From NCBI GenBank assembly GCA_049692915.1, contig JBAVPI010000698.1, positions 1 to 39,322 on the forward strand: a stretch of 39,322 nucleotides of DNA, written 5' to 3'. Below are positions 1-39,322 of the stretch, one piece after another (within the stretch, counting starts at the first letter, position 1; each line of letters opens with the position of its first letter). The translations under genes and the position numbers were made by a program. This stretch comes from Pyrinomonadaceae bacterium. GTDB lineage: Bacteria > Acidobacteriota > Blastocatellia > Pyrinomonadales > Pyrinomonadaceae. Below the pieces are notes generated by a model that searched no databases, was not told the origin of the DNA, and was given only the letters and a program-made list of their open reading frames with translations.

Positions 1-1071
1 GAGCGTTGCTTCGAGCGCGGCGAGCGCGAGTTTGTCGGCGCGCAGTGCGCGGTAAAGCGGCGACTTGCGAAGTCGCTCGACGAGTTCGCGCCGCCCGACG
101 ACGAGTCCCGCCTGCGGGCCGCCGAGCAGTTTGTCGCCGCTGAAAGTCACGATGTCCGCGCCTGCGGCAATCGAGTCGCGGATGACAGGCTCACCGTTCA
201 GGCCGTAAGGCGCGAGGTCTAAGAGCGCGCCGGAACCTGCGTCTTCGTAGAGTGGCAGCCCCGCGTCGTGCGCGAGCGTGGCGAGTTCGGCGAGCGCGGG
301 CGCGTGCGTGAACCCGACGATGCGATAGTTCGACGGATGGACGCGCATGATGAGACGCGTGCGCTCGCCCGCGGCGCGCTCGTAGTCGGCGAGCTTCGTG
401 CGGTTCGTCGTCCCGACCTCGATCATCGTCGCGCCGGACTGCGCCAACACGTCGGGCACGCGAAAGTCTCCACCGATCTCTACGAGTTCGCCGCGCGAGA
501 CGATCACCTCGCCGTCGTGCGCCAGAGTCGAGAGCGTGAGAAGCGCGGCGGCGGCGCAGTTGTTGACGACGAGCGCGCTTTCCGCGCCGGTCAAATCCGC
601 GAGGAGGTCTTCGGCGTGTGCGCCGCGACGCATGCTGCGCGCGCCCGTCGCGAGGTCGTATTCGAGCGTGCAGTACCCGGCAGCCTCGCGCGAGACGGCG
701 ACCCGCGCCGCGTCAGACAAGGGGGAGCGTCCGAGGTTCGTGTGCAGAATCACGCCAGTCGCGTTGATGACGCGGCGCACGCCTTCAGACGCTTCCTGCT
801 CAACCAGTTGTCCTAGTCTGTGCACGGCTTCTTGCAGCAGCGATGCGCGCGTTGACGAGAGCATCTCGCGCGTTGAATTGCTGCCGGCCATGTCTCCGTC
901 TGTGAGTCGCCCTTGAAGTTCCGCGCGCAACTCCTGCGTGACCACGCGTGCGAGCGCGACGAGACGCGGCGTGCCGGTGCGGACGCGCAGCGAGACGGCT
1001 TCGGGCGTGCGCAACAGCGCGTCAATCGAGGGCAACGCGCGCAAATTGTGTGGCTTGTCTTGGTCGGACAT
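1..1071 (-). CDS. selA: L-seryl-tRNA(Sec) selenium transferase SelA, first 357 codons (3' end runs off the left edge)
   Basis: Absent from the ORF track because it is open at the window edge. My reverse-strand translation from ATG at 1071 reads MSDQDKPHNLRALPSIDALLRTPE...VINATGVILHTNLGRSPL...IVTFSGDKLLGGPQAGLVVGRRELVERLRKSPLYRALRADKLALAALEATL. These are SelA signature blocks, including the PLP-lysine motif FSGDKLLGGPQAG. The frame stays open to base 1. Confidence 0.9.
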   Translation of the reverse strand, partial: MSDQDKPHNLRALPSIDALLRTPEAVSLRVRTGTPRLVALARVVTQELRAELQGRLTDGDMAGSNSTREMLSSTRASLLQEAVHRLGQLVEQEASEGVRRVINATGVILHTNLGRSPLSDAARVAVSREAAGYCTLEYDLATGARSMRRGAHAEDLLADLTGAESALVVNNCAAAALLTLSTLAHDGEVIVSRGELVEIGGDFRVPDVLAQSGATMIEVGTTNRTKLADYERAAGERTRLIMRVHPSNYRIVGFTHAPALAELATLAHDAGLPLYEDAGSGALLDLAPYGLNGEPVIRDSIAAGADIVTFSGDKLLGGPQAGLVVGRRELVERLRKSPLYRALRADKLALAALEATL

Positions 1072-1228
1072 GTCGCGTGTGTCGGGACGGCTTTGGTCAG
1101 TTGATCGAAAAAGAATAGCGATTGAAGACGCCGCTCCGCTTGGTTGCAGGCGAAAATTATTCTACGCTGTTATCGAGGCGGGTGGCTACCGCCCGTGCGT
1201 GTGAGTAAAGAGAGCAGGAGTTGGCGTT

Positions 1229-2545
1229 ATGACGAAGGCGTTACAGAGCAACAATGAGACGACGGACGCGCGTGCTTTGATCGGTGCGGCGGAGATCGGC
1301 GACGCGGCTGCTGTTAAGTCTTTGCTCGCGGCGGGCGCGAGCGTCAACAGGGCGCTTGAGAACGGCGAGACGGCTTTGATGCGCGCTGCCGCGAAAGGCC
1401 ACGCGGATGTGTTGCGGCTGTTGCTCGACGAAGGCGCGGACGTGAATGCGCGGCGGGACGACGGCTTTACGGCGTTGATCGTGGCGGTCTTCTTCGGGCA
1501 CGAGGATGTCGTGCGTCTGCTTCTCGCGAACGGGGCGGACGCGTCGGCGCAGACGCGGCTCGGAACGACCGCCGAGAAATGGGCCGCCTCCAGAGGTTTC
1601 GTGGAGTTGGTCGAGTTGCTGAAGGCGGCGGAAGCAGTGAAGGTTGCTCCCGTCGAAGCGACGCGACGCAACATCGAGTCGGCGCGACACGAAGTAGAGA
1701 GAGATAACTCTGTCGTCACGGAGGAAATTCTCTCGGTCTTTAGCGTCACTAAAGTTGATAAAGTTGATGCCCCCGCGCGCTCAATCGTCTCATCGGAAGA
1801 CAGCGAAAAGATTGAAGAGGTGGGCTTGGTTGACGCGGGCAGGGCCGGTGCGAAGATGAAGGCGTTGCCCCCGCCGCCTTCATTCGGGGCGCGCGTGAAG
1901 TCGTCTCTCACGTCTTGGCCCGTCATGTTGGTCGCGCTGCCGCTCGTGCTCGCGTCAGGTATTGTCGGCTACGTCATCCGGGAGAAGTCGGGTCAGCGCA
2001 TTAATAGTTCGCCGTCCACCACGCAGGGGGTCGAGAGTCCGCGCGAGGGGGTTGCGTCACAGCCGGTCGTGCCGCAGACGTTACCGCCCGCGACGAACGC
2101 GGAAGTTCAACCCGTCACGCCGGGCGTGCCGCAGGACTTGCAGGGCGCGTCGCTACCCTTTGGAACGACCGGCCCGCAGCCCGACATCGTTAGTCCCGCG
2201 AGCGGGACGTTTATCGCGCCGGTCAGTTCGATTCCGCCTGCCGCCGCCGACAAATTGCCGTCGGCCCCGACCGTGCTCTCGGAGAACGGCGTCGAATCGT
2301 TCGAGCGGGGACAGTCTTCAAGTCGTAGCAATCAGACCCCGGCCCGCGTGCAAACGACGCTCCCCGACGGGGGCGGAAGCGTCGAGCGGGGCGCGGCGGG
2401 TGCGGGCCGGAACGATTCTCCGCAACGGACTGCAAGACAGGACGCCGCTTTGTCGTCACCCGCCGCTCGTTCGAGTACCGATGTGTCTCCCGTCGCCCCC
2501 GCGCCGCAGCCCACGCCGAAGCGGAAAGTGATTCAGTGGCCCTGA
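1229..2545 (+). CDS. Ankyrin-repeat protein with one central TM helix and a Pro/Ser/Ala-rich C-terminal tail
   Basis: 438-aa ORF. The N-terminus has about 4 ankyrin repeats (GETALMRAAAKGHADVLRLLLDEGADVNARRDDGFTALIVAVFFGHEDVVRLLLANGAD). A hydrophobic segment WPVMLVALPLVLASGIVGYVI follows, then a low-complexity proline-rich tail. Confidence 0.85.
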   Translation: MTKALQSNNETTDARALIGAAEIGDAAAVKSLLAAGASVNRALENGETALMRAAAKGHADVLRLLLDEGADVNARRDDGFTALIVAVFFGHEDVVRLLLANGADASAQTRLGTTAEKWAASRGFVELVELLKAAEAVKVAPVEATRRNIESARHEVERDNSVVTEEILSVFSVTKVDKVDAPARSIVSSEDSEKIEEVGLVDAGRAGAKMKALPPPPSFGARVKSSLTSWPVMLVALPLVLASGIVGYVIREKSGQRINSSPSTTQGVESPREGVASQPVVPQTLPPATNAEVQPVTPGVPQDLQGASLPFGTTGPQPDIVSPASGTFIAPVSSIPPAAADKLPSAPTVLSENGVESFERGQSSSRSNQTPARVQTTLPDGGGSVERGAAGAGRNDSPQRTARQDAALSSPAARSSTDVSPVAPAPQPTPKRKVIQWP

Positions 2546-2561
2546 GCCGGAAAGTTAAACG

Positions 2562-2591
2562 TTGACACCCGCGCGGCCCAGCACCTAGACT
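2562..2591 (+). promoter_or_regulatory. Sigma70-like promoter candidate for the 2649 gene
   Basis: TTGACA (2562-2567), an 18-nt spacer, then TAGACT (2586-2591), about 60 nt upstream of the ATG at 2649. Confidence 0.4.
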
Positions 2592-2648
2592 CGAAAGTAG
2601 CCGCCCGCGCAATCCCTTGCGTGGGCCGAGGAAAGGTCACACCCGCCG

Positions 2649-3272
2649 ATGCGAGAAAATAAATACACACGACACGCCAAGGAAAGAGACAGAAAAACTC
2701 TCGTCGGCGAGTCGCAACTCACCGTTGACGAGCAACTCACGCGTCTTGAAGAAGACATCCGCCGCCTCAAAGTCGAGTTCGACATCTACTTCAACGGCGC
2801 GGCCAAGCGTCCGCCCTACGACACGAAGGGACGCGTCGAGACGATCATCAAGCGCCTCGCGGACGACCGTACGCTCGCCTTCGTACAGCGTTACCGCTAC
2901 AACTCGCTCGTGGCGCGTCACACATCTTTTCTTCAACTCTGGCGTCGCACGATGCAGGATCGAGAAGAGGGACGCCACGCCCTCGCGCGCGCGTCTGCGC
3001 AGAGGGACGTTGAGCAGGAGACTCAGCCGTTGAGCTTCGTCTGCGCCGACGCGCACAATGATATCGCGACGGTCAAGCACCTGTTCGAGTCGCTCGTCGA
3101 AGCCAAGAAACAATGCGGCGAGGCCACCGACGATCTTTCATTCCCGCGCTTCCATCGCATGATTGCTTCCAAGACCGACGCGCTCAAAGACCGCGCGGGT
3201 TGCAAGCGCGTACACTTCTCCATCGCCGTCCTAGACGGTCGCGTCAGCTTCAAGGCGAAGGCCGACAAGTAG
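2649..3272 (+). CDS. Conserved hypothetical protein (coiled-coil N-terminus)
   Basis: 207-aa ORF with host-like codon bias and an ATG start. I recognise no catalytic motif. The sequence LTRLEEDIRRLKVEFDIYFNGAAKRPPYDTKGRVE has the look of a conserved family, but I cannot name it with confidence. Confidence 0.65.
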   Translation: MRENKYTRHAKERDRKTLVGESQLTVDEQLTRLEEDIRRLKVEFDIYFNGAAKRPPYDTKGRVETIIKRLADDRTLAFVQRYRYNSLVARHTSFLQLWRRTMQDREEGRHALARASAQRDVEQETQPLSFVCADAHNDIATVKHLFESLVEAKKQCGEATDDLSFPRFHRMIASKTDALKDRAGCKRVHFSIAVLDGRVSFKAKADK

Positions 3273-3351
3273 CAATTTCAAGGGAGTGGATTAGTCGGTC
3301 GCAGTATCAGTTCAAGTCGCGGTGTCAGTTCAATCTGGTCACGTCAAAACG

Positions 3352-3391
3352 GAGAGGGCGCGTTCTATCGAAAAATAGAACGCGCCCTCTC
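3352..3391. terminator. Hairpin between convergent genes (candidate bidirectional terminator)
   Basis: GAGAGGGCGCGTTCTAT / loop CGAAAA / ATAGAACGCGCCCTCTC gives a 17-bp perfect stem. On the minus strand it is followed by GTTTTG. It lies between the 2649-3272 (+) and 3514-3723 (-) genes. Confidence 0.55.
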
Positions 3392-3513
3392 TGCTGTTAC
3401 AAGCTGTCTTGCTTTCCTGAGTGCCTTGCTTCTTGAAATTGCGCTTGCCGGCTTTGCGAGCAGACCGGAAGCGGTCAGTGGCCTTCAAACGAAAGCTCGT
3501 GAGGCGGGGGAGA

Positions 3514-3723
3514 TTACATCATCTTCGTGACGTTTTCAGCCTGCGGGCCTTTGGGGCCTTGCGTCACCTCGAACTCGACTTCCTGTCCCTCTTCGAGAGT
3601 CTTAAAGCCGTCGCCCTGAATGGCGCTGTAGTGCACGAAGATGTCCGAAGAGCCGGGCTGCTCGATGAAGCCGTAGCCCTTCGCGTTGTTGAACCACTTG
3701 ACCTTACCGGTAATTCTAGACAT
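3514..3723 (-). CDS. csp: Cold-shock protein, CspA family
   Basis: 69 aa: [68 protein letters not shown]1 (KGYGFI) and RNP2 (VFVHY-like) motifs are present, and AGGAGG lies upstream. Confidence 0.95.
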
Positions 3724-4053
3724 AGCAAACGAATCCTCCTAACGATTCGGTAAATGGGCGAGGGTAAAACTTAGTCTCGCTCGCCCGCAAGGTTGATTGT
3801 TGACTTAAGCCGGCGCGCACTGAAGATGTGCGACCGTGTGGACATAGAAAAGTCCGCGACTGGCGAACCGGCGTCTGGCGCTCTCGTTCGACCATTCACG
3901 GACTGACAGGGAACCACTGAAACTTCATTGCTGTAGTGCTTGCAAATCTAACAAGGGGACGAGGTTAAACCAGAACCCGGCCTCACAACGACGGCGCATA
4001 CTAAGCGAAAGCACGCTGAGGTGTCAAGCATAAAATACGCGCCGTTTGAAATT

Positions 4054-4935
4054 CTATTTCTCGCTCTGCGTCGCCGAATCGAGCCGAATCGGCAGATAAC
4101 TGTCTGGATTCACGGCCTCGTCGCCGATGCGTACTTCGTAGTGCAGGTGCGGCCCTGTGGAGCGGCCCGTCGAACCGACCTGACCGAGTTCCACGCCGCG
4201 CTTGATCTCCTGTCCTTCGGCGGCCTCAAGTTTCGAGAGGTGGCCGTAACGCGTCGTCAGGCCGTTGCCGTGGTCAATGATGACGATGTTGCCGTAGCCG
4301 GTCTGTTGCCCCGCAAACGAGACGATTCCGTCAGCCGCGGCGACGACCGGCGTGCCGCGCCCCGCGGCGATGTCCTGACCCATGTGAAACTCGGAAGAGG
4401 CGTAGCCGAACGGATTCCGGCGTGAGCCGAAGCCGTCGGTCAACTCGCCTTCAACCGGCCAGATCGAGGGGACGCGCGCACGCTCGCGCAACGCCGCCTC
4501 GTACTTCACGAGCGTCTCTTCGACGTGCGCGGCGCGCGCTTCGACGGCGGCGACCTCCGCATCATTCAAATTAACGGCGGGGCCGCCCTGCCCGTGCGGA
4601 CTCGTGCCCTCTTCTTCACCCTGCGAAACGCCGGACATCTCGGACAGGCGGCGCGAAGCGTCTTCGATGGCGTCAACGCGATTTTTCAGTTGATCGAGTT
4701 GGTGGCGCTGCCGCTCATTTTCAAAGCGTAGTCGCTCGTTTTCCCGCTCGACGCGGGCGTGCGTGGTCTGCTGAACGAGGCCGTAGACGCCGTAGAAAGC
4801 GGCGCAAAAGACCAGCGTGGCGGCGAAGGCAGAGGCTTTCAGCCAGCGTTTGTGAACGGAAATGCGACGAATGCGGGAACGTGAACGCGAAGTTCGGGCC
4901 ACAATAAAAGCGTAAAAACGCTCGTCTCTGATCAT
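4054..4935 (-). CDS. M23 (LytM-type) metallopeptidase with N-terminal TM anchor and coiled coil
   Basis: HMGQDIAA (HxxxD) and GPHLHYEV (HxH) motifs, plus YGNIVIIDHGNGLTTRYGHL. The ORF is open up to 5193, but the ATG at 4935 is preceded by AAGGAG with a 9-nt spacer and is followed by the TM segment. I therefore prefer 4935, which gives 293 aa. Confidence 0.88.
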   Translation of the reverse strand: MIRDERFYAFIVARTSRSRSRIRRISVHKRWLKASAFAATLVFCAAFYGVYGLVQQTTHARVERENERLRFENERQRHQLDQLKNRVDAIEDASRRLSEMSGVSQGEEEGTSPHGQGGPAVNLNDAEVAAVEARAAHVEETLVKYEAALRERARVPSIWPVEGELTDGFGSRRNPFGYASSEFHMGQDIAAGRGTPVVAAADGIVSFAGQQTGYGNIVIIDHGNGLTTRYGHLSKLEAAEGQEIKRGVELGQVGSTGRSTGPHLHYEVRIGDEAVNPDSYLPIRLDSATQSEK

Positions 4936-5327
4936 CGGAGTGTGCTCCTTGGGCGTCCCGTCCGCGCGCGTCATGGGGGGAAACGCGCGGATGAACGCGA
5001 AAGGCACTGTGTCCCCTAGAAGGCGACGAGTGCGAAAACTACAAATGTTGGGTTCTGACTGTAGAGCGAGACCCTTCCTGAAGGTGCAGGCGAAGACCCG
5101 TTCTGATGACCTGACGGTCGAGCGGGCAACTGACAACTGCTGCACAAGGGTCGTCACCCTATCACACGAAAAATCCGATTGCAACCGCCGCAAATCCGTG
5201 TTGCAGCAGTTGGCCGACCATCACGCCGCCCTGCGACGGACAGTCAAAGGCCCACGCAGCCGACGCCGCAGGGCGTCCCTAGCCGGTGGGCCTTGTGATT
5301 TATCCGCTCCTACTTCTTAAGCTGTCC

Positions 5328-5549
5328 TTAGAGTTCTTCCGCCGAATGACGACGACGCCCGCGCCCGCGCGAAAGCATCATCAGCACGATGAGCAGCATG
5401 AGACCGACGAAAGCGATGACGAGCGCGGCCTTGATGGCGAACATGATGAAGCCGACAAAGACGATGAGCTGTTTGAGCAGCGCGATGATGAGCACGATGA
5501 TGGTGGCGATGCCGCCCCACCGACCGGCTGTTAAGAGAAAAGCTGACAT
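5328..5549 (-). CDS. Small membrane protein (2-3 TM, basic C-terminus)
   Basis: MSAFLLTAGRWGGIATIIVLIIALLKQLIVFVGFIMFAIKAALVIAFVGLMLLIVLMMLSRGRGRRR. GAAGGAG lies 9 nt upstream of the ATG at 5549. It is the last gene of the sigma/anti-sigma gene string. Confidence 0.55.
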   Translation of the reverse strand: MSAFLLTAGRWGGIATIIVLIIALLKQLIVFVGFIMFAIKAALVIAFVGLMLLIVLMMLSRGRGRRRHSAEEL

Positions 5550-5709
5550 CTGATAAATCTCCTTCCACAACCCGAACTCAAATGCGCGGCGGGCGACAGT
5601 CCATCGCGCAGCGCGCTACTTCTTGAAGACCACTCCATCTTATCAAACCTTCGCGCCCTGCGGCGAGGCGACGACTTTTCGGTGCGCTCAAACTCCGGCG
5701 ACTCTTTAC

Positions 5710-6495
5710 TTAAGCGCGCGGCTCGTTGGGCCACATGCCGATCTCGCGCGCCGAAACGTGTGTGGCGAGTTCGCCCGTGCCGAACTTCGTCAAGTCCGAC
5801 GGAAGCGACGCGAGCGACGCGCCGACCACGGAGGGAGGCCGTCGCGTGGCGTCGAAAGCTAGGGAGTCGCGCTTGCCGCCGCGTGCGCGGATGAAGTCGA
5901 AGAGCATGTAAGCGCCGAGCAGCAGGAGCACGACCGGCAAAAATTCGCGCACAGGCAGCCGCACGCCGAAAAGCGTGTGGAGCAGAAAGACGACGCCGAG
6001 CGTGACCATCGTCACGGCCCACGCGAGCGGGTTGCCGTAGAGCCGTCGCGCGATGGCGTCGGATTCGGCGTCGGGCGCGAGTCCGGCGCGCATCAGTTGA
6101 GCCGTGCGCGCCGCGTCCACCGCCGCGAAAAGCCACGTCCCGATGGCTCCGAGGATGAAGAACGCCGTCCCGTTCGTCACCGTCGCCATCTGGAAAAAGC
6201 TGGCGAAGATGGTGAAGTGGACGAGCGCTTTGGAGGTCTGGCCGTTGTAAGCCGCGCCGAGGCCCGGTGTCAGAAACGACAGCAAAAGCGCGACGAAGGG
6301 GGAGTTGCGCCGGCGGACGGCGGGCGGCACGGCGTCGCGCGCCCCCTTCTGTTGCAGAGTTTCGACACCCATCACGATGCAGTCCTGACAGTATGGAAAA
6401 CCGCGTATGCGGTGGTCGCAGGCAGGGCACAGCGGGCGTGTACAGTGGCTGCACTGTACGACCGCCCGGTTCGTCATGTGGTATGCGCAGTTCAT
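5710..6495 (-). CDS. B-box-type zinc-finger membrane protein
   Basis: N-terminus CAYHMTNRAVVQCSHCTRPLCPACDHRIRGFPYCQDC (Cys/His zinc module), followed by about 5 hydrophobic helices. Same strand as the anti-sigma gene and 80 nt downstream of it. Confidence 0.75.
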   Translation of the reverse strand: MNCAYHMTNRAVVQCSHCTRPLCPACDHRIRGFPYCQDCIVMGVETLQQKGARDAVPPAVRRRNSPFVALLLSFLTPGLGAAYNGQTSKALVHFTIFASFFQMATVTNGTAFFILGAIGTWLFAAVDAARTAQLMRAGLAPDAESDAIARRLYGNPLAWAVTMVTLGVVFLLHTLFGVRLPVREFLPVVLLLLGAYMLFDFIRARGGKRDSLAFDATRRPPSVVGASLASLPSDLTKFGTGELATHVSAREIGMWPNEPRA

Positions 6496-6574
6496 CAGCT
6501 TACCTCGATCCTACGATCACACGCTTCTCAAATCCCGCGTTGCATGCTCCGACCGCTGACGGCCCGACGCGTCC

Positions 6575-7399
6575 TTAACGCTTCTGCTGCTCCGGCTGCG
6601 GAGCGACGGCGGCGGGCGCGCTCTGACTCGGCGACGGCGCGGCCTTCATCTCCGCCGCACCTTCCTTTGCGGGCGTGGTGACGAGATTCTCGATGCCTTC
6701 CGTCACCTGCTTCAACTCGCTGGCCTGTTTCGCGCCGTGCTCGTAAGTCTGTTCGGCGAGACGCAAACTCGCGCGGTACATGCCGCCGATAGAGCCGTCG
6801 TCGGAGATCGTGTTGGTGCCGACGAAGACGGCGATTAAGATCATCGTGGCGACGGTCGCGAGTTGCGGAGAGACGACCACGTCGAGCCAGCCGCGCAACC
6901 ATTCGGCGATTCGTGCCGAGACGGGCGCGCGCACTTCCGCGACCTCCGTCGTGCCGAGCGTCGCTTGCAGAATGCGCTCGTGGAGTCCGGCGGGCACGGC
7001 GCGTTCCTCGCTGATGTACGAATAGCAAGCGCCGATGGAGCGCACGACCTGACCCGGCAACTCCGTGCAACCGGCGCACAGCGCGGCGTGGCGCTCCCAA
7101 CGGTGATAGAGCGGCGCGGGCAGGAAACCGTCAAGATAATCTGTCAGGTAATCTTCAAACTCACCGCAGGACATGGTGGATTCGGGCGCGGTCTGCGAAA
7201 GGATGCGCGCTTCGAGTTGGGGCGAGGGGGGCGGGGGCGTCGCCTCGCGGCATTCGACGAGGGTGTTTTTGACTTCGCTTAAAAGCTCGTGGCAGACGGG
7301 ACAGCGCAACGCGTGTTCCGCGAAGGTGCGACCCGCTCCGGCGTCGAGCGCGCCGTCAAGGTAATCGGTCAGACGATCTTCAAAATCTGAACACAGCAT
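6575..7399 (-). CDS. Anti-sigma factor with two tandem zf-HC2 modules and one TM helix
   Basis: Module 1 is MLCSDFEDRLTDYLDGALD...HALRCPVCHELL. Module 2 is MSCGEFEDYLTDYLDGFLP...HAALCAGCTEL. The TM segment is VVVSPQLATVATMILIAVFVG. GGAGAG lies upstream of the ATG at 7399 (the track ORF extends to 7444). The gene sits directly downstream of the ECF sigma gene. Confidence 0.78.
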   Translation of the reverse strand: MLCSDFEDRLTDYLDGALDAGAGRTFAEHALRCPVCHELLSEVKNTLVECREATPPPPSPQLEARILSQTAPESTMSCGEFEDYLTDYLDGFLPAPLYHRWERHAALCAGCTELPGQVVRSIGACYSYISEERAVPAGLHERILQATLGTTEVAEVRAPVSARIAEWLRGWLDVVVSPQLATVATMILIAVFVGTNTISDDGSIGGMYRASLRLAEQTYEHGAKQASELKQVTEGIENLVTTPAKEGAAEMKAAPSPSQSAPAAVAPQPEQQKR

Positions 7400-7502
7400 C
7401 TCTAAATTCTCTCCAACCCCTTCCACTCCTTCGGTGCACTGCAAAAGCGGCCCGGCCCCTCACCCTCATTCAAGAACGGGACGCCAACTTGAAACTTACC
7501 GC

Positions 7503-8105
7503 TCAAACGTCGCTCATCGCGACGACACGCATGCGGCGCAGGATTTTTGCCAACTCGATGCGCCCGCGATTGATTCGAGACTTGACCGTGCCTTCCGGTA
7601 TCTTCAACAGGTCAACGATCTCCTGATAGCTCAATTCTTCGATGTCGCGGAGGATGACGCAGGTGCGCAAATCCGTCGGCAGCTTGTCAATCCCGGCCTG
7701 CACCTGCTCGCCCAGTTCGTGCCGCTCCAACTCTCTCTGCGGCGTTCCACCCGCCGCGCGCAGATGATAGGTGTGACCTTCGAGGTCTTCGGCGTGTGCG
7801 TCCTGCGGAGCGCGCTGGCGTCGCCGGTAATCGTCAATGACTAAATTACGCGCGAGCCGCATGAGCCAGTTTTGCAAGTCGCCCTGCTTCGGGTCGTACT
7901 GATTGAGCGAGCGATAGACGCGCACGAAAACATCCTGCGTCAAATCTTCGGCGGCGTCGGCCCGCGAGGTGAAACGGTAGGCGAGATTGTAGATGCGCCG
8001 GGAGAACATCTGGACGATCTCCTCCCACGCCGCGCCCTCGCCCGCGCGACATCTCCTGACCAACTCGGCACCGTCGCTGACAGTCACGGCCTTAGCTACT
8101 CCCAC
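7503..8105 (-). CDS. ECF-type RNA polymerase sigma factor (sigma-70 family, group 4)
   Basis: Region 2 is AEDLTQDVFVRVYRSLNQYDPKQGDLQNWLMRLARNLVIDDYRRRQ. Region 4 is LPTDLRTCVILRDIEELSYQEIVDLLKIPEGTVKSRINRGRIEL. GTG start with GGAAGGGG upstream. Confidence 0.92.
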   Translation of the reverse strand: MGVAKAVTVSDGAELVRRCRAGEGAAWEEIVQMFSRRIYNLAYRFTSRADAAEDLTQDVFVRVYRSLNQYDPKQGDLQNWLMRLARNLVIDDYRRRQRAPQDAHAEDLEGHTYHLRAAGGTPQRELERHELGEQVQAGIDKLPTDLRTCVILRDIEELSYQEIVDLLKIPEGTVKSRINRGRIELAKILRRMRVVAMSDV

Positions 8106-8190
8106 CTCGCGCCCCTTCCGTCTCCCTCCGCCGGGCTTGACAACTTCGTCCCGCGTGAGTGGTTTCCGCCAACCCCTTGTCAGACGGACA

Positions 8191-8218
8191 TTACGACGGC
8201 TTAGAGGCTAAAGTTCCC
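8191..8218 (-). promoter_or_regulatory. ECF-type (autoregulatory) promoter candidate
   Basis: The minus strand reads GGGAAC-N17-CGTAA (GGGAACTTTAGCCTCTAAGCCGTCGTAA), about 85 nt upstream of the sigma start codon. This fits the generic ECF GGAAC...CGT(A/C) architecture. Confidence 0.45.
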
Positions 8219-8458
8219 GACGCCAAATCTCCCGGTAAACGCTGCCGCCGGCGAGTCGGACGAACCGTCCGCCGCGCGGTGTACGCGAGAGCGCATGCCT
8301 TGCGCCCACGGCACAAGATATTATAGCCTAACCGTGTTAGACTCGATATATTGTGGTTACAAACCGACGAAATTAAATATTGAGAGATAAAAGCGATGAC
8401 CGCGCCGGTCGTCGAATGATGAGCGCCGTGTCCGTCAGACTCGCCCGGAATCCATACT

Positions 8459-9553
8459 TTGCGTAAATACCTGAAATTAGTCGTACTGGCTCTCGTCTCG
8501 TTGATCGTGCTGTGGCTGTTCGCGAGGAATCTCGACCCGGCGGAGGTTTCCGGGGCGATTCGTCGGGCCGACTGGCGTCTGATCGCGGCGGCGGTCGTGG
8601 TCATCTGGCTGACGTACTTGATTCGCGCCTTTCGCTGGAAAGCTTTGCTCGCGCCGCTTGCGCCCCGTGCGAGTTTGAGGGAAATCTTCGCGGCCACGAC
8701 GGTCGGCTTCAGCGCGGTTTTTCTAGTGGGACGCGTGGGCGAAGTCGTGAGGCCCGCCTTCCTCCCCGTGCGTGATACGAAAGTGCGCCCCACAGTCGCC
8801 TTCGTCACCATCGCGGTCGAACGTATTTACGACACGGTGGCCGTCGTCGTTCTCTTCGCCGCGAACCTGCTGGTCTTTCAAGCGCCGGGCGTGTCGGCGA
8901 GCAGCTACGCGCGCGTCCGCGAGGCGGGACTGATTTTGCTCGTGCTGTCGGTCTGCGGCGTCGCCGCGCTCGTCGTCTTCAGGCGCTATGCCGGCGTCTT
9001 GATTCCGTGGGTCGGCGGCGCGGGACGTTCTTCAACTCTGGTGGGGCGCGCCGGTCGAGTGGTGTCGGGGTTGTTGGAACAACTGGCGAGCACGCTCGGC
9101 GTTTTGACGGACGCGCGCGAGTTGATGGTGACGGTTGGCTGGACGGCGCTTTTGTGGGCGACCATTACGCTCGCCAATATGCTCGTCCTGCGCGCCTTCG
9201 GGTTGCCGCTCGGCGTGAGCGAGACGGTGTTCGTGTTGGGCTGGTCGCTCGTCGGGTCGCTTGTGCCGACGCCGGGCGGCGGGGCGGGGACTTACCACGC
9301 GGCGACGGCCTACGGGCTGACGGCCTTTCTCGGCGTCGCCGAAACCGAGGCCAAATCCGCCACCATCGTGCTGCACCTCGTCGTCTTCGGCTCGGCGCTC
9401 TTCTTCGGCCTCTACTACTTCCTGCGCAGCGGCGTCAGCTTCGCCAGCCTGCGCAGTCTCGCGGCTTCGAGCGCGCCTGCGACGAGCGCCGTTGAACTCG
9501 CCCCGCACACGACGCAGGAAGAGTTGCGCGGCGCGGGCGAAGCGCGTGCATGA
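8459..9553 (+). CDS. UPF0104 / lysylphosphatidylglycerol-synthase-TM-region family membrane protein (flippase-like)
   Basis: 364 aa and polytopic. The N-terminus KLVVLALVSLIVLWLFARNLDPAEVSGAIRRADWRLIAAAVVVIWLTYLIRAFRWKALL is typical of this family. TTG start per the track. Confidence 0.78.
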   Translation: MRKYLKLVVLALVSLIVLWLFARNLDPAEVSGAIRRADWRLIAAAVVVIWLTYLIRAFRWKALLAPLAPRASLREIFAATTVGFSAVFLVGRVGEVVRPAFLPVRDTKVRPTVAFVTIAVERIYDTVAVVVLFAANLLVFQAPGVSASSYARVREAGLILLVLSVCGVAALVVFRRYAGVLIPWVGGAGRSSTLVGRAGRVVSGLLEQLASTLGVLTDARELMVTVGWTALLWATITLANMLVLRAFGLPLGVSETVFVLGWSLVGSLVPTPGGGAGTYHAATAYGLTAFLGVAETEAKSATIVLHLVVFGSALFFGLYYFLRSGVSFASLRSLAASSAPATSAVELAPHTTQEELRGAGEARA

Positions 9554-9690
9554 AAGTTAAGGAACTGAGGGGACGGGGCGAAACCTGTCCGCCGCCGCGA
9601 GTTGATGTTTACAGAGCGGGGCGGTTGACCGAATCGAACACGGGTGTTTGGTAAAGGCTTACCATCTTTGACCGGACGGAGTGCGTGCTG

Positions 9691-10161
9691 ATGAGATGCC
9701 CTTTCTGCACTTATTTGGAAGACAAGGTAGTTGATTCGCGCGAGTCGCGCGAGGGCGACGCCATTCGCCGTCGGCGCGAGTGTCTGCGTTGCGAGCGCCG
9801 CTTCACCTCCTATGAACGGATTGACGAAATCCCTTACATGGTCGTCAAGAAGGACGGGCGGCGCGAGCCGTTCGACCGCAACAAGGTGATGTCGGGACTT
9901 TTGCGCGCGTGCGAGAAGCGCCCCGTCCCTTCGGCGAAACTCGACGGCATCGTCAACACCATCGAGAAGTACGTGCAGGAGTCGTCCGAGCGCGAGCGTC
10001 CGACGAGCAAGATCGGCGAGATGATCATGCGCCGCCTCAAGGAACTCGACAAGGTGGCTTATGTCCGCTTCGCCTCGGTCTATCTCGAATTCGAGGACGT
10101 GACCGAATTCATGCACGAGTTGAAAACTCTCGTCCGCACGCGCGCGGCGGCGAAGAAGTAA
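9691..10161 (+). CDS. nrdR: Transcriptional repressor NrdR (zinc ribbon + ATP-cone)
   Basis: [46 protein letters not shown]...[10 protein letters not shown]. The ATG at 9691 has GGAG 9 nt upstream. The track starts two codons earlier, at a GTG at 9685. Confidence 0.93.
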
Positions 10162-10167
10162 CGAGAG

Positions 10168-10638
10168 ATGAGCAAGACAGTTTCCGCGACCGGCCTTGAA
10201 CGCATCGAGTTGGAGCGTCTGCGAGCACGCGTGGGCCGACTGTTCGCGGCATTGCAGGAGGCATCTGATCTCGTCGCGCCGCCGCTGCCGGGCGCGTGGC
10301 TTCCGCCGGTTGATCTGTGCGAGTCGGAGACGGAAGTGACGCTGTTCGTCGAGTTGCCGGGCGTGCGCGCCGAACATCTGGAAGTGTCTTTGACGCGGAC
10401 GGGATTGCGCATCAGCGGCAGGAAAAAGAAGAGTGCAACGCGCGGCGTCATCTCGCATCTATGTTCAGAGCGTGGCTACGGGCAGTTCGAGCGCGTCATT
10501 CCATTGCGCTGGCCGATTCGCGTCGCGGACGCCGCCGCGGAGTTGAAAAACGGCGTGCTGACGGTGCGCCTGCCGAAGTTGAAAGACCGGCGCGGCGGGG
10601 AATTTAAAATCAAGATTACCGAAGACGACGAGCGTTGA
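10168..10638 (+). CDS. Hsp20/alpha-crystallin small heat-shock protein
   Basis: PPVDLCESETEVTLFVELPGVRAEHLEVSL...ERGYGQFERVIPLRWPI...AELKNGVLTVRLPK is the alpha-crystallin domain pattern. Confidence 0.88.
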   Translation: MSKTVSATGLERIELERLRARVGRLFAALQEASDLVAPPLPGAWLPPVDLCESETEVTLFVELPGVRAEHLEVSLTRTGLRISGRKKKSATRGVISHLCSERGYGQFERVIPLRWPIRVADAAAELKNGVLTVRLPKLKDRRGGEFKIKITEDDER

Positions 10639-13173
<2,535 letters not shown>

Positions 13174-13273
13174 GAGAGCATAAACCCTTGCTCGCGAACC
13201 ATTTAGGCGGGCCTGAATTTAGAGGCTTCGCGGCGAACTCAACGCCCCTCCGGCGCATCTCTATACTGTCACG

Positions 13274-13320
13274 GGCGAAGCGGTTTTAGTGGAAAACTTC
13301 ACCGCTTCGCCGTTTATTTG
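13274..13320 (+). terminator. Rho-independent terminator candidate after lon
   Basis: GGCGAAGCGGT ... ACCGCTTCGCC is an 11-bp stem whose inner loop can also pair (GTTTT/AAAAC). It is followed by GTTTATTTG. Confidence 0.5.
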
Positions 13321-13333
13321 CAAGTACATAAGT

Positions 13334-13362
13334 TTGACACAAATGGCCCCCTGTGATAACCT
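13334..13362 (+). promoter_or_regulatory. Sigma70-like promoter candidate (extended -10) for the transglycosylase gene
   Basis: TTGACA (13334-13339), a 17-nt spacer ending in TGA, then TAACCT (13357-13362). Confidence 0.35.
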
Positions 13363-13496
13363 CCGGCCTGTTTGGCGGCCCCGTTTCCTGCCCCGGCAGG
13401 AAGCCCATCGCGCGGAGCCGTTTCCAATGCCGGGTGTTAACATTCGGATTCAGTTAGTGGATGCCGCTCGTGCGAACTCCCCCGTGAGTCGCCATC

Positions 13497-15293
13497 GTGG
13501 ATTCGCTTCCAGCTCATCAAAGGAGATCGAGATTGAAGAACACGAGCCTCCCCCGCTTTGTCGCCAACGCCGCGCTCGTCGCGGCTTTCGTCGTCCCTTC
13601 GTTCACGCTTCGGGCACAAGTTACAACGCAATCATCCCTCCGCAATACGCCCAACGAGATCGAGCGTGAAGACCCGCGCGTCCAGCAACTCGTGACGCGC
13701 GCCGAAGACCATTTTAAGCTCGGACAACTGAACCTGAACGACAACAAGCGCGAAGCGGCGCGTCAGGAATTCGACAAGGCCGTGGATACGGTGCTCGAAT
13801 CCGGCATGGACGTGCGCTCGAATCCGCGCCTGCAAAGGTACTATCTCGAACTCGTCGAGCGCGTCTATCGCATCGAAGTCCCCTCGCAGGGTGTGGCCGT
13901 CGCGCAGAACGGCGTGAGTTACGTCGAGGTGGCGCAGAACGGCAACCAGCAGATGCCCGCCGCGCCTCCGCAGATCGGTTTCGCCGAGCAGAAGTTTGAG
14001 CCGTCGCCGCTCGACGAGTTGAGCAAACTCGTCCTGACCGCGGAGGAGAAGGAAGTCTCGCCGGAGAAGGTCGCCGAGTTGGAAGACGAGATCAACAGCA
14101 CGCTCGACTTCAAATTCAAGGCGCACCCGCTCGTTCAGCAGTACATCAACTATTATCAGGGCCGCGGTCGCGCGACGATGGAGACGGGTATCCGCCGTTC
14201 AGGTCAGTACCTGTGGCTCGCGCGCCAGATTTTCCGCGAGGAAGGCGTGCCCGAAGACATCGCTTGGCTCTGTCAGGTGGAAAGCTCTTGGCGTCCGACC
14301 GCTCGCTCGTGGGCGGCGGCTTCCGGCCTCTGGCAGTTCATCCCCGGCACGGGCGCGCGCTTCGGTCTGCGCCAGACCGCTTGGGTTGACGAGCGCAACA
14401 GCTACGAGAAGGCGACGCGCGCCTCCGCGAAATATCTGAAATGGCTCTCGAACCGCTACGGCGGTAACTGGGAACTCGCGATGGCCGCCTACAACACGGG
14501 CGAGGGCAACATTGATCGCGCGATTGGACGCGCGGGCGTCTCCGACTTCTGGACGATCTATCCCTACATCGCGCAGGAGACGCGCAACTACGTGCCGAAC
14601 ATTCTCGCGACGATTCTCGTCTCGAAGAGTCCGGACAAGTACGGCTTCCGCAACGTCCAGCGAATGGCCCCGCTCAAGTGGGATTTGGTGAGCGTGCCTT
14701 CGGCCACGAGCCTGCAATTAATCGCCAGCTTGACCGATACGAATGTTGACTATCTGCGTAGTCTCAATCCGGAACTGCGCCGCGACGTGACGCCGCGCGG
14801 CGAGTCCTACGCGGTTCGCGTGCCGCCCGGTCGTGGTCGTCAGTTCGTTGCGCTGCTCAAGCGCATCCCCGTCGAGCGTCGCGAGCAGTTGGCGCGCGTC
14901 ATCTCCGTCGCGCCCGGCGAAGACCTACAGGCGGTGGCCGCGCGCACCGGCACGAGCGTCGCCCAACTTCAACAATGGAACGGCGGCACTGACCTCAACG
15001 GCGGCGGCAAGATTCTCGTCCCGGCGGGCGGCAACGTCTTGAAGACCGGCAAGATTTACGAGCGCGCCAGCAGCAGTGGTTCGTCAACGACCGCGCCGGG
15101 CAGCAGCCTGATGACCTACACGGCGAAGGGCGGCGAGACAATCGCTCAGATCGCCGCGCGCTATCACGCCTCCGTGGATGATGTCGCGCGTCTCAACGGC
15201 GCTGACGCCAACGCGCCGCTGGCACGCGGGCGACAGATCAAGGTTCCGACTTCCGGCAACGCTCCGGCCTCCGCCGCGCCGCGCCGCCGTTAA
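13497..15293 (+). CDS. Membrane-bound lytic murein transglycosylase (SLT domain) with two C-terminal LysM repeats, MltD-like
   Basis: The SLT catalytic block is LCQVESSWRPTARSWAAASGLWQFIPGTGARFGL...AYNTGEGNIDRAI. The LysM-like repeats are VAPGEDLQAVAARTGTSVAQLQQWNG and YTAKGGETIAQIAARYHASVDDVARLNG. There is an N-terminal signal/anchor. Confidence 0.88.
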   Translation: MDSLPAHQRRSRLKNTSLPRFVANAALVAAFVVPSFTLRAQVTTQSSLRNTPNEIEREDPRVQQLVTRAEDHFKLGQLNLNDNKREAARQEFDKAVDTVLESGMDVRSNPRLQRYYLELVERVYRIEVPSQGVAVAQNGVSYVEVAQNGNQQMPAAPPQIGFAEQKFEPSPLDELSKLVLTAEEKEVSPEKVAELEDEINSTLDFKFKAHPLVQQYINYYQGRGRATMETGIRRSGQYLWLARQIFREEGVPEDIAWLCQVESSWRPTARSWAAASGLWQFIPGTGARFGLRQTAWVDERNSYEKATRASAKYLKWLSNRYGGNWELAMAAYNTGEGNIDRAIGRAGVSDFWTIYPYIAQETRNYVPNILATILVSKSPDKYGFRNVQRMAPLKWDLVSVPSATSLQLIASLTDTNVDYLRSLNPELRRDVTPRGESYAVRVPPGRGRQFVALLKRIPVERREQLARVISVAPGEDLQAVAARTGTSVAQLQQWNGGTDLNGGGKILVPAGGNVLKTGKIYERASSSGSSTTAPGSSLMTYTAKGGETIAQIAARYHASVDDVARLNGADANAPLARGRQIKVPTSGNAPASAAPRRR

Positions 15294-15350
15294 AGTATAG
15301 TTTGGCGCAGACCGCTTAACCTCGCGGTCGGCGCGCGGACGTTAACCCGA

Positions 15351-15398
15351 AGCGCGCTCGCGGACTGAACAGTCCCGAAGCGCGCTTGTTCTATTTTT
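15351..15398 (+). terminator. Rho-independent terminator candidate after the transglycosylase gene
   Basis: Two copies of the self-complementary octamer AGCGCGCT (15351-58 and 15379-86) can pair around an inner GGACT/AGTCC stem. TGTTCTATTTTT follows. Confidence 0.5.
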
Positions 15399-15483
15399 CC
15401 CTCGCACGTTCTCAAACCGTCGGCCATCAACGTTCGCATAACTGCTCCGTGCCCTACCTCGCGGTGCGTGAGTCCTCACGCTT

Positions 15484-16641
15484 ATGCTATTCAGAACACA
15501 ATCAGCCGCCGTCTACGGCATTGACGCAGACCTCGTTGACATCGAAGTTGACCTCAGCCCTGCGCGCGGCGAATCCGACTCGCCGTCGTCCGTGACCATC
15601 GTCGGCCTTCCCGACCTCGCCGTACGCGAGTCGCGCGAGCGCATCCGCGCCGCGATCAACAACAGCGCCTTCTTCTTTCCCTTTCACAAGACGACCATCA
15701 ACCTCGCGCCCGCAGACGTGCGCAAAGAGGGGGCGAGTTTTGATTTGCCGATTGCCCTCGGCATCCTCGGCGCGAACGGCGACCTCGGCGAAGGGGGCGA
15801 CTTGACGGATGTGCTCTCGGTCGGCGAACTCTCGCTCGACGGGCGCGTGCGTCCCATCCGCGGCGCTTTGCCGGTCGCCATCCGCGCGCGTGACGCGGGC
15901 ATCAAGTCGCTCCTGTTGCCGGAAGAGAACGCCAGCGAAGCGGCGGTCGTGGCGGGCGTGGACGTGTACTCCGTAGCGACATTGCGCGGCGCAGTCGAAC
16001 TCATCGCGGCCCTGCAAGTTAAAGGCGACGACCCCAGACGTCCTTCGCCAATCGCCGTTGATACTTCCGACCTCTTCTCGTCCAGAGCCGATACGGGCGT
16101 CGACTTCCGCGAAGTTTGCGGGCAACTGTCCGCCAAACGTGCGCTCGAAGTGGCAAGCGCCGGTTCACACAACATCCTTCTCATCGGCCCGCCCGGCTCC
16201 GGGAAGACGATGCTCGCCAAGCGTCTGCCGACGATTCTGCCGCCGCTCGAATTCGAGGCCGCGCTGGAGTTGACCAAAATTCATTCGGTCGCAGGATTGA
16301 CGGGACGCACCGGCCTCGTCACAGATCGTCCCTTTCGCTCACCACATCACACCATCAGCGACGCCGGACTGATCGGCGGCGGGGCCGTCCCGCGCCCCGG
16401 CGAAGTCTCGCTCGCGCATCACGGCGTCCTCTTTCTAGACGAGTTACCGGAGTTCGACCGCAGCGTCCTCGAAGTTTTGCGCCAGCCGCTCGAAGACCAA
16501 CGCGTGACGATCAGCCGCGCCGCGATGTCTCTGACGTTTCCCGCATCCTTCATGCTCGCGGCGGCGATGAACCCTTGTGGTTGTGTTGCCCTTTTGCCAC
16601 TTGGGCCGATGCGCTCGGCAAATAATCAAGCTCAATGGTGA
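15484..16641 (+). pseudogene. comM: comM/yifB (Mg-chelatase-like AAA+ competence helicase), 5' about 3/4 only, disrupted by island insertion
   Basis: Lon-like N-domain ([13 protein letters not shown]), Walker [15 protein letters not shown], Walker [12 protein letters not shown], then ...[10 protein letters not shown]. After that come 20 unrelated codons and a stop. The ORF is 385 aa, whereas family members are about 500 aa, and the C-terminal Mg_chelatase_C part is missing from the window. Confidence 0.85.
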
Positions 16642-18076
16642 TGTCCTTCGTACCGACCACGACCTTTTCAACCGTATTCTCAACGATCTGCCGCCGCTCC
16701 TCTGGCTTGAGATTTCCCCAGTTGAGATAAATGCGCTTGCCGGTCTCTACCATTCCATCGGGTGCGAACAGTGCGCGCTCGAGGTGCTCAATCTCGCCTT
16801 GCAGGATCGGCATCTGCTCCCCTATCGCCTCTGCTTGCTCCTCAAGCGGCTTGTACTGCGCGCCAAAACCTTCGCCGCTGATCTGCTCATCCAAGTACAG
16901 CCGCAGAAGCTTGTCCATGTCGCGTTTCATCTGCTTGGCTTTGGCAGTGAGCGATGACAGCAACGCCCGCTTGCCGGAAAGCGCTTCATCGGCCTTTTCC
17001 ATGTAGCGCATAATTTCCTTCGGTGACAAAAAGAAGTTTTGTAGTTCCTTGCAGTACACCTCTTCCAGGTCTATCACCGGTATCTTGTTCCGGCAGGCAA
17101 AGCAGATGTACTTGGGGCTATTGGAGGGAACATAGAGCTTTGTTCCACACTGGCAGTAGGCGAGTCCGGCAAAGAGATGCACGGGCTTTTTTGTGCTAAA
17201 GCGCGGCTGCTGTTTTTGAGCGCGCAGTATCTCGCTGCACTGCTGCCATAGCTCCTCGGAAACGATTGGCTCGACACCGATGAACACCCACTGATCCTCT
17301 GGCTTCATCACCCAGTGTTTTTTCTCACCGAGGCTCCGCGTGTAGTTGGCGCGCCGCTGCCCCTTTGCTATAGGGTCGCGCAGCAGCCGGTCAACCGTGG
17401 TATCGGAAAATCGCCCGCCGCCTCTGGTGCGGTGACCTGCTTCATTGAGGAGCCGAGCCACGGTCTTTTTGCGGCGGTGCTGTAGATAGAGTTCGTACAT
17501 GAGCCGCCTGACCGGTGCTTCGCTCTGGTCAATGATAAGCCTGCGTTCATGCCACCGGTAGCCAAACGGGGCAGCGCCGCCTAAGGGCTTACCGAGGCGT
17601 GCGCGCACGGGGACGGATGCGGCCACGCGTTCGGCGATCTCTTCGCGCTCAAACTGCGTGAGGGCGGCCTGTACGGTGAAGAACATCCGGCCAGCAGGAC
17701 TTGAAGTGTCAATCGCTTCGGCCAGCGAAATTAAATCTGCTCCGAGGTCTTTGAAGATGTCTGCCATGTCGAGCAGCTCTTTGGTGTTACGAGCGAGGCG
17801 GGCAAGCTTTGAGAATATCAGCCCGGAGATGCGTTTGTTTTGAATGTCACTAAGCATCCGCTCCGCCTCTGAGTGATGCATGACTGACTTGCCGGAGACG
17901 GCTTCCAAGTGATACACGGTCACTACCTGCCAGCCTTTGGCCTCGGCGTAGTAGCGGGCGCGCTGCTCGTGGTGCTCGGGGCTATCGCCTTCAGCCTGAT
18001 CGTGCGTTGAGACGCGCACCCAAATGCCGACGCGCTTTGCACCGTCGGTTTGCGGGTGTTGTGCAGTTAATTCCAT
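16550..18076 (-). CDS. Large serine recombinase (integrase)
   Basis: 508 aa. The resolvase catalytic domain is [15 protein letters not shown]...[19 protein letters not shown]...[40 protein letters not shown]. The recombinase domain is [14 protein letters not shown], the zinc ribbon is [24 protein letters not shown], and a coiled-coil tail follows. GGAAGGAG lies upstream of the ATG at 18076. Confidence 0.93.
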
Positions 18077-18079
18077 ACC

Positions 18080-18247
18080 CTACGCTCCTTCCCCTACTAC
18101 AGAAGGCAACGTGCCTTCCCGCTGCATTGCCGCAAGCATGACGCCTGCGATGGCGCTCATTTTCATCTCAGCCTCAAGGTCCGAGGGCACCCTGTACCGC
18201 ACCGAGATTCGGCGCTCCTGACCCTTGGATTTTTGACGTGAATCCAT
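18080..18247 (-). CDS. 55-aa ORF translationally coupled to the integrase (possible directionality or regulatory factor)
   Basis: Too short for the track. My translation is MDSRQKSKGQERRISVRYRVPSDLEAEMKMSAIAGVMLAAMQREGTLPSVVGEGA*. Its TAG lies 3 nt before the integrase ATG, and the integrase SD lies within its last codons. Confidence 0.35.
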   Translation of the reverse strand: MDSRQKSKGQERRISVRYRVPSDLEAEMKMSAIAGVMLAAMQREGTLPSVVGEGA

Positions 18248-18428
18248 AGTGAAATGTTACTGATAAACCCAAACGTGGTGAACGTTCGTACTCCTGTACT
18301 ATAGCACTTTTAGGCTTGCTTGTCTAGGGGTAAATGGGTACAAATAAACGAGTTACAGGCTTATGGGAAGTTGGTGGGAACACTTTTTGATGTGCTTGTA
18401 AGGGAAGTTAAGGAGATCTAAAATTCGC

Positions 18429-18458
18429 TTCACAAAGAACTATAATTCAAGGTATATT
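18429..18458 (+). promoter_or_regulatory. Sigma70-like promoter candidate for the 1065-aa gene
   Basis: TTCACA (18429-34), an 18-nt spacer, then TATATT (18453-58). A second TATAAT lies at 18441-46. This is the AT-rich divergent region between the integrase module and the large gene. Confidence 0.3.
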
Positions 18459-18528
18459 GCGCCTTCGTATAGACGTAATACAGTGCAGCCACCTGTTCTC
18501 ACCATCCAATCCGAAAGGCTGTTTATCT

Positions 18529-21500
18529 ATGTCTTGGCTAAAAAAACTCTTAAACCCAAACTATCAACAGAAATCTCAACCTGAGCCAACTGGGTCAATC
18601 AACCAAGCAGAGCCGGAAGCAAACCCTGACTATGACCTCATGGCGTCAGTACGAGAATTTGAAGAAATGGAGCGATTAAGGCAGCTTGATGATTTGCGCG
18701 CCGCCTATGGCGAAACGCTTATCATGCTTATTGATCGCCACATTCTGCAAAGAATTGATCGACAAAAAATCTTTGAGCGCCTCGCGCCACCTCCACGTAA
18801 CTTTACCGATGACGCTTCATCGCTCAATGTCATAAAAGTACTGCCGCCGCCCGAAGCTACTTTCGCTGATATGGGACGATTCTGGAATAACCTCCGCGTA
18901 TTCCGGCAACCCTTATCCTTCACCCTCATATCAAGACCGGAACGCATGTTTTTTCGTCTCACTGTCCCTCAAGGTTGCGGCGAGGCCGTAGAAGAACAAT
19001 TAGCAATTCATTTCCCCGCTGCAGTTCCGCTTGTGCCGTCTGAAGACGAACGATGGATGCCTGAGTCGCTGTACTGCGTAAATTTCGCGCCCAAATTTAG
19101 CACCCAGTTTCTCGATCATTCATTTGTCAGTCGCGACCCTTACGCGCAACTATTTTCCACGCTCGACTCCCGCGCTTTCAATGAGGCGGTGGCCGTTCAA
19201 ATTAACAGTTGCCCGCTTCCTGACGACGCACTCGACCAGCTCACGCAGGTAATGAAATGGGAAGACCCTGGGATTCCCTATGAGGTATTCGAGCCATTCG
19301 CCGACGGCATGTGGAGCAGCATTATGCAAGGGGGACTTGATGAGCACCGAAGGGGCACACGTGAATTCTATGAGGGCCTCATCAAGGGCATTGACCGCAG
19401 TCACTACGAGGTAGCAGCTCCTCTGAGACAAGCGCTCTGGCAAGAACTCGCCAGGCAGAAAAAACTGAAAGAAGAATGCGCCGAGATGATTAAGCGTATA
19501 GAGCGGAAAGAGCCGCCTTGGGTCGCTTGCGTCAATGTATACTGCGAACAGATCGAAGTGGCGCGGATGCTGCAACAGTCATTCTTACGGCAGTACGAAA
19601 CGACGGAGCAGCGCTGGGAAGAGATAACGGTAACAACGGAACATTATGACCCTTTGGATCATCCCATTTTCAATTGGTCGCTGGTATCCACAGAAGAACT
19701 TACCAGCCTCGCCCATTTCCCAGCCAGAGGTGTCACCAGTCCCCGTTTAGAAGGGGCATCAATGAAGTCGAAGTTGCCGCCGGAAAGCTTTACTACCGGT
19801 GAGGTGCAGATTGGCGTGAGCGAAGCACGCGGCCAAGTTATGCCCGTCTCCATTCCTGATAGCGTGCGTGCCCGCCACCTTTATATCGTGGGAAAGAGCG
19901 GCAGCGGCAAATCAACTCTGATAACTAATATCGCCGTGCAGGACATTGAACGCGGCGAAGGTGTCTGCGTCATTGACCCGCACGGTGATCTTGTCTCTGA
20001 CCTGCTCGACCACATCCCAGAGTATCGCATCAAAGATACGATCTACTTCAACGTCTCTGACCGCGCCCACCCTATCGGCCTCGATATGATGAGCGCCAAG
20101 AACGAAGCCGAGATAGAGATACTGACCGACGATCTGATTACTACCTTTCGCAGGCTCACCGAGACGTGGGGCGAGCGCATGGAAACGATCTTGCGCTACG
20201 CCTTCAACACGCTCCTCCGCACCCCGGGCGCGACCTTTTTAGACCTTCAAAAGCTCCTCACTAATGAGGGTTGGCGCTCAACTGTTGTACGCAAGATCAA
20301 CTTCGCCCCGCTGACCGACTTCTGGTTTAACCAGTTCGCCAACATGCCGAAGGATGCGACACAGCCGCTACTCTCGCGCATGACCAAGATTGTGCTCTCT
20401 CCGACCCTAAACGCCATCTTCGGCCAGTCACAGAACACGCTTAACTTCAATGACGTGATCCGCAATCGAAAAATACTGCTCATTAATCTCGGAGGCGATA
20501 GCCGGGACCGAAACAACGAGCAGCTTTCTGTTAGCGACGAGATGAAAAAGCTCATCGGCTCTGTCGTCGTTTCGCAGCTTCAACTTGCTGCGATGAGGCA
20601 GGCCAGCATCCCGGAAGAGAAGCGCGTGCCGTGCCGATTCTTCGTTGACGAGTTCCAGAATTTTGTCTCAGGAGCCTTCCCCAAGATTTTAAGTGAAGCG
20701 AGAAAGTACAAGTTGTCGCTGACGGTCGCCCACCAGTACATCTCGCAGCTTGATGAGGCCACGCGCAACGCCGTCTTCGGTAATGTTGGAACGATGATCG
20801 TTATGCCGCTCGGGCAGAAAGACGCGTCCTACTTAGGAGCCGAGTTAGGCGCGTACAAGCCGGAAGACGTGGCGAACCTTTCCCCAGAGCGCCACGAGGC
20901 GCTGTGCCGACCAACGACCATGGCCGCCGATACCTTTTTATTTAGGACGCTCGCCCCAGCCCCCATCACACAGAGTTTCGCCCAGGCAGTCATTGAGCAT
21001 ACAAGGGCTGAGTACAGTACGACGGACGCCGGTGAGGATGTCTTAGAGTTGCCCGCTCCTACCCTGCAGGAATCGGCAATCGCTAAACGACCGATGCGAG
21101 AGACGGAAAAGGTTTTCGCCTCGACTGTAGAGAAGATTTTGCATTTCATCTCACTCGCCGGTTACCTCACGACCGCTCAGATTATCGAGTTGTGCTATTC
21201 GCACTTGGCCGAGACTTCAAAGCGTCCGGCGGCGAGCCGCGACTTGAAGAAACTCACGGATGCGAAAAAACTAAAATCCATTAATTGGGGCGACGGCAAG
21301 GTTTTCTACGCCGGCGGCCAGTGCAATCCGACTGCACACAATGTCGCCATCCGCGATATTCTCATCAGGATTTTGCAGTCAGGATATGAGGCCGCGGAAG
21401 TCAATTTCTCGTCGAGCATCGGCGCGCTATCCCCTGATCTGCTGGTAACGTTTTTGTGTGAGGACGGATCACTCCTTCCCACCTATTGGGAATATGACAC

Positions 21501-21726
21501 CGGCACAGAAGGGATCACCGAAATAATTAAAAAAATCGCCCGCTATGTGCCCCATTCCGCCACCTCTAGGGTAAGCTTTATCTGCACGACGAAAGAGCGT
21601 GTGCAGTCGATTATGAAGGCGACGCAGGCAGACTTTATCGACTACGGCGTTTTAGTTGATTTCGCCAGCCTCAGTACACCGGCGTTTATTTCTCGCACCC
21701 GTACTAATAAATATTCATTCTTTTAA
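18529..21726 (+). CDS. Fusion protein: unknown about 470-aa N-domain + TraD/VirD4-type (FtsK/HerA superfamily) P-loop ATPase + C-terminal Replication-relaxation-family (wHTH + PD-(D/E)xK-like) domain
   Basis: Walker A HLYIVGKSGSGKSTL, then VCVIDPHGDL, Walker B RFFVDEFQNF, then ARKYKLSLTVAHQYISQLD and GNVGTMIV. The C-terminus reads ILHFISLAGYLTTAQIIELCY...SPDLLVTF...YWEYDTGTEGITEIIKKIARY. No TM helix is visible. I prefer the ATG at 18529 (MSWLKKLL, with GAAAGG upstream) over the track TTG at 18457. Confidence 0.85.
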   Translation: MSWLKKLLNPNYQQKSQPEPTGSINQAEPEANPDYDLMASVREFEEMERLRQLDDLRAAYGETLIMLIDRHILQRIDRQKIFERLAPPPRNFTDDASSLNVIKVLPPPEATFADMGRFWNNLRVFRQPLSFTLISRPERMFFRLTVPQGCGEAVEEQLAIHFPAAVPLVPSEDERWMPESLYCVNFAPKFSTQFLDHSFVSRDPYAQLFSTLDSRAFNEAVAVQINSCPLPDDALDQLTQVMKWEDPGIPYEVFEPFADGMWSSIMQGGLDEHRRGTREFYEGLIKGIDRSHYEVAAPLRQALWQELARQKKLKEECAEMIKRIERKEPPWVACVNVYCEQIEVARMLQQSFLRQYETTEQRWEEITVTTEHYDPLDHPIFNWSLVSTEELTSLAHFPARGVTSPRLEGASMKSKLPPESFTTGEVQIGVSEARGQVMPVSIPDSVRARHLYIVGKSGSGKSTLITNIAVQDIERGEGVCVIDPHGDLVSDLLDHIPEYRIKDTIYFNVSDRAHPIGLDMMSAKNEAEIEILTDDLITTFRRLTETWGERMETILRYAFNTLLRTPGATFLDLQKLLTNEGWRSTVVRKINFAPLTDFWFNQFANMPKDATQPLLSRMTKIVLSPTLNAIFGQSQNTLNFNDVIRNRKILLINLGGDSRDRNNEQLSVSDEMKKLIGSVVVSQLQLAAMRQASIPEEKRVPCRFFVDEFQNFVSGAFPKILSEARKYKLSLTVAHQYISQLDEATRNAVFGNVGTMIVMPLGQKDASYLGAELGAYKPEDVANLSPERHEALCRPTTMAADTFLFRTLAPAPITQSFAQAVIEHTRAEYSTTDAGEDVLELPAPTLQESAIAKRPMRETEKVFASTVEKILHFISLAGYLTTAQIIELCYSHLAETSKRPAASRDLKKLTDAKKLKSINWGDGKVFYAGGQCNPTAHNVAIRDILIRILQSGYEAAEVNFSSSIGALSPDLLVTFLCEDGSLLPTYWEYDTGTEGITEIIKKIARYVPHSATSRVSFICTTKERVQSIMKATQADFIDYGVLVDFASLSTPAFISRTRTNKYSFF

Positions 21727-21985
21727 GGGCTGCACGTCGCGCAATTATGATCTGTAAACCATTGTTCTTACTATGGTTATTTGATACGGATGTGTTAATT
21801 AGCCGTTAATTGGATTAACAACCTGTTGGGAAGAGGGTTGTGCGCTAATTGCTCTGGCGCTGTCCGGATGCCGCAGGATTTGAGCCAAGGAACTGATATT
21901 ATTTCAGTGCCTCGTTTGCTCGAATCAGAGGAACACGCTTTAACGAGTATAGGCAACACATCCGCCCTTACAAATCCGCCCTCCA

Positions 21986-22975
21986 ATGCAGCTGCGCCTC
22001 CACAAATATAAACGTGATTCGAAAGGGTTGCGCCCGTACACACATGTCAGCCGCATCACCGACCGCGCCCTTGAGATCATTCGGCTCATCGAGCGTTACC
22101 GGTTCTTACCAGCGTCACTGATTGTCAAGTTAGCCGACGGCAATCCGCGTACACACAGCGTCATTTACAAGCGCTCTATCATAAAGAATTGATTAACCGC
22201 TTCGCCTTCCCCCGCGTCGGCAATCCCGGCGAGTTCAATTACTACCTCGACCGCACCCAAGCCCTTGAATTACTCGTCGAGGCCGGATGCGACCGAGACG
22301 CGCTCGATTAGGATTTAGTCAAACGGAACTTTGCTAAGGACTACAGCGCTATCAATCTGAGAACGAACACTGACGATCTATAAGGACGGCTCATGCACCT
22401 TTAGCACGAGCTAATGATTAGCCGCTTTCACGCGATGCTAGAACTCGCCTGCCGCGTCTCTAGAAGCCGCGTCGAGCTGCAAGAATTCAAGCAAGGCCCG
22501 TAGCTATGGAATAGGGTTGAAGTTCCGGTTGTGCGTTTCAGAAATGAAAGGTGGGTTGAGTCTGATGATACTGAGACGCTTCTCCACAGGCCGGATGCAT
22601 TCTTTACGCTGCGCTTTCCGTCAGGAGCAGGGCGAACGGGAGTTGGTACACTTTTTCTACGAGGCCGACCGTAAGCATACCTCAACTCCTAAGCATAACC
22701 GAAAACTCCGGGCCCACTTTGACTACATTGTGAAGCAGCAACTACGTGAGGCTGTGTATGGAGTGAAATATCCACGCCATGCTCATTGCGATGACTGATC
22801 GGTACCGGCAGACAAGCTGCGAGGTGCGGCCAAGGACGTTGCCGTTTCAGGCGGCAAACCCTCTTCCTATTTTGATTCACTATCAAGCAGCTATTCTGCT
22901 AGGCGCAAGTAGTATGAGAGGAAGGACGAATGCGGAACGAATCTCTCTACTTAACAAAGCCCGACATAATTAGGT
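21986..22975 (+). pseudogene. Decayed stand-alone Replication-relaxation-family gene (several frameshifts and in-frame stops)
   Basis: Family-like segments are scattered over three frames. They include RITDRALEIIRLIERYRFLPASLIVKL, then RHLQALYHKELINRFAFPRVGNPGEFNYYLD in another frame, HL*HELMISRFHAMLEL, and RPDAFFTLRF.../ELVHFFYEADRKHTSTPKHNRKLRAHFDY. Reading through requires passing TAG, TAA and TGA stops. Confidence 0.7.
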
Positions 22976-23032
22976 TAAGGCAGTATTGTTGAAGGGGAAG
23001 GAATATCATTTCTGAGCGCGTCAGATGCGTTT

Positions 23033-23225
23033 AACGTGAGTTCGACGTAAGGAATGGGCTAAGTCGTTGAGAACAAACATCTCGTTCTAAAACAGCTAAC
23101 TTCAATGTGCTCAATCATGCTACTGACGGACACTTTCAGCCTGTTTCCGACGATTTAGCGCAGATTTCAAACAGTCTCAGAAATTAGTTGTTGATTCTGT
23201 TCAAGAATTACGTCGAACTCACGTT
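23033..23225. repeat. 193-bp element bounded by perfect 18-bp inverted repeats and flanked by a 6-bp direct repeat (MITE-like; alternatively an invertible segment)
   Basis: AACGTGAGTTCGACGTAA (23033-23050) and its exact reverse complement TTACGTCGAACTCACGTT (23208-23225). GCGTTT lies immediately outside both ends (23027-32 and 23226-31). No ORF lies inside. Confidence 0.5.
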
Positions 23226-23524
23226 GCGTTTAGATACAATCTCAAGCAGTGAGCTTGGTGAGAAGCAAATAGGGTGCCATGATTATAATTGCATCTAAAC
23301 GCAAAAGTTCATTACTGTTATATAAACAAGGCCGGTACCCTTTTATCATCACTACAGTTTATTGACTACCGGTATAAAACTAATAGGTTTTCGGGAGAGA
23401 ATAATTTGTTGACAGGAATTAAGGACACGAGTACCGTATACCTTGAAGTTGGAACAAGGTAATGAGAAAACGGTTCAAATTAGATGACCGTTTGACGCGG
23501 TCAGAGGAGTTTTTCCCGAAATAT

Positions 23525-23560
23525 AAAGCGGGACTGAATATTTATTTCAGTCCCGCTTTT
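23525..23560. terminator. Bidirectional-looking intrinsic terminator hairpin
   Basis: AAAGCGGGACTGAA / loop TATTTAT / TTCAGTCCCGCTTT is a 14-bp perfect stem. The A-tract on the left and T-tract on the right allow function on either strand. Confidence 0.5.
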
Positions 23561-23719
23561 CGCAAATAGGGCTACATTGCGTTTCCGGTTTGGCGCTGAA
23601 TTCGCAACTGCCCACCAAAACAACGCCGTCGTACATTTGAGCCGCGTTTTGCACGCGCGGCCTAATCAATGCCTCTAGCGTTGCCACTTCAACGCGACAC
23701 GCGGGAAAGGAGCCCGAAC

Positions 23720-23926
23720 ATGTCACGCCGAACTCATGAAAATGACGAACCTCGTCAACTGCTTTTGATCGCTTACTGCGCTCGGTGTGGTTGTTTGTTA
23801 CAGCCACCATTTGAGCCTCGCCTGTGCGAGCATTGCTCGAAGTGCAATCCGCACAAAGGCTGGGAACCCTACAATCCCAAAAAGGCTCAACCGACAGACC
23901 ATGAGAAGTATTATTTGGATTGGTAA
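23720..23926 (+). CDS. 68-aa zinc-ribbon mini-protein (hypothetical)
   Basis: AAAGGAG lies 7 nt upstream of the ATG at 23720. MSRRTHENDEPRQLLLIAYCARCGCLLQPPFEPRLCEHCSKC contains CxxC...CxxC. It competes with an antisense 157-aa ORF, which I consider less likely. Confidence 0.45.
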   Translation: MSRRTHENDEPRQLLLIAYCARCGCLLQPPFEPRLCEHCSKCNPHKGWEPYNPKKAQPTDHEKYYLDW

Positions 23927-24242
23927 GCGCGAAAGAGTGTGGCGATGTAAACAATAATGAGGTAGTGGACGTGTGTGAAGATGCAGTTGATGTGTGGCTG
24001 ATCATGGCGCGCATCATCACCAGTGTTTGGAGATTCCTCCTGAACCTTTGTTAGACGCCGTTAAACGGTCGCCCTGTACCATTTTGTCGCAAGTCAGCAC
24101 TTGTGTCAAGTACTTACGCTACCACTATAAGTTGTGGAAGCTAACATAAGTGGAAACTAATAGCAATCAGATTTTTAATCGTAGTTAGGGGGCAACAGGT
24201 TACGAGTGGACTACAGCCACAAGCAGGCCAAAGTGAGGTGCC

Positions 24243-24473
24243 ATGATGACGGAGAAAGAAAGGCTACTTAATCTGTACTTAGAACTTTCACACTCAGCGC
24301 GTGAGAAGGAGTTTTGGACGCCTAAGCAGGTCAGTGTACTTCTAAACAGAACAGACAGTCGCGTGCGCCAGATGGCAGATGAAGATCGCATCCCGTCAAT
24401 CAAGATATTGGGACGGCTATTTGTTCACATGCCTTCGCTGATAGACCGCTTGCACGAAGATGGAAGAGGGTAA
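24243..24473 (+). CDS. Excisionase/AlpA-like helix-turn-helix DNA-binding protein
   Basis: 76 aa. WTPKQVSVLLNRTDSRVRQMADEDRIPSIKILGRLFV follows the Xis/MerR-type HTH_17 pattern. GAGGTG lies upstream of the ATG. Confidence 0.7.
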   Translation: MMTEKERLLNLYLELSHSAREKEFWTPKQVSVLLNRTDSRVRQMADEDRIPSIKILGRLFVHMPSLIDRLHEDGRG

Positions 24474-24616
24474 CCCTGCTCGAAGCGCGGAGAAAACACA
24501 AACAGAGCAAATATTGAAAGAGCCGCAATGTTCGTCAGGACATATTCTTATCATGCGAGTACAGTCGCGCGTGGCGAGCATTACGTTCACCGAATCCAAA
24601 AAGGAGGCACACAGCA

Positions 24617-24751
24617 ATGGCAGATGATTCTGAAACCGAAGGTGGCACCGACGACGGAGGTGACTACGGTGAGCCAGACTCTCCTGTTGAGACAGATACC
24701 GACGCAGACTTGGGCGCGGCAGAAGAACAGGGAAACTTGGGCGACGACTAG
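24617..24751 (+). CDS. 44-aa hyper-acidic peptide (hypothetical)
   Basis: Too short for the track. AAAGGAGG lies 8 nt upstream of the ATG. MADDSETEGGTDDGGDYGEPDSPVETDTDADLGAAEEQGNLGDD* has 11 Asp + 6 Glu and no Lys/Arg/His. A strong terminator follows. Confidence 0.5.
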   Translation: MADDSETEGGTDDGGDYGEPDSPVETDTDADLGAAEEQGNLGDD

Positions 24752-24804
24752 CAGATAGTAATGGTGAAAGTTATAAGTAACTAACATCATTACTACTTGA
24801 TCAG

Positions 24805-24835
24805 AAAACGCGCGGAGGGTTCCGCGCGTTTTTAT
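24805..24835 (+). terminator. Rho-independent terminator
   Basis: AAAACGCGCGGA / loop GGGT / TCCGCGCGTTTT followed by TAT. The 12-bp stem has a built-in U-tract. Confidence 0.7.
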
Positions 24836-24911
24836 GTTTCTGAGGGTGTAAAAGATTTTGTGTAAGTGGTCGTTGAGACTAAACTATTGATTCAATAAAG
24901 TAGTCTCAATA

Positions 24912-25087
24912 CCCATTGATAACAAGCTGATTGATAATCTGCTCAAAGATTATAAAACGCCCGAAGAGATTCTCGGCGACAACGGTCTGCTCAAGCAACT
25001 AACCAAAGCTGTTTTAGAGCGCGATATGCAAGCAGAACTCACGTAGCACCTCGGTTACGAGAAGCATGACGCAGCCGGTGATAATAG
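24912..25087 (+). pseudogene. IS256-family (mutator-type) transposase N-terminal fragment
   Basis: Translation PIDNKLIDNLLKDYKTPEEILGDNGLLKQLTKAVLERDMQAELT*HLGYEKHDAAGDNS matches the conserved N-terminal block of the family (GLLKQLTKxxLExxLxAELTxHLGYEKH). It has an in-frame TAG, and the rest of the gene is absent. Confidence 0.7.
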
Positions 25088-25109
25088 CGTAACTCTCGCA
25101 ACTGCAAAT

Positions 25110-25658
25110 CCCGTCGCCGAGAATGTGTTAGCGCGTCTGTTCCGCGCCACGCGCCTGGATGAGGTCTGGACTACGGACATCACCTACCTCTGGACTTCGG
25201 AAGGATGGTTCTACTTGGTCATCTTTCTTGATTTGTACGCGCGGTTCGTCGTCGGGTGGGCGGTCTCGGAGAGTCTTGAGGTCGGATTCGTCGAGCGGGC
25301 GTTTCTCCAAGGGCAACGACGGCGCGCAGGGGGCGTCTCGCCGCTCATCCATAGTGATCGCGGTTGCCAGTACGTCAGCACAGCCTTCAGAGAAAAGCGC
25401 GTGGCGTGGGGCTGCGCGCAGAGTATGAGCTGCCAGGGCAACTGTTGGGACAATGCGGTGACGGAAAGCTTCTTTGGCATCTTGAAGAGCGAGATGATTC
25501 ATCACGAACACTTTGCGACCAGACAGGAAGCGACGGACAAACTGTTCGATGGCATTGATGTCTTTTACAACCGGATGAGGATTCATTAGGCCACAGAATA
25601 CTTCGCACCGGAGGAGTATGAAGCGCGCTATCAAGCGCACTTGAAACAAGTAGCGTGA
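25110..25658 (+). pseudogene. IS3-family transposase (OrfB, DDE/rve core) C-terminal fragment with a premature stop
   Basis: VWTTDITYLWTSEGWFYLVIFLDLYARFVVGWAV...LIHSDRGCQYVS...GNCWDNAVTESFFGILKSE...FYNRMRIH*ATEYFAPEEYE. The D, D, E residues are present, OrfA and the N-terminal part are missing, and there is an internal TAG at 25587-89. The left boundary is approximate. Confidence 0.8.
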
Positions 25659-25741
25659 GGCTCGAAGAAAGGCTTATCTACCTCTCCACTAAAGGGGGTA
25701 AGATTCAGAGTGCCTCACAGATGACGATTTAGTATTCAGCG

Positions 25742-27253
25742 TTATTCGTAAAGGCGTTCTGCTTCTTTCCCAGCCACTAAGGTTGGATACACTCGTTGCT
25801 GACGATTGTGATAGTTATTCCAGAACGTCGTTGTGAGTAGTTCATCGTTTGTCTGAAGTCGCACCACCGAATCAGTGAGCTTTTCATGCAACTTAAGAAA
25901 GCCCCGACGAGTCTCATGATGTCGAACTTCGTACTCCATCTCATTTGTGAAGATGCGCCGTACTAGTTCGGTTACCTCTTCGATGTTGTCGCTGACGATT
26001 GCTCCCACAGCCACTCCTGAGCGGAAGTCGATTAGACGCGAAAGAGGATGCACATTTCTGTAGAAGCTTGTTTTTACCCCTTTGTCACAATAGAAGATTA
26101 CGGGCTTTCCGAGACTAAGGGCCATAGCTGCCTCGGCGTCTTTGCCATAGCTTTCTTTTTCACCCTCGGTGTAAATTAGTACCTTCGCACATTTCACCAT
26201 TAAGCATTCAATTAGACCCTTGTCCTCGTGGCCTTTTGCCGCACTCATAGTAGGATCGAAGTAGCGCAGATGGAAATCTTTGAGGCGAGGGTCTCCAAAA
26301 ATCTTTTCGCACGCCTCTGCCATATCTCTGAAGTTCTGCCGCTTTCGCATACTGGTCGCAACATACACATCGAGATCGTTCACCATTGAAAGATAGAGCG
26401 CGGTGTTCTTAGTTGCCTTGGACCTAGCCGCTTGAAACCTATTGAATTGCTCATCAAATCGTCGATTCAGTTCCTTCTCGTCAGACAACGTTGTGTCCAA
26501 TACGTCCTCATACGAGAGGAGTAATTGCTCCCGGTTGTTATCCTTAGCAACCCCTTCAAGAAGCTGACGAAATGTTATTGAGGCACCGTGATGCTTCTTC
26601 AGGCCATCGAGCAGGAGATTGCGCGCTTCTTCGCTATCCGCTGGAATCTCGCCAAACGTCTTGCACGCCATTTCGGAGATCAGATAACGATTATCTTTTG
26701 CAATTTCCTCAAGGGGAAGAGCAGGCCCTCGTTGCGAAATCGCTGATGTATCAAAACGCTTTTGCTTGTAGAATGCCGTCAACTCTTCGATAGTTTTTGA
26801 TCGGAGAGCCCGGAACGCTGCCGCCACGTTTCCGAAGTATAAAAGCCCATCTACATACAAGCGATAAAGACCCCAGCGGAGATGATCATGTGATTGCACG
26901 CTTTGATGGCTACCGCGGGTCATCGATTCGACGTAGTAAGGTAAGCGAGCTACATTATAGGTGTGCTCGGGCTGCTCGAGCCAGTAGTACTTAAAAAAAC
27001 CATCAGACATACTCCCCGCATTTGAAAGGACTAACAACTGATTTAGCTGTACCTTTGAAAGCGGCACTTGGTCGAGACGCCTCAGTTGATTAAAGACCTC
27101 ATCCTCCATTTGCTCGTGCACAAAATGGCCAAGTCCCTCGGTGCCAAACCGAAAGCATTCATACTTACCAGCTAAGTCCTTTTTGGATAATTGTTGCATG
27201 TCCACTCTTTGAGCAAGCCTCATTCGGAACCGTTGTTGAGCACCCAAGTTCAA
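25742..27253 (-). CDS. Hypothetical 503-aa protein; unknown N-terminal half, C-terminal half resembling a nucleoside 2-deoxyribosyltransferase-type Rossmann domain
   Basis: The C-terminal half reads DLDVYVATSMRKRQNF...KGLIECLMVKCAKVLIYTEGEKESYGKDAEAAMALSLGKPVIFYC. This fits the layout of that fold: an early beta-strand, an acidic residue after the strand-4 region, then GKPV. The start is uncertain: TTG at 27253, or ATG at 27223 or 27199. A TATAAT lies just upstream on the minus strand. Confidence 0.75.
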   Translation of the reverse strand: MNLGAQQRFRMRLAQRVDMQQLSKKDLAGKYECFRFGTEGLGHFVHEQMEDEVFNQLRRLDQVPLSKVQLNQLLVLSNAGSMSDGFFKYYWLEQPEHTYNVARLPYYVESMTRGSHQSVQSHDHLRWGLYRLYVDGLLYFGNVAAAFRALRSKTIEELTAFYKQKRFDTSAISQRGPALPLEEIAKDNRYLISEMACKTFGEIPADSEEARNLLLDGLKKHHGASITFRQLLEGVAKDNNREQLLLSYEDVLDTTLSDEKELNRRFDEQFNRFQAARSKATKNTALYLSMVNDLDVYVATSMRKRQNFRDMAEACEKIFGDPRLKDFHLRYFDPTMSAAKGHEDKGLIECLMVKCAKVLIYTEGEKESYGKDAEAAMALSLGKPVIFYCDKGVKTSFYRNVHPLSRLIDFRSGVAVGAIVSDNIEEVTELVRRIFTNEMEYEVRHHETRRGFLKLHEKLTDSVVRLQTNDELLTTTFWNNYHNRQQRVYPTLVAGKEAERLYE

Positions 27254-27691
27254 GCGTTTTGATATTATAACTTATGACCCTGCGAAGCTCTACTTCGCTG
27301 ACTTCTCGATGTCGGCGTAGCAGACGCTGCTCTATTACTACGCCGAAGACGAGCGTATCTTGTACTAGGTGGTATGTCTCTTGGCGCAATCCAACATCTG
27401 AGTACTTCTATTTCTAATTTAGCGCAAACTGCATATGCCACCTCTTCATCCTTTGACGAATATTGATTTTAAGCAGCGTAGAATTTATTGTCACCGCTTG
27501 AAGGGTAGCCATTCCGGGCAACATCCGTCAGTTGGCTTTCCAAGCAAACATAATCTTTGATTCGGATATGCGTCTATACAGCCATGTGCATAGACAAAGG
27601 AAGCGTGAGAGTGAAGGTAAAGAAGCAGTGCATATCTGATAACACAAATACAAACGTAAACAGAGGAAAGTAACGTTCCTTCTTTTCAAAT

Positions 27692-27729
27692 AGGAAAAAG
27701 CGCAGCCATCTAAATAAATGGTTGCGCTT
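27692..27729 (-). terminator. Rho-independent terminator of the MTase...DUF932 operon
   Basis: The minus strand reads AAGCGCAACCAT / loop / ATGGCTGCGCTT followed by TTTTTCC (one mismatch in the stem). It begins 18 nt after the DUF932 stop. Confidence 0.55.
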
Positions 27730-27746
27730 AAAGAAGGGAAGCGTTC

Positions 27747-28778
27747 CTAGCCAGCCACGGCGTAGGGCTGAAGATACTTGCCGAGTCGCGCAGTCAGTTC
27801 ATACTGGCGTACCGGGACAAGCTGCTTGAAGGTTGTCGTAAACGCATTGGACAGCGACCAGATAGTTCGCCTCTTGAACTCCTCATGCTGCGGCTCAAAG
27901 TATCCCGTGTGTACCAGCTTCATCAGGTTCCTTGGAAACTTCTGTTCCAGAAACGCTTTGTAGATGATGAGGCGGGCTTGGTCATCTGAGAGGTCGCGTT
28001 CCTGCATAAACTGGATGCTTGCTTTCAGCGGCTCAAAGTTTCGCTGAATCCGGTCTACACCGATGGAGAGCGAATCCACCAGATCGAAGTGCTTGGAATG
28101 CTTGGCGAGCAGCGGCTTGAAGTCGCCAGAGAGTGCCATATTGTCGCAGACAAACACGCGGTAGCCTGCCACCATCCCGAGCCGCATTGACCGGTCATTG
28201 GCATTTCTGAGGCCAATAGCGAACCGAACGCCGAAACAATCAGCGTTTAATTCAAGGAGCGCAAAGAGCCGCATTCCGTCGGGCGAGACGGCATAGTCAT
28301 CGCGCACAATCGAGATATGGCGGAAGGCTAGTGCTTCTTCAAGCTGATCAATGAGACGGGCGTGTGGGATCGGCTGGAAGGTAGCTGTCGCCTCCGCCAC
28401 GGGCAGATTTGCCAGCTCGGGCCTTGTGATTTTGCTTGCGCCAGCATGTACCATCAGGCGGGCATCGGGAAGTGATGATGCAGCCTCCGGTTCGGCGGCA
28501 GTCTGATCTATGCATGCCGGCAGATCATCGTCACGCTCGGTGTGAATTGCTTCTTCCAACTGACTATCAAGGTCATCTTCCATTGGAGAGGGAAGCAAAT
28601 CATTAGCAGAGTCGCTCGCCCCTTCGATCTGCGATACCTGATCTAATAGCTGCTCTGGCGGCACGGGAGGCATCTCTTCCTGTGCCTCATTCGGCGGTGG
28701 TACGATAGTAAGCTTTCGTGGCTTACTGCGAGATGTCGTGGATTGTTTCGGTGCTATCTGTTTCAGTTTCCGGCTCAT
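27747..28778 (-). CDS. DUF932-family protein (typical of conjugative/mobilisable elements and phages)
   Basis: FAIGLRNANDRSMRLGMVAGYRVFVCDNMALSGDF matches the NSxDGS...G..R.VC.N core of DUF932. The N-terminal 110 aa are acidic and disordered. The ATG at 28778 has AGGAGGA upstream (the track ORF extends to 28814). Confidence 0.85.
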   Translation of the reverse strand: MSRKLKQIAPKQSTTSRSKPRKLTIVPPPNEAQEEMPPVPPEQLLDQVSQIEGASDSANDLLPSPMEDDLDSQLEEAIHTERDDDLPACIDQTAAEPEAASSLPDARLMVHAGASKITRPELANLPVAEATATFQPIPHARLIDQLEEALAFRHISIVRDDYAVSPDGMRLFALLELNADCFGVRFAIGLRNANDRSMRLGMVAGYRVFVCDNMALSGDFKPLLAKHSKHFDLVDSLSIGVDRIQRNFEPLKASIQFMQERDLSDDQARLIIYKAFLEQKFPRNLMKLVHTGYFEPQHEEFKRRTIWSLSNAFTTTFKQLVPVRQYELTARLGKYLQPYAVAG

Positions 28779-28950
28779 CGGTTTCCTCCTCTGTAAGTTC
28801 TGAAAGCATTTCATCGAGGCACTGCTCGTGAAAGGCTTTTCGTCGTTCGAGTCTGCTGTGAAGCGGCTTCCCGCACCACTTGCACTCTTTGTGGTTAGTG
28901 CTCATCAATGCGCGCTTGACTATCAGCCACCGCGCCCAGCGGGGAGTCAT
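28723..28950 (-). CDS. 75-aa zinc-knuckle protein with acidic tail (hypothetical)
   Basis: AAGGAGG lies 7 nt upstream of the ATG at 28950. MTPRWARWLIVKRALMSTNHKECKWCGKPLHSRLERRKAFHEQCLDEML + EEETDEPETETDSTE. It overlaps the 3' end of the upstream gene by 56 nt. Confidence 0.5.
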   Translation of the reverse strand: MTPRWARWLIVKRALMSTNHKECKWCGKPLHSRLERRKAFHEQCLDEMLSELTEEETDEPETETDSTETIHDISQ

Positions 28951-29212
28951 GACGTTCCCTCCTTTGCGGCATCTCTTTCCGCTCGCGCGTGATTGCATCA
29001 AAGCACGGATCGCAGTACCCGCTTTGCGGGTTACTACAGCAGGCGTGGCAGAGCATGCGGGCGCAGGCATCGCAGCAAATCCAATTACGCGGCGAAGTCT
29101 CTTTTATGACGACCACACCCACGCCGTAGAATTCACTTTCAAAGACGCCTAAGTGTCCGTGCAGCGGCCTCCCGCAGGCCTCGCAGGTGCCTTCGCTTTC
29201 TTTCTCACACAT
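28895..29212 (-). CDS. 105-aa Cys-rich protein with four CxxC pairs (hypothetical double zinc ribbon)
   Basis: GGAGGA lies 7 nt upstream of the ATG at 29212. CEAC...CDAC...CHAC...CDPC are spread over 70 residues. Confidence 0.6.
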   Translation of the reverse strand: MCEKESEGTCEACGRPLHGHLGVFESEFYGVGVVVIKETSPRNWICCDACARMLCHACCSNPQSGYCDPCFDAITRERKEMPQRRERHDSPLGAVADSQARIDEH

Positions 29213-29359
29213 TTCATGTTCCTCCGTTTTGAGTTTGAGTCTCTGGAACCTTTATCCGAACTCTTCGGGTAAAGGCCGCAGAGCATCAACGGGCAGGGAT
29301 GGGTTTGCTGCGGGACGCGGCAGGATGAAACGCCTTTAGATAATTTGTGAGGCGTGTTG

Positions 29360-30604
29360 TTAGAAAGGGGCATCAGGCGGAAGGGTGCGTGCGCTGAAGG
29401 GTCGAGAGACTGCGCCGTCAATCATGAGTTTGACGTAGATGTGATGGCTCGGCAGATTGACGAGATCAGTTGCCCGAAAGTCCGGGAAGAATTCCCCTTC
29501 CAGTAGTTCAGCATCAGTCAGCCCGACCCGAAACGCGATGATCGTGCCGACGTTGCCAAGAACAGCGTCCCGTACCTGTTCGTCGATCTGCGACAGGTAC
29601 TGGTGGGCGATGATCAAGTTGAGACGGTACTTCCGCAGTTCCGAAAGCATCCCGGCCAGACTCAGCGTGGTAAAGGTGTGGAACTCATCGAGGTACAGAT
29701 AGAAGTCGCGGCGCATCTCTTCGGGAGTATCTGCCCGCCGAAGCGCAGCCAGTCCCATGCTTGAAACGAGGAGCGAACCGAGAAGCTGCGTGGTGTCCTC
29801 GCCAAGCTTTCCCTTTGCGAGATTAACGAGCAACAGCTTTCCCTCATCCATGATCCCGCGCAGGTTGAATGAACTCTTTGGCCGGGTCAGGATGCGGCGA
29901 AGCACCGGGTCTGCAAGGAAGGCTCCGACTTTGTTTTGTACCGGAGCAATCACCTCGGAGCGAAAGCGCGGCGTGTACGCTTCATACTCGGTTGTCCAGA
30001 ACCTACGGACTTGGTCGTTCCGGCAACTGGCAAGGGCGGCTTTGCGATATGCGGCGTCATCAAACAGGCGTAGCACATCGGCAAGCGTAGCCTCCGGCTG
30101 ATCAAGCAGGAGCAGTAAGGCGTTCCGTAGGATGTACTCCAGCCGCGGCCCCCACGAATCGCTCCATAGCTTGCGGAAAACACCGACGAGACCTGATGCA
30201 GCGAGAGCGCGCTTTGACTGCGGCACGTCTGAGAGAGGGTTAAAGCCCATGGACTGGGTGCGGTCGGTGGGATCAAAGTAGATCACATCTGCCTGCCGCG
30301 CCATGGGCACCGAGAGCGCAACGCGCTCCACAAGATCGCCGTGCGGATCAAGCAGGGCTGCTCCCCGACCCGATGCAATGTCTTGCCGGATGAGCCGCTC
30401 AAGCAGCGTGGACTTGCCGGTGCCGGTCTTGCCGATCAGATAGAGGTGCGACCTGCGGTCGGCGTGCTTGATGCCAAAGGGAGTCAGGTGATTGCGAAAC
30501 GTAGCTTCGGCGAAAAAGGAAATAGGCTGCGGAGATTTGTCTTGCTGCGGTGGCATGGTGAGTTGGTGCTTAGCGAATATCTTTGATGGTAGCAGGCACG
30601 GCAC
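29360..30604 (-). CDS. Stand-alone TraD/VirD4-type P-loop ATPase, paralogue of the central domain of the 1065-aa protein
   Basis: Walker A HLYLIGKTGTGKSTL, LLDPHGDL, Walker B FYLYLDEFHTF, LRKYRLNLIIAHQYLSQID, GNVGTIIAF. It is colinear with residues about 470-850 of the fusion protein and has no TM helix. The start is GTG at 30604 or ATG at 30556. Confidence 0.88.
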   Translation of the reverse strand: MPCLLPSKIFAKHQLTMPPQQDKSPQPISFFAEATFRNHLTPFGIKHADRRSHLYLIGKTGTGKSTLLERLIRQDIASGRGAALLDPHGDLVERVALSVPMARQADVIYFDPTDRTQSMGFNPLSDVPQSKRALAASGLVGVFRKLWSDSWGPRLEYILRNALLLLLDQPEATLADVLRLFDDAAYRKAALASCRNDQVRRFWTTEYEAYTPRFRSEVIAPVQNKVGAFLADPVLRRILTRPKSSFNLRGIMDEGKLLLVNLAKGKLGEDTTQLLGSLLVSSMGLAALRRADTPEEMRRDFYLYLDEFHTFTTLSLAGMLSELRKYRLNLIIAHQYLSQIDEQVRDAVLGNVGTIIAFRVGLTDAELLEGEFFPDFRATDLVNLPSHHIYVKLMIDGAVSRPFSARTLPPDAPF

Positions 30605-30736
30605 AAGAGAACAGAAGGGTAAATTCGCCGCGCGTCATCTCTTCGGCGAAGTATCTGTAAGCAGGAATACAGGCCCGAACGTGAGAAGAAGCGGCAGTCA
30701 ATGAGGCATAAGCTGCTACATACTCTGTTGATTGCA

Positions 30737-31684
30737 TTATGCCGCTTGAGCCAGCCGCATTTCTGCGAGGCGGACATAGCGCGGATTCAGCTCGATGCCG
30801 ATGTAGTGTCGCTTGAGCCTACGCGCTGCAAGTGCGGTCGTGCCTGACCCCATAAACGGATCAAGCACCACGCCGCCTTCCGGGCAGCCCGCTTCGATGG
30901 GAGTCTCTATGAGCGTCTGGGGGAAGACGGCGTAGTGCTTGCCCGGATAGGGCTTGGTTGGGATGCGCCACACGCACCGCTTATTTCTGCCGCGGGAAAG
31001 TATTCGCTGCCTGCTTGCTTCCGCACTCTGTGGGTTGATGGCAGAGATGTAAGGGTCGCCGTAGATTCGTTTCCGCTTGCTCTGAGGGTTGATAAGAGGC
31101 CGGAGCAGACGCGGTTTGTCGACAAGCAGCTCAAATTGCTGCTTGAAGTAGTAACGACGCTCCTTGACGAAGAACAGCACCTTCTCAAAGTCAACGGTGA
31201 ATCGGTCATGTGCGCTCGACGGCATACAGTTGGGCTTGTACCAGATGATTTCATTGCGGAGCATCCATCCCCTCTGGCACATCTCGATTGAAAAGCGCGC
31301 AGGAATGAGAGCCAGCGACTTTTTCTTAAGGCCAATGCCCGAAGCCATCTGCCGAAACGGTGATCGGGATGCGTCCGTAAACTGCTCAGATGAACGGCTC
31401 CGCACCGGCGAGTCGCCGGCATACGTGTCTCCAAGGTTCACCCAGCAGGTGCCCGAAGGTTTCAGCACCCGCCCTACCTCATCGAACACCGCGCACAGTT
31501 TTTCAAGGTACAAATCAAGCGACGGTTCAAGTCCGATCTGGCCGCGCACCCGGTAATCGCGAAGACGCCAGTACGGAGGGCTCGTAATCACGCAGTCAAT
31601 GCTGTCTGGCGGAAAGTGCCGGAGGGTAGCGCGTGCGTCGCCGCACAGTATGCGGTCAAGATAGGGCTTAAGGGATGAGGCCAT
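30737..31684 (-). CDS. Beta-class DNA methyltransferase, SPPY motif IV (N4-cytosine or N6-adenine)
   Basis: IDCVITSPPYWRLRDY (motif IV) precedes VLDPFMGSGTTALAARRLKRHYIGIELNPRY (motif I). This is the beta-class order. Confidence 0.9.
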   Translation of the reverse strand: MASSLKPYLDRILCGDARATLRHFPPDSIDCVITSPPYWRLRDYRVRGQIGLEPSLDLYLEKLCAVFDEVGRVLKPSGTCWVNLGDTYAGDSPVRSRSSEQFTDASRSPFRQMASGIGLKKKSLALIPARFSIEMCQRGWMLRNEIIWYKPNCMPSSAHDRFTVDFEKVLFFVKERRYYFKQQFELLVDKPRLLRPLINPQSKRKRIYGDPYISAINPQSAEASRQRILSRGRNKRCVWRIPTKPYPGKHYAVFPQTLIETPIEAGCPEGGVVLDPFMGSGTTALAARRLKRHYIGIELNPRYVRLAEMRLAQAA

Positions 31685-31721
31685 GTAAGGGTAATGGATA
31701 CAAAGTGAAGGCTGTAGATCG

Positions 31722-32396
31722 TTAGGCGATTTGGCGCAGTGTCACGGTCTGAGCGTTGAGCCGCGCTTCTGCAATCTTGCAGTAGGTGGGGTCGAGTTCA
31801 ATGCCGATATATCCCCTACCCAATTCCCGTGCTGCGACGGCAGATGAGCCTGAGCCGAGGAATGGATCAAGGACAATATCGCCTACCTCGCTGCTGTGTT
31901 CGATCAATGGCTTAAGAAGTTCAACAGGCTTTTCGTGCGGATGCTGCACGTACCGCGTCCGCACACAGCGGATGAGATTGGGAAACCCAGGTCTGCGGTA
32001 GATAGGACGGCCTTTCTCAAGGACTACGATGCACTCGTAGCGTCTGCGGAAACCATGTCCCCTCCCCTGCAGCACCTTATCCCAGATAATGATGTCCCTG
32101 AGCTTGTATTTCGTATAGGTTTGGAAAAAGGTGCTGACAAAACCGAGATGCCGCGTGCCGCAGAACACATACGCCGCGCTATTGGCTTTCAGCACGCGGT
32201 ATGCTTCCGATAGTGCAGAGAGACCGACGAGCGGATGTTCATTGCCGAGGATGGTGCGGTTATGTACCCCGTAGCCGATGTTATCCCCATACGGCGGGTC
32301 AGTGACGATCAGGTCAACGCTTTTATCCGGCAGGCTTTTGAGGACAATGAGGGCGTCGCCGCAGATGAGGCGGCCTGAGAAGGGAAGGGATATCAT
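31722..32396 (-). CDS. Beta-class DNA methyltransferase, DPPY motif IV (probably N6-adenine)
   Basis: VDLIVTDPPYGDNIGYG (motif IV) precedes VLDPFLGSGSSAVAARELGRGYIGIELDPTY (motif I). Compact at 224 aa. Confidence 0.9.
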   Translation of the reverse strand: MISLPFSGRLICGDALIVLKSLPDKSVDLIVTDPPYGDNIGYGVHNRTILGNEHPLVGLSALSEAYRVLKANSAAYVFCGTRHLGFVSTFFQTYTKYKLRDIIIWDKVLQGRGHGFRRRYECIVVLEKGRPIYRRPGFPNLIRCVRTRYVQHPHEKPVELLKPLIEHSSEVGDIVLDPFLGSGSSAVAARELGRGYIGIELDPTYCKIAEARLNAQTVTLRQIA

Positions 32397-32708
32397 GGTG
32401 CGCTGGGAAAATAACGAGATGCAAGTGGCCAGTGCCTTAGCTGATGCCAGCGCACTGAGTGCATCGTAGCGGGATATGGATAGGGTGATAAGGAGGTGAA
32501 AATAGACGTATGGGCGGGCTGAATAGTATTCATCTGATCACACCTCCGGCCGAAAAACCCGAGCACGGTGAGTCACATCTTTTAATAACTTTGGGAGACA
32601 TAAAATATCCGGGTGTAAGTATGAGGTCATTAGAGAAGAGTGATGCTCGGGAAGGGAGCAGATCATTGCCTCTGTTGGGCATACTAAACGCAGTTTTAAC
32701 TTCAATTG

Positions 32709-33275
32709 TTAAGCTCGGATAAATACACGGATCGACAAAATAATCATTACTAGCCAGAACAGAAGCAATATGCAATAAAAGCCTCGTGCCATATATTGAG
32801 AGGTATATATGGCGTTCTGTGATCTTGACCTAATCTGCTGGTAATTTAATTTTTTTTCGAGTTCCTCCCCTCTCTTTCTATTTTTATTCAATACCTCTTC
32901 GATTAAATATTCATAATGGAAAAACAAAACTGTAATCAATACACCACTGATTTTCGCCCCCAGTTTTAGGAATTCTGAATTATCTGATTGTGCTCCAAAT
33001 AAGCTGAAAGCGACGGATATAAGTCCACCAAACGCAACAAAGTAAACGGGAAAGATAGCAAAACGTAAAGCGCTGTAATGGCGAATATTGTTATTTACCT
33101 CAGTGTATTCTTGCCTCAACCCGTCAAGATTAGAAACATTTTGTGTGTTTTTCGCACTTAGCAGATAAGGAATGTTTGAAGTTGCTCGTTGAACTAAAAT
33201 CAATACTGCTATCAGAGCGGTCAGGGATTTGATGACGCCAAGTCTATTCTCTCTTTTATCGGTTGTTTCTTTCAT
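32709..33275 (-). CDS. 188-aa four-TM membrane protein (hypothetical), in the most AT-rich stretch of the window
   Basis: Hydrophobic segments LTALIAVLILV, FAIFPVYFVAFGGLISVAFSLF, ISGVLITVLFFHY and FYCILLLFWLVMIILSI. A charged helix EEVLNKNRKRGEELEKKL lies between TM3 and TM4. The SD is weak. Confidence 0.6.
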   Translation of the reverse strand: MKETTDKRENRLGVIKSLTALIAVLILVQRATSNIPYLLSAKNTQNVSNLDGLRQEYTEVNNNIRHYSALRFAIFPVYFVAFGGLISVAFSLFGAQSDNSEFLKLGAKISGVLITVLFFHYEYLIEEVLNKNRKRGEELEKKLNYQQIRSRSQNAIYTSQYMARGFYCILLLFWLVMIILSIRVFIRA

Positions 33276-33935
33276 CTCACAACGAGAGGCAAATAATTAA
33301 ATCACGACGTCATTATCTTACGACCACAGCCGATTTTTATTGAAGCCGAGGAGGTATTTTCCTAGAAAGACCGGCGCAAGTTAAAGCTCAGACGAATGTG
33401 TGCAAGTCTCCGGGGCAAGCGGCTGCTTGCCAGTGGTAACCTTGCCCTGACTATCCCTGCTCTGTATCTCTTGGTCGCCTGTCTCGCCAGCTAAGTCTGC
33501 CTCGCACGATATAGCTGAGGCTAAGGTAAAGTGAGCAGATTCTTCTTCAGTAGGAAAATAAAACATGAGCGTGAGTTTCCTTTTGTGAGAGAGCATTGAG
33601 GTCATGCCGGAGTGTAGCGTGTTAGGCTGATACCCCGAGCGTTGATTGTGCCCTGCGTGATGTCGTGCACGATACATCCAAAGAGACATACAGGCAAGCT
33701 TTGAACGTCTGGCTAGACATGCTTAAGCGCAGCATCAACAATTGCAATAAAGAGGGAGGGAAGTACACTCGGTGAGATTCAGCTATCTTGGGCGCAGTGA
33801 GTGCAATGAAAAACTATCGGTGAAGCGCCTGCTTGAGTGATTGTTAGAAAACATGTTCAAAACGTGAGACTCGTCGCCAGTGAATTATTCTGGAGGTTTT
33901 TAACCTGCGATGATCCATCGCCAAACAATTGAGCA

Positions 33936-34913
33936 TCAGTCAACCGGCGTGTTTGTGTTGATATATACGCCGTAGATGGTTTCGCTTAAGTAGACTCTCG
34001 TCAGCATCCACCTCCCATCAGTAAAACGACTGAAAACAGCCGCCGCCTGGCCCGAATAGGTCAGTGGAGTGCGATTGTCCATGCCTCCGATGTAGTGATA
34101 ATTGGTAAGGTGAAAATTCGCTTGCGCTGCATTCTGCGCAGGAATTTCCTGCACCCCTATCAGCCCTGATACCGCCCCACTCCCCGCCCACTTCTCTAAT
34201 ACTCGCTGAGCACAGGGAGTGGTTAGTGTACCGGAGCATTTCACATATGAATTTGCAGGCGACGGTGGAGTCGCAAGGGTTGCCGCAGGTACTGCCGTCG
34301 TATTTGCATTTGCAGTAACGGCTCCCTCTGACCCAGATTGTTTGGCCTGACTCTCTGCTTCAACGATCAGATTTATGTTGGCCTTGTCAGTTGCAGTTAC
34401 CATGCTGTCTTTGAACTCGTCGCTTGGCGTATACCACGCACAGGTGTTGAAGTAATCGCCGAGGCCGGGGCTATCATACTTTCGTCCATAGCGGGCAAAG
34501 TGGACATTTCGCAGCACTCGCAGTTCAGTTGCCGAAAGCCCTGTAGTGTCACTTTCCTGCAAGGCTTCTCCTCGCAGAATCTTCTCTTCGACGCGCTTTG
34601 CTTTCTCGCCTAGACTTAGAGTTGGAGTTGGGGCTGGGGTAGAAACTGGGGCCGCTAGCTGCACCTGATTTTGGTAATACCGGTATGCCACTACTGCGCC
34701 AAGTGCGAGTAGCACAAGGATCGCGATTCCTATAATCGGCCCTAGATGCTTGGCCGCGGGGTGCTGACTGCGCGCCGGTGCGGAAGGGGCGTTTGCAGTC
34801 AGCGCGGAGCCAGTAAGATCGAAGGCACAGTGCTTACAGAATCGTGCATCGGTACCTGCGATGCCGCTGCACTGCGGACACAGCTTCGGCGATATCTCAC
34901 CAGATTCGCTCAT
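33936..34913 (-). CDS. Zinc-ribbon / TM / YARHG-domain protein
   Basis: N-terminal CPQCSGIAGTDARFCKHCAF, TM IIGIAILVLLALGAVVAY, then LRVLRNVHFARYGRKYDSPGLGDYFNTCAWYTP, which is the YARHG motif. Confidence 0.8.
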   Translation of the reverse strand: MSESGEISPKLCPQCSGIAGTDARFCKHCAFDLTGSALTANAPSAPARSQHPAAKHLGPIIGIAILVLLALGAVVAYRYYQNQVQLAAPVSTPAPTPTLSLGEKAKRVEEKILRGEALQESDTTGLSATELRVLRNVHFARYGRKYDSPGLGDYFNTCAWYTPSDEFKDSMVTATDKANINLIVEAESQAKQSGSEGAVTANANTTAVPAATLATPPSPANSYVKCSGTLTTPCAQRVLEKWAGSGAVSGLIGVQEIPAQNAAQANFHLTNYHYIGGMDNRTPLTYSGQAAAVFSRFTDGRWMLTRVYLSETIYGVYINTNTPVD

Positions 34914-34977
34914 CTCACTTTCCTTTCGATACTACCGATTGATACGGTAAGTGAAATACGGTTTTCGGCTATCTCTG

Positions 34978-36555
34978 CTAGGCCGTTGCCAGTGCCGCCA
35001 TGAGTTCATCTGCAAGCTTGCCAGACATCTGAGGGTTGATCTTTGGATCGCCCCACGGCTCTGTTTTCAGCGCCTTGTACCGCTTCTGCTCGGTGACGGA
35101 TACCCTGATGGAAGTCGTATTTGGGCCGTCTTTAATGAGCGCGATTTGTATTCGAGTTCCTGTTTGACGGTATCCTCCGGTAATGGTCATGCCGGTGAGA
35201 ATTTGACCCGTTTCCTTACTGGCGCTTTCAATCATCAGTCCCCGTCGTTTGAGAAAGGTAAGCACCCGCTCATACATTTGGTCTGGGGGCTGATTGATCT
35301 TGATAATGACGCTGCCTGATGAGTCTTGCACTTTTGATTGCTCTACTTCACGCTCCTGCCGGTCACGAGCAGTCGCTGCTGCCGGTGCGTGTTCAGAGGC
35401 GGACGCTGGTGCTTTAGATACTTCTGGCACAGGCGTCTGCGATTCTGTATGTGCCGGTGCGGTGATAGAGAAGTCCCACACGGGACTAAGCAGCACGCCT
35501 TCCCCCTGCCGGGAGGTCATATCCTTTAGTGATACTTTTTGTATTTTTGAGGTGGGACGAAGCACCAGCCCATACTCTCCAAGGGGCAGCGGCTGCTGCG
35601 GTTCAACTTCGATCCGCCCTCGGCCTAGTTTGTTTGTGCGAATAGGAACTATCTCTTCGATAAAGTTGAGTTCCGTCCGCGCATCGGACTGGAAATTCTT
35701 GAGCTTGGTTTTTTGCGCGCTCACGAGCCGCCAGTTGTTTTTAGTGGGATTGACTTTGACAAGCACTGGATCAAACTCATCAGGGTTAGCGCCGGTAACG
35801 TCTCCGAAGGCAACCTCAAATTTGGGCGTAGTGGTCGAGATAATATTCGGTGACCTGTTTCCATCAAGGGCATAGATAAATGTGTACGAAGGGTCTCTGC
35901 CAAACACTTTTGGCAGACTCATGATTGCCATTCCCGCCATGCCGACAATGGGAATTGCCGCCATTCCAGCAGATGAAAGGATTGCTCCTGACGCAGCTTT
36001 AATAATCACGTCGCTCGCAACGTTTTGAACGGTGGCATCAGCGAGAATAGTAGGTATATTGTCACCCTTGGCTTTGGTTTGAATGACCGTTGGAAACGCT
36101 GCTGCTACAGCGGTCTTAGATTTATCAATGAAGAGGACATACGGCTGAGTCGTCTGCTCTGTGCCACTGGTGGTAGAAAGCAGCGATGATTCACTGGTAG
36201 GTGGGCGCTGTGTAGTAGCAGCCGGAGTGGTTTGGTGCCGCGCTGATGCTGTCTGCATTGCCTCAATAATCTTTTGGCTGAGTCCAGCCTCTTTCAGCTT
36301 AAAGAGCGCATCTAGCGACACGTCGAATTGGGTTTCATTGCTCTGAATCGCATTTATAATTACGCTCTCGGCGAAGCCGCTTTTGACCATGCGGGTAATG
36401 TCAGCATTGGTTAGAGGTTTCTTGTCTTGCGCAGCATATCCATTCAAAGCCGCCTTTGCTTGTTGACACAGTGGTGTTAAGGCAGGGGTAAACATACAGA
36501 CAGCAGAGAGGAGTGACACAGTTAGGAAGCGAGTGACTGGGCTACTGATACTCAT
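34978..36555 (-). CDS. Secreted/periplasmic hypothetical protein (525 aa)
   Basis: Signal peptide MSISSPVTRFLTVSLLSAVCMFTPALTPLCQQAKA. AAGGAG lies 6 nt upstream of the ATG. It is followed after 64 nt by the YARHG gene on the same strand. I see no catalytic motif. Confidence 0.75.
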   Translation of the reverse strand: MSISSPVTRFLTVSLLSAVCMFTPALTPLCQQAKAALNGYAAQDKKPLTNADITRMVKSGFAESVIINAIQSNETQFDVSLDALFKLKEAGLSQKIIEAMQTASARHQTTPAATTQRPPTSESSLLSTTSGTEQTTQPYVLFIDKSKTAVAAAFPTVIQTKAKGDNIPTILADATVQNVASDVIIKAASGAILSSAGMAAIPIVGMAGMAIMSLPKVFGRDPSYTFIYALDGNRSPNIISTTTPKFEVAFGDVTGANPDEFDPVLVKVNPTKNNWRLVSAQKTKLKNFQSDARTELNFIEEIVPIRTNKLGRGRIEVEPQQPLPLGEYGLVLRPTSKIQKVSLKDMTSRQGEGVLLSPVWDFSITAPAHTESQTPVPEVSKAPASASEHAPAAATARDRQEREVEQSKVQDSSGSVIIKINQPPDQMYERVLTFLKRRGLMIESASKETGQILTGMTITGGYRQTGTRIQIALIKDGPNTTSIRVSVTEQKRYKALKTEPWGDPKINPQMSGKLADELMAALATA

Positions 36556-36698
36556 GGAAGTCTCCTTAACTTTGCGTAGCGGGTGATGGTGAATACCCGG
36601 ACGAAGCTGGGCGTCTGGGTGAAGAACTCAACAGCAAACATTCTATGTGTATTTGTAGATAGAGGCAAGGCCAAAGTCTCATCAGGAGGTAACGCCTG

Positions 36699-37004
36699 AT
36701 GGGACGCTTACCTCGTCAAAAACCGACGCACCTCGGCACAAAGCTTCTGACAATCCGTCAAAAACTTGGCTTCAGCCAGACGCAGATGTGCAAGGCTTTG
36801 GAGCTTGGAATTAACTACTCGGCTATTTCCAACTATGAGTTGGGAACGAGAGAACCTTCAATGCCAATGCTGCTACGGTATGCGCGGCTGGCAAGAATCC
36901 CACTGGAAATCTTGATTGATGATGAGATGAATCTCCCAGAGGAATTGCCTCTGGGCGGCGAGTATGAATGGGTGCTGCATCGGAAGCGAACGAAAAAATC
37001 TTAG
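36699..37004 (+). CDS. XRE-family helix-turn-helix transcriptional regulator
   Basis: LGTKLLTIRQKLGFSQTQMCKALELGINYSAISNYELGTREPSMPMLLRYARL. AGGAGG lies 9 nt upstream of the ATG. Confidence 0.85.
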   Translation: MGRLPRQKPTHLGTKLLTIRQKLGFSQTQMCKALELGINYSAISNYELGTREPSMPMLLRYARLARIPLEILIDDEMNLPEELPLGGEYEWVLHRKRTKKS

Positions 37005-37254
37005 CCCTTCCTAAATAGTCTGTGTCCATTATCACTCTTCTACACTATAGATTTAGGATGCCGGGACAGTAAAACAGTATCTTTAGGCTGCAAAATCCAT
37101 TGTAGCTACAGCGTTAACTGTAATAATGAAAATAATCAAAACTTGCCAGATAACTGCTGAAGTCAAGAAAACTATCTGTTGACAAATAGACCAACTGATA
37201 CGCACTATTCTCCCTAACAGTCAGCATATATTCTAAGGAGAAGCCAAAAGACTT

Positions 37255-37497
37255 ATGACCTTACCGAAAGTCGTGCTTGATTTCCTTGCCAACAATGCAA
37301 AACAAGCTAATGTCACTCAACCAGACGCAGATGACAACCTCTTCAAGATAGGGGTACTCGACAGTTTTAATGTGGTTGATTTGGTTTCTATACTAGAAGA
37401 GGAATGTGGGATCGAGGTACCAGATGTGGATGTAAATGCCACGAACTTTCAAAGTATTAAGGCAATAGTCCATTACGTTGAATCGCAAAAGGGTTGA
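37255..37497 (+). CDS. Acyl/peptidyl carrier protein (ACP-like)
   Basis: 80 aa. The phosphopantetheine-attachment type motif is KIGVLDSFNVVDLVSILEEECGIEV (DSF in the DSL position). The AAGGAG is rather distant, 14 nt upstream. Confidence 0.72.
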   Translation: MTLPKVVLDFLANNAKQANVTQPDADDNLFKIGVLDSFNVVDLVSILEEECGIEVPDVDVNATNFQSIKAIVHYVESQKG

Positions 37498-38510
37498 TTT
37501 CGGTGAGCGCATACATCATAGGTTCAGGGATGCATCTTCCCGAACGCATCGTTACCAATGAGGAGATTGCTGGAAGCTTGGGCCTTGAGCCAGAATATAT
37601 TTTCAAGTCCTCCGGCATACGTCGTCGCCGGTGGGCGGCACTTGGCACAACTACAAGCTCGATGGCTAGTGCTGCGCTCATGCAAGCGTTCGACGACGCG
37701 CGTGTCGCTGCCGAAGACGTGGATTACCTGCTGTTCGGTACAATGACGCCTGATCGCTTCATTCCGGGTAGCGCCCCTTCTGTCCAGAAACATTTGGGGC
37801 TTCGTGAGATTCCTTGTTTGGATATTCGCGCCACGTGCTGCAATGCGCTTTATGGCTTACAGATCGCAAAGTCGCTTGTTACAAGTGGTGTTGCGCACTG
37901 TGTTGCCATCTGTTTGGCTGAAATCCAGTCCACATGGCTAGAGCTTTCACCACAGGGTGGCACAATTTCTATGCTTTTCGGCGATGGTGCGTCGGCAATC
38001 ATCGTCTCGAATGAACCACGAGACAATGCACTTGAAATTTTGGATGTGCATATCGCTACGGATGGCGCTTACGTTGATCACCTAGGAATTCGCCGTCCTG
38101 GCACAGAATTCGGTACGACGCAAGCGCGTAGCCGGAACGAGGACGCCAGCGAATATGCTGCGCACATGAATGGTCAATCTGTTATTCTTCAAGCTTCGCG
38201 TAAAATGGTCACTGCCTGCCAAACAGTGCTTGAGCGCAATAGTCTGACAGCAGCAGCTATGCGCTGGGTAGTTCCACATCAGGCAAACTCAAATATTATA
38301 GCGAGAGTTGTGAGGGACATACATTTCCCGACGGATAAGGGAGGCGTAATCAATATTCTGGAGGACACTGGAAATACCTCTTCAGCTTCAATGGGAATAG
38401 CACTTGATATGCTACGGCGCTCGGCCAACATTCGGCCCAACGATTATCTCTTGCTTCCGGCTTTTGGCGCAGGATTCACTTGGGGTGCAGGGCTTTGCCA
38501 TGCTCTATGA
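37494..38510 (+). CDS. FabH-like beta-ketoacyl-ACP synthase III (KAS III family)
   Basis: IIGSGMHLPERIVTNEEI. Cys in DIRATCCNALYGL, His in VVPHQANSNI, Asn in DTGNTSSASMG. That is the complete Cys-His-Asn triad pattern. The TTG start overlaps the ACP stop (TTGA). An alternative GTG lies at 37503. Confidence 0.88.
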   Translation: MISVSAYIIGSGMHLPERIVTNEEIAGSLGLEPEYIFKSSGIRRRRWAALGTTTSSMASAALMQAFDDARVAAEDVDYLLFGTMTPDRFIPGSAPSVQKHLGLREIPCLDIRATCCNALYGLQIAKSLVTSGVAHCVAICLAEIQSTWLELSPQGGTISMLFGDGASAIIVSNEPRDNALEILDVHIATDGAYVDHLGIRRPGTEFGTTQARSRNEDASEYAAHMNGQSVILQASRKMVTACQTVLERNSLTAAAMRWVVPHQANSNIIARVVRDIHFPTDKGGVINILEDTGNTSSASMGIALDMLRRSANIRPNDYLLLPAFGAGFTWGAGLCHAL

Positions 38511-38595
38511 GCGGAAACCCATCCCTTGTTTATAGTGGCTTAACGACTGAGTTAATAGACTTGAATGAAGGGGAATTGTCTAGCAAGAAAATCTG

Positions 38596-39207
38596 TCAGG
38601 TAAACAAGGAAAGGTTATGAGGTTTAGGCGGATAGAATAAACCTATGATAATCCAATTTTTGGGGTGGCGGTGAACTGTACCAACATAGAAGTGCGTGTC
38701 GTTCCGCTCAATCATTTCCTTCTCGAACCTCTGGCGAAACTTAGCCTCCCATTCATCGCCATAATCTCTTGACCATCTTCGCCATGCTTGCGCCATCTCC
38801 CAGTCCGTACAATGAAGCGCGTGGCCTCTACATGCGTCGTCGTCACAGCTAAAGAGGTAATGAAAATCGTAAGGAATTTTCTCTAGTTCTTCTTGCGGTT
38901 GTCGATCGAATAGTTTGCCGTGGCGGAGCATGTCAAGTTGCCCCTGTGTCCATGTAGGGCTTGCAGCAGTAATGCGTAATCGTTTTATTACATTTGGGCG
39001 AAAGAATCCTAATGTCGGCTGATTGTGCGCGTCTCGCTCTCTTTGTAACTGGCATAGAGAGCGAGCGCGTAGCGGTTCAACAATATCTTTTCTGGCTTGC
39101 CATTCGTTATCAGTAGGTAGTGTTTCTGAGATGATTTTAATTGACTGAATACTTGGGGTGTAGCTTTCTGGTCGGGCGTCTGCCGCTGTTTTAGTGCGCG
39201 GATTCAT
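38596..39207 (-). CDS. Hypothetical 203-aa protein (Cys/His cluster CDDDACRGHALHC)
   Basis: A clean ORF convergent with the KAS III gene. The C-terminus THFYVGTVHRHPKNWIIIGLFYPPK looks like a conserved family, but I cannot name it. Confidence 0.65.
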   Translation of the reverse strand: MNPRTKTAADARPESYTPSIQSIKIISETLPTDNEWQARKDIVEPLRARSLCQLQRERDAHNQPTLGFFRPNVIKRLRITAASPTWTQGQLDMLRHGKLFDRQPQEELEKIPYDFHYLFSCDDDACRGHALHCTDWEMAQAWRRWSRDYGDEWEAKFRQRFEKEMIERNDTHFYVGTVHRHPKNWIIIGLFYPPKPHNLSLFT

Positions 39208-39247
39208 ATACTAAGTGCAACACGCTTTCCTGTAGTGGAGGTGAGCC

Positions 39248-39322
39248 GTGATACTGACGAAGATTCTCAACCACGACGAAGAGGATATTCGCCATGACGT
39301 ACCACCAACTCACCCCCGAGGA
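39248..39322 (+). CDS. 5' end of an ORF running off the right edge (frame uncertain)
   Basis: The GTG at 39248 has GGAGG 6 nt upstream and is open to the edge. An alternative ATG at 39294 (MTYHQLTPE) in another frame has GAGGA 7 nt upstream. The stretch is too short to decide. Confidence 0.25.
   Translation, partial: MILTKILNHDEEDIRHDVPPTHPRG

What the first reader, a model, noticed from the sequence alone, without database searches (positions are those of the whole stretch)
18529..21726. Single 1065-aa polypeptide fusing a soluble TraD/VirD4-type translocase to a Replication-relaxation (PD-(D/E)xK-like) domain behind an unknown 470-aa N-domain
These motifs are seen directly: Walker A GKSGSGKST, Walker B FFVDEFQNF, and the KYKLSLTVAHQYISQLD and GNVGTMIV blocks of coupling-protein-type ATPases. 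The last about 220 aa then carry a winged-helix-like start (ILHFISLAGYLTTAQIIELCY) and a D ... ExD...K core (SPDLLVTF ... WEYDTGTEGITEIIKKIARY), as in the Replic_Relax family. That family is normally a separate small gene next to such ATPases, and to my recollection it is classed with PD-(D/E)xK nucleases. The N-terminal 470 aa are hydrophilic with no TM anchor, whereas classical T4CPs are membrane-anchored, and I cannot name any motif in them. No MOB relaxase, VirB4, T4SS or phage structural gene is visible in the 22.7 kb of island. The protein could be a minimal one-protein DNA processing and export machine for the island. It could equally be an ATPase-nuclease exclusion or defence protein. 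I know of no characterised system with this architecture.
Basis: partly seen in the sequence, partly recalled or inferred. Interest (0 to 1): 0.82.

Follow-up and report, generated by a model that had tools for sequence, protein, structure and literature searches.

The report
Coupling-protein ATPase fused to MOB_C relaxase
A mobile island in a soil Acidobacterium encodes one 1065-residue protein that joins a conjugation-type DNA pump to a restriction-enzyme-like DNA-nicking (MOB_C / Replic_Relax) domain; these two parts are normally neighbouring genes, so this is a real but incremental variant of a known DNA-mobilization module.

Summary
ORF 18529-21726 (+) is intact, has no transmembrane segment, and carries every quoted motif. 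The fusion is inherited, not an assembly error: 58 representatives in 1.84 billion proteins, 25 of them at least 900 aa, always with the domain at the C-terminus, from independent metagenomes; all named members are Acidobacteriota.

The C-terminal 200 aa is a complete Replic_Relax module, a winged helix plus a PD-(D/E)xK core (hhalign 99.9 % to 49 stand-alone PF13814 proteins). The invariant residues are H937, R942, D970, E988, D990, E994, K1002 and Y1006.

MOB_C relaxases characteristically sit next to their own coupling-protein gene (CloDF13 MobB/MobC, pAD1-type plasmids, streptococcal IMEs, Bacillus phages), in the same order as in this fusion.

The "unknown" N-domain has a predicted fold like the VirB4 N-terminal domain; this rests on structure prediction only.

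The island sits in comM, was placed there by a serine recombinase, and carries no mating-pore genes. I therefore read it as an integrative mobilizable element. Most relatives also keep a separate Replic_Relax gene, which is a pseudogene here (21983-22971).

Verdict: a new variant (single-chain fusion) of a known kind; moderate interest.

The parts
18529..21726 (+). Fusion gene (1065 aa): VirB4-NTD-like domain + TrwB/VirD4-type ATPase + Replic_Relax (MOB_C-type) domain
   Evidence: ORF; Pfam/NCBIfam hits; about 50 homologous clusters with the same architecture; conserved start MSWLKK
18529..18810 (+). Variable N-terminal leader (residues 1-94). Only the first ~10 aa are conserved. Most homologues carry ~170-200 extra residues here.
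   Evidence: Alignment occupancy and identity along the query; N-terminal sequence comparison
18811..19818 (+). N-domain (residues ~95-430) with a predicted VirB4 N-terminal-domain-like fold. Contains a lineage-specific insertion at about residues 251-325. Shared with ~850-aa Patescibacteria T4CP-like proteins that carry PF26449.
   Evidence: AF2 model pLDDT 86.4, pTM 0.79. Foldseek top 11 hits are all R388 TrwK/VirB4, best E 1.3e-5, probability 1.00, TMq 0.37. No sequence-level support.
19819..21018 (+). T4CP-type (TrwB/VirD4) P-loop ATPase core. Walker A at nt 19891-19917 (catalytic Lys K461); Walker B at nt 20638-20664.
   Evidence: TrwB_AAD_bind, TraG-D_C and DUF87 above Pfam cutoffs; TrwB 1e9r E 1.8e-7; BLASTP against R388 TrwB 7e-11; motif conservation in the family and in Patescibacteria relatives
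21124..21309 (+). Winged-helix DNA-binding part of the Replic_Relax module (residues ~866-927)
   Evidence: AF2 model pLDDT 92.7; Foldseek wHTH hits Hop2, MecI and ArsR at probability ~1.0; hhalign to stand-alone Replic_Relax covers it
21334..21651 (+). PD-(D/E)xK-like catalytic core of the Replic_Relax / MOB_C module (residues ~936-1041). Invariant residues: H937, R942, P969-D970, E988, D990, E994, K1002, Y1006.
   Evidence: Invariant columns in 42 and in 27 sequences; Foldseek NucS/EndoMS 2vld E 4.5e-4, 5gke, BstEII; Bacillus phage Replic_Relax models E 3.4e-10, TMq 0.60; hhalign 99.87 %
15484..16641 (+). Truncated comM (Mg-chelatase-type, 385 aa): the integration target. The ORF reads into the island.
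   Evidence: Pfam Mg_chelatase and ChlI; GC falls from ~0.62 to ~0.50 here; same junction in L003, L004 and L010
16550..18076 (-). Large serine recombinase (508 aa): the island integrase
   Evidence: Pfam Resolvase + Recombinase; 76-80 % identical orthologues at the same place in L003, L004 and L010
18080..18247 (-). 55-aa ORF directly upstream of the recombinase gene. A role as directionality/excision factor is my inference.
   Evidence: Read from the sequence; a 55-aa gene is called at the same place in L003 and L004; no family hit
18240..18528 (.). Divergent control region. Conserved block A (~18240-18345) includes the palindrome GAACGTTC. The conserved leader/RBS block lies at ~18470-18528. 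There are promoter-like sites on both strands.
   Evidence: Alignment of four comM-lineage loci; promoter-like sites + 18429-18458 and - 18326-18298
21787..21982 (.). Weak oriT candidate between the fusion stop and the Replic_Relax pseudogene: a 10-bp long-range inverted repeat (21787-21796 / 21955-21964) plus a tandem 13-nt direct repeat (21956-21982)
   Evidence: the repeat finder; DNA fold z = -2.0 only. The layout resembles the IR + direct-repeat region between the T4CP gene and the traX-like gene on pTEF1. Not established.
21983..22971 (+). Pseudogene of a stand-alone Replic_Relax paralogue (at least 3 frameshifts, at least 7 in-frame stops)
   Evidence: Three-frame reading; tblastn with the intact L022 orthologue, 57-76 % identity in four pieces; intact ~350-367-aa orthologues near the fusion in at least 17 loci, full-length PF13814 matches
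27747..28814 (-). DUF932 protein, a recurrent companion of the module
   Evidence: Pfam DUF932; orthologues in L003, L004, L005, L009, L010, L011 and L022
29360..30604 (-). Second soluble VirD4/TrwB-type ATPase (398-414 aa). It has neither the N-domain nor a relaxase domain.
   Evidence: Pfam and NCBIfam; 33-43 % identical to the fusion's ATPase; member of a very large family, more than 8000 hits at E <= 1e-20
30737..32396 (-). Two adjacent N6/N4 DNA methyltransferase genes (30737-31684 and 31722-32396)
   Evidence: Pfam N6_N4_Mtase; syntenic in L003, L010 and L011

Best explanation
The gene encodes the DNA-processing and coupling protein of an integrative mobilizable element (IME). A large serine recombinase inserted the element into comM of an Acidobacteriota (Pyrinomonadales-like) chromosome.

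The protein is a single-chain version of the known pair 'own coupling protein + MOB_C relaxase' (CloDF13 MobB/MobC; pAD1 T4CP/TraX).

Proposed mechanism:
1. After excision, the C-terminal winged helix recognises an origin of transfer on the circular element (inferred).
2. The PD-(D/E)xK core (D970, E988, D990, K1002) nicks one strand without forming a covalent adduct, as reported for TraX (inferred).
3. Because the nuclease is tethered to the TrwB-type ATPase ring, the freed strand is handed directly to the pump (inferred).
4. The pump feeds the strand into a mating channel supplied by a co-resident conjugative element (inferred).
5. The VirB4-N-terminal-domain-like N-domain replaces the missing transmembrane anchor as the part that docks on that channel (inferred).

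Shown: domain identities, conservation of the catalytic residues, the fused state, and the integrative, mating-pore-less context.

Inferred: nicking, the oriT, hexamer formation, docking, and dependence on a helper.
For: Domains:
- T4CP ATPase.
- Complete Replic_Relax module: hhalign 99.87 %, E 1.2e-31, against 49 proteins that all hit PF13814.
- That Replic_Relax profile links to the Replic_Relax protein of the MOB_C-typed pAD1-type plasmid pTEF1: probability 94.9 %, E 4.2e-8.
- Predicted wHTH + restriction-endonuclease-like fold.
- Catalytic residues invariant in 42 family members.

Literature:
- PF13814 = MOB_C (PMC5357655).
- MOB_C relaxases are PD-(D/E)xK enzymes with an N-terminal wHTH and no covalent intermediate (PMC12857230).
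- The few mobilizable plasmids and IMEs that carry their own VirD4 also carry MOB_C (PMC5704250; PMC12479173).
- CloDF13 MobB is both the T4CP and an accessory factor in relaxation (PMC7431656).
- A TM-less VirD4-like ATPase next to a MobC-like relaxase occurs in Bacillus phages, and ~75 % of that ATPase family lack TM helices (PMC3357382).

Gene order and context:
- On pTEF1 the order is T4CP, then oriT-like repeats, then Replic_Relax, which matches the domain order here.
- Disrupted comM + serine recombinase + 55-aa ORF at the island edge, conserved in L003, L004 and L010.
- No MPF genes in 22.7 kb of window island.
- None in at least 32 kb of the syntenic L003/L042 island.
- None among the recurrent or largest neighbours scanned in the other lineage.
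- The second lineage has a tyrosine recombinase, an Xis-like HTH, a CHC2 zinc finger, DUF932 and methylases.
- One member, L029, assembles as a ~13.2-kb circle.
- N-domain: all top Foldseek hits are VirB4/TrwK.
Against: - No transmembrane anchor. TMD-deleted MobB, TrwB and PcfC are non-functional (PMC7431656).
- No T4SS is known for these hosts, and none is seen near any family member.
- About 70 % of related loci keep a separate, full-length Replic_Relax gene. The fused domain may therefore be an accessory or second nuclease rather than the relaxase.
- In the window that separate gene is dead and an IS fragment is present, so the module may be decaying here.
- No oriT is demonstrated. The covarying structured element next to these genes in relatives is absent from the window.
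- The CONJscan/MOBscan MOB_C profile could not be run.
- The Pfam hit on the whole protein is below threshold.
- The VirB4-like N-domain rests on predicted structure only, TMq 0.37, with no sequence signal.
Confidence: 0.55

Rival explanations
1. Self-contained DNA export or transfer that does not use a T4SS. The soluble ATPase ring(s), tethered to a nuclease, would cut and push island DNA out of the donor, with uptake by the recipient's own machinery. This would resemble Thermus 'transjugation' (TdtA) or the single-translocase transfer of actinomycete elements.
For: - No mating-pore gene is seen near any family member in long contigs or complete genomes.
- Both T4CP-like ATPases in the island are soluble.
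- Related elements carry up to three TrwB-like ATPases plus Replic_Relax and still no MPF genes (L043).
- Thermus TdtA is a precedent for a soluble HerA/FtsK-type donor ATPase on an ICE (PMC5365140 abstract).
Against: - No membrane-spanning component is identified that could let DNA cross the envelope.
- The closest characterised relatives of both domains work with T4SSs.
- Lack of MPF genes is the defining property of ordinary IMEs.
- The ATPase is much closer to TrwB than to HerA.
Confidence: 0.12
2. Defence or exclusion system. An ATPase-nuclease, analogous to HerA-nuclease pairs, would cut incoming plasmid or phage DNA, while the neighbouring methyltransferases protect self DNA.
For: - PD-(D/E)xK nuclease fold.
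- Weak PADLOC HerA hits, and 'mad8' at 61 bits for both ATPases.
- Methylases lie next to the second ATPase.
- Defence-like cargo sits in these islands: SIR2_2 in L004 and PDC-M19B in the window.
Against: - The PADLOC hits are generic P-loop matches, and there are none for the Replic_Relax proteins.
- All nearest relatives of the nuclease module are Replic_Relax/MOB_C.
- The gene is a constant core feature next to the recombinase, whereas the cargo varies.
- Orphan methylases are typical of IMEs with PF13814 relaxases (PMC12479173).
Confidence: 0.1
3. Replication or maintenance function of the excised or plasmid form. The Replic_Relax domain would initiate rolling-circle-type replication or resolve multimers, and the ATPase would segregate or translocate the copy, without intercellular transfer.
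For: - The family name ('replication-relaxation') and early annotations refer to plasmid replication (PMC3424549 Table 1).
- In the second lineage the genes sit beside a conserved ~500-aa unknown protein (C0) and a highly structured non-coding element that could be an origin.
- L029 appears to be a ~13.2-kb circle.
Against: - C0 has no detectable similarity to any replication initiator.
- The comM lineage lacks C0 and that element yet keeps the fusion.
- The only biochemically studied members, TraX and MobC, are transfer relaxases.
- Relaxases commonly also drive replication of excised elements, so this overlaps with the main explanation rather than excluding it.
Confidence: 0.12
4. Artefact: a mis-assembly or a sequencing frameshift has joined two adjacent genes.
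For: None found. The two parts are separate adjacent genes in other systems.
Against: - There is a continuous ORF in at least 18 independent loci from different samples and sources.
- 25 representatives of at least 900 aa exist in the exhaustive search.
- This Replic_Relax subfamily is never found unfused; the short hits are fragments.
- The linker is conserved.
Confidence: 0.01

Closest known systems
CloDF13 MobB (T4CP) + MobC (MOB_C relaxase) mobilization module
   Same: It is a non-conjugative element that brings both its own VirD4-type coupling protein and a PD-(D/E)xK-type (MOB_C) relaxase. MobB also assists relaxation, so the two proteins work as one unit (PMC7431656; PMC12857230). Phage Replic_Relax proteins were linked to MobC by HHpred at 4.4e-22 (PMC3357382).
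   Different: - It has two separate proteins, not one chain.
- MobB has a transmembrane domain that is required for function.
- It is a plasmid, not an integrated island.
- It has no VirB4-like N-domain.
- I could not compare sequences directly, because the held CloDF13 record is frameshifted.
pAD1-type plasmids: T4CP + TraX relaxase (pTEF1 copy examined)
   Same: - The gene order T4CP, then oriT-type repeats, then Replic_Relax equals the domain order here.
- The relaxase has a wHTH + PD-(D/E)xK layout and hits PF13814.
- hhalign gives 94.9 % to the Replic_Relax profile that matches the fused domain at 99.9 %.
- MOB-suite types the plasmid as MOBC.
   Different: - The genes are separate.
- The plasmid is conjugative, with its own Gram-positive mating apparatus.
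- The host is a Firmicute.
- Direct HMM comparison of the fused domain with the pTEF1 protein shows nothing. The link is only through the family profile.
Streptococcal IMEs with a PF13814/MOB_C relaxase and their own VirD4
   Same: They are integrated elements with a recombinase, a MOB_C relaxase, their own coupling protein, no mating pore, and sometimes an orphan N6-adenine methylase (PMC5357655, PMC5704250, PMC12479173).
   Different: - The genes are separate.
- The hosts are Firmicutes.
- The coupling proteins are of the canonical VirD4 family.
- Transfer of these IMEs is also still only inferred.
Bacillus phage 0305phi8-36 / SPO1 'DNA translocation operon' (orf200 MobC-like relaxase + orf201 TM-less VirD4-like ATPase)
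   Same: A soluble VirD4-like ATPase is paired with a Replic_Relax-type protein outside any T4SS locus (PMC3357382). The best structural matches of the fused C-domain in the viral library are these phage proteins (phage G gp146, E 3.4e-10, TMq 0.60).
   Different: - The genes are separate.
- The context is a phage genome.
- The function is unknown there too; the operon is dispensable in the laboratory.
Patescibacteria VirD4-like proteins (~850 aa; N-terminal TM + PF26449 + TrwB-type ATPase)
   Same: They are the closest relatives of the N-domain + ATPase part: 28-39 % identity over residues ~125-830. Most are encoded away from virB4, and MOB_C is the commonest relaxase in that group, often beside the t4cp gene (PMC12102498).
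   Different: - They have one N-terminal TM helix.
- They have no Replic_Relax domain.
Relaxase fusions to helicase or primase domains (TraI/TrwC MOB_F, some MOB_Q)
   Same: The principle is the same: a relaxase is covalently joined to a motor or DNA-processing enzyme (PMC12857230).
   Different: - Those are HUH relaxases at the N-terminus, fused to SF1 helicases or primases.
- Here a non-HUH relaxase sits at the C-terminus of the coupling ATPase itself.

Membership tests
Replic_Relax (PF13814) / MOB_C relaxases | Match to the family profile above the curated threshold | tested here: inconclusive
   - Whole protein: 19.6 bits against a 25.3 cutoff.
- Isolated C-terminus: 25.4 bits.
- Homologues P0023 and P0018: 31.5 and 30.8 bits, always on profile positions ~95-178.
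- Profile-profile comparison to 49 bona fide members: 99.87 %, E 1.2e-31, full length.
Replic_Relax (PF13814) / MOB_C relaxases | N-terminal winged-helix DNA-binding domain | tested here: met
   AF2 model; Foldseek wHTH hits at probability ~1.0; aligned to the wHTH of stand-alone members
Replic_Relax (PF13814) / MOB_C relaxases | PD-(D/E)xK-type core with conserved acidic and Lys residues (D ... ExD/E ... K) | tested here: met
   D970, E988, D990 and K1002 are invariant in 42 sequences and in register with the family consensus PD...ExD.GTE...K..RY. The best PDB fold hits are NucS/EndoMS and BstEII.
Replic_Relax (PF13814) / MOB_C relaxases | Hit to the CONJscan/MOBscan MOB_C profile | not testable with these tools
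   The profiles are not available. The indirect link is that PF13814 proteins are scored MOB_C by CONJscan (PMC5357655), and MOB-suite types pTEF1 as MOBC.
Replic_Relax (PF13814) / MOB_C relaxases | Site-specific nicking at an oriT without a covalent protein-DNA adduct | not testable with these tools
   This needs biochemistry. Only a weak IR + direct-repeat candidate is seen in the window, at 21787-21982.
Replic_Relax (PF13814) / MOB_C relaxases | Encoded next to a coupling-protein gene | tested here: met
   It is fused to one. The order is the same as T4CP then Replic_Relax on pTEF1.
Type IV coupling proteins (VirD4/TrwB/TraD) | TrwB-type nucleotide-binding domain with Walker A/B | tested here: met
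   TrwB_AAD_bind 45.2 bits, TraG-D_C 33.9 bits and T4SS-DNA_transf 20.9 bits, all above cutoffs; TrwB E 1.8e-7; BLASTP 7e-11
Type IV coupling proteins (VirD4/TrwB/TraD) | N-terminal transmembrane anchor | tested here: not met
   There is no hydrophobic segment in the protein or in about 50 family members. TM-less relatives are common in some T4CP-like families (PMC3357382).
Type IV coupling proteins (VirD4/TrwB/TraD) | Curated equivalog-level match (TraD, VirD4 subfamilies) | tested here: not met
   The best NCBIfam hits are 48 bits against a 366 cutoff (SXT_TraD) and 42.9 bits against 250 (CD1115 VirD4-like). It is therefore a distant branch of the superfamily.
Type IV coupling proteins (VirD4/TrwB/TraD) | Works with a T4SS (genomic association with MPF genes) | tested here: not met
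   No MPF gene appears in the window island, in L003/L042 (at least 32 kb), or in L004, L005, L043 and L044. The rest of the host genomes could not be examined.
VirB4 ATPases | VirB4-type N-terminal domain | tested here: inconclusive
   Foldseek on the predicted model: the top 11 hits are all TrwK/VirB4, best E 1.3e-5, TMq 0.37. Sequence-profile tests are negative.
VirB4 ATPases | VirB4-type ATPase domain (AAA_10 / VirB4_CagE profiles) | tested here: not met
   AAA_10 scores 14.6 bits against a 27.5 cutoff. VirB4-type and TraC NCBIfam hits are about 18 bits against cutoffs above 560.
Integrative mobilizable element (IME) | Own integration module at an element boundary, inserted in a host gene | tested here: met
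   Truncated comM is followed by a serine recombinase and a GC drop. The same junction occurs in three other metagenome contigs.
Integrative mobilizable element (IME) | Relaxase present, mating-pore genes absent | tested here: met
   The relaxase-type domain is present. No MPF genes were found. The far end of the island lies outside the window.
Integrative mobilizable element (IME) | Excision and helper-dependent transfer | not testable with these tools
   This needs experiments, or read-level evidence of attP/attB junctions.
HerA-nuclease type defence systems (PADLOC models) | Specific match of both components to a defence-system model | tested here: not met
   Only generic ATPase matches were found (mad8 61 bits; HerA at most 29 bits), and none for the nuclease module or the stand-alone Replic_Relax.

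The most novel reading that the evidence does not exclude
These Acidobacteriota elements carry one or two Replic_Relax nucleases, two or three soluble TrwB-like ATPases (one with a VirB4-like docking domain), DUF932, methylases and a covarying ~200-nt structured DNA/RNA element, yet never a mating-pore gene. On the most novel reading they are a DNA-transfer system of their own kind, which exports DNA without a classical T4SS. The single-chain nuclease-pump would be its core: it cuts and threads DNA itself. That would also explain how non-covalent MOB_C relaxases hand DNA to a translocase.
Probability: 0.12. Interest if true: 0.85.

Novelty: new variant of a known kind. Interest (0 to 1): 0.45.

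Why it matters
MOB_C relaxases are the least understood relaxase class. They are restriction-enzyme-like, and no covalent DNA adduct has been detected. The 2025 T4SS review explicitly calls it an open question how their DNA reaches the coupling protein and the channel (PMC12857230).

A natural covalent fusion of a MOB_C-type domain to the C-terminus of a coupling-type ATPase is a 'Rosetta-stone' argument that the two act as one physical machine. It implies that the relaxase hands the nicked strand directly to the pump and need not travel with it.

The fusion is also a convenient single-chain, soluble target for structural work (ring + nuclease + DNA).

It extends the relaxase + own-T4CP mobilization module to Acidobacteriota, a major soil phylum whose mobile elements are almost unstudied.

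The predicted VirB4-like N-domain, shared with thousands of unexplained Patescibacteria 'T4CPs', hints at an alternative to the transmembrane anchor.

It does not, by itself, reveal a new kind of system.

Tried and rejected
1. CloDF13 (NC_002119) as a MobB/MobC reference. The held record is an old, frameshifted sequence with garbled mob ORFs, so it was unusable.
2. tblastn of the C-domain against 72,556 plasmids found no match at E <= 1. The subfamily is not on sequenced plasmids.
3. hmmsearch of the C-domain profile against the single pTEF1 TraX-like sequence and the reconstructed pseudogene found nothing.
4. hhalign of the C-domain against the 15 local stand-alone paralogues was not significant; the alignments were shallow. 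The link was obtained only through a deeper set from the exhaustive search.
5. Sequence search of the C-domain profile against the PDB gave only a weak winged-helix hit.
6. N-domain tests found nothing by Pfam, by PDB sequence profile, or by hhalign against TrwK. Only the predicted fold points to VirB4.
7. The idea that the window gene is 5'-truncated was rejected. The MSWLKK start is conserved, and P0002 and P0018 share the short N-terminus.
8. The idea that the short C-domain hits are unfused genes was rejected. They are fragments.
9. The defence reading found nothing specific in PADLOC.
10. My impression that the C0 family (~500 aa) is a replication initiator found no support in Pfam, NCBIfam or the PDB.
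11. An oriT upstream of the fusion gene was not found. The conserved blocks there look like a divergent promoter and a leader.
12. The structured element was not found in Rfam.
13. GTDB representative genomes contain only one locus, so no taxonomic survey was possible.
14. Papers on a T4CP-relaxase fusion: none were found. Francia et al. 2013 (TraX) is not held.

Full report
OBSERVATION. The ORF is real. It runs from 18457 (TTG) or 18529 (ATG) to 21726 on the + strand, and is 1065 aa from the ATG. Homologues begin with the same MSWLKK/MSWFKK, so 18529 is the start. All are conserved across the family. There is no hydrophobic segment: the maximum 19-residue hydropathy window is 1.34 against a threshold of 1.6. 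The same holds for about 50 homologues.

THE ATPase. Pfam places residues 439-779 in the coupling-protein families: TrwB_AAD_bind 45.2 bits, TraG-D_C 33.9, T4SS-DNA_transf 20.9 and DUF87 30.3, all above their cutoffs. NCBIfam gives only far-sub-threshold TraD/VirD4 hits, so this is a distant branch of the superfamily. The nearest solved protein is TrwB of R388 (E 1.8e-7), with HerA at 0.0067. Direct BLASTP against TrwB gives 7e-11.

THE C-TERMINAL DOMAIN. On the whole protein the Replic_Relax hit is below threshold (19.6 against 25.3 bits). On the isolated C-terminus it just reaches it (25.4 bits). In homologues it passes (31.5 and 30.8 bits). In every case it covers only profile positions ~95-178.

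I built a 27-sequence alignment of the domain (A1). AlphaFold2 on it gives pLDDT 92.7 and pTM 0.88: a winged helix followed by an alpha-beta-beta-beta-alpha-beta core. Foldseek against the PDB finds PD-(D/E)xK nucleases for the core (NucS/EndoMS 2vld, E 4.5e-4, probability 0.99; 5gke; BstEII) and many winged helices. In the viral library the best full-length matches are ~274-aa proteins of large Bacillus phages (phage G gp146, E 3.4e-10, TMq 0.60).

An exhaustive HMMER search of 1.84 billion representatives with A1 gave 58 proteins at E <= 1e-30, then a gap, then about 180 stand-alone proteins of 200-330 aa. I aligned 49 of the stand-alone proteins. All 49 hit PF13814, best E 5.7e-44. Profile-profile comparison with the fused domain gives 99.87 %, E 1.2e-31, over 192 columns. 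It spans both the wHTH and the core, with the motifs H..., PD, ExD, GTE, K..RY and R in register. Invariant residues in 42 fused-family members are H937, R942, P969, D970, F975, E988, D990, E994, K1002 and Y1006. The C-terminus is therefore a complete, apparently catalytically intact Replic_Relax module.

WHAT REPLIC_RELAX IS. Steczkiewicz et al. 2012 assigned PF13814 to the PD-(D/E)xK superfamily (PMC3424549). Coluzzi et al. 2017 equate Rel_PF13814 with the CONJscan MOB_C relaxase family (PMC5357655). The 2025 T4SS review describes MOB_C relaxases (pAD1 TraX, CloDF13 MobC) as restriction-endonuclease-like. According to that review they have an N-terminal winged helix, a binding site of five direct repeats 70-120 bp from nic, and no detectable covalent intermediate (PMC12857230).

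On the pAD1-type plasmid pTEF1, which MOB-suite types as MOBC, the 261-aa 'replication-relaxation family protein' hits PF13814 at 28.5 bits. It lies just downstream of, and co-oriented with, the T4CP gene. The Replic_Relax profile A3 matches it at 94.9 %, E 4.2e-8.

The pairing is also known. The few mobilizable plasmids and IMEs that carry their own VirD4 carry a MOB_C relaxase (PMC5704250; PMC12479173). CloDF13 MobB is both the coupling protein and an accessory factor in relaxation (PMC7431656). Pathria et al. 2012 described a MobC-like relaxase next to a TM-less VirD4-like ATPase in Bacillus phages, and noted that ~75 % of that ATPase family lack TM helices (PMC3357382). I found no paper describing the two as one polypeptide.

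THE N-DOMAIN. Residues ~100-250 and ~326-440 are conserved in the family and shared with ~850-aa Patescibacteria VirD4-like proteins. Those proteins carry one N-terminal TM helix and Pfam PF26449, which is not in the library I could scan. Residues 251-325 are an insertion of the window's sub-lineage. Most homologues have ~170-200 extra residues near the N-terminus.

AlphaFold2 on residues 95-445 gives pLDDT 86.4 and pTM 0.79. All 11 top PDB matches are TrwK/VirB4 of the R388 T4SS (best E 1.3e-5, probability 1.00, TMq 0.37), followed by noise. Sequence-level tests are negative. I therefore rate 'VirB4 N-terminal-domain-like' as moderately supported. In VirB4 that domain contacts the inner-membrane complex (established knowledge). 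This suggests, but does not show, a docking role that substitutes for the missing TM anchor.

THE FUSION IS INHERITED. The C-domain aligns end to end in about 40 homologues of 1000-1200 aa. One GTDB species representative, a Pyrinomonadales MAG, carries it, and so do 35 metagenome loci. Wherever upstream sequence exists, the C-domain follows the ATPase in the same ORF. The exceptions are L017, where an insertion interrupts it, and the degraded L025. The short hits in the exhaustive search start mid-ATPase or in the linker, so they are fragments. This Replic_Relax subfamily is never seen unfused, and 25 of the 58 representatives are at least 900 aa. Named members are all Acidobacteriota.

CONTEXT. 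GC falls from ~0.62 to ~0.50 at about 17.5-18 kb. The host side ends with a comM-type gene truncated at 385 aa. Next comes a 508-aa large serine recombinase on the minus strand, preceded by a 55-aa ORF. The same junction and order occur in L003, L004 and L010: comM fragment, recombinase, 55-aa ORF, fusion, variable cargo, DUF932, a ~400-aa second VirD4-like ATPase, then methylase(s).

No mating-pore, phage-structural or replication gene is detectable in the window's 22.7 kb of island. None is detectable in at least 32 kb of the syntenic island either.

A second lineage lacks the serine recombinase. It carries a tyrosine recombinase, an HTH_17/excisionase-like protein, a CHC2 zinc-finger protein, DUF932, methylases and a conserved ~500-aa protein of unknown function, C0. 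One such contig, L029, repeats all features at a 13,247-bp offset, so it is a ~13.2-kb circle. Both lineages thus look like integrative (or excised) elements with a DNA-processing module and no channel, which is the definition of an IME.

TWO COMPLICATIONS. First, about 70 % of related loci also carry a separate, intact, full-length Replic_Relax gene of ~350-367 aa within a few kb. In the window it is a pseudogene at 21983-22971, with at least 3 frameshifts and at least 7 stops. It is absent or fragmentary in the other comM-lineage islands. So the fused domain may cooperate with, rather than replace, a free paralogue. In the comM lineage the fused copy is the only one left, and it keeps all catalytic residues.

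Second, the island has another soluble VirD4-like ATPase (29360-30604, -). It belongs to a very large, highly conserved family: more than 8000 hits at E <= 1e-20, 65-80 % identity. Members occur in complete genomes next to further TrwB-like ATPases and unfused Replic_Relax genes, again without mating-pore genes.

CIS ELEMENTS. Upstream of the fusion gene, four comM-lineage loci share a ~110-bp block with the palindrome GAACGTTC, and a ~60-bp leader. Divergent promoter-like sites lie in the same region. I read this as a control region, not an oriT.

On pTEF1 the T4CP-traX intergenic region has a nested perfect inverted repeat (18- and 25-nt arms, span 142 bp) followed by about six 12-nt direct repeats. 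This fits the literature description of the MOB_C oriT. My recollection of Francia & Clewell 2002 is unverified.

In the second lineage, a ~200-250-nt element lies just downstream of C0 and upstream of the Replic_Relax/fusion genes in at least 13 loci. It is closed by a double long-range stem beginning CGCAGGCT. It folds far better than shuffles, z -5 to -13. RNAalifold finds 42 pairs, 30 with compensatory changes, and the closing stem is essentially never broken. Short direct repeats often follow it. It is not in Rfam. It could be an oriT, a single-strand origin, a replication origin or an RNA; I cannot tell which.

The window lacks this element. It has only a weak 10-bp long-range repeat plus a tandem 13-mer between the fusion stop and the pseudogene (21787-21982; z -2.0). 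It also has a strong but unique 18-bp-armed inverted repeat at 23033-23225 (z -5.7), with no copy elsewhere.

MECHANISM AND RIVALS. The best-supported reading (confidence about 0.55) is a single-chain coupling-protein/MOB_C-relaxase of an IME. The winged helix binds the oriT, the PD-(D/E)xK core nicks, the tethered TrwB-type ring takes the strand, and a helper element supplies the channel. The N-domain may provide docking.

Against this reading:
- There is no TM anchor, and TMD deletions inactivate MobB, TrwB and PcfC.
- No T4SS is in sight.
- A free paralogue exists in most relatives.
- No oriT has been proven.

The rivals are:
- T4SS-independent export (about 0.12). It is favoured only by the consistent absence of pore genes and the multiplicity of soluble ATPases.
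- A defence or exclusion nuclease (about 0.10). PADLOC gives only generic hits.
- A replication or maintenance role (about 0.12). This overlaps with the relaxase function.
- An assembly artefact (about 0.01). This is refuted by recurrence.

VERDICT. This is a new variant, a gene fusion with an added VirB4-like N-domain, of a known kind: the 'own T4CP + MOB_C relaxase' mobilization module.

Interest is moderate (0.45). It is still useful as a Rosetta-stone clue to how non-covalent MOB_C relaxases are coupled to the translocase, and as a first look at mobilization modules in Acidobacteriota.

Noticed in passing
window 21983-22971 (+): A heavily degraded stand-alone Replic_Relax gene (at least 3 frameshifts, at least 7 stops) lies immediately downstream of the fusion gene. 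Intact ~350-367-aa orthologues accompany the fusion in about 70 % of related loci, so these elements normally carry two Replic_Relax paralogues.
   Followed up: yes
L021:9985-10210(-), L018:5800-6020(-), L029:3005-3225(+), L005:4845-5095(+), L009:5370-5550(+), L038:4070-4260(+) and at least 7 more loci (alignment A6): A conserved ~200-250-nt highly structured non-coding element, with a double closing stem starting CGCAGGCT and 3-4 inner hairpins. It always lies just downstream of the unknown C0 gene and upstream of the Replic_Relax/fusion genes. RNAalifold finds 42 pairs, 30 with compensatory changes; fold z is -5 to -13; it is not in Rfam. It could be an oriT, a single-strand origin, a replication origin or an ncRNA. 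It is absent from the window.
   Followed up: partly
window 23033-23050 / 23208-23225: A perfect 18-nt inverted repeat enclosing 157 nt (span 193, DNA fold z -5.7) lies ~60 nt after the pseudogene. It has no copy elsewhere in the window or in related loci. It may be a cis-acting site or a MITE-like remnant; it remains unexplained.
   Followed up: partly
window 29360-30604 (-): A second soluble VirD4/TrwB-like ATPase of ~400 aa. It belongs to a very large, strongly conserved family (more than 8000 hits at E <= 1e-20, 65-80 % identity). Family members occur on complete chromosomes with DUF2958, integrases, further TrwB-like ATPases and unfused Replic_Relax genes, but never with mating-pore genes (L043, L044). 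Its role is unknown.
   Followed up: partly
window 38596-39207 (-): A 203-aa protein that strongly matches the PADLOC candidate defence gene PDC-M19B (E 1.5e-37). It is probably island cargo. L004 carries a SIR2_2 gene at a comparable position.
   Followed up: no
window 15484-16641 (+) and 16550-18076 (-): comM is the integration target of a large serine recombinase. The truncated comM ORF reads ~90 nt into the island and overlaps the 3' end of the recombinase gene. The same junction appears in three other metagenome contigs. The far end of the island lies beyond the window.
   Followed up: partly
L005:3232-4713(+) and 10 orthologues (alignment A4): C0 is a conserved ~500-aa protein adjacent to the Replic_Relax/fusion genes in the non-comM lineage. 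It has no hit in Pfam, NCBIfam or PDB sequences. Its N-terminus reminded me of plasmid replication initiators, but nothing supports that.
   Followed up: partly
L029 (17,442-bp contig MWWH01000170.1): All features recur at a +13,247-bp offset (the C0 gene, the structured element, the CHC2 zinc-finger gene). The contig is therefore a circular ~13.2-kb element carrying the fusion, a free Replic_Relax gene, a tyrosine recombinase and an Xis-like gene. It is either a plasmid or an excised IME.
   Followed up: partly
window 25125-25589 (+): A fragment of an IS integrase (rve, rve_2, rve_3 core, 154 aa) without an intact transposase ORF. Together with the pseudogene, it suggests this copy of the island is decaying.
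   Followed up: no
window 30737-31684 (-) and 31722-32396 (-): Two adjacent N6_N4 DNA methyltransferase genes next to the second ATPase, with no cognate restriction gene seen. Orphan methylases are also reported on streptococcal IMEs with PF13814 relaxases.
   Followed up: no
window 25742-27253 (-): A 503-aa ORF with no hit in Pfam, NCBIfam or PADLOC, and no homologue in any related locus.
   Followed up: partly
L017:3531-4917: In one relative the fused Replic_Relax domain is split by a ~1.4-kb insertion that encodes a 437-aa ORF, probably an insertion sequence.
   Followed up: no
L002 (pTEF1) 19498-19735: The T4CP-traX intergenic region of this pAD1-type plasmid shows a nested perfect inverted repeat (18- and 25-nt arms, span 142 bp) followed by about six 12-nt direct repeats. 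It is a useful template for recognising MOB_C-type oriTs.
   Followed up: yes

Follow-up and report, generated by a model that had tools for sequence, protein, structure and literature searches.

A candidate stand-alone nucleotide N-glycosidase from a widespread unnamed family, carried as island cargo in a Pyrinomonadaceae bacterium

Within the 39,322-nucleotide stretch of Pyrinomonadaceae DNA that was analysed as a whole (the window), a minus-strand gene most likely occupying positions 25742..27199 encodes a protein of 485 amino acids (TAA stop at 25742..25744) which belongs, intact, to a large unnamed family. Structural models establish that its C-terminal domain adopts the nucleoside 2-deoxyribosyltransferase (NDT) superfamily fold. 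On these models the kind of enzyme is a known one, an NDT-superfamily N-glycosidase, while the family and its helical half appear to be new. When enzyme class and single-gene mobility are taken jointly, the balance tips slightly towards a self-contained, mobile N-glycosidase that would act on a 5'-phosphorylated, probably 2'-deoxy, nucleotide and whose gene would travel horizontally as a single unit of ORF and ~90-bp leader. The likeliest biological role, offered tentatively, is that of accessory cargo in conflicts with phages or mobile elements through manipulation of the nucleotide pool; it is the least certain part of the reading and falls short of being probable.

The mechanically called ORF (25742..27253, minus strand) opens at a TTG at 27253 and comprises 503 amino acids. 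An earlier note on this DNA took the full 503-residue frame as the gene; the frame is present, and its probable start moves to the ATG at 27199. The shorter CDS is the most likely one because homologues are nearly always ~485 amino acids in length (query coverage 96%), their N-termini begin to align at codon 19 of the mechanical ORF, and the 54 nt between TTG and ATG show no coding-type conservation in other relatives. Only the closest relative (L090) has a matching DNA sequence here, and in two others (L005 and L088) the stretch is unrelated. The 18 extra codons of the TTG-start ORF (27200..27253, minus strand) are probably an untranslated 5' leader. Further upstream stands a putative promoter (27264..27292, minus strand) comprising TAGAGC at 27287..27292, a 17-nt spacer and an exact TATAAT at 27264..27269, the TATAAT-like box that had been attributed to the gene. 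The element lies inside the ~90-bp leader and is conserved with the closest relative. A generic promoter and terminator scan, which operates at chance level here, did not flag the TATAAT element and found no terminator for the gene, so that monocistronic transcription, also claimed previously, stays at the level of the plausible. Rfam searches of the window and of the gene's 5' region detected neither riboswitches nor other known RNAs. The sequence is present in a single soil metagenome DNA run only.

The gene is cargo of an island inserted into comM and sits beside the debris of insertion sequences. At the left junction of the island (15484..18076), a truncated comM-type Mg-chelatase gene (15484..16641, plus strand), which lacks its C-terminal domain and is matched by the Mg_chelatase profile only to position 163 of 207, abuts a large serine recombinase with Resolvase and Recombinase domains (16550..18076, minus strand). 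The GC profile falls from ~0.62 to ~0.50 starting at the comM junction, with the chromosomal part at 0.62 and the island at 0.51. As was noticed before, the gene is lower in GC (0.475) than its neighbours, a DUF932 gene (0.541) and a transposase fragment (0.568). That fragment, of an IS3-family rve transposase convergent with the gene (25125..25589, plus strand; Pfam rve 5e-19, rve_2 5e-11), is one of two adjoining transposase remnants reported earlier and recovered here. The other is the N-terminal fragment of a Mutator/IS256 transposase with an internal stop (~24948..25088, plus strand; Transposase_mut E 1.5e-5, 24.5 bits vs a gathering cut-off of 21). Directly upstream of the gene and on the same strand lies a truncated remnant of a TIR gene (27349..27468, minus strand; …SSKDEEVAYAVCAKLEIEVLRCWIAPRDIPP…), with an in-frame stop before it. 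Its match to Pfam TIR_2 (E 0.003) spans positions 5-42 of the 122 in the profile and does not reach the gathering score; the closest relative does not share the remnant.

The family to which the protein belongs comprises >2000 homologues from >12 phyla, all of them metagenomic, which form about 940 clusters at 50% identity. Across ~185,000 species genomes there were 143 matches, at 47-71% identity and again from >12 phyla, which places the family in ~0.08% of the species genomes; its spread is patchy and crosses domains. The hosts are uncultured soil and sediment bacteria and also an Asgard archaeon. Cross-phylum conservation is far above that of typical defence proteins. The gene is intact and under strong purifying selection, with dN/dS values of 0.04-0.09 against relatives in different, unrelated contexts. 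At 61 of 77 loci its AT content exceeds that of the flanks (median -8.5 GC points), and the DNA common to close relatives consists of the ORF and a short leader, ending ~90 bp upstream and ~25 bp downstream. The same comparison of close relatives revealed no flanking repeats or cassette structure around the gene. The family was absent from the phages, plasmids and IMG/VR contigs searched. Integration of the islands at tRNA genes was considered and rejected, with tRNA proximity at chance frequency and no tRNA-island signature. Pfam, NCBIfam, PADLOC and PHROGs gave nothing significant for the window protein.

The C-terminal alpha/beta domain (aa 273-466; 25802..26383, minus strand) is modelled as an NDT-superfamily fold resembling DNPH1 and MilB, followed by a small subdomain of beta-sheet and helix. 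With a query model of pLDDT 81.6, Foldseek against the PDB retrieved DNPH1, MilB/BcmB, BlsM and NDTs at probabilities of 0.91-0.99, with TM-target values of 0.56-0.66 across ~150 columns. Against BFVD it retrieved phage NDTs with a probability of 1.0, a TM-target of 0.68 and an rmsd of 3.5 A. Both searches place the domain among the flavodoxin-like alpha/beta folds of the NDT type, which supports the deoxyribosyltransferase-like assignment of the earlier note; the C-terminal motifs quoted there are all present and are more strongly conserved in the family than the rest of the sequence. In profile searches of 49 family members, sub-threshold Pfam matches recurred to SLOG cluster4 (14/49, best E 0.011) and to Nuc_deoxyrib_tr/tr2 (5/49, best E 0.027) and to no other family. 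SLOG cluster4 (PF18306) was not matched at gathering score, and the window protein itself matched neither this profile nor, at E<=1, the NDT profiles PF05014 and PF15891. Its match to the NDT family PHROG 355 (E 0.096) is sub-significant, though these faint sequence signals agree in direction. Neither sequence nor profile searches of the PDB sequences gave a match. Aligned by hhalign, the family and the DNPH1 family share 136 collinear columns at E 0.07, a value that is not significant by itself and was obtained with a DNPH1 alignment of low diversity, most of it mammalian; with DNPH1 represented by one sequence the comparison failed. The mapping of residues therefore rests on collinearity, invariance and fold.

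The residues paired by this alignment (family/DNPH1) are Y279/Y24, S283/S28, M284/I29, R285/R30, S350/S98, G352/G100, E356/E104 and K365/K112. Strand beta-1 and its loop, Y279-V-A-T282-S283-M284-R285 (26345..26365, minus strand), align with DNPH1 Y24-F-C-G-S28-I29-R30, and S350-Y-G352-K353-D354-A-E356 (26132..26152, minus strand) aligns with S98-L-G100-V-G-Y-E104. Y279, M284 and R285 do not vary among the 49 diverse members, which reach down to 26% identity, and T282 and S283 hardly do. Invariance extends to G352, K353 and E356 as well as to D277, K327, E331, H384-P-L and R447. Since it aligns with DNPH1 E104, the residue mutated in PDB 8qhq, E356 (485-aa numbering; the last Glu of EKESYGKDAE) is the predicted catalytic nucleophile. 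The AF2 model puts Y279 on beta-1 and E356 at the start of the helix that follows beta-3, within its first turn. Model confidence in the most conserved active-site loops is moderate or low, with pLDDT of ~65 at residues 341-360 and ~46-52 at 381-400. A Tyr-Glu pair and a preference for 2'-deoxy substrates are described for both NDT and DNPH1 (PMC11204291). Beyond the domain, the C-terminal tail (25745..25801, minus strand; QQRVYPTLVAGKEAERLYE) is predicted to be disordered, with pLDDT <50 at residues 466-485, and its ...AAGKEAERLQE ending is still conserved within the clade.

The closest functional comparison is offered by DNPH1 (Rcl), a 2'-deoxynucleoside 5'-phosphate N-hydrolase and hm-dUMP hydrolase of the PF05014 superfamily. 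The window protein resembles it in fold (Foldseek probability 0.94-0.99) and, collinearly, in the beta-1 Tyr, the putative S-(I/M)-R phosphate loop, the S-x-G-x-x-x-E motif with its predicted nucleophile Glu, and the (N/G)-K before beta-4. If read as in DNPH1, these motifs would imply release of the base from a 5'-phosphorylated, probably 2'-deoxy, nucleotide. In the Rcl/DNPH1 structures, the Ser/Arg loop and the Ser bind the 5'-phosphate. Unlike DNPH1, which is a single domain of ~150 amino acids, the corresponding domain here takes up the C-terminal 40% of 485 residues and is joined by a 270-residue helical half and an extra beta subdomain; it also has no above-threshold PF05014 match, and the family has additional invariant residues. 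MilB, BcmB and BlsM, which are N-glycosidases of CMP and hydroxymethyl-CMP, supply the top structures (4ohb, 4jel, 4jem, 4jen and 5vto; probability 0.82-0.99), and their substrates are nucleoside 5'-monophosphates, as would be those of the DNPH1-type enzyme proposed here. They belong to nucleoside-antibiotic biosynthetic clusters, whereas the family of the window gene has no conserved neighbours. In work of Sikowitz et al. from 2013, MilB reportedly has Phe at the position of the family's invariant Tyr (Y279).

The N-terminal half (aa 1-272; 26384..27199, minus strand) is all-helical in AF2 models and specific to the family. Its conserved motifs are KVQLNQLL, SDGFFxYYW, WGLYRxYVDGLLYFGN and RGPxL...DDRYLISEMACKTFG, the last in the RGP...DDRYLISEMACK segment. 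The earlier description of this half as unrecognisable is borne out by the lack of any Pfam or NCBIfam match and of any match to PDB folds (best E 2.2, probability <=0.12), and no transmembrane, nuclease or other effector signature was found in it. Residues 151-180 have pLDDT values of 78-92 in the full-length model and 52-56 when the half is modelled alone.

Taken as a mechanism, these features would describe a two-part cytoplasmic enzyme, self-contained and spreading horizontally as a single gene. The C-terminal domain would cleave the N-glycosidic bond of a 5'-phosphorylated nucleotide, with E356 acting as nucleophile or general base and Y279 beside it. Binding of the phosphate would fall to the T-S-M-R loop and S350, an arrangement that would match DNPH1 and MilB rather than nucleoside-specific transferases. 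More tentatively, the helical half may pack onto the catalytic domain, given that the motif most conserved in it is modelled with confidence only alongside the C-terminal domain; this half probably shapes substrate choice or restrains the enzyme, as opposed to sensing a variable phage protein. The outcome may be an altered nucleotide pool, with a dNMP or modified dNMP as the substrate, or possibly NMN or NAD-type substrates.

Manipulation of the nucleotide pool is well established in immunity, where dCTP deaminases, dGTPases, NADases, an NDT-like retron effector and a 'CMP hydrolase' Thoeris effector all provide examples. To these the family would add a large, cross-phylum and unannotated group with a DNPH1-like core. 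Whatever its role, it would constitute both a new family at the Pfam level and a new fold, since the 270-residue partner domain has no precedent among known structures. As a single-gene unit it should lend itself readily to heterologous expression.

Neighbourhoods of relatives speak for a stand-alone gene, as was previously claimed. Across 81 loci there is no recurrent neighbour gene, and no conserved small flanking ORF was found. A conserved operon was therefore rejected as an arrangement, the 150 neighbour proteins representing 117 Pfam families. By PADLOC models, about 10-12 of these 150 immediate neighbours (~7%) are defence-like; most of the others are ordinary cellular genes, and many loci are housekeeping in character, with one family member situated between rplQ and truA in a ribosomal-protein cluster. 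Some close relatives do keep company with defence genes. One (L088) lies 33 bp downstream of a TIR-containing short-pAgo/TIR-APAZ system, others adjoin Schlafen/AlbA_2 proteins, and another adjoins a type I R-M system and AbiEi. Location in defence islands is thus suggestive and not consistent, and the clustering of homologues in such islands that the earlier note proposed to look for did not emerge as a rule. No member at the 81 loci lies in a nucleotide-metabolism or salvage operon; this, and the absence of an unrelated fold in the C-terminal half, are the two points on which that note had staked its reading. PADLOC-DB 2.0 matched neither the window protein nor a divergent relative. With so few defence neighbours, no PADLOC match and unusually high conservation, the effector of a conflict system that the note had in mind is plausible and not demonstrated. 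The most specific form of this idea, a single-gene immunity module in which the new helical fold gates the DNPH1/MilB-like N-glycosidase until infection, whereupon a nucleotide that the invader needs is destroyed, seems unlikely. The targets of such a module could be phage-specific modified dNMPs, for example hm-dCMP or hm-dUMP, or, alternatively, bulk dNMPs or NMN/NAD, and a sister clade would then be its two-gene version, with a small 'LTWEEKNP' partner of ~75 amino acids serving as inhibitor or adaptor.

Among other explanations of the same data, the strongest, itself possible but somewhat unlikely, is an accessory metabolic enzyme with no part in conflict. Such a regulated nucleotide 5'-monophosphate nucleosidase would clear a non-canonical or surplus nucleotide, with the N-terminal half as an oligomerisation or allosteric module, following the precedents of DNPH1 (hm-dUMP) and the LOG-family protein PpnN (NMPs). 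The pairing of very high cross-phylum conservation with low dN/dS is typical for enzymes acting on universal small molecules, and the mostly ordinary neighbours, including those in the ribosomal-protein cluster, the lack of a PADLOC match, the absence from phages and plasmids and the DNPH1-type catalytic motif all agree with a sanitising function. However, such an enzyme fits poorly with a distribution as rare and patchy as that seen here, with genes AT-richer than their hosts that never join a nucleotide-metabolism operon, or with close relatives that reside in islands together with defence systems and IS elements, the window copy being island cargo itself. Should the metabolic explanation be correct, the family would give bacteria an equivalent of the nucleotide sanitation performed by DNPH1, a subject that is little explored.

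A second explanation takes the protein for an orphaned or trans-acting effector of Thoeris type VIII, in which the helical half, on binding a nucleotide signal made by a TIR protein (cADPR, for instance), would activate the MilB/DNPH1-like half, the TIR partner in the window having decayed to the upstream remnant. The type VIII effector ThsI comprises a helical part and a 'CMP hydrolase', and manipulation of the nucleotide pool is proposed for it (bioRxiv 10.64898/2025.12.03.692087). The likeness to the window protein lies in this architecture of a helical, non-catalytic part and a MilB/DNPH1-type domain; moreover, cADPR activates ThsI, which has a TIR gene as its partner, a TIR_2-like remnant stands directly upstream of the window gene on the same strand, and a close relative follows a TIR-containing system. 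Going by its description, ThsI is nevertheless set apart by recognisable TPR and CMP hydrolase domains, and the profiles that annotate it recognise neither the window protein nor any of the 49 members examined. ThsI also always occurs with its TIR (ThsB) gene and is abundant in Pseudomonadota, whereas the window family is stand-alone and found in uncultured soil and sediment phyla; no two-gene operon with a TIR gene recurs at the 81 loci or beside further close relatives. The TIR protein at L088 belongs to the short-pAgo system, and the window remnant is unrelated to it in sequence and missing from the closest relative. Overall, the Thoeris explanation is improbable. A three-gene 'TIR-X-Y system' that the L088 locus brought to mind was likewise rejected, X being the short pAgo and the TIR protein its TIR-APAZ partner; X is not a paralogue of the window protein, and the pair does not recur.

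The effector of Retron-Eco1 (Ec86) offers another parallel for the proposed N-glycosidase in that an NDT-superfamily domain serves in defence, is inactive until triggered and demonstrates that the fold can hydrolyse NAD+ in addition to nucleotides. It differs in needing a reverse transcriptase and msDNA; no RT or ncRNA was found here, and the effector is not among the top Foldseek structural matches.

The SLOG cluster4 (PF18306), LOG and PpnN phosphoribohydrolases share the weak Pfam signal seen in 14 of the 49 members and the same logic of a G-x-x-x-E motif, and PpnN likewise bears extra regulatory domains. A type-II LOG structure ranks lower among the Foldseek matches. A third explanation, in which the C-terminal domain would sense a ligand without being catalytic, as the SLOG domain of ThsA does, and the N-terminal half would be the real effector, is very improbable. 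SLOG cluster4 is the commonest weak Pfam match and the N-terminal half a new fold, but Foldseek ranks the catalytic NDT, DNPH1 and MilB enzymes far ahead of LOG/SLOG (probability 0.99 vs 0.77; TM-target ~0.6 vs 0.42), the family shows no variation in the Tyr/Glu/Ser-Arg constellation typical of the enzymes, and the N-terminal half, without an effector signature, is less conserved across the wider family than the C-terminal half.

The gene under study lies on the minus strand, and the earlier note had taken it as an ORF of 503 codons at 25742..27253, which begins with a TTG. The ORF itself stands, with a corrected start codon: among 5.8 billion proteins searched there were more than 2000 homologues, nearly all of about 485 amino acids and at 96% query coverage, and their N-termini align at codon 19 of the TTG ORF (an ATG at 27199). 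Moreover, the 54 nt from TTG to ATG are conserved at the DNA level with the closest relative only and are unrelated in two other relatives. The gene is therefore taken as 25742..27199, encoding 485 amino acids. At a GC content of 0.475 it is indeed lower than its neighbours (0.54-0.57), the surrounding island standing at 0.51 and the first 16.5 kb of the window at 0.62. The TATAAT-like box previously proposed upstream reads as an exact TATAAT (27264..27269, 17 nt past TAGAGC) within a leader of ~90 bp that is conserved with the closest relative. Generic promoter scanning does no better than chance here, and a terminator could not be found, so that monocistronic transcription is no more than plausible.

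Pfam, NCBIfam and PADLOC models have no match to the protein, PHROGs offers a weak hint only (a phage nucleoside 2-deoxyribosyltransferase [NDT] family, E 0.096), and every public source that names a family member labels it a hypothetical protein. A good AlphaFold2 model built from 27 homologues (pLDDT 81.6, pTM 0.83) shows residues 1-271 as an all-helical half, then an alpha/beta domain (278 to ~420) with a small beta-sheet and helix reaching ~465, and a disordered C-terminal tail. The NDT-like character proposed for the C-terminal half is supported by Foldseek, which aligns ~150 residues of it with enzymes of a single superfamily. In the PDB the matches are MilB and BcmB (CMP N-glycosidases), human and rat DNPH1, BlsM and several NDTs, with probability 0.91-0.99 and TM-target 0.56-0.66, a type-II LOG structure being a weaker match than this group. 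Among predicted viral structures, phage NDTs are best (probability 1.0, TM-target 0.68, rmsd 3.5 A). In single Pfam scans of 49 diverse family members with a permissive cut-off, no families recurred but SLOG cluster4 (14/49) and Nuc_deoxyrib_tr/tr2 (5/49), and profile searches of PDB sequences with the family found nothing. The tie to the NDT superfamily therefore lies at the level of fold, accompanied by a weak but consistent sequence signal that falls short of formal family membership. The family is undescribed so far; it joins a known catalytic superfamily to a new helical half and takes the form of a single mobile gene.

Turning to the catalytic residues, the human DNPH1 sequence was confirmed against PDB entries, one of which (8qhq) carries an E104Q substitution. 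Comparison by hhalign of a DNPH1-family profile, drawn from a mostly mammalian alignment, with the family's C-terminal profile gave E 0.07, not significant alone, and an alignment collinear across 136 columns. In it, Y279-V-A-T-S283-M284-R285 superposes on DNPH1 Y24-F-C-G-S28-I29-R30, S350-Y-G352-K-D-A-E356 on S98-L-G100-V-G-Y-E104, and G-K365-P on N-K112-R. Residues Y279, M284, R285, G352, K353 and E356 are invariant in the 49 members, at identities down to 26%, and in the AlphaFold2 model invariant residues fall where expected, namely on beta-1, in its following loop, and in the opening turn of the helix that comes after beta-3. In DNPH1 (Rcl) the 5'-phosphate is bound by the Ser/Arg loop, while MilB has Phe at the position of the Tyr. 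In NDT and DNPH1 the catalytic Glu typically has a Tyr hydrogen-bonded to it, a feature that accompanies 2'-deoxy specificity (PMC11204291). Together, these points support a putative N-glycosidase that would act on a 5'-phosphorylated, probably 2'-deoxy, nucleotide. Further invariant residues (D277, K327, E331, K353, H384-P-L and R447) have no DNPH1 counterpart, which suggests a substrate or an oligomeric active site differing in detail. The most conserved loops, 341-360 and 381-400, are modelled with the lowest confidence, as would suit loops that become ordered only upon ligand binding or oligomerisation; NDT enzymes have active sites completed by an adjacent subunit.

The N-terminal half, in which the earlier note could recognise nothing, is no more familiar as a structure: its separate model (pLDDT 78) resembles nothing in the PDB (best E 2.2, probability <=0.12). 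Its best-conserved segment, RGPxL...DDRYLISEMACKTFG (residues ~157-183), reaches pLDDT 78-92 in the full-length model versus 52-56 in the isolated half, a comparison qualified by the unequal depth of the two alignments. Because it is confidently modelled only in the full-length protein, the segment is read as probably packing on the catalytic domain. Across the wider family, conservation is lower in the N-terminal half than in the C-terminal half. The former is probably a module particular to this family that sets specificity or regulates the enzyme, and less likely a sensor for phage proteins that vary. At the other end of the protein, the disordered tail (25745-25801, minus strand) closes with ...AGKEAERL(Y/Q)E; since this ending is kept across the window's clade and missing in the Terriglobia-type clade, it suggests a clade-specific interaction or regulatory peptide.

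An exhaustive profile search yielded 936 clusters at 50% identity, and a relative is encoded in 143 of ~185,000 species-representative genomes. The 80 loci listed of these 143, at 47-71% identity, all come from MAGs or uncultured isolates of Acidobacteriota, Planctomycetota, Dehalococcoidia, Alpha- and Gammaproteobacteria, Actinomycetota, Elusimicrobia, Spirochaetes, Bacteroidota, Armatimonadota, Nitrospinota and an Asgard archaeon; no member was found in sequenced phages, plasmids or IMG/VR viral contigs. In 61 of 77 loci the gene's GC content falls short of that of its flanks by more than 3 points (median -8.5 points), and in only two it is higher. Among the closest relatives, whose contexts are entirely different, DNA similarity is confined to the ORF with ~90 bp of sequence before it and ~25 bp after it, and dN/dS between close relatives is 0.04-0.09. 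That the gene stands alone, as previously proposed, agrees with the clustering of all flanking ORFs in 81 loci, which revealed no recurrent neighbour. The 150 immediate neighbours represent 117 Pfam families, none occurring above three times, no small conserved ORF flanks the main sub-family, and tRNA genes are not enriched nearby over chance. The picture is of a single-gene unit, acquired repeatedly and under strong constraint. One member, in an Abditibacterium MAG (L003/L010, 9368-12288), has rplQ on one side and truA on the other, within the ribosomal-protein/alpha-operon region of a chromosome that is complete; a foreign gene rich in AT would not usually land there.

The window's comM-type gene (15484..16641) breaks off inside its Mg-chelatase domain, the Mg_chelatase profile being covered only up to position 163/207 and the C-terminal domain being absent. 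Next to it, on the opposite strand, is a gene for a large serine recombinase (16550..18076), the two genes overlapping at their ends, and GC falls from ~0.62 to ~0.50 at their junction. The region 15484-18076 resembles the left boundary of an element that has inserted into comM, with its right end outside the window. The 20 kb past the junction hold two TraD/VirD4-like coupling ATPases (18457-21726, plus strand, 1089 aa; 29360-30604, minus strand, 414 aa; both also PADLOC 'mad8', E ~1e-17), a DUF932 gene between them (27747-28814), two N6/N4 DNA methyltransferases beside the second (30737-31684 and 31722-32396), HTH proteins and IS debris. Because comM is cut at the recombinase, GC drops there and the island has this gene content, the gene under study is cargo of an integrated mobile element. 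Both transposase remnants reported beside it were found again, as an IS3-type rve fragment (25125..25589) and an N-terminal piece of a Mutator/IS256 transposase that contains an internal stop (about 24948..25088). Directly upstream on the same strand, between the DUF932 gene and the gene, lies a decayed TIR gene fragment (27349..27468, minus strand, …LRCWIAPRDIPP…; TIR_2 E 0.003, profile positions 5-42). An in-frame stop comes before this fragment, which the closest relative's locus lacks. Upstream of the DUF932 gene, two overlapping small ORFs (28723-29212, minus strand), at most one of them real, carry Cys-rich zinc-ribbon-like motifs with weak Zn_ribbon_Top1 and DUF6011 matches. Further low-GC cargo of the island comprises a 325-aa YARHG-domain protein and, after it, a 525-aa protein whose N-terminus resembles a signal peptide and which belongs to no recognised family (33936-36555, minus strand).

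A divergent sister sub-family (~26-31% identity) keeps the two-domain layout and the catalytic residues. Directly downstream of its gene, on the same strand, is a small ORF of ~60-96 aa with the motif L(T/S)WEE(K/Q)NPxxY(L/I)Y and a charged tail, which has no Pfam or PADLOC match. An HMM search found it in 52 of the 79 loci with enough sequence (L095 9605-9895, L112 4215-4448 and 50 further loci among L095-L179) and in neither the main sub-family loci nor the window. The sister sub-family thus has a partner, which suggests that the enzyme can work as a two-gene module and that the window's clade has the self-contained version. At sister-clade locus L095, the homologue is preceded (6340-7988) by a 364-aa ParA/CbiA-like ATPase and a 185-aa ORF, the three being closely packed on the same strand. 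This arrangement was seen in only 4 of 85 loci; no more than 6 kb away are a GajA/OLD nuclease and a type I HsdR.

As for function, a role as conflict effector is a tentative hypothesis, though the most likely one. NDT-superfamily domains are known defence effectors, that of Retron-Eco1 working through NAD+ hydrolysis and that of ThsI being a second example. Clustering of homologues in defence islands, which the earlier note had proposed checking, is suggested but not consistent: ~10-12 of 150 immediate neighbours match PADLOC models (type I/II R-M, Shedu, dGTPase, TIR-TM and others), and close relatives occur 33 bp downstream of a short-pAgo/TIR-APAZ system, near Schlafen/AlbA_2 proteins, near type I R-M with AbiEi, and beside IS3, but most neighbours are ordinary genes, such as rplQ and truA. 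Conservation of the family is also well above the usual level of defence proteins, which counts against defence. An accessory enzyme of nucleotide sanitation is the next reading, somewhat unlikely but only slightly behind the conflict role. The family does not qualify as ThsI, the cADPR-activated 'CMP hydrolase plus TPR' effector of type VIII Thoeris (bioRxiv 10.64898/2025.12.03.692087), by the operon that defines it, since TIR is not a recurrent partner of the family.

One further locus deserves description. At L088 (5925-10326), a homologue of 85% identity lies 33 bp downstream of a complete short-pAgo and TIR-APAZ (SPARTA-type) pair on the same strand and is possibly co-transcribed with it; the association does not recur at other family loci. 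Nearby genes encode a tyrosine integrase and a Schlafen/AlbA_2 protein.

Follow-up and report, generated by a model that had tools for sequence, protein, structure and literature searches.

Gene content and organization of the array

The 39,322-nt stretch of Pyrinomonadaceae DNA analysed here (the window) carries six minus-strand open reading frames between 27747 and 32396, all of which had been claimed in a preliminary description made from the sequence and were found in place ( Table 1 ). In order, they encode two DNA methylases (MT1 and MT2), a P-loop ATPase, a Cys-rich zinc protein, a 75-aa protein and a DUF932-family protein. The hairpin terminator placed at about 27.70-27.73 kb was recovered as well, at about 27698-27729: it folds at -16.2 kcal/mol (z = -3.78), which 0 of 200 shuffled sequences equalled, and was detected by its folding energy, a simple terminator scan having overlooked it. 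From MT1 onwards the first three intergenic gaps measure 37 nt, 132-180 nt and 147 nt, and the last two junctions are overlaps of 56 nt each. Given these gap sizes the array, initially called tight, is so only in part, and the second and third gaps, each near 150 nt, could leave room for internal promoters.

Gene calls were refined at three places. The ATPase reading frame (29360-30604) has an alternative GTG start at 30604, while the public gene call (P0001) uses the ATG at 30556, yielding 398 aa. The DUF932 reading frame spans 27747-28814, and the start of the called 343-aa gene is likely M13 at 28778, which is preceded by a GAGGAGGA site. The 75-aa gene begins at 28950 instead of 28947; it has an AAGGAGG Shine-Dalgarno site and overlaps each of its neighbours by 56 nt. 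A strong Shine-Dalgarno site also precedes the Cys-rich protein gene, and no obvious ones were seen at MT1, MT2 or the ATPase. Searches with Pfam, NCBIfam, PHROGs and PADLOC recognised no endonuclease among the six genes or those next to them, in agreement with the first reading of the locus.

Table 1. Features of the array and of the surrounding island in the window.
Feature	Position	Strand	Remarks
MT1	31722-32396	-	224 aa; beta-class DNA methylase, DPPY; orphan, accessory
MT2	30737-31684	-	315 aa; beta-class DNA methylase, SPPY; orphan, facultative
Soluble TraD/TrwB/HerA-like P-loop ATPase	29360-30556	-	398 aa from ATG; core gene of the element family
Cys-rich zinc protein	28895-29212	-	105 aa; accompanies the ATPase in the backbone of window-type elements
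CxxC...HxxC protein with acidic tail	28723-28950	-	75 aa; real, lineage-specific gene
DUF932-family protein	27747-28778	-	343 aa; PF06067
Intrinsic terminator	27693-27729	-	Hairpin then U-run; closes the array
comM (Mg-chelatase-like), truncated	15484-16641	+	385 aa; integration target; Mg_chelatase profile positions 1-163 of 207 only
Large serine recombinase, left end of island	16550-18076	-	Resolvase and Recombinase Pfam matches
Second TraD-like ATPase, paralogue	18457-21726	+	1089 aa; TrwB_AAD_bind 8e-12, TraG-D_C

An island integrated in comM

The array lies within an island that extends over at least 22.7 kb and is low in GC, the GC content falling from about 0.62 to about 0.50 at the comM/island junction near 17 kb. 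The comM fragment lacks its C-terminal domain according to Pfam, and the 3' end of the serine recombinase gene overlaps it. Recombinase orthologues (58-64% identical) adjoin a truncated comM in at least three related loci, L001, L015 and L052, in which comM itself is 55-84% identical at the shared junction; L001 is also syntenic with the window for the two methylases, the ATPase, the Cys-rich protein and DUF932. Judged from these junctions, the island is inserted into comM by the large serine recombinase. The array occupies the middle of the island, not an evident leading position. At the end of the window lies a candidate defence gene, PDC-M19B.

The island also encodes a second, larger TraD-like ATPase, whose N-terminal region matches no known domain and whose C-terminus gives a marginal match to Replic_Relax, a MOBC-relaxase-type domain (E = 3e-5; 24.6 bits vs a cut-off of 25.3). 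The window holds no clear relaxase, this match being 0.7 bits under the Pfam cut-off, and the window proteins that were scanned include no T4SS family. In 12 loci a paralogue of about 1050 aa occurs 1-9 kb (mostly 2-3 kb) downstream of the small ATPase. The 1089-aa gene is inverted with respect to the arrangement in L001, to whose copy its product is 34% identical, and together with an IS3 fragment in the island this suggests decay or rearrangement. At 21986-22800 a second, broken copy was suspected in connection with the Replic_Relax domain, and this stretch gave no Pfam match. The right end of the element was not found.

Two orphan methylases

For both methylases the preliminary description had proposed profile classification, and both fall in PF01555 with a cut-off of 26.7 bits (MT1, E = 1e-35, 124.1 bits; MT2, E = 4e-48, 164.7 bits). 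Read from the translations, MT1 contains TDPPYG followed by DPFLGSGSS and MT2 contains TSPPYW followed by DPFMGSGTT; since motif IV, (D/S)PPY, comes before the SAM motif I, FxGxG, both have the beta-class order. MT1 is probably an N6-adenine (m6A) and MT2 probably an N4-cytosine (m4C) methylase. The top NCBIfam model for MT1 is the plasmid-type methylase PRK13699 (1.4e-36; 126 bits, below the cut-off of 244). Methylases with about 40% identity to MT1 are found on at least 5000 plasmids, of which 3841 are conjugative. These orphan enzymes of about 220 aa are its nearest annotated relatives, and in Burkholderia an MT1-like methylase adjoins an antirestriction gene, a large ParB gene and traD. 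MT2 matches the PADLOC type II methylase model (1.3e-90), its closest solved structures being TTHA0409-like, N4-cytosine methylases and M.PvuII.

MT1 and MT2 occur together only in the window and in L001, L023 and L037. A methylase stands directly upstream of the ATPase in every methylase-positive window-type element. Across about 12 shared loci MT2 is 50-64% and the ATPase 59-80% identical; because the two have diverged to about the same degree, MT2 appears to be an old companion of the lineage and not casual cargo. When 17 methylase-positive loci were compared with 65 methylase-negative loci, no family of at least 150 aa was enriched beyond the methylase itself and DUF932. A type II restriction-modification system was rejected, as no cognate endonuclease adjoins the methylases and no nuclease-sized family tracks them.

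The methylases might instead be epigenetic regulators that set the time of the element's excision, replication or gene expression, or nuclease-less remnants of restriction-modification systems. The retention of MT2 over deep divergence, its position directly 5' of the backbone promoter region, and the presence of an XRE-type HTH family in six methylase-positive loci vs one methylase-negative locus are consistent with such roles. However, no nuclease remnant was found in the 17 methylase-positive loci, and the extra genes beside MT2 in L001 resemble an ImmA-like/XRE regulator pair, not a nuclease. Also, closely related elements lack methylases, and since these relatives manage without them the methylases are not essential to the cycle of the element. 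We consider this explanation quite unlikely.

The ATPase and its small partners

The ATPase matches TrwB_AAD_bind (E = 3e-12; 46.7 bits vs a cut-off of 20.5; profile positions 10-309 of 387), with further Pfam matches to T4SS-DNA_transf and to the TraM-recognition domain TraG-D_C, and resembles the TrwB structure 1e9r (E = 7e-8). It scores 20-37 bits against NCBIfam TraD models with cut-offs of 366-648. The preliminary description had proposed a P-loop translocase without a membrane anchor, and a Kyte-Doolittle scan bears this out: hydropathy peaks at 1.23 over 19-residue windows, so that none reaches the value of 1.6 and an anchor is not predicted. Relatives of the ATPase number at least 8000 and share 55-82% identity across Acidobacteriota, Nitrospirota, NC10, Verrucomicrobiota, Planctomycetota and others; 80 species-level loci from at least eight phyla carry them at 55-68% identity. 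Serine recombinases, RadC, ParB-like, PDDEXK_1/Cas4-like, SWIM and HTH genes recur around the ATPase, and a Sulfitobacter plasmid carries the same ATPase and recombinase pair.

The Cys-rich protein has the four CxxC pairs ascribed to it (C10/13, C47/50, C55/58 and C67/70) and is indeed 105 aa long. Ten Cys are invariant in an alignment of 13 homologues, with a conserved core of about 72 aa. The family is present in 17 loci, always directly 3' of the ATPase, whether or not a methylase is present. Its AF2 model (pLDDT 73) shows a beta-hairpin and a zinc-ribbon-like shape, and had no significant fold match in the PDB. The CxxC...HxxC motif and acidic tail of the 75-aa protein are likewise as described. 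Its orthologue in L086/L087 (74 aa, 75% identical) also overlaps both neighbours; beyond these, no relatives were found among 1.84 billion representative proteins, and tblastn against 85 loci gave no match. The DUF932 protein matches PF06067 at 26.2 bits (cut-off 23; profile positions 8-216 of 227), the conserved domain forming its last 235 aa or so, preceded by an acidic, variable N-terminal extension. Its 2654 relatives are mostly of 241-263 aa and occur also in a phage-like contig. The AF2 model (pLDDT 80) had no fold match in the PDB at E<=1e-3.

Co-occurrence across related loci

Present in all 82 loci compared, the ATPase was used as the reference for neighbour counts in the 54 loci whose flanks each extend for at least 4 kb. 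DUF932 lies beside it in 30 of these, the Cys-rich protein near it in 14, a beta-class methylase in 15 and two methylases in four. The array had been presented as a six-gene operon, and its co-occurrence had been put forward as a check; the six genes are real, but they do not form one co-conserved unit. ATPase, Cys-rich protein and DUF932 travel together in many related elements, whereas the methylases are facultative and the 75-aa gene is lineage-specific. By this comparison the array is a composite of a facultative methylase cassette, an ATPase/Cys/DUF932 backbone and a lineage-specific 75-aa gene.

Elements with and without methylases are interleaved in the ATPase tree. Where a methylase is present the gene order is HTH133-MT-ATPase, and in close methylase-negative relatives HTH133 abuts the ATPase gene. 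A promoter-like motif, TTGGC-N17-TATAGT, is conserved 5' of the ATPase in both L037 (methylase-positive) and L016 (methylase-negative).

These patterns bear on the alternative raised in the preliminary description, namely a new methylation-linked defence in which self DNA carries the marks of the two methylases, and DNA lacking them is attacked or shut out by the ATPase, the zinc proteins and DUF932. In its favour, all the genes run in one direction with the methylases leading, the HerA-like Mad8 model of MADS detects the ATPase (2e-17), DUF932 is enriched with methylases (15/17 vs 19/65 loci) and a candidate defence gene lies at the end of the window. Yet 17 of the 30 DUF932-bearing loci have no detectable beta-class methylase, and close relatives keep the proposed effector genes in identical order without one. 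Effectors that need self-marking should not survive the absence of the methylase, and the occurrence of ATPase, Cys-rich protein and DUF932 without it therefore rules out a dependency of the restriction-modification kind. Also, the Mad8 match is at superfamily level, the unrelated 1089-aa paralogue scoring equally; neither Mad6 nor Mad7 occurs among the 18 flanking proteins that were scanned; PADLOC has no model for the Cys-rich protein, the 75-aa protein or DUF932; and the steady companions of the ATPase are recombinases and mobile-element genes. The alternative thus fails the refuting condition, lack of co-conservation, that the preliminary description itself had named, and we regard it as highly improbable.

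In another explanation, the ATPase/zinc/DUF932 core helps the excised element to replicate, partition or persist, or works in the recipient against defences or for establishment, with DUF932, RadC, ParB-like and Cas4-like genes as interchangeable establishment genes. DUF932 and SWIM plus PDDEXK_1 are almost mutually exclusive neighbours of the ATPase, genes for RadC and large ParB-like proteins, which typify the establishment regions of plasmids, are scattered between, DUF932 has its relatives in a phage-like contig, and there is no T4SS nearby. Against this, the best matches of the ATPase are coupling-protein domains including TraG-D_C, its partner is another coupling-type ATPase fused to a nuclease/relaxase-like domain, and window-type loci show no replication initiator linked to it. 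This role is unlikely in our judgement.

Proposed role of the array

Probably, the array consists of two optional methylases before the conserved ATPase/zinc/DUF932 core of a mobilizable element integrated in comM, the orphan methylases serving to counter restriction. This supports in substance the conservative reading first given, of a transferable-element module with self-protecting orphan methylases, through the comM island, the lack of a nuclease and the plasmid relatives of MT1. In the proposed model, the element was inserted into comM by the large serine recombinase. The soluble TraD/TrwB-like ATPase, presumably hexameric-type and DNA-dependent, would be the core of a DNA-processing or DNA-handling module for movement or establishment of the element, and the zinc protein and DUF932 may contact it as DNA or substrate adaptors. 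The last two roles are guesses, as neither protein has a solved structural relative. The second TraD-like ATPase could contribute a nicking function through its nuclease/relaxase-like domain, Replic_Relax proteins being the MOBC relaxases of integrative mobilizable elements (PMC5357655).

One or two orphan methylases, placed 5' of the core and co-directional with it, complete the model: MT1 and MT2 would methylate the DNA of the element (and of the host) at two motifs, and the element would be pre-protected, or soon protected, against the restriction systems of new hosts. This follows the role ascribed to orphan methylases of phages and of plasmid leading regions, of which they are a prominent function (PMC11541004). 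Within this picture, the gene content, the comM integration site, the orphan and facultative status of the methylases and the conservation pattern are observed, and the methylation specificity, a benefit against restriction, a part of the core in transfer and contacts among its proteins are inferred.

More tentatively, and as a rather unlikely reading, the window may represent an undescribed, very widespread family of integrative serine-recombinase elements whose route for moving or establishing DNA is distinct from classical T4SS conjugation and from phage packaging. The family would have an anchor-less TraD-like ATPase core, interchangeable partners (zinc ribbon plus DUF932, or SWIM plus a Cas4-like nuclease) and a second TraD-like ATPase-nuclease fusion. 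If this is true, the novelty lies in the backbone of the element family, not in the methylases, and such a route would give DUF932 its first function.

Comparison with known systems

MADS (mad1-8) also joins a methylase with a HerA-like ATPase. Its detection model makes the Mad6 kinase, the DptG-like Mad7 and the HerA-like Mad8 all mandatory; membership was rejected, since only mad8-like matches were obtained, for both ATPase paralogues, and Mad6 and Mad7 are missing, as are the specificity subunit, Mad3 and Mad4. Moreover, the window methylases are beta-class and type II-like whereas those of MADS are type I-like, and the window-type ATPase is mostly found without methylases.

Orphan methylases of plasmid leading regions and phages (PRK13699-type) share with MT1 its size, beta-class architecture and about 40% identity, and with the window the lack of a partner nuclease, a mobile carrier and, in relatives, ParB-like, RadC and antirestriction neighbours. 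They differ in that the window has a tandem DPPY and SPPY pair on a chromosomal integrative element, the likeness being one of sequence and gene company, and MT1 stays under the NCBIfam cut-off.

Type IV coupling proteins (TrwB/TraD/VirD4) resemble the ATPase in the P-loop nucleotide-binding and all-alpha domains, the TraG-D_C region and membership of the FtsK/HerA superfamily. In contrast to them, the window ATPase has no transmembrane anchor, scores far under every TraD/VirD4 equivalog cut-off, has no T4SS in the window, occurs as two paralogues per element and is partnered by zinc ribbon plus DUF932 or SWIM plus Cas4-like nuclease, not by known relaxosome proteins. A precedent for a soluble ATPase is TraJ of pIP501, a coupling-type protein with a separate membrane anchor, TraI (PMC13037476).

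Integrative mobilizable elements with serine recombinases and non-canonical mobilization proteins are a known class (PMC5357655, PMC5704250). The window element, known from its sequence, differs from these in its hosts, Acidobacteriota and other soil and groundwater phyla. It shares with them a large serine recombinase with a specific target gene, a small size without mating-pore genes, and a coupling-type ATPase of its own; its match to a MOBC/Replic_Relax-type domain is marginal.

Gene content of the array

The six minus-strand reading frames named in the preliminary description were all recovered at the stated position (see table). The motif order of the beta class, (D/S)PPY ahead of FxGxG, is seen in both methylases, MT1 and MT2. 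The ATPase, 398 aa as called from an ATG at 30556, also matches the TrwB structure; it contains no hydrophobic segment, as its reported lack of a membrane anchor implied, and is a coupling-protein-like enzyme without anchor. The four CxxC pairs ascribed to the 105-aa Cys protein are present, and ten of its Cys residues are invariant across homologues. The 75-aa gene starts at 28950 with an AAGGAGG site in front, the DUF932 gene starts most likely at 28778, behind GAGGAGGA, and overlaps of 56 nt link these two genes and the Cys gene. The DUF932 protein scores above the Pfam cut-off (26.2 bits versus 23). The same-strand arrangement was borne out, but not its uniform tightness, as the ATPase gene is set off from its neighbours by 132-180 nt on one side and 147 nt on the other. 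The predicted hairpin terminator was also recovered (-16.2 kcal/mol, z = -3.8, followed by a U-run).

Consensus promoter and terminator scanning returned sites no more frequently than in shuffled sequence and missed the real hairpin, and Rfam and tRNA scans of the window gave no matches. The reported absence of a recognisable endonuclease holds for the array and its neighbours with four profile libraries. PADLOC analysis of the array and flanks recovered generic methylase models and mad8/HerA-level matches only, and none for the Cys, 75-aa, DUF932, 503-aa and 188-aa proteins. Fold searches with the DUF932 model (pLDDT 80) retrieved no PDB match at E<=1e-3, the best ones, UFC1 and polycystin, being meaningless (TM <0.3). 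The Cys-protein model (pLDDT 73) had no significant structural relative, its matches being non-significant zinc-ribbon pieces (serine integrase, MqsA; E>=0.39), and variation at H56 led to the rejection of an assignment as a PHD-like C4HC3 finger. Nothing useful was found in the literature on the function of DUF932, PF06067 or YfjQ.

Coordinates of features in the window and in related loci
Feature	Sequence	Coordinates	Strand	Remarks
MT1	window	31722-32396	-	PF01555, E=1e-35
MT2	window	30737-31684	-	PF01555, E=4e-48
Small ATPase	window	29360-30604	-	TrwB_AAD_bind, T4SS-DNA_transf, TraG-D_C
75-aa zinc protein	window	28723-28950	-	
Hairpin terminator	window	~27698-27729		
Promoter-like site of 503-aa gene	window	27494-27466		
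503-aa protein	window	25742-27253	-	directly downstream of terminator
IS3-family transposase fragment	window	25125-25589	+	integrase core only
Large TraD-like ATPase	window	18457-21726	+	marginal Replic_Relax C-terminus
525-aa protein	window	34978-36555	-	no clear domain
XRE-type HTH gene	window	36699-37004	+	
203-aa protein	window	38596-39207	-	PDC-M19B, 1.5e-37
Large TraD-like ATPase	L001	15015-18200		also in 11 other loci
~87-aa HNH-like protein	L001	11659-11883		
~87-aa HNH-like protein	L023	11355-11609		also in 5 other loci
525-aa protein counterpart	L037	2536-4050		
Region with small ATPase copy	L089 (NZ_CP081110.1)	6125-10179		45% identical
DUF932 relative	L088 (SRR22405860)	10001-10984		

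Conservation of the array genes

Relatives of the ATPase number at least 8000. Eighty loci from different species, with ATPases 55-68% identical, were compared; they derive from Acidobacteriota, Nitrospirota, NC10, Verrucomicrobiota, Planctomycetota, Omnitrophota, Binatia and others. All ORFs lying up to 7 kb from the ATPase were clustered and searched again with family HMMs, and neighbours were counted wherever 4 kb or more of sequence was available on each side (54 loci). DUF932 occurs near the ATPase in 30 of these 54, a SWIM protein in 24, a PDDEXK_1/Cas4-like nuclease in 21, a beta-class methylase in 15 and the Cys protein in 14; two methylases occur in 4 (the window and the related loci L001, L023 and L037). 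Two architectures dominate. The first, that of the window, runs from an HTH gene, at times preceded by a recombinase, through an optional methylase to the ATPase, the Cys protein, an optional small or ParB-like protein and DUF932. The second has the Cas4-like and SWIM genes divergent from the ATPase, which is followed by a membrane protein and a large ATPase.

A neighbour-joining tree built from the ATPase interleaves methylase-positive and methylase-negative elements. The HTH gene directly abuts the ATPase gene in five loci (L079, L071, L053, L026, L075), and exactly this junction is occupied by the methylase gene in three others (L050, L041, L059). Methylases are present in L023 and L037 and absent from L016 and L032; inspection of upstream sequences from one of each pair revealed a promoter-like motif before the ATPase that is common to L037 and L016. 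A single orthologue of the 75-aa gene was recovered (L086/L087, 75% identical), and the 75-aa protein has no other relative among 1.84 billion representative proteins. A Fisher screen for families tracking the methylases matched only methylases, antisense shadow ORFs, DUF932 and a small XRE regulator; besides methylase and DUF932, no nuclease-sized family tracks them. Co-conservation of the six genes therefore stands in part: the ATPase, the Cys protein and DUF932 form a real module that recurs, the methylases amount to a cassette that may be present or absent, and the 75-aa gene is confined to one small lineage.

These patterns bear on a second reading of the array, as a methylation-linked discrimination or defence system. 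Gene order alone had suggested such a new system, but the proposed effectors are kept in close relatives without methylases, and so cannot need methylation to spare self DNA; the reading as a new defence system is not supported. The case illustrates a useful test, namely whether proposed effectors occur without the methylase in close relatives, and removes a false lead.

Among small-ATPase neighbours of loci L006-L085, DUF932 and SWIM (the latter usually with the Cas4-like PDDEXK_1 nuclease) are almost mutually exclusive (DUF932 only 21, SWIM only 18, both 6, neither 6), which suggests two interchangeable partner modules. Seven related elements carry, between the Cys gene and DUF932, an ~87-aa protein with an HNH-like 'HHIIP...KHRAWH' pattern and no Pfam match; the unrelated 75-aa zinc protein takes its position in the window. 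In L001 a 279-aa gene lies between MT2 and the ATPase; a nuclease assignment was rejected, as this gene and its neighbour resemble a pair of ImmA-type protease (weak M48 match) and XRE repressor.

Relatives of the methylases

The best curated match of MT1 is the plasmid-type model PRK13699, below its cut-off. By tblastn it has homologues at ~40% identity on at least 5000 plasmids, 3841 of them typed as conjugative, and a Burkholderia homologue adjoins an antirestriction gene, a large ParB-family gene and traD. The nearest solved relatives of MT2 are a Thermus methylase and N4-cytosine methylases, with M.PvuII, consistent with its SPPY motif. Across the same loci, the divergence of MT2 is about equal to that of the ATPase; MT2 is therefore an old, repeatedly lost companion and not a recent pick-up. 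In substance, the conservative reading of the preliminary description, an element module with self-protecting orphan methylases, was upheld. The finding is one of orphan methylases on an integrative element; the enzymes are accessory, attached to a mobile-element backbone, and predicted to act in self-protection.

The island and its integration site

GC content falls from ~0.62 to ~0.50 at about 17 kb and stays low up to the window end. This boundary coincides with a comM gene cut short at 385 aa, which a large serine recombinase gene overlaps. The 1089-aa large ATPase comes next, and small ORFs, the IS3 fragment and the 503-aa gene separate it from the array. The array therefore lies mid-way in an integrated island that spans 22.7 kb or more. 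The GC content of the array (0.55-0.59, versus 0.45-0.48 in the immediate flanks) is as expected of a mosaic element. The closest relative, L001 (ATPase 80-82% identical), shares the comM/recombinase junction and has its genes in the order MT-MT-(regulator pair)-ATPase-Cys-(small protein)-DUF932, and related recombinases (58% identical) occupy the same comM position in L015 and L052. The right end of the island, with the 3' part of comM, was not found within the window, and no plus-strand ORF after 32.4 kb matches comM.

The IS3 fragment is a sign of decay or rearrangement within the island. The 525-aa protein is 49% identical to the product of an L037 gene that precedes the MT-MT-ATPase module by the same few kb; the island probably extends at least that far. 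The 503-aa gene, with its own promoter-like site, looks like lineage-specific cargo: its product has no match in Pfam, NCBIfam, PHROGs, PADLOC or PDB sequences and no relative in 85 related loci. The XRE-type HTH gene, divergent from 11 co-directional minus-strand genes (from 36555 to 25742), may encode the repressor of the element; members of its family were counted in 6 loci with a methylase versus 1 without, and in L001 it is paired with the 279-aa ImmA-like protein and adjoins MT2. The 203-aa protein matches a PADLOC candidate defence family and lies at the window end, so a partner gene may be cut off.

The backbone as a putative DNA-handling core

In 12 loci a ~1050-aa paralogue lies 1-9 kb (mostly 2-3 kb) downstream of the small ATPase, often preceded by a 229-aa membrane protein. 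The window copy is inverted relative to that of L001 and 34% identical to it. Replic_Relax has been equated with the MOBC relaxases of integrative mobilizable elements (PMC5357655). In the 12 loci the C-terminus of the large paralogue bears a conserved 'GRGGxQHKYLQ...GSVDVALEK...IACEISVT' domain which, by eye, looks PD-(D/E)XK nuclease-like. The larger protein could be a fused nickase and coupling ATPase. A frameshifted Replic_Relax gene considered at 21986-22800 was discarded, its joined fragments having no Pfam support.

RadC, large ParB-like, Cas4-like and SWIM genes by the ATPase are typical mobile-element establishment and DNA-processing genes. On the Sulfitobacter mediterraneus plasmid (L089), the ATPase copy adjoins a serine recombinase and a DUF3768 gene, with transposases interrupting; elements of this family also reach plasmids of Alphaproteobacteria. 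The coupling-like ATPase, the Replic_Relax paralogue, the mobile-element neighbours and the plasmid copy lead us to read the ATPase, zinc protein and DUF932 as a trio that would form the DNA-handling core of a mobilizable integrative element. No T4SS and no oriT came to light, and no relaxase could be assigned firmly. A DUF932 relative with the long N-terminal extension seen in the window (58% identical over 96%) occurs on a phage-like Logan contig (L088; VgrG3-like, CHAP, glycosyl hydrolase, integrase), adjoining a small HNH gene, an N6_N4 methylase and a PDDEXK_11 protein.

Attention accordingly shifts to the backbone, that is, to the roles of the soluble TraD-like ATPase and DUF932 and to the movement of these very widespread elements. 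The ATPase is nearly invariant across many poorly studied soil and groundwater phyla, near recombinases and near DUF932 or the SWIM/Cas4-like pair, which points to a common, uncharacterised means by which these bacteria move or establish DNA. The backbone is also a concrete setting for finding the function of DUF932, a family widespread in plasmids, phages and islands.

Comparison with known systems

The ATPase matches the Mad8 model of the methylation-associated defence system MADS (2e-17). The 1089-aa paralogue scores equally, the similarity being at the level of the HerA/FtsK/TraD superfamily, and Mad6 and Mad7, mandatory in MADS, have no counterpart among the 18 proteins around the array that were scanned; membership was therefore rejected. 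A precedent for the missing anchor is provided by pIP501, whose coupling-type ATPase TraJ is anchored through a separate protein, TraI (PMC13037476); the window ATPase is likewise devoid of an anchor of its own.
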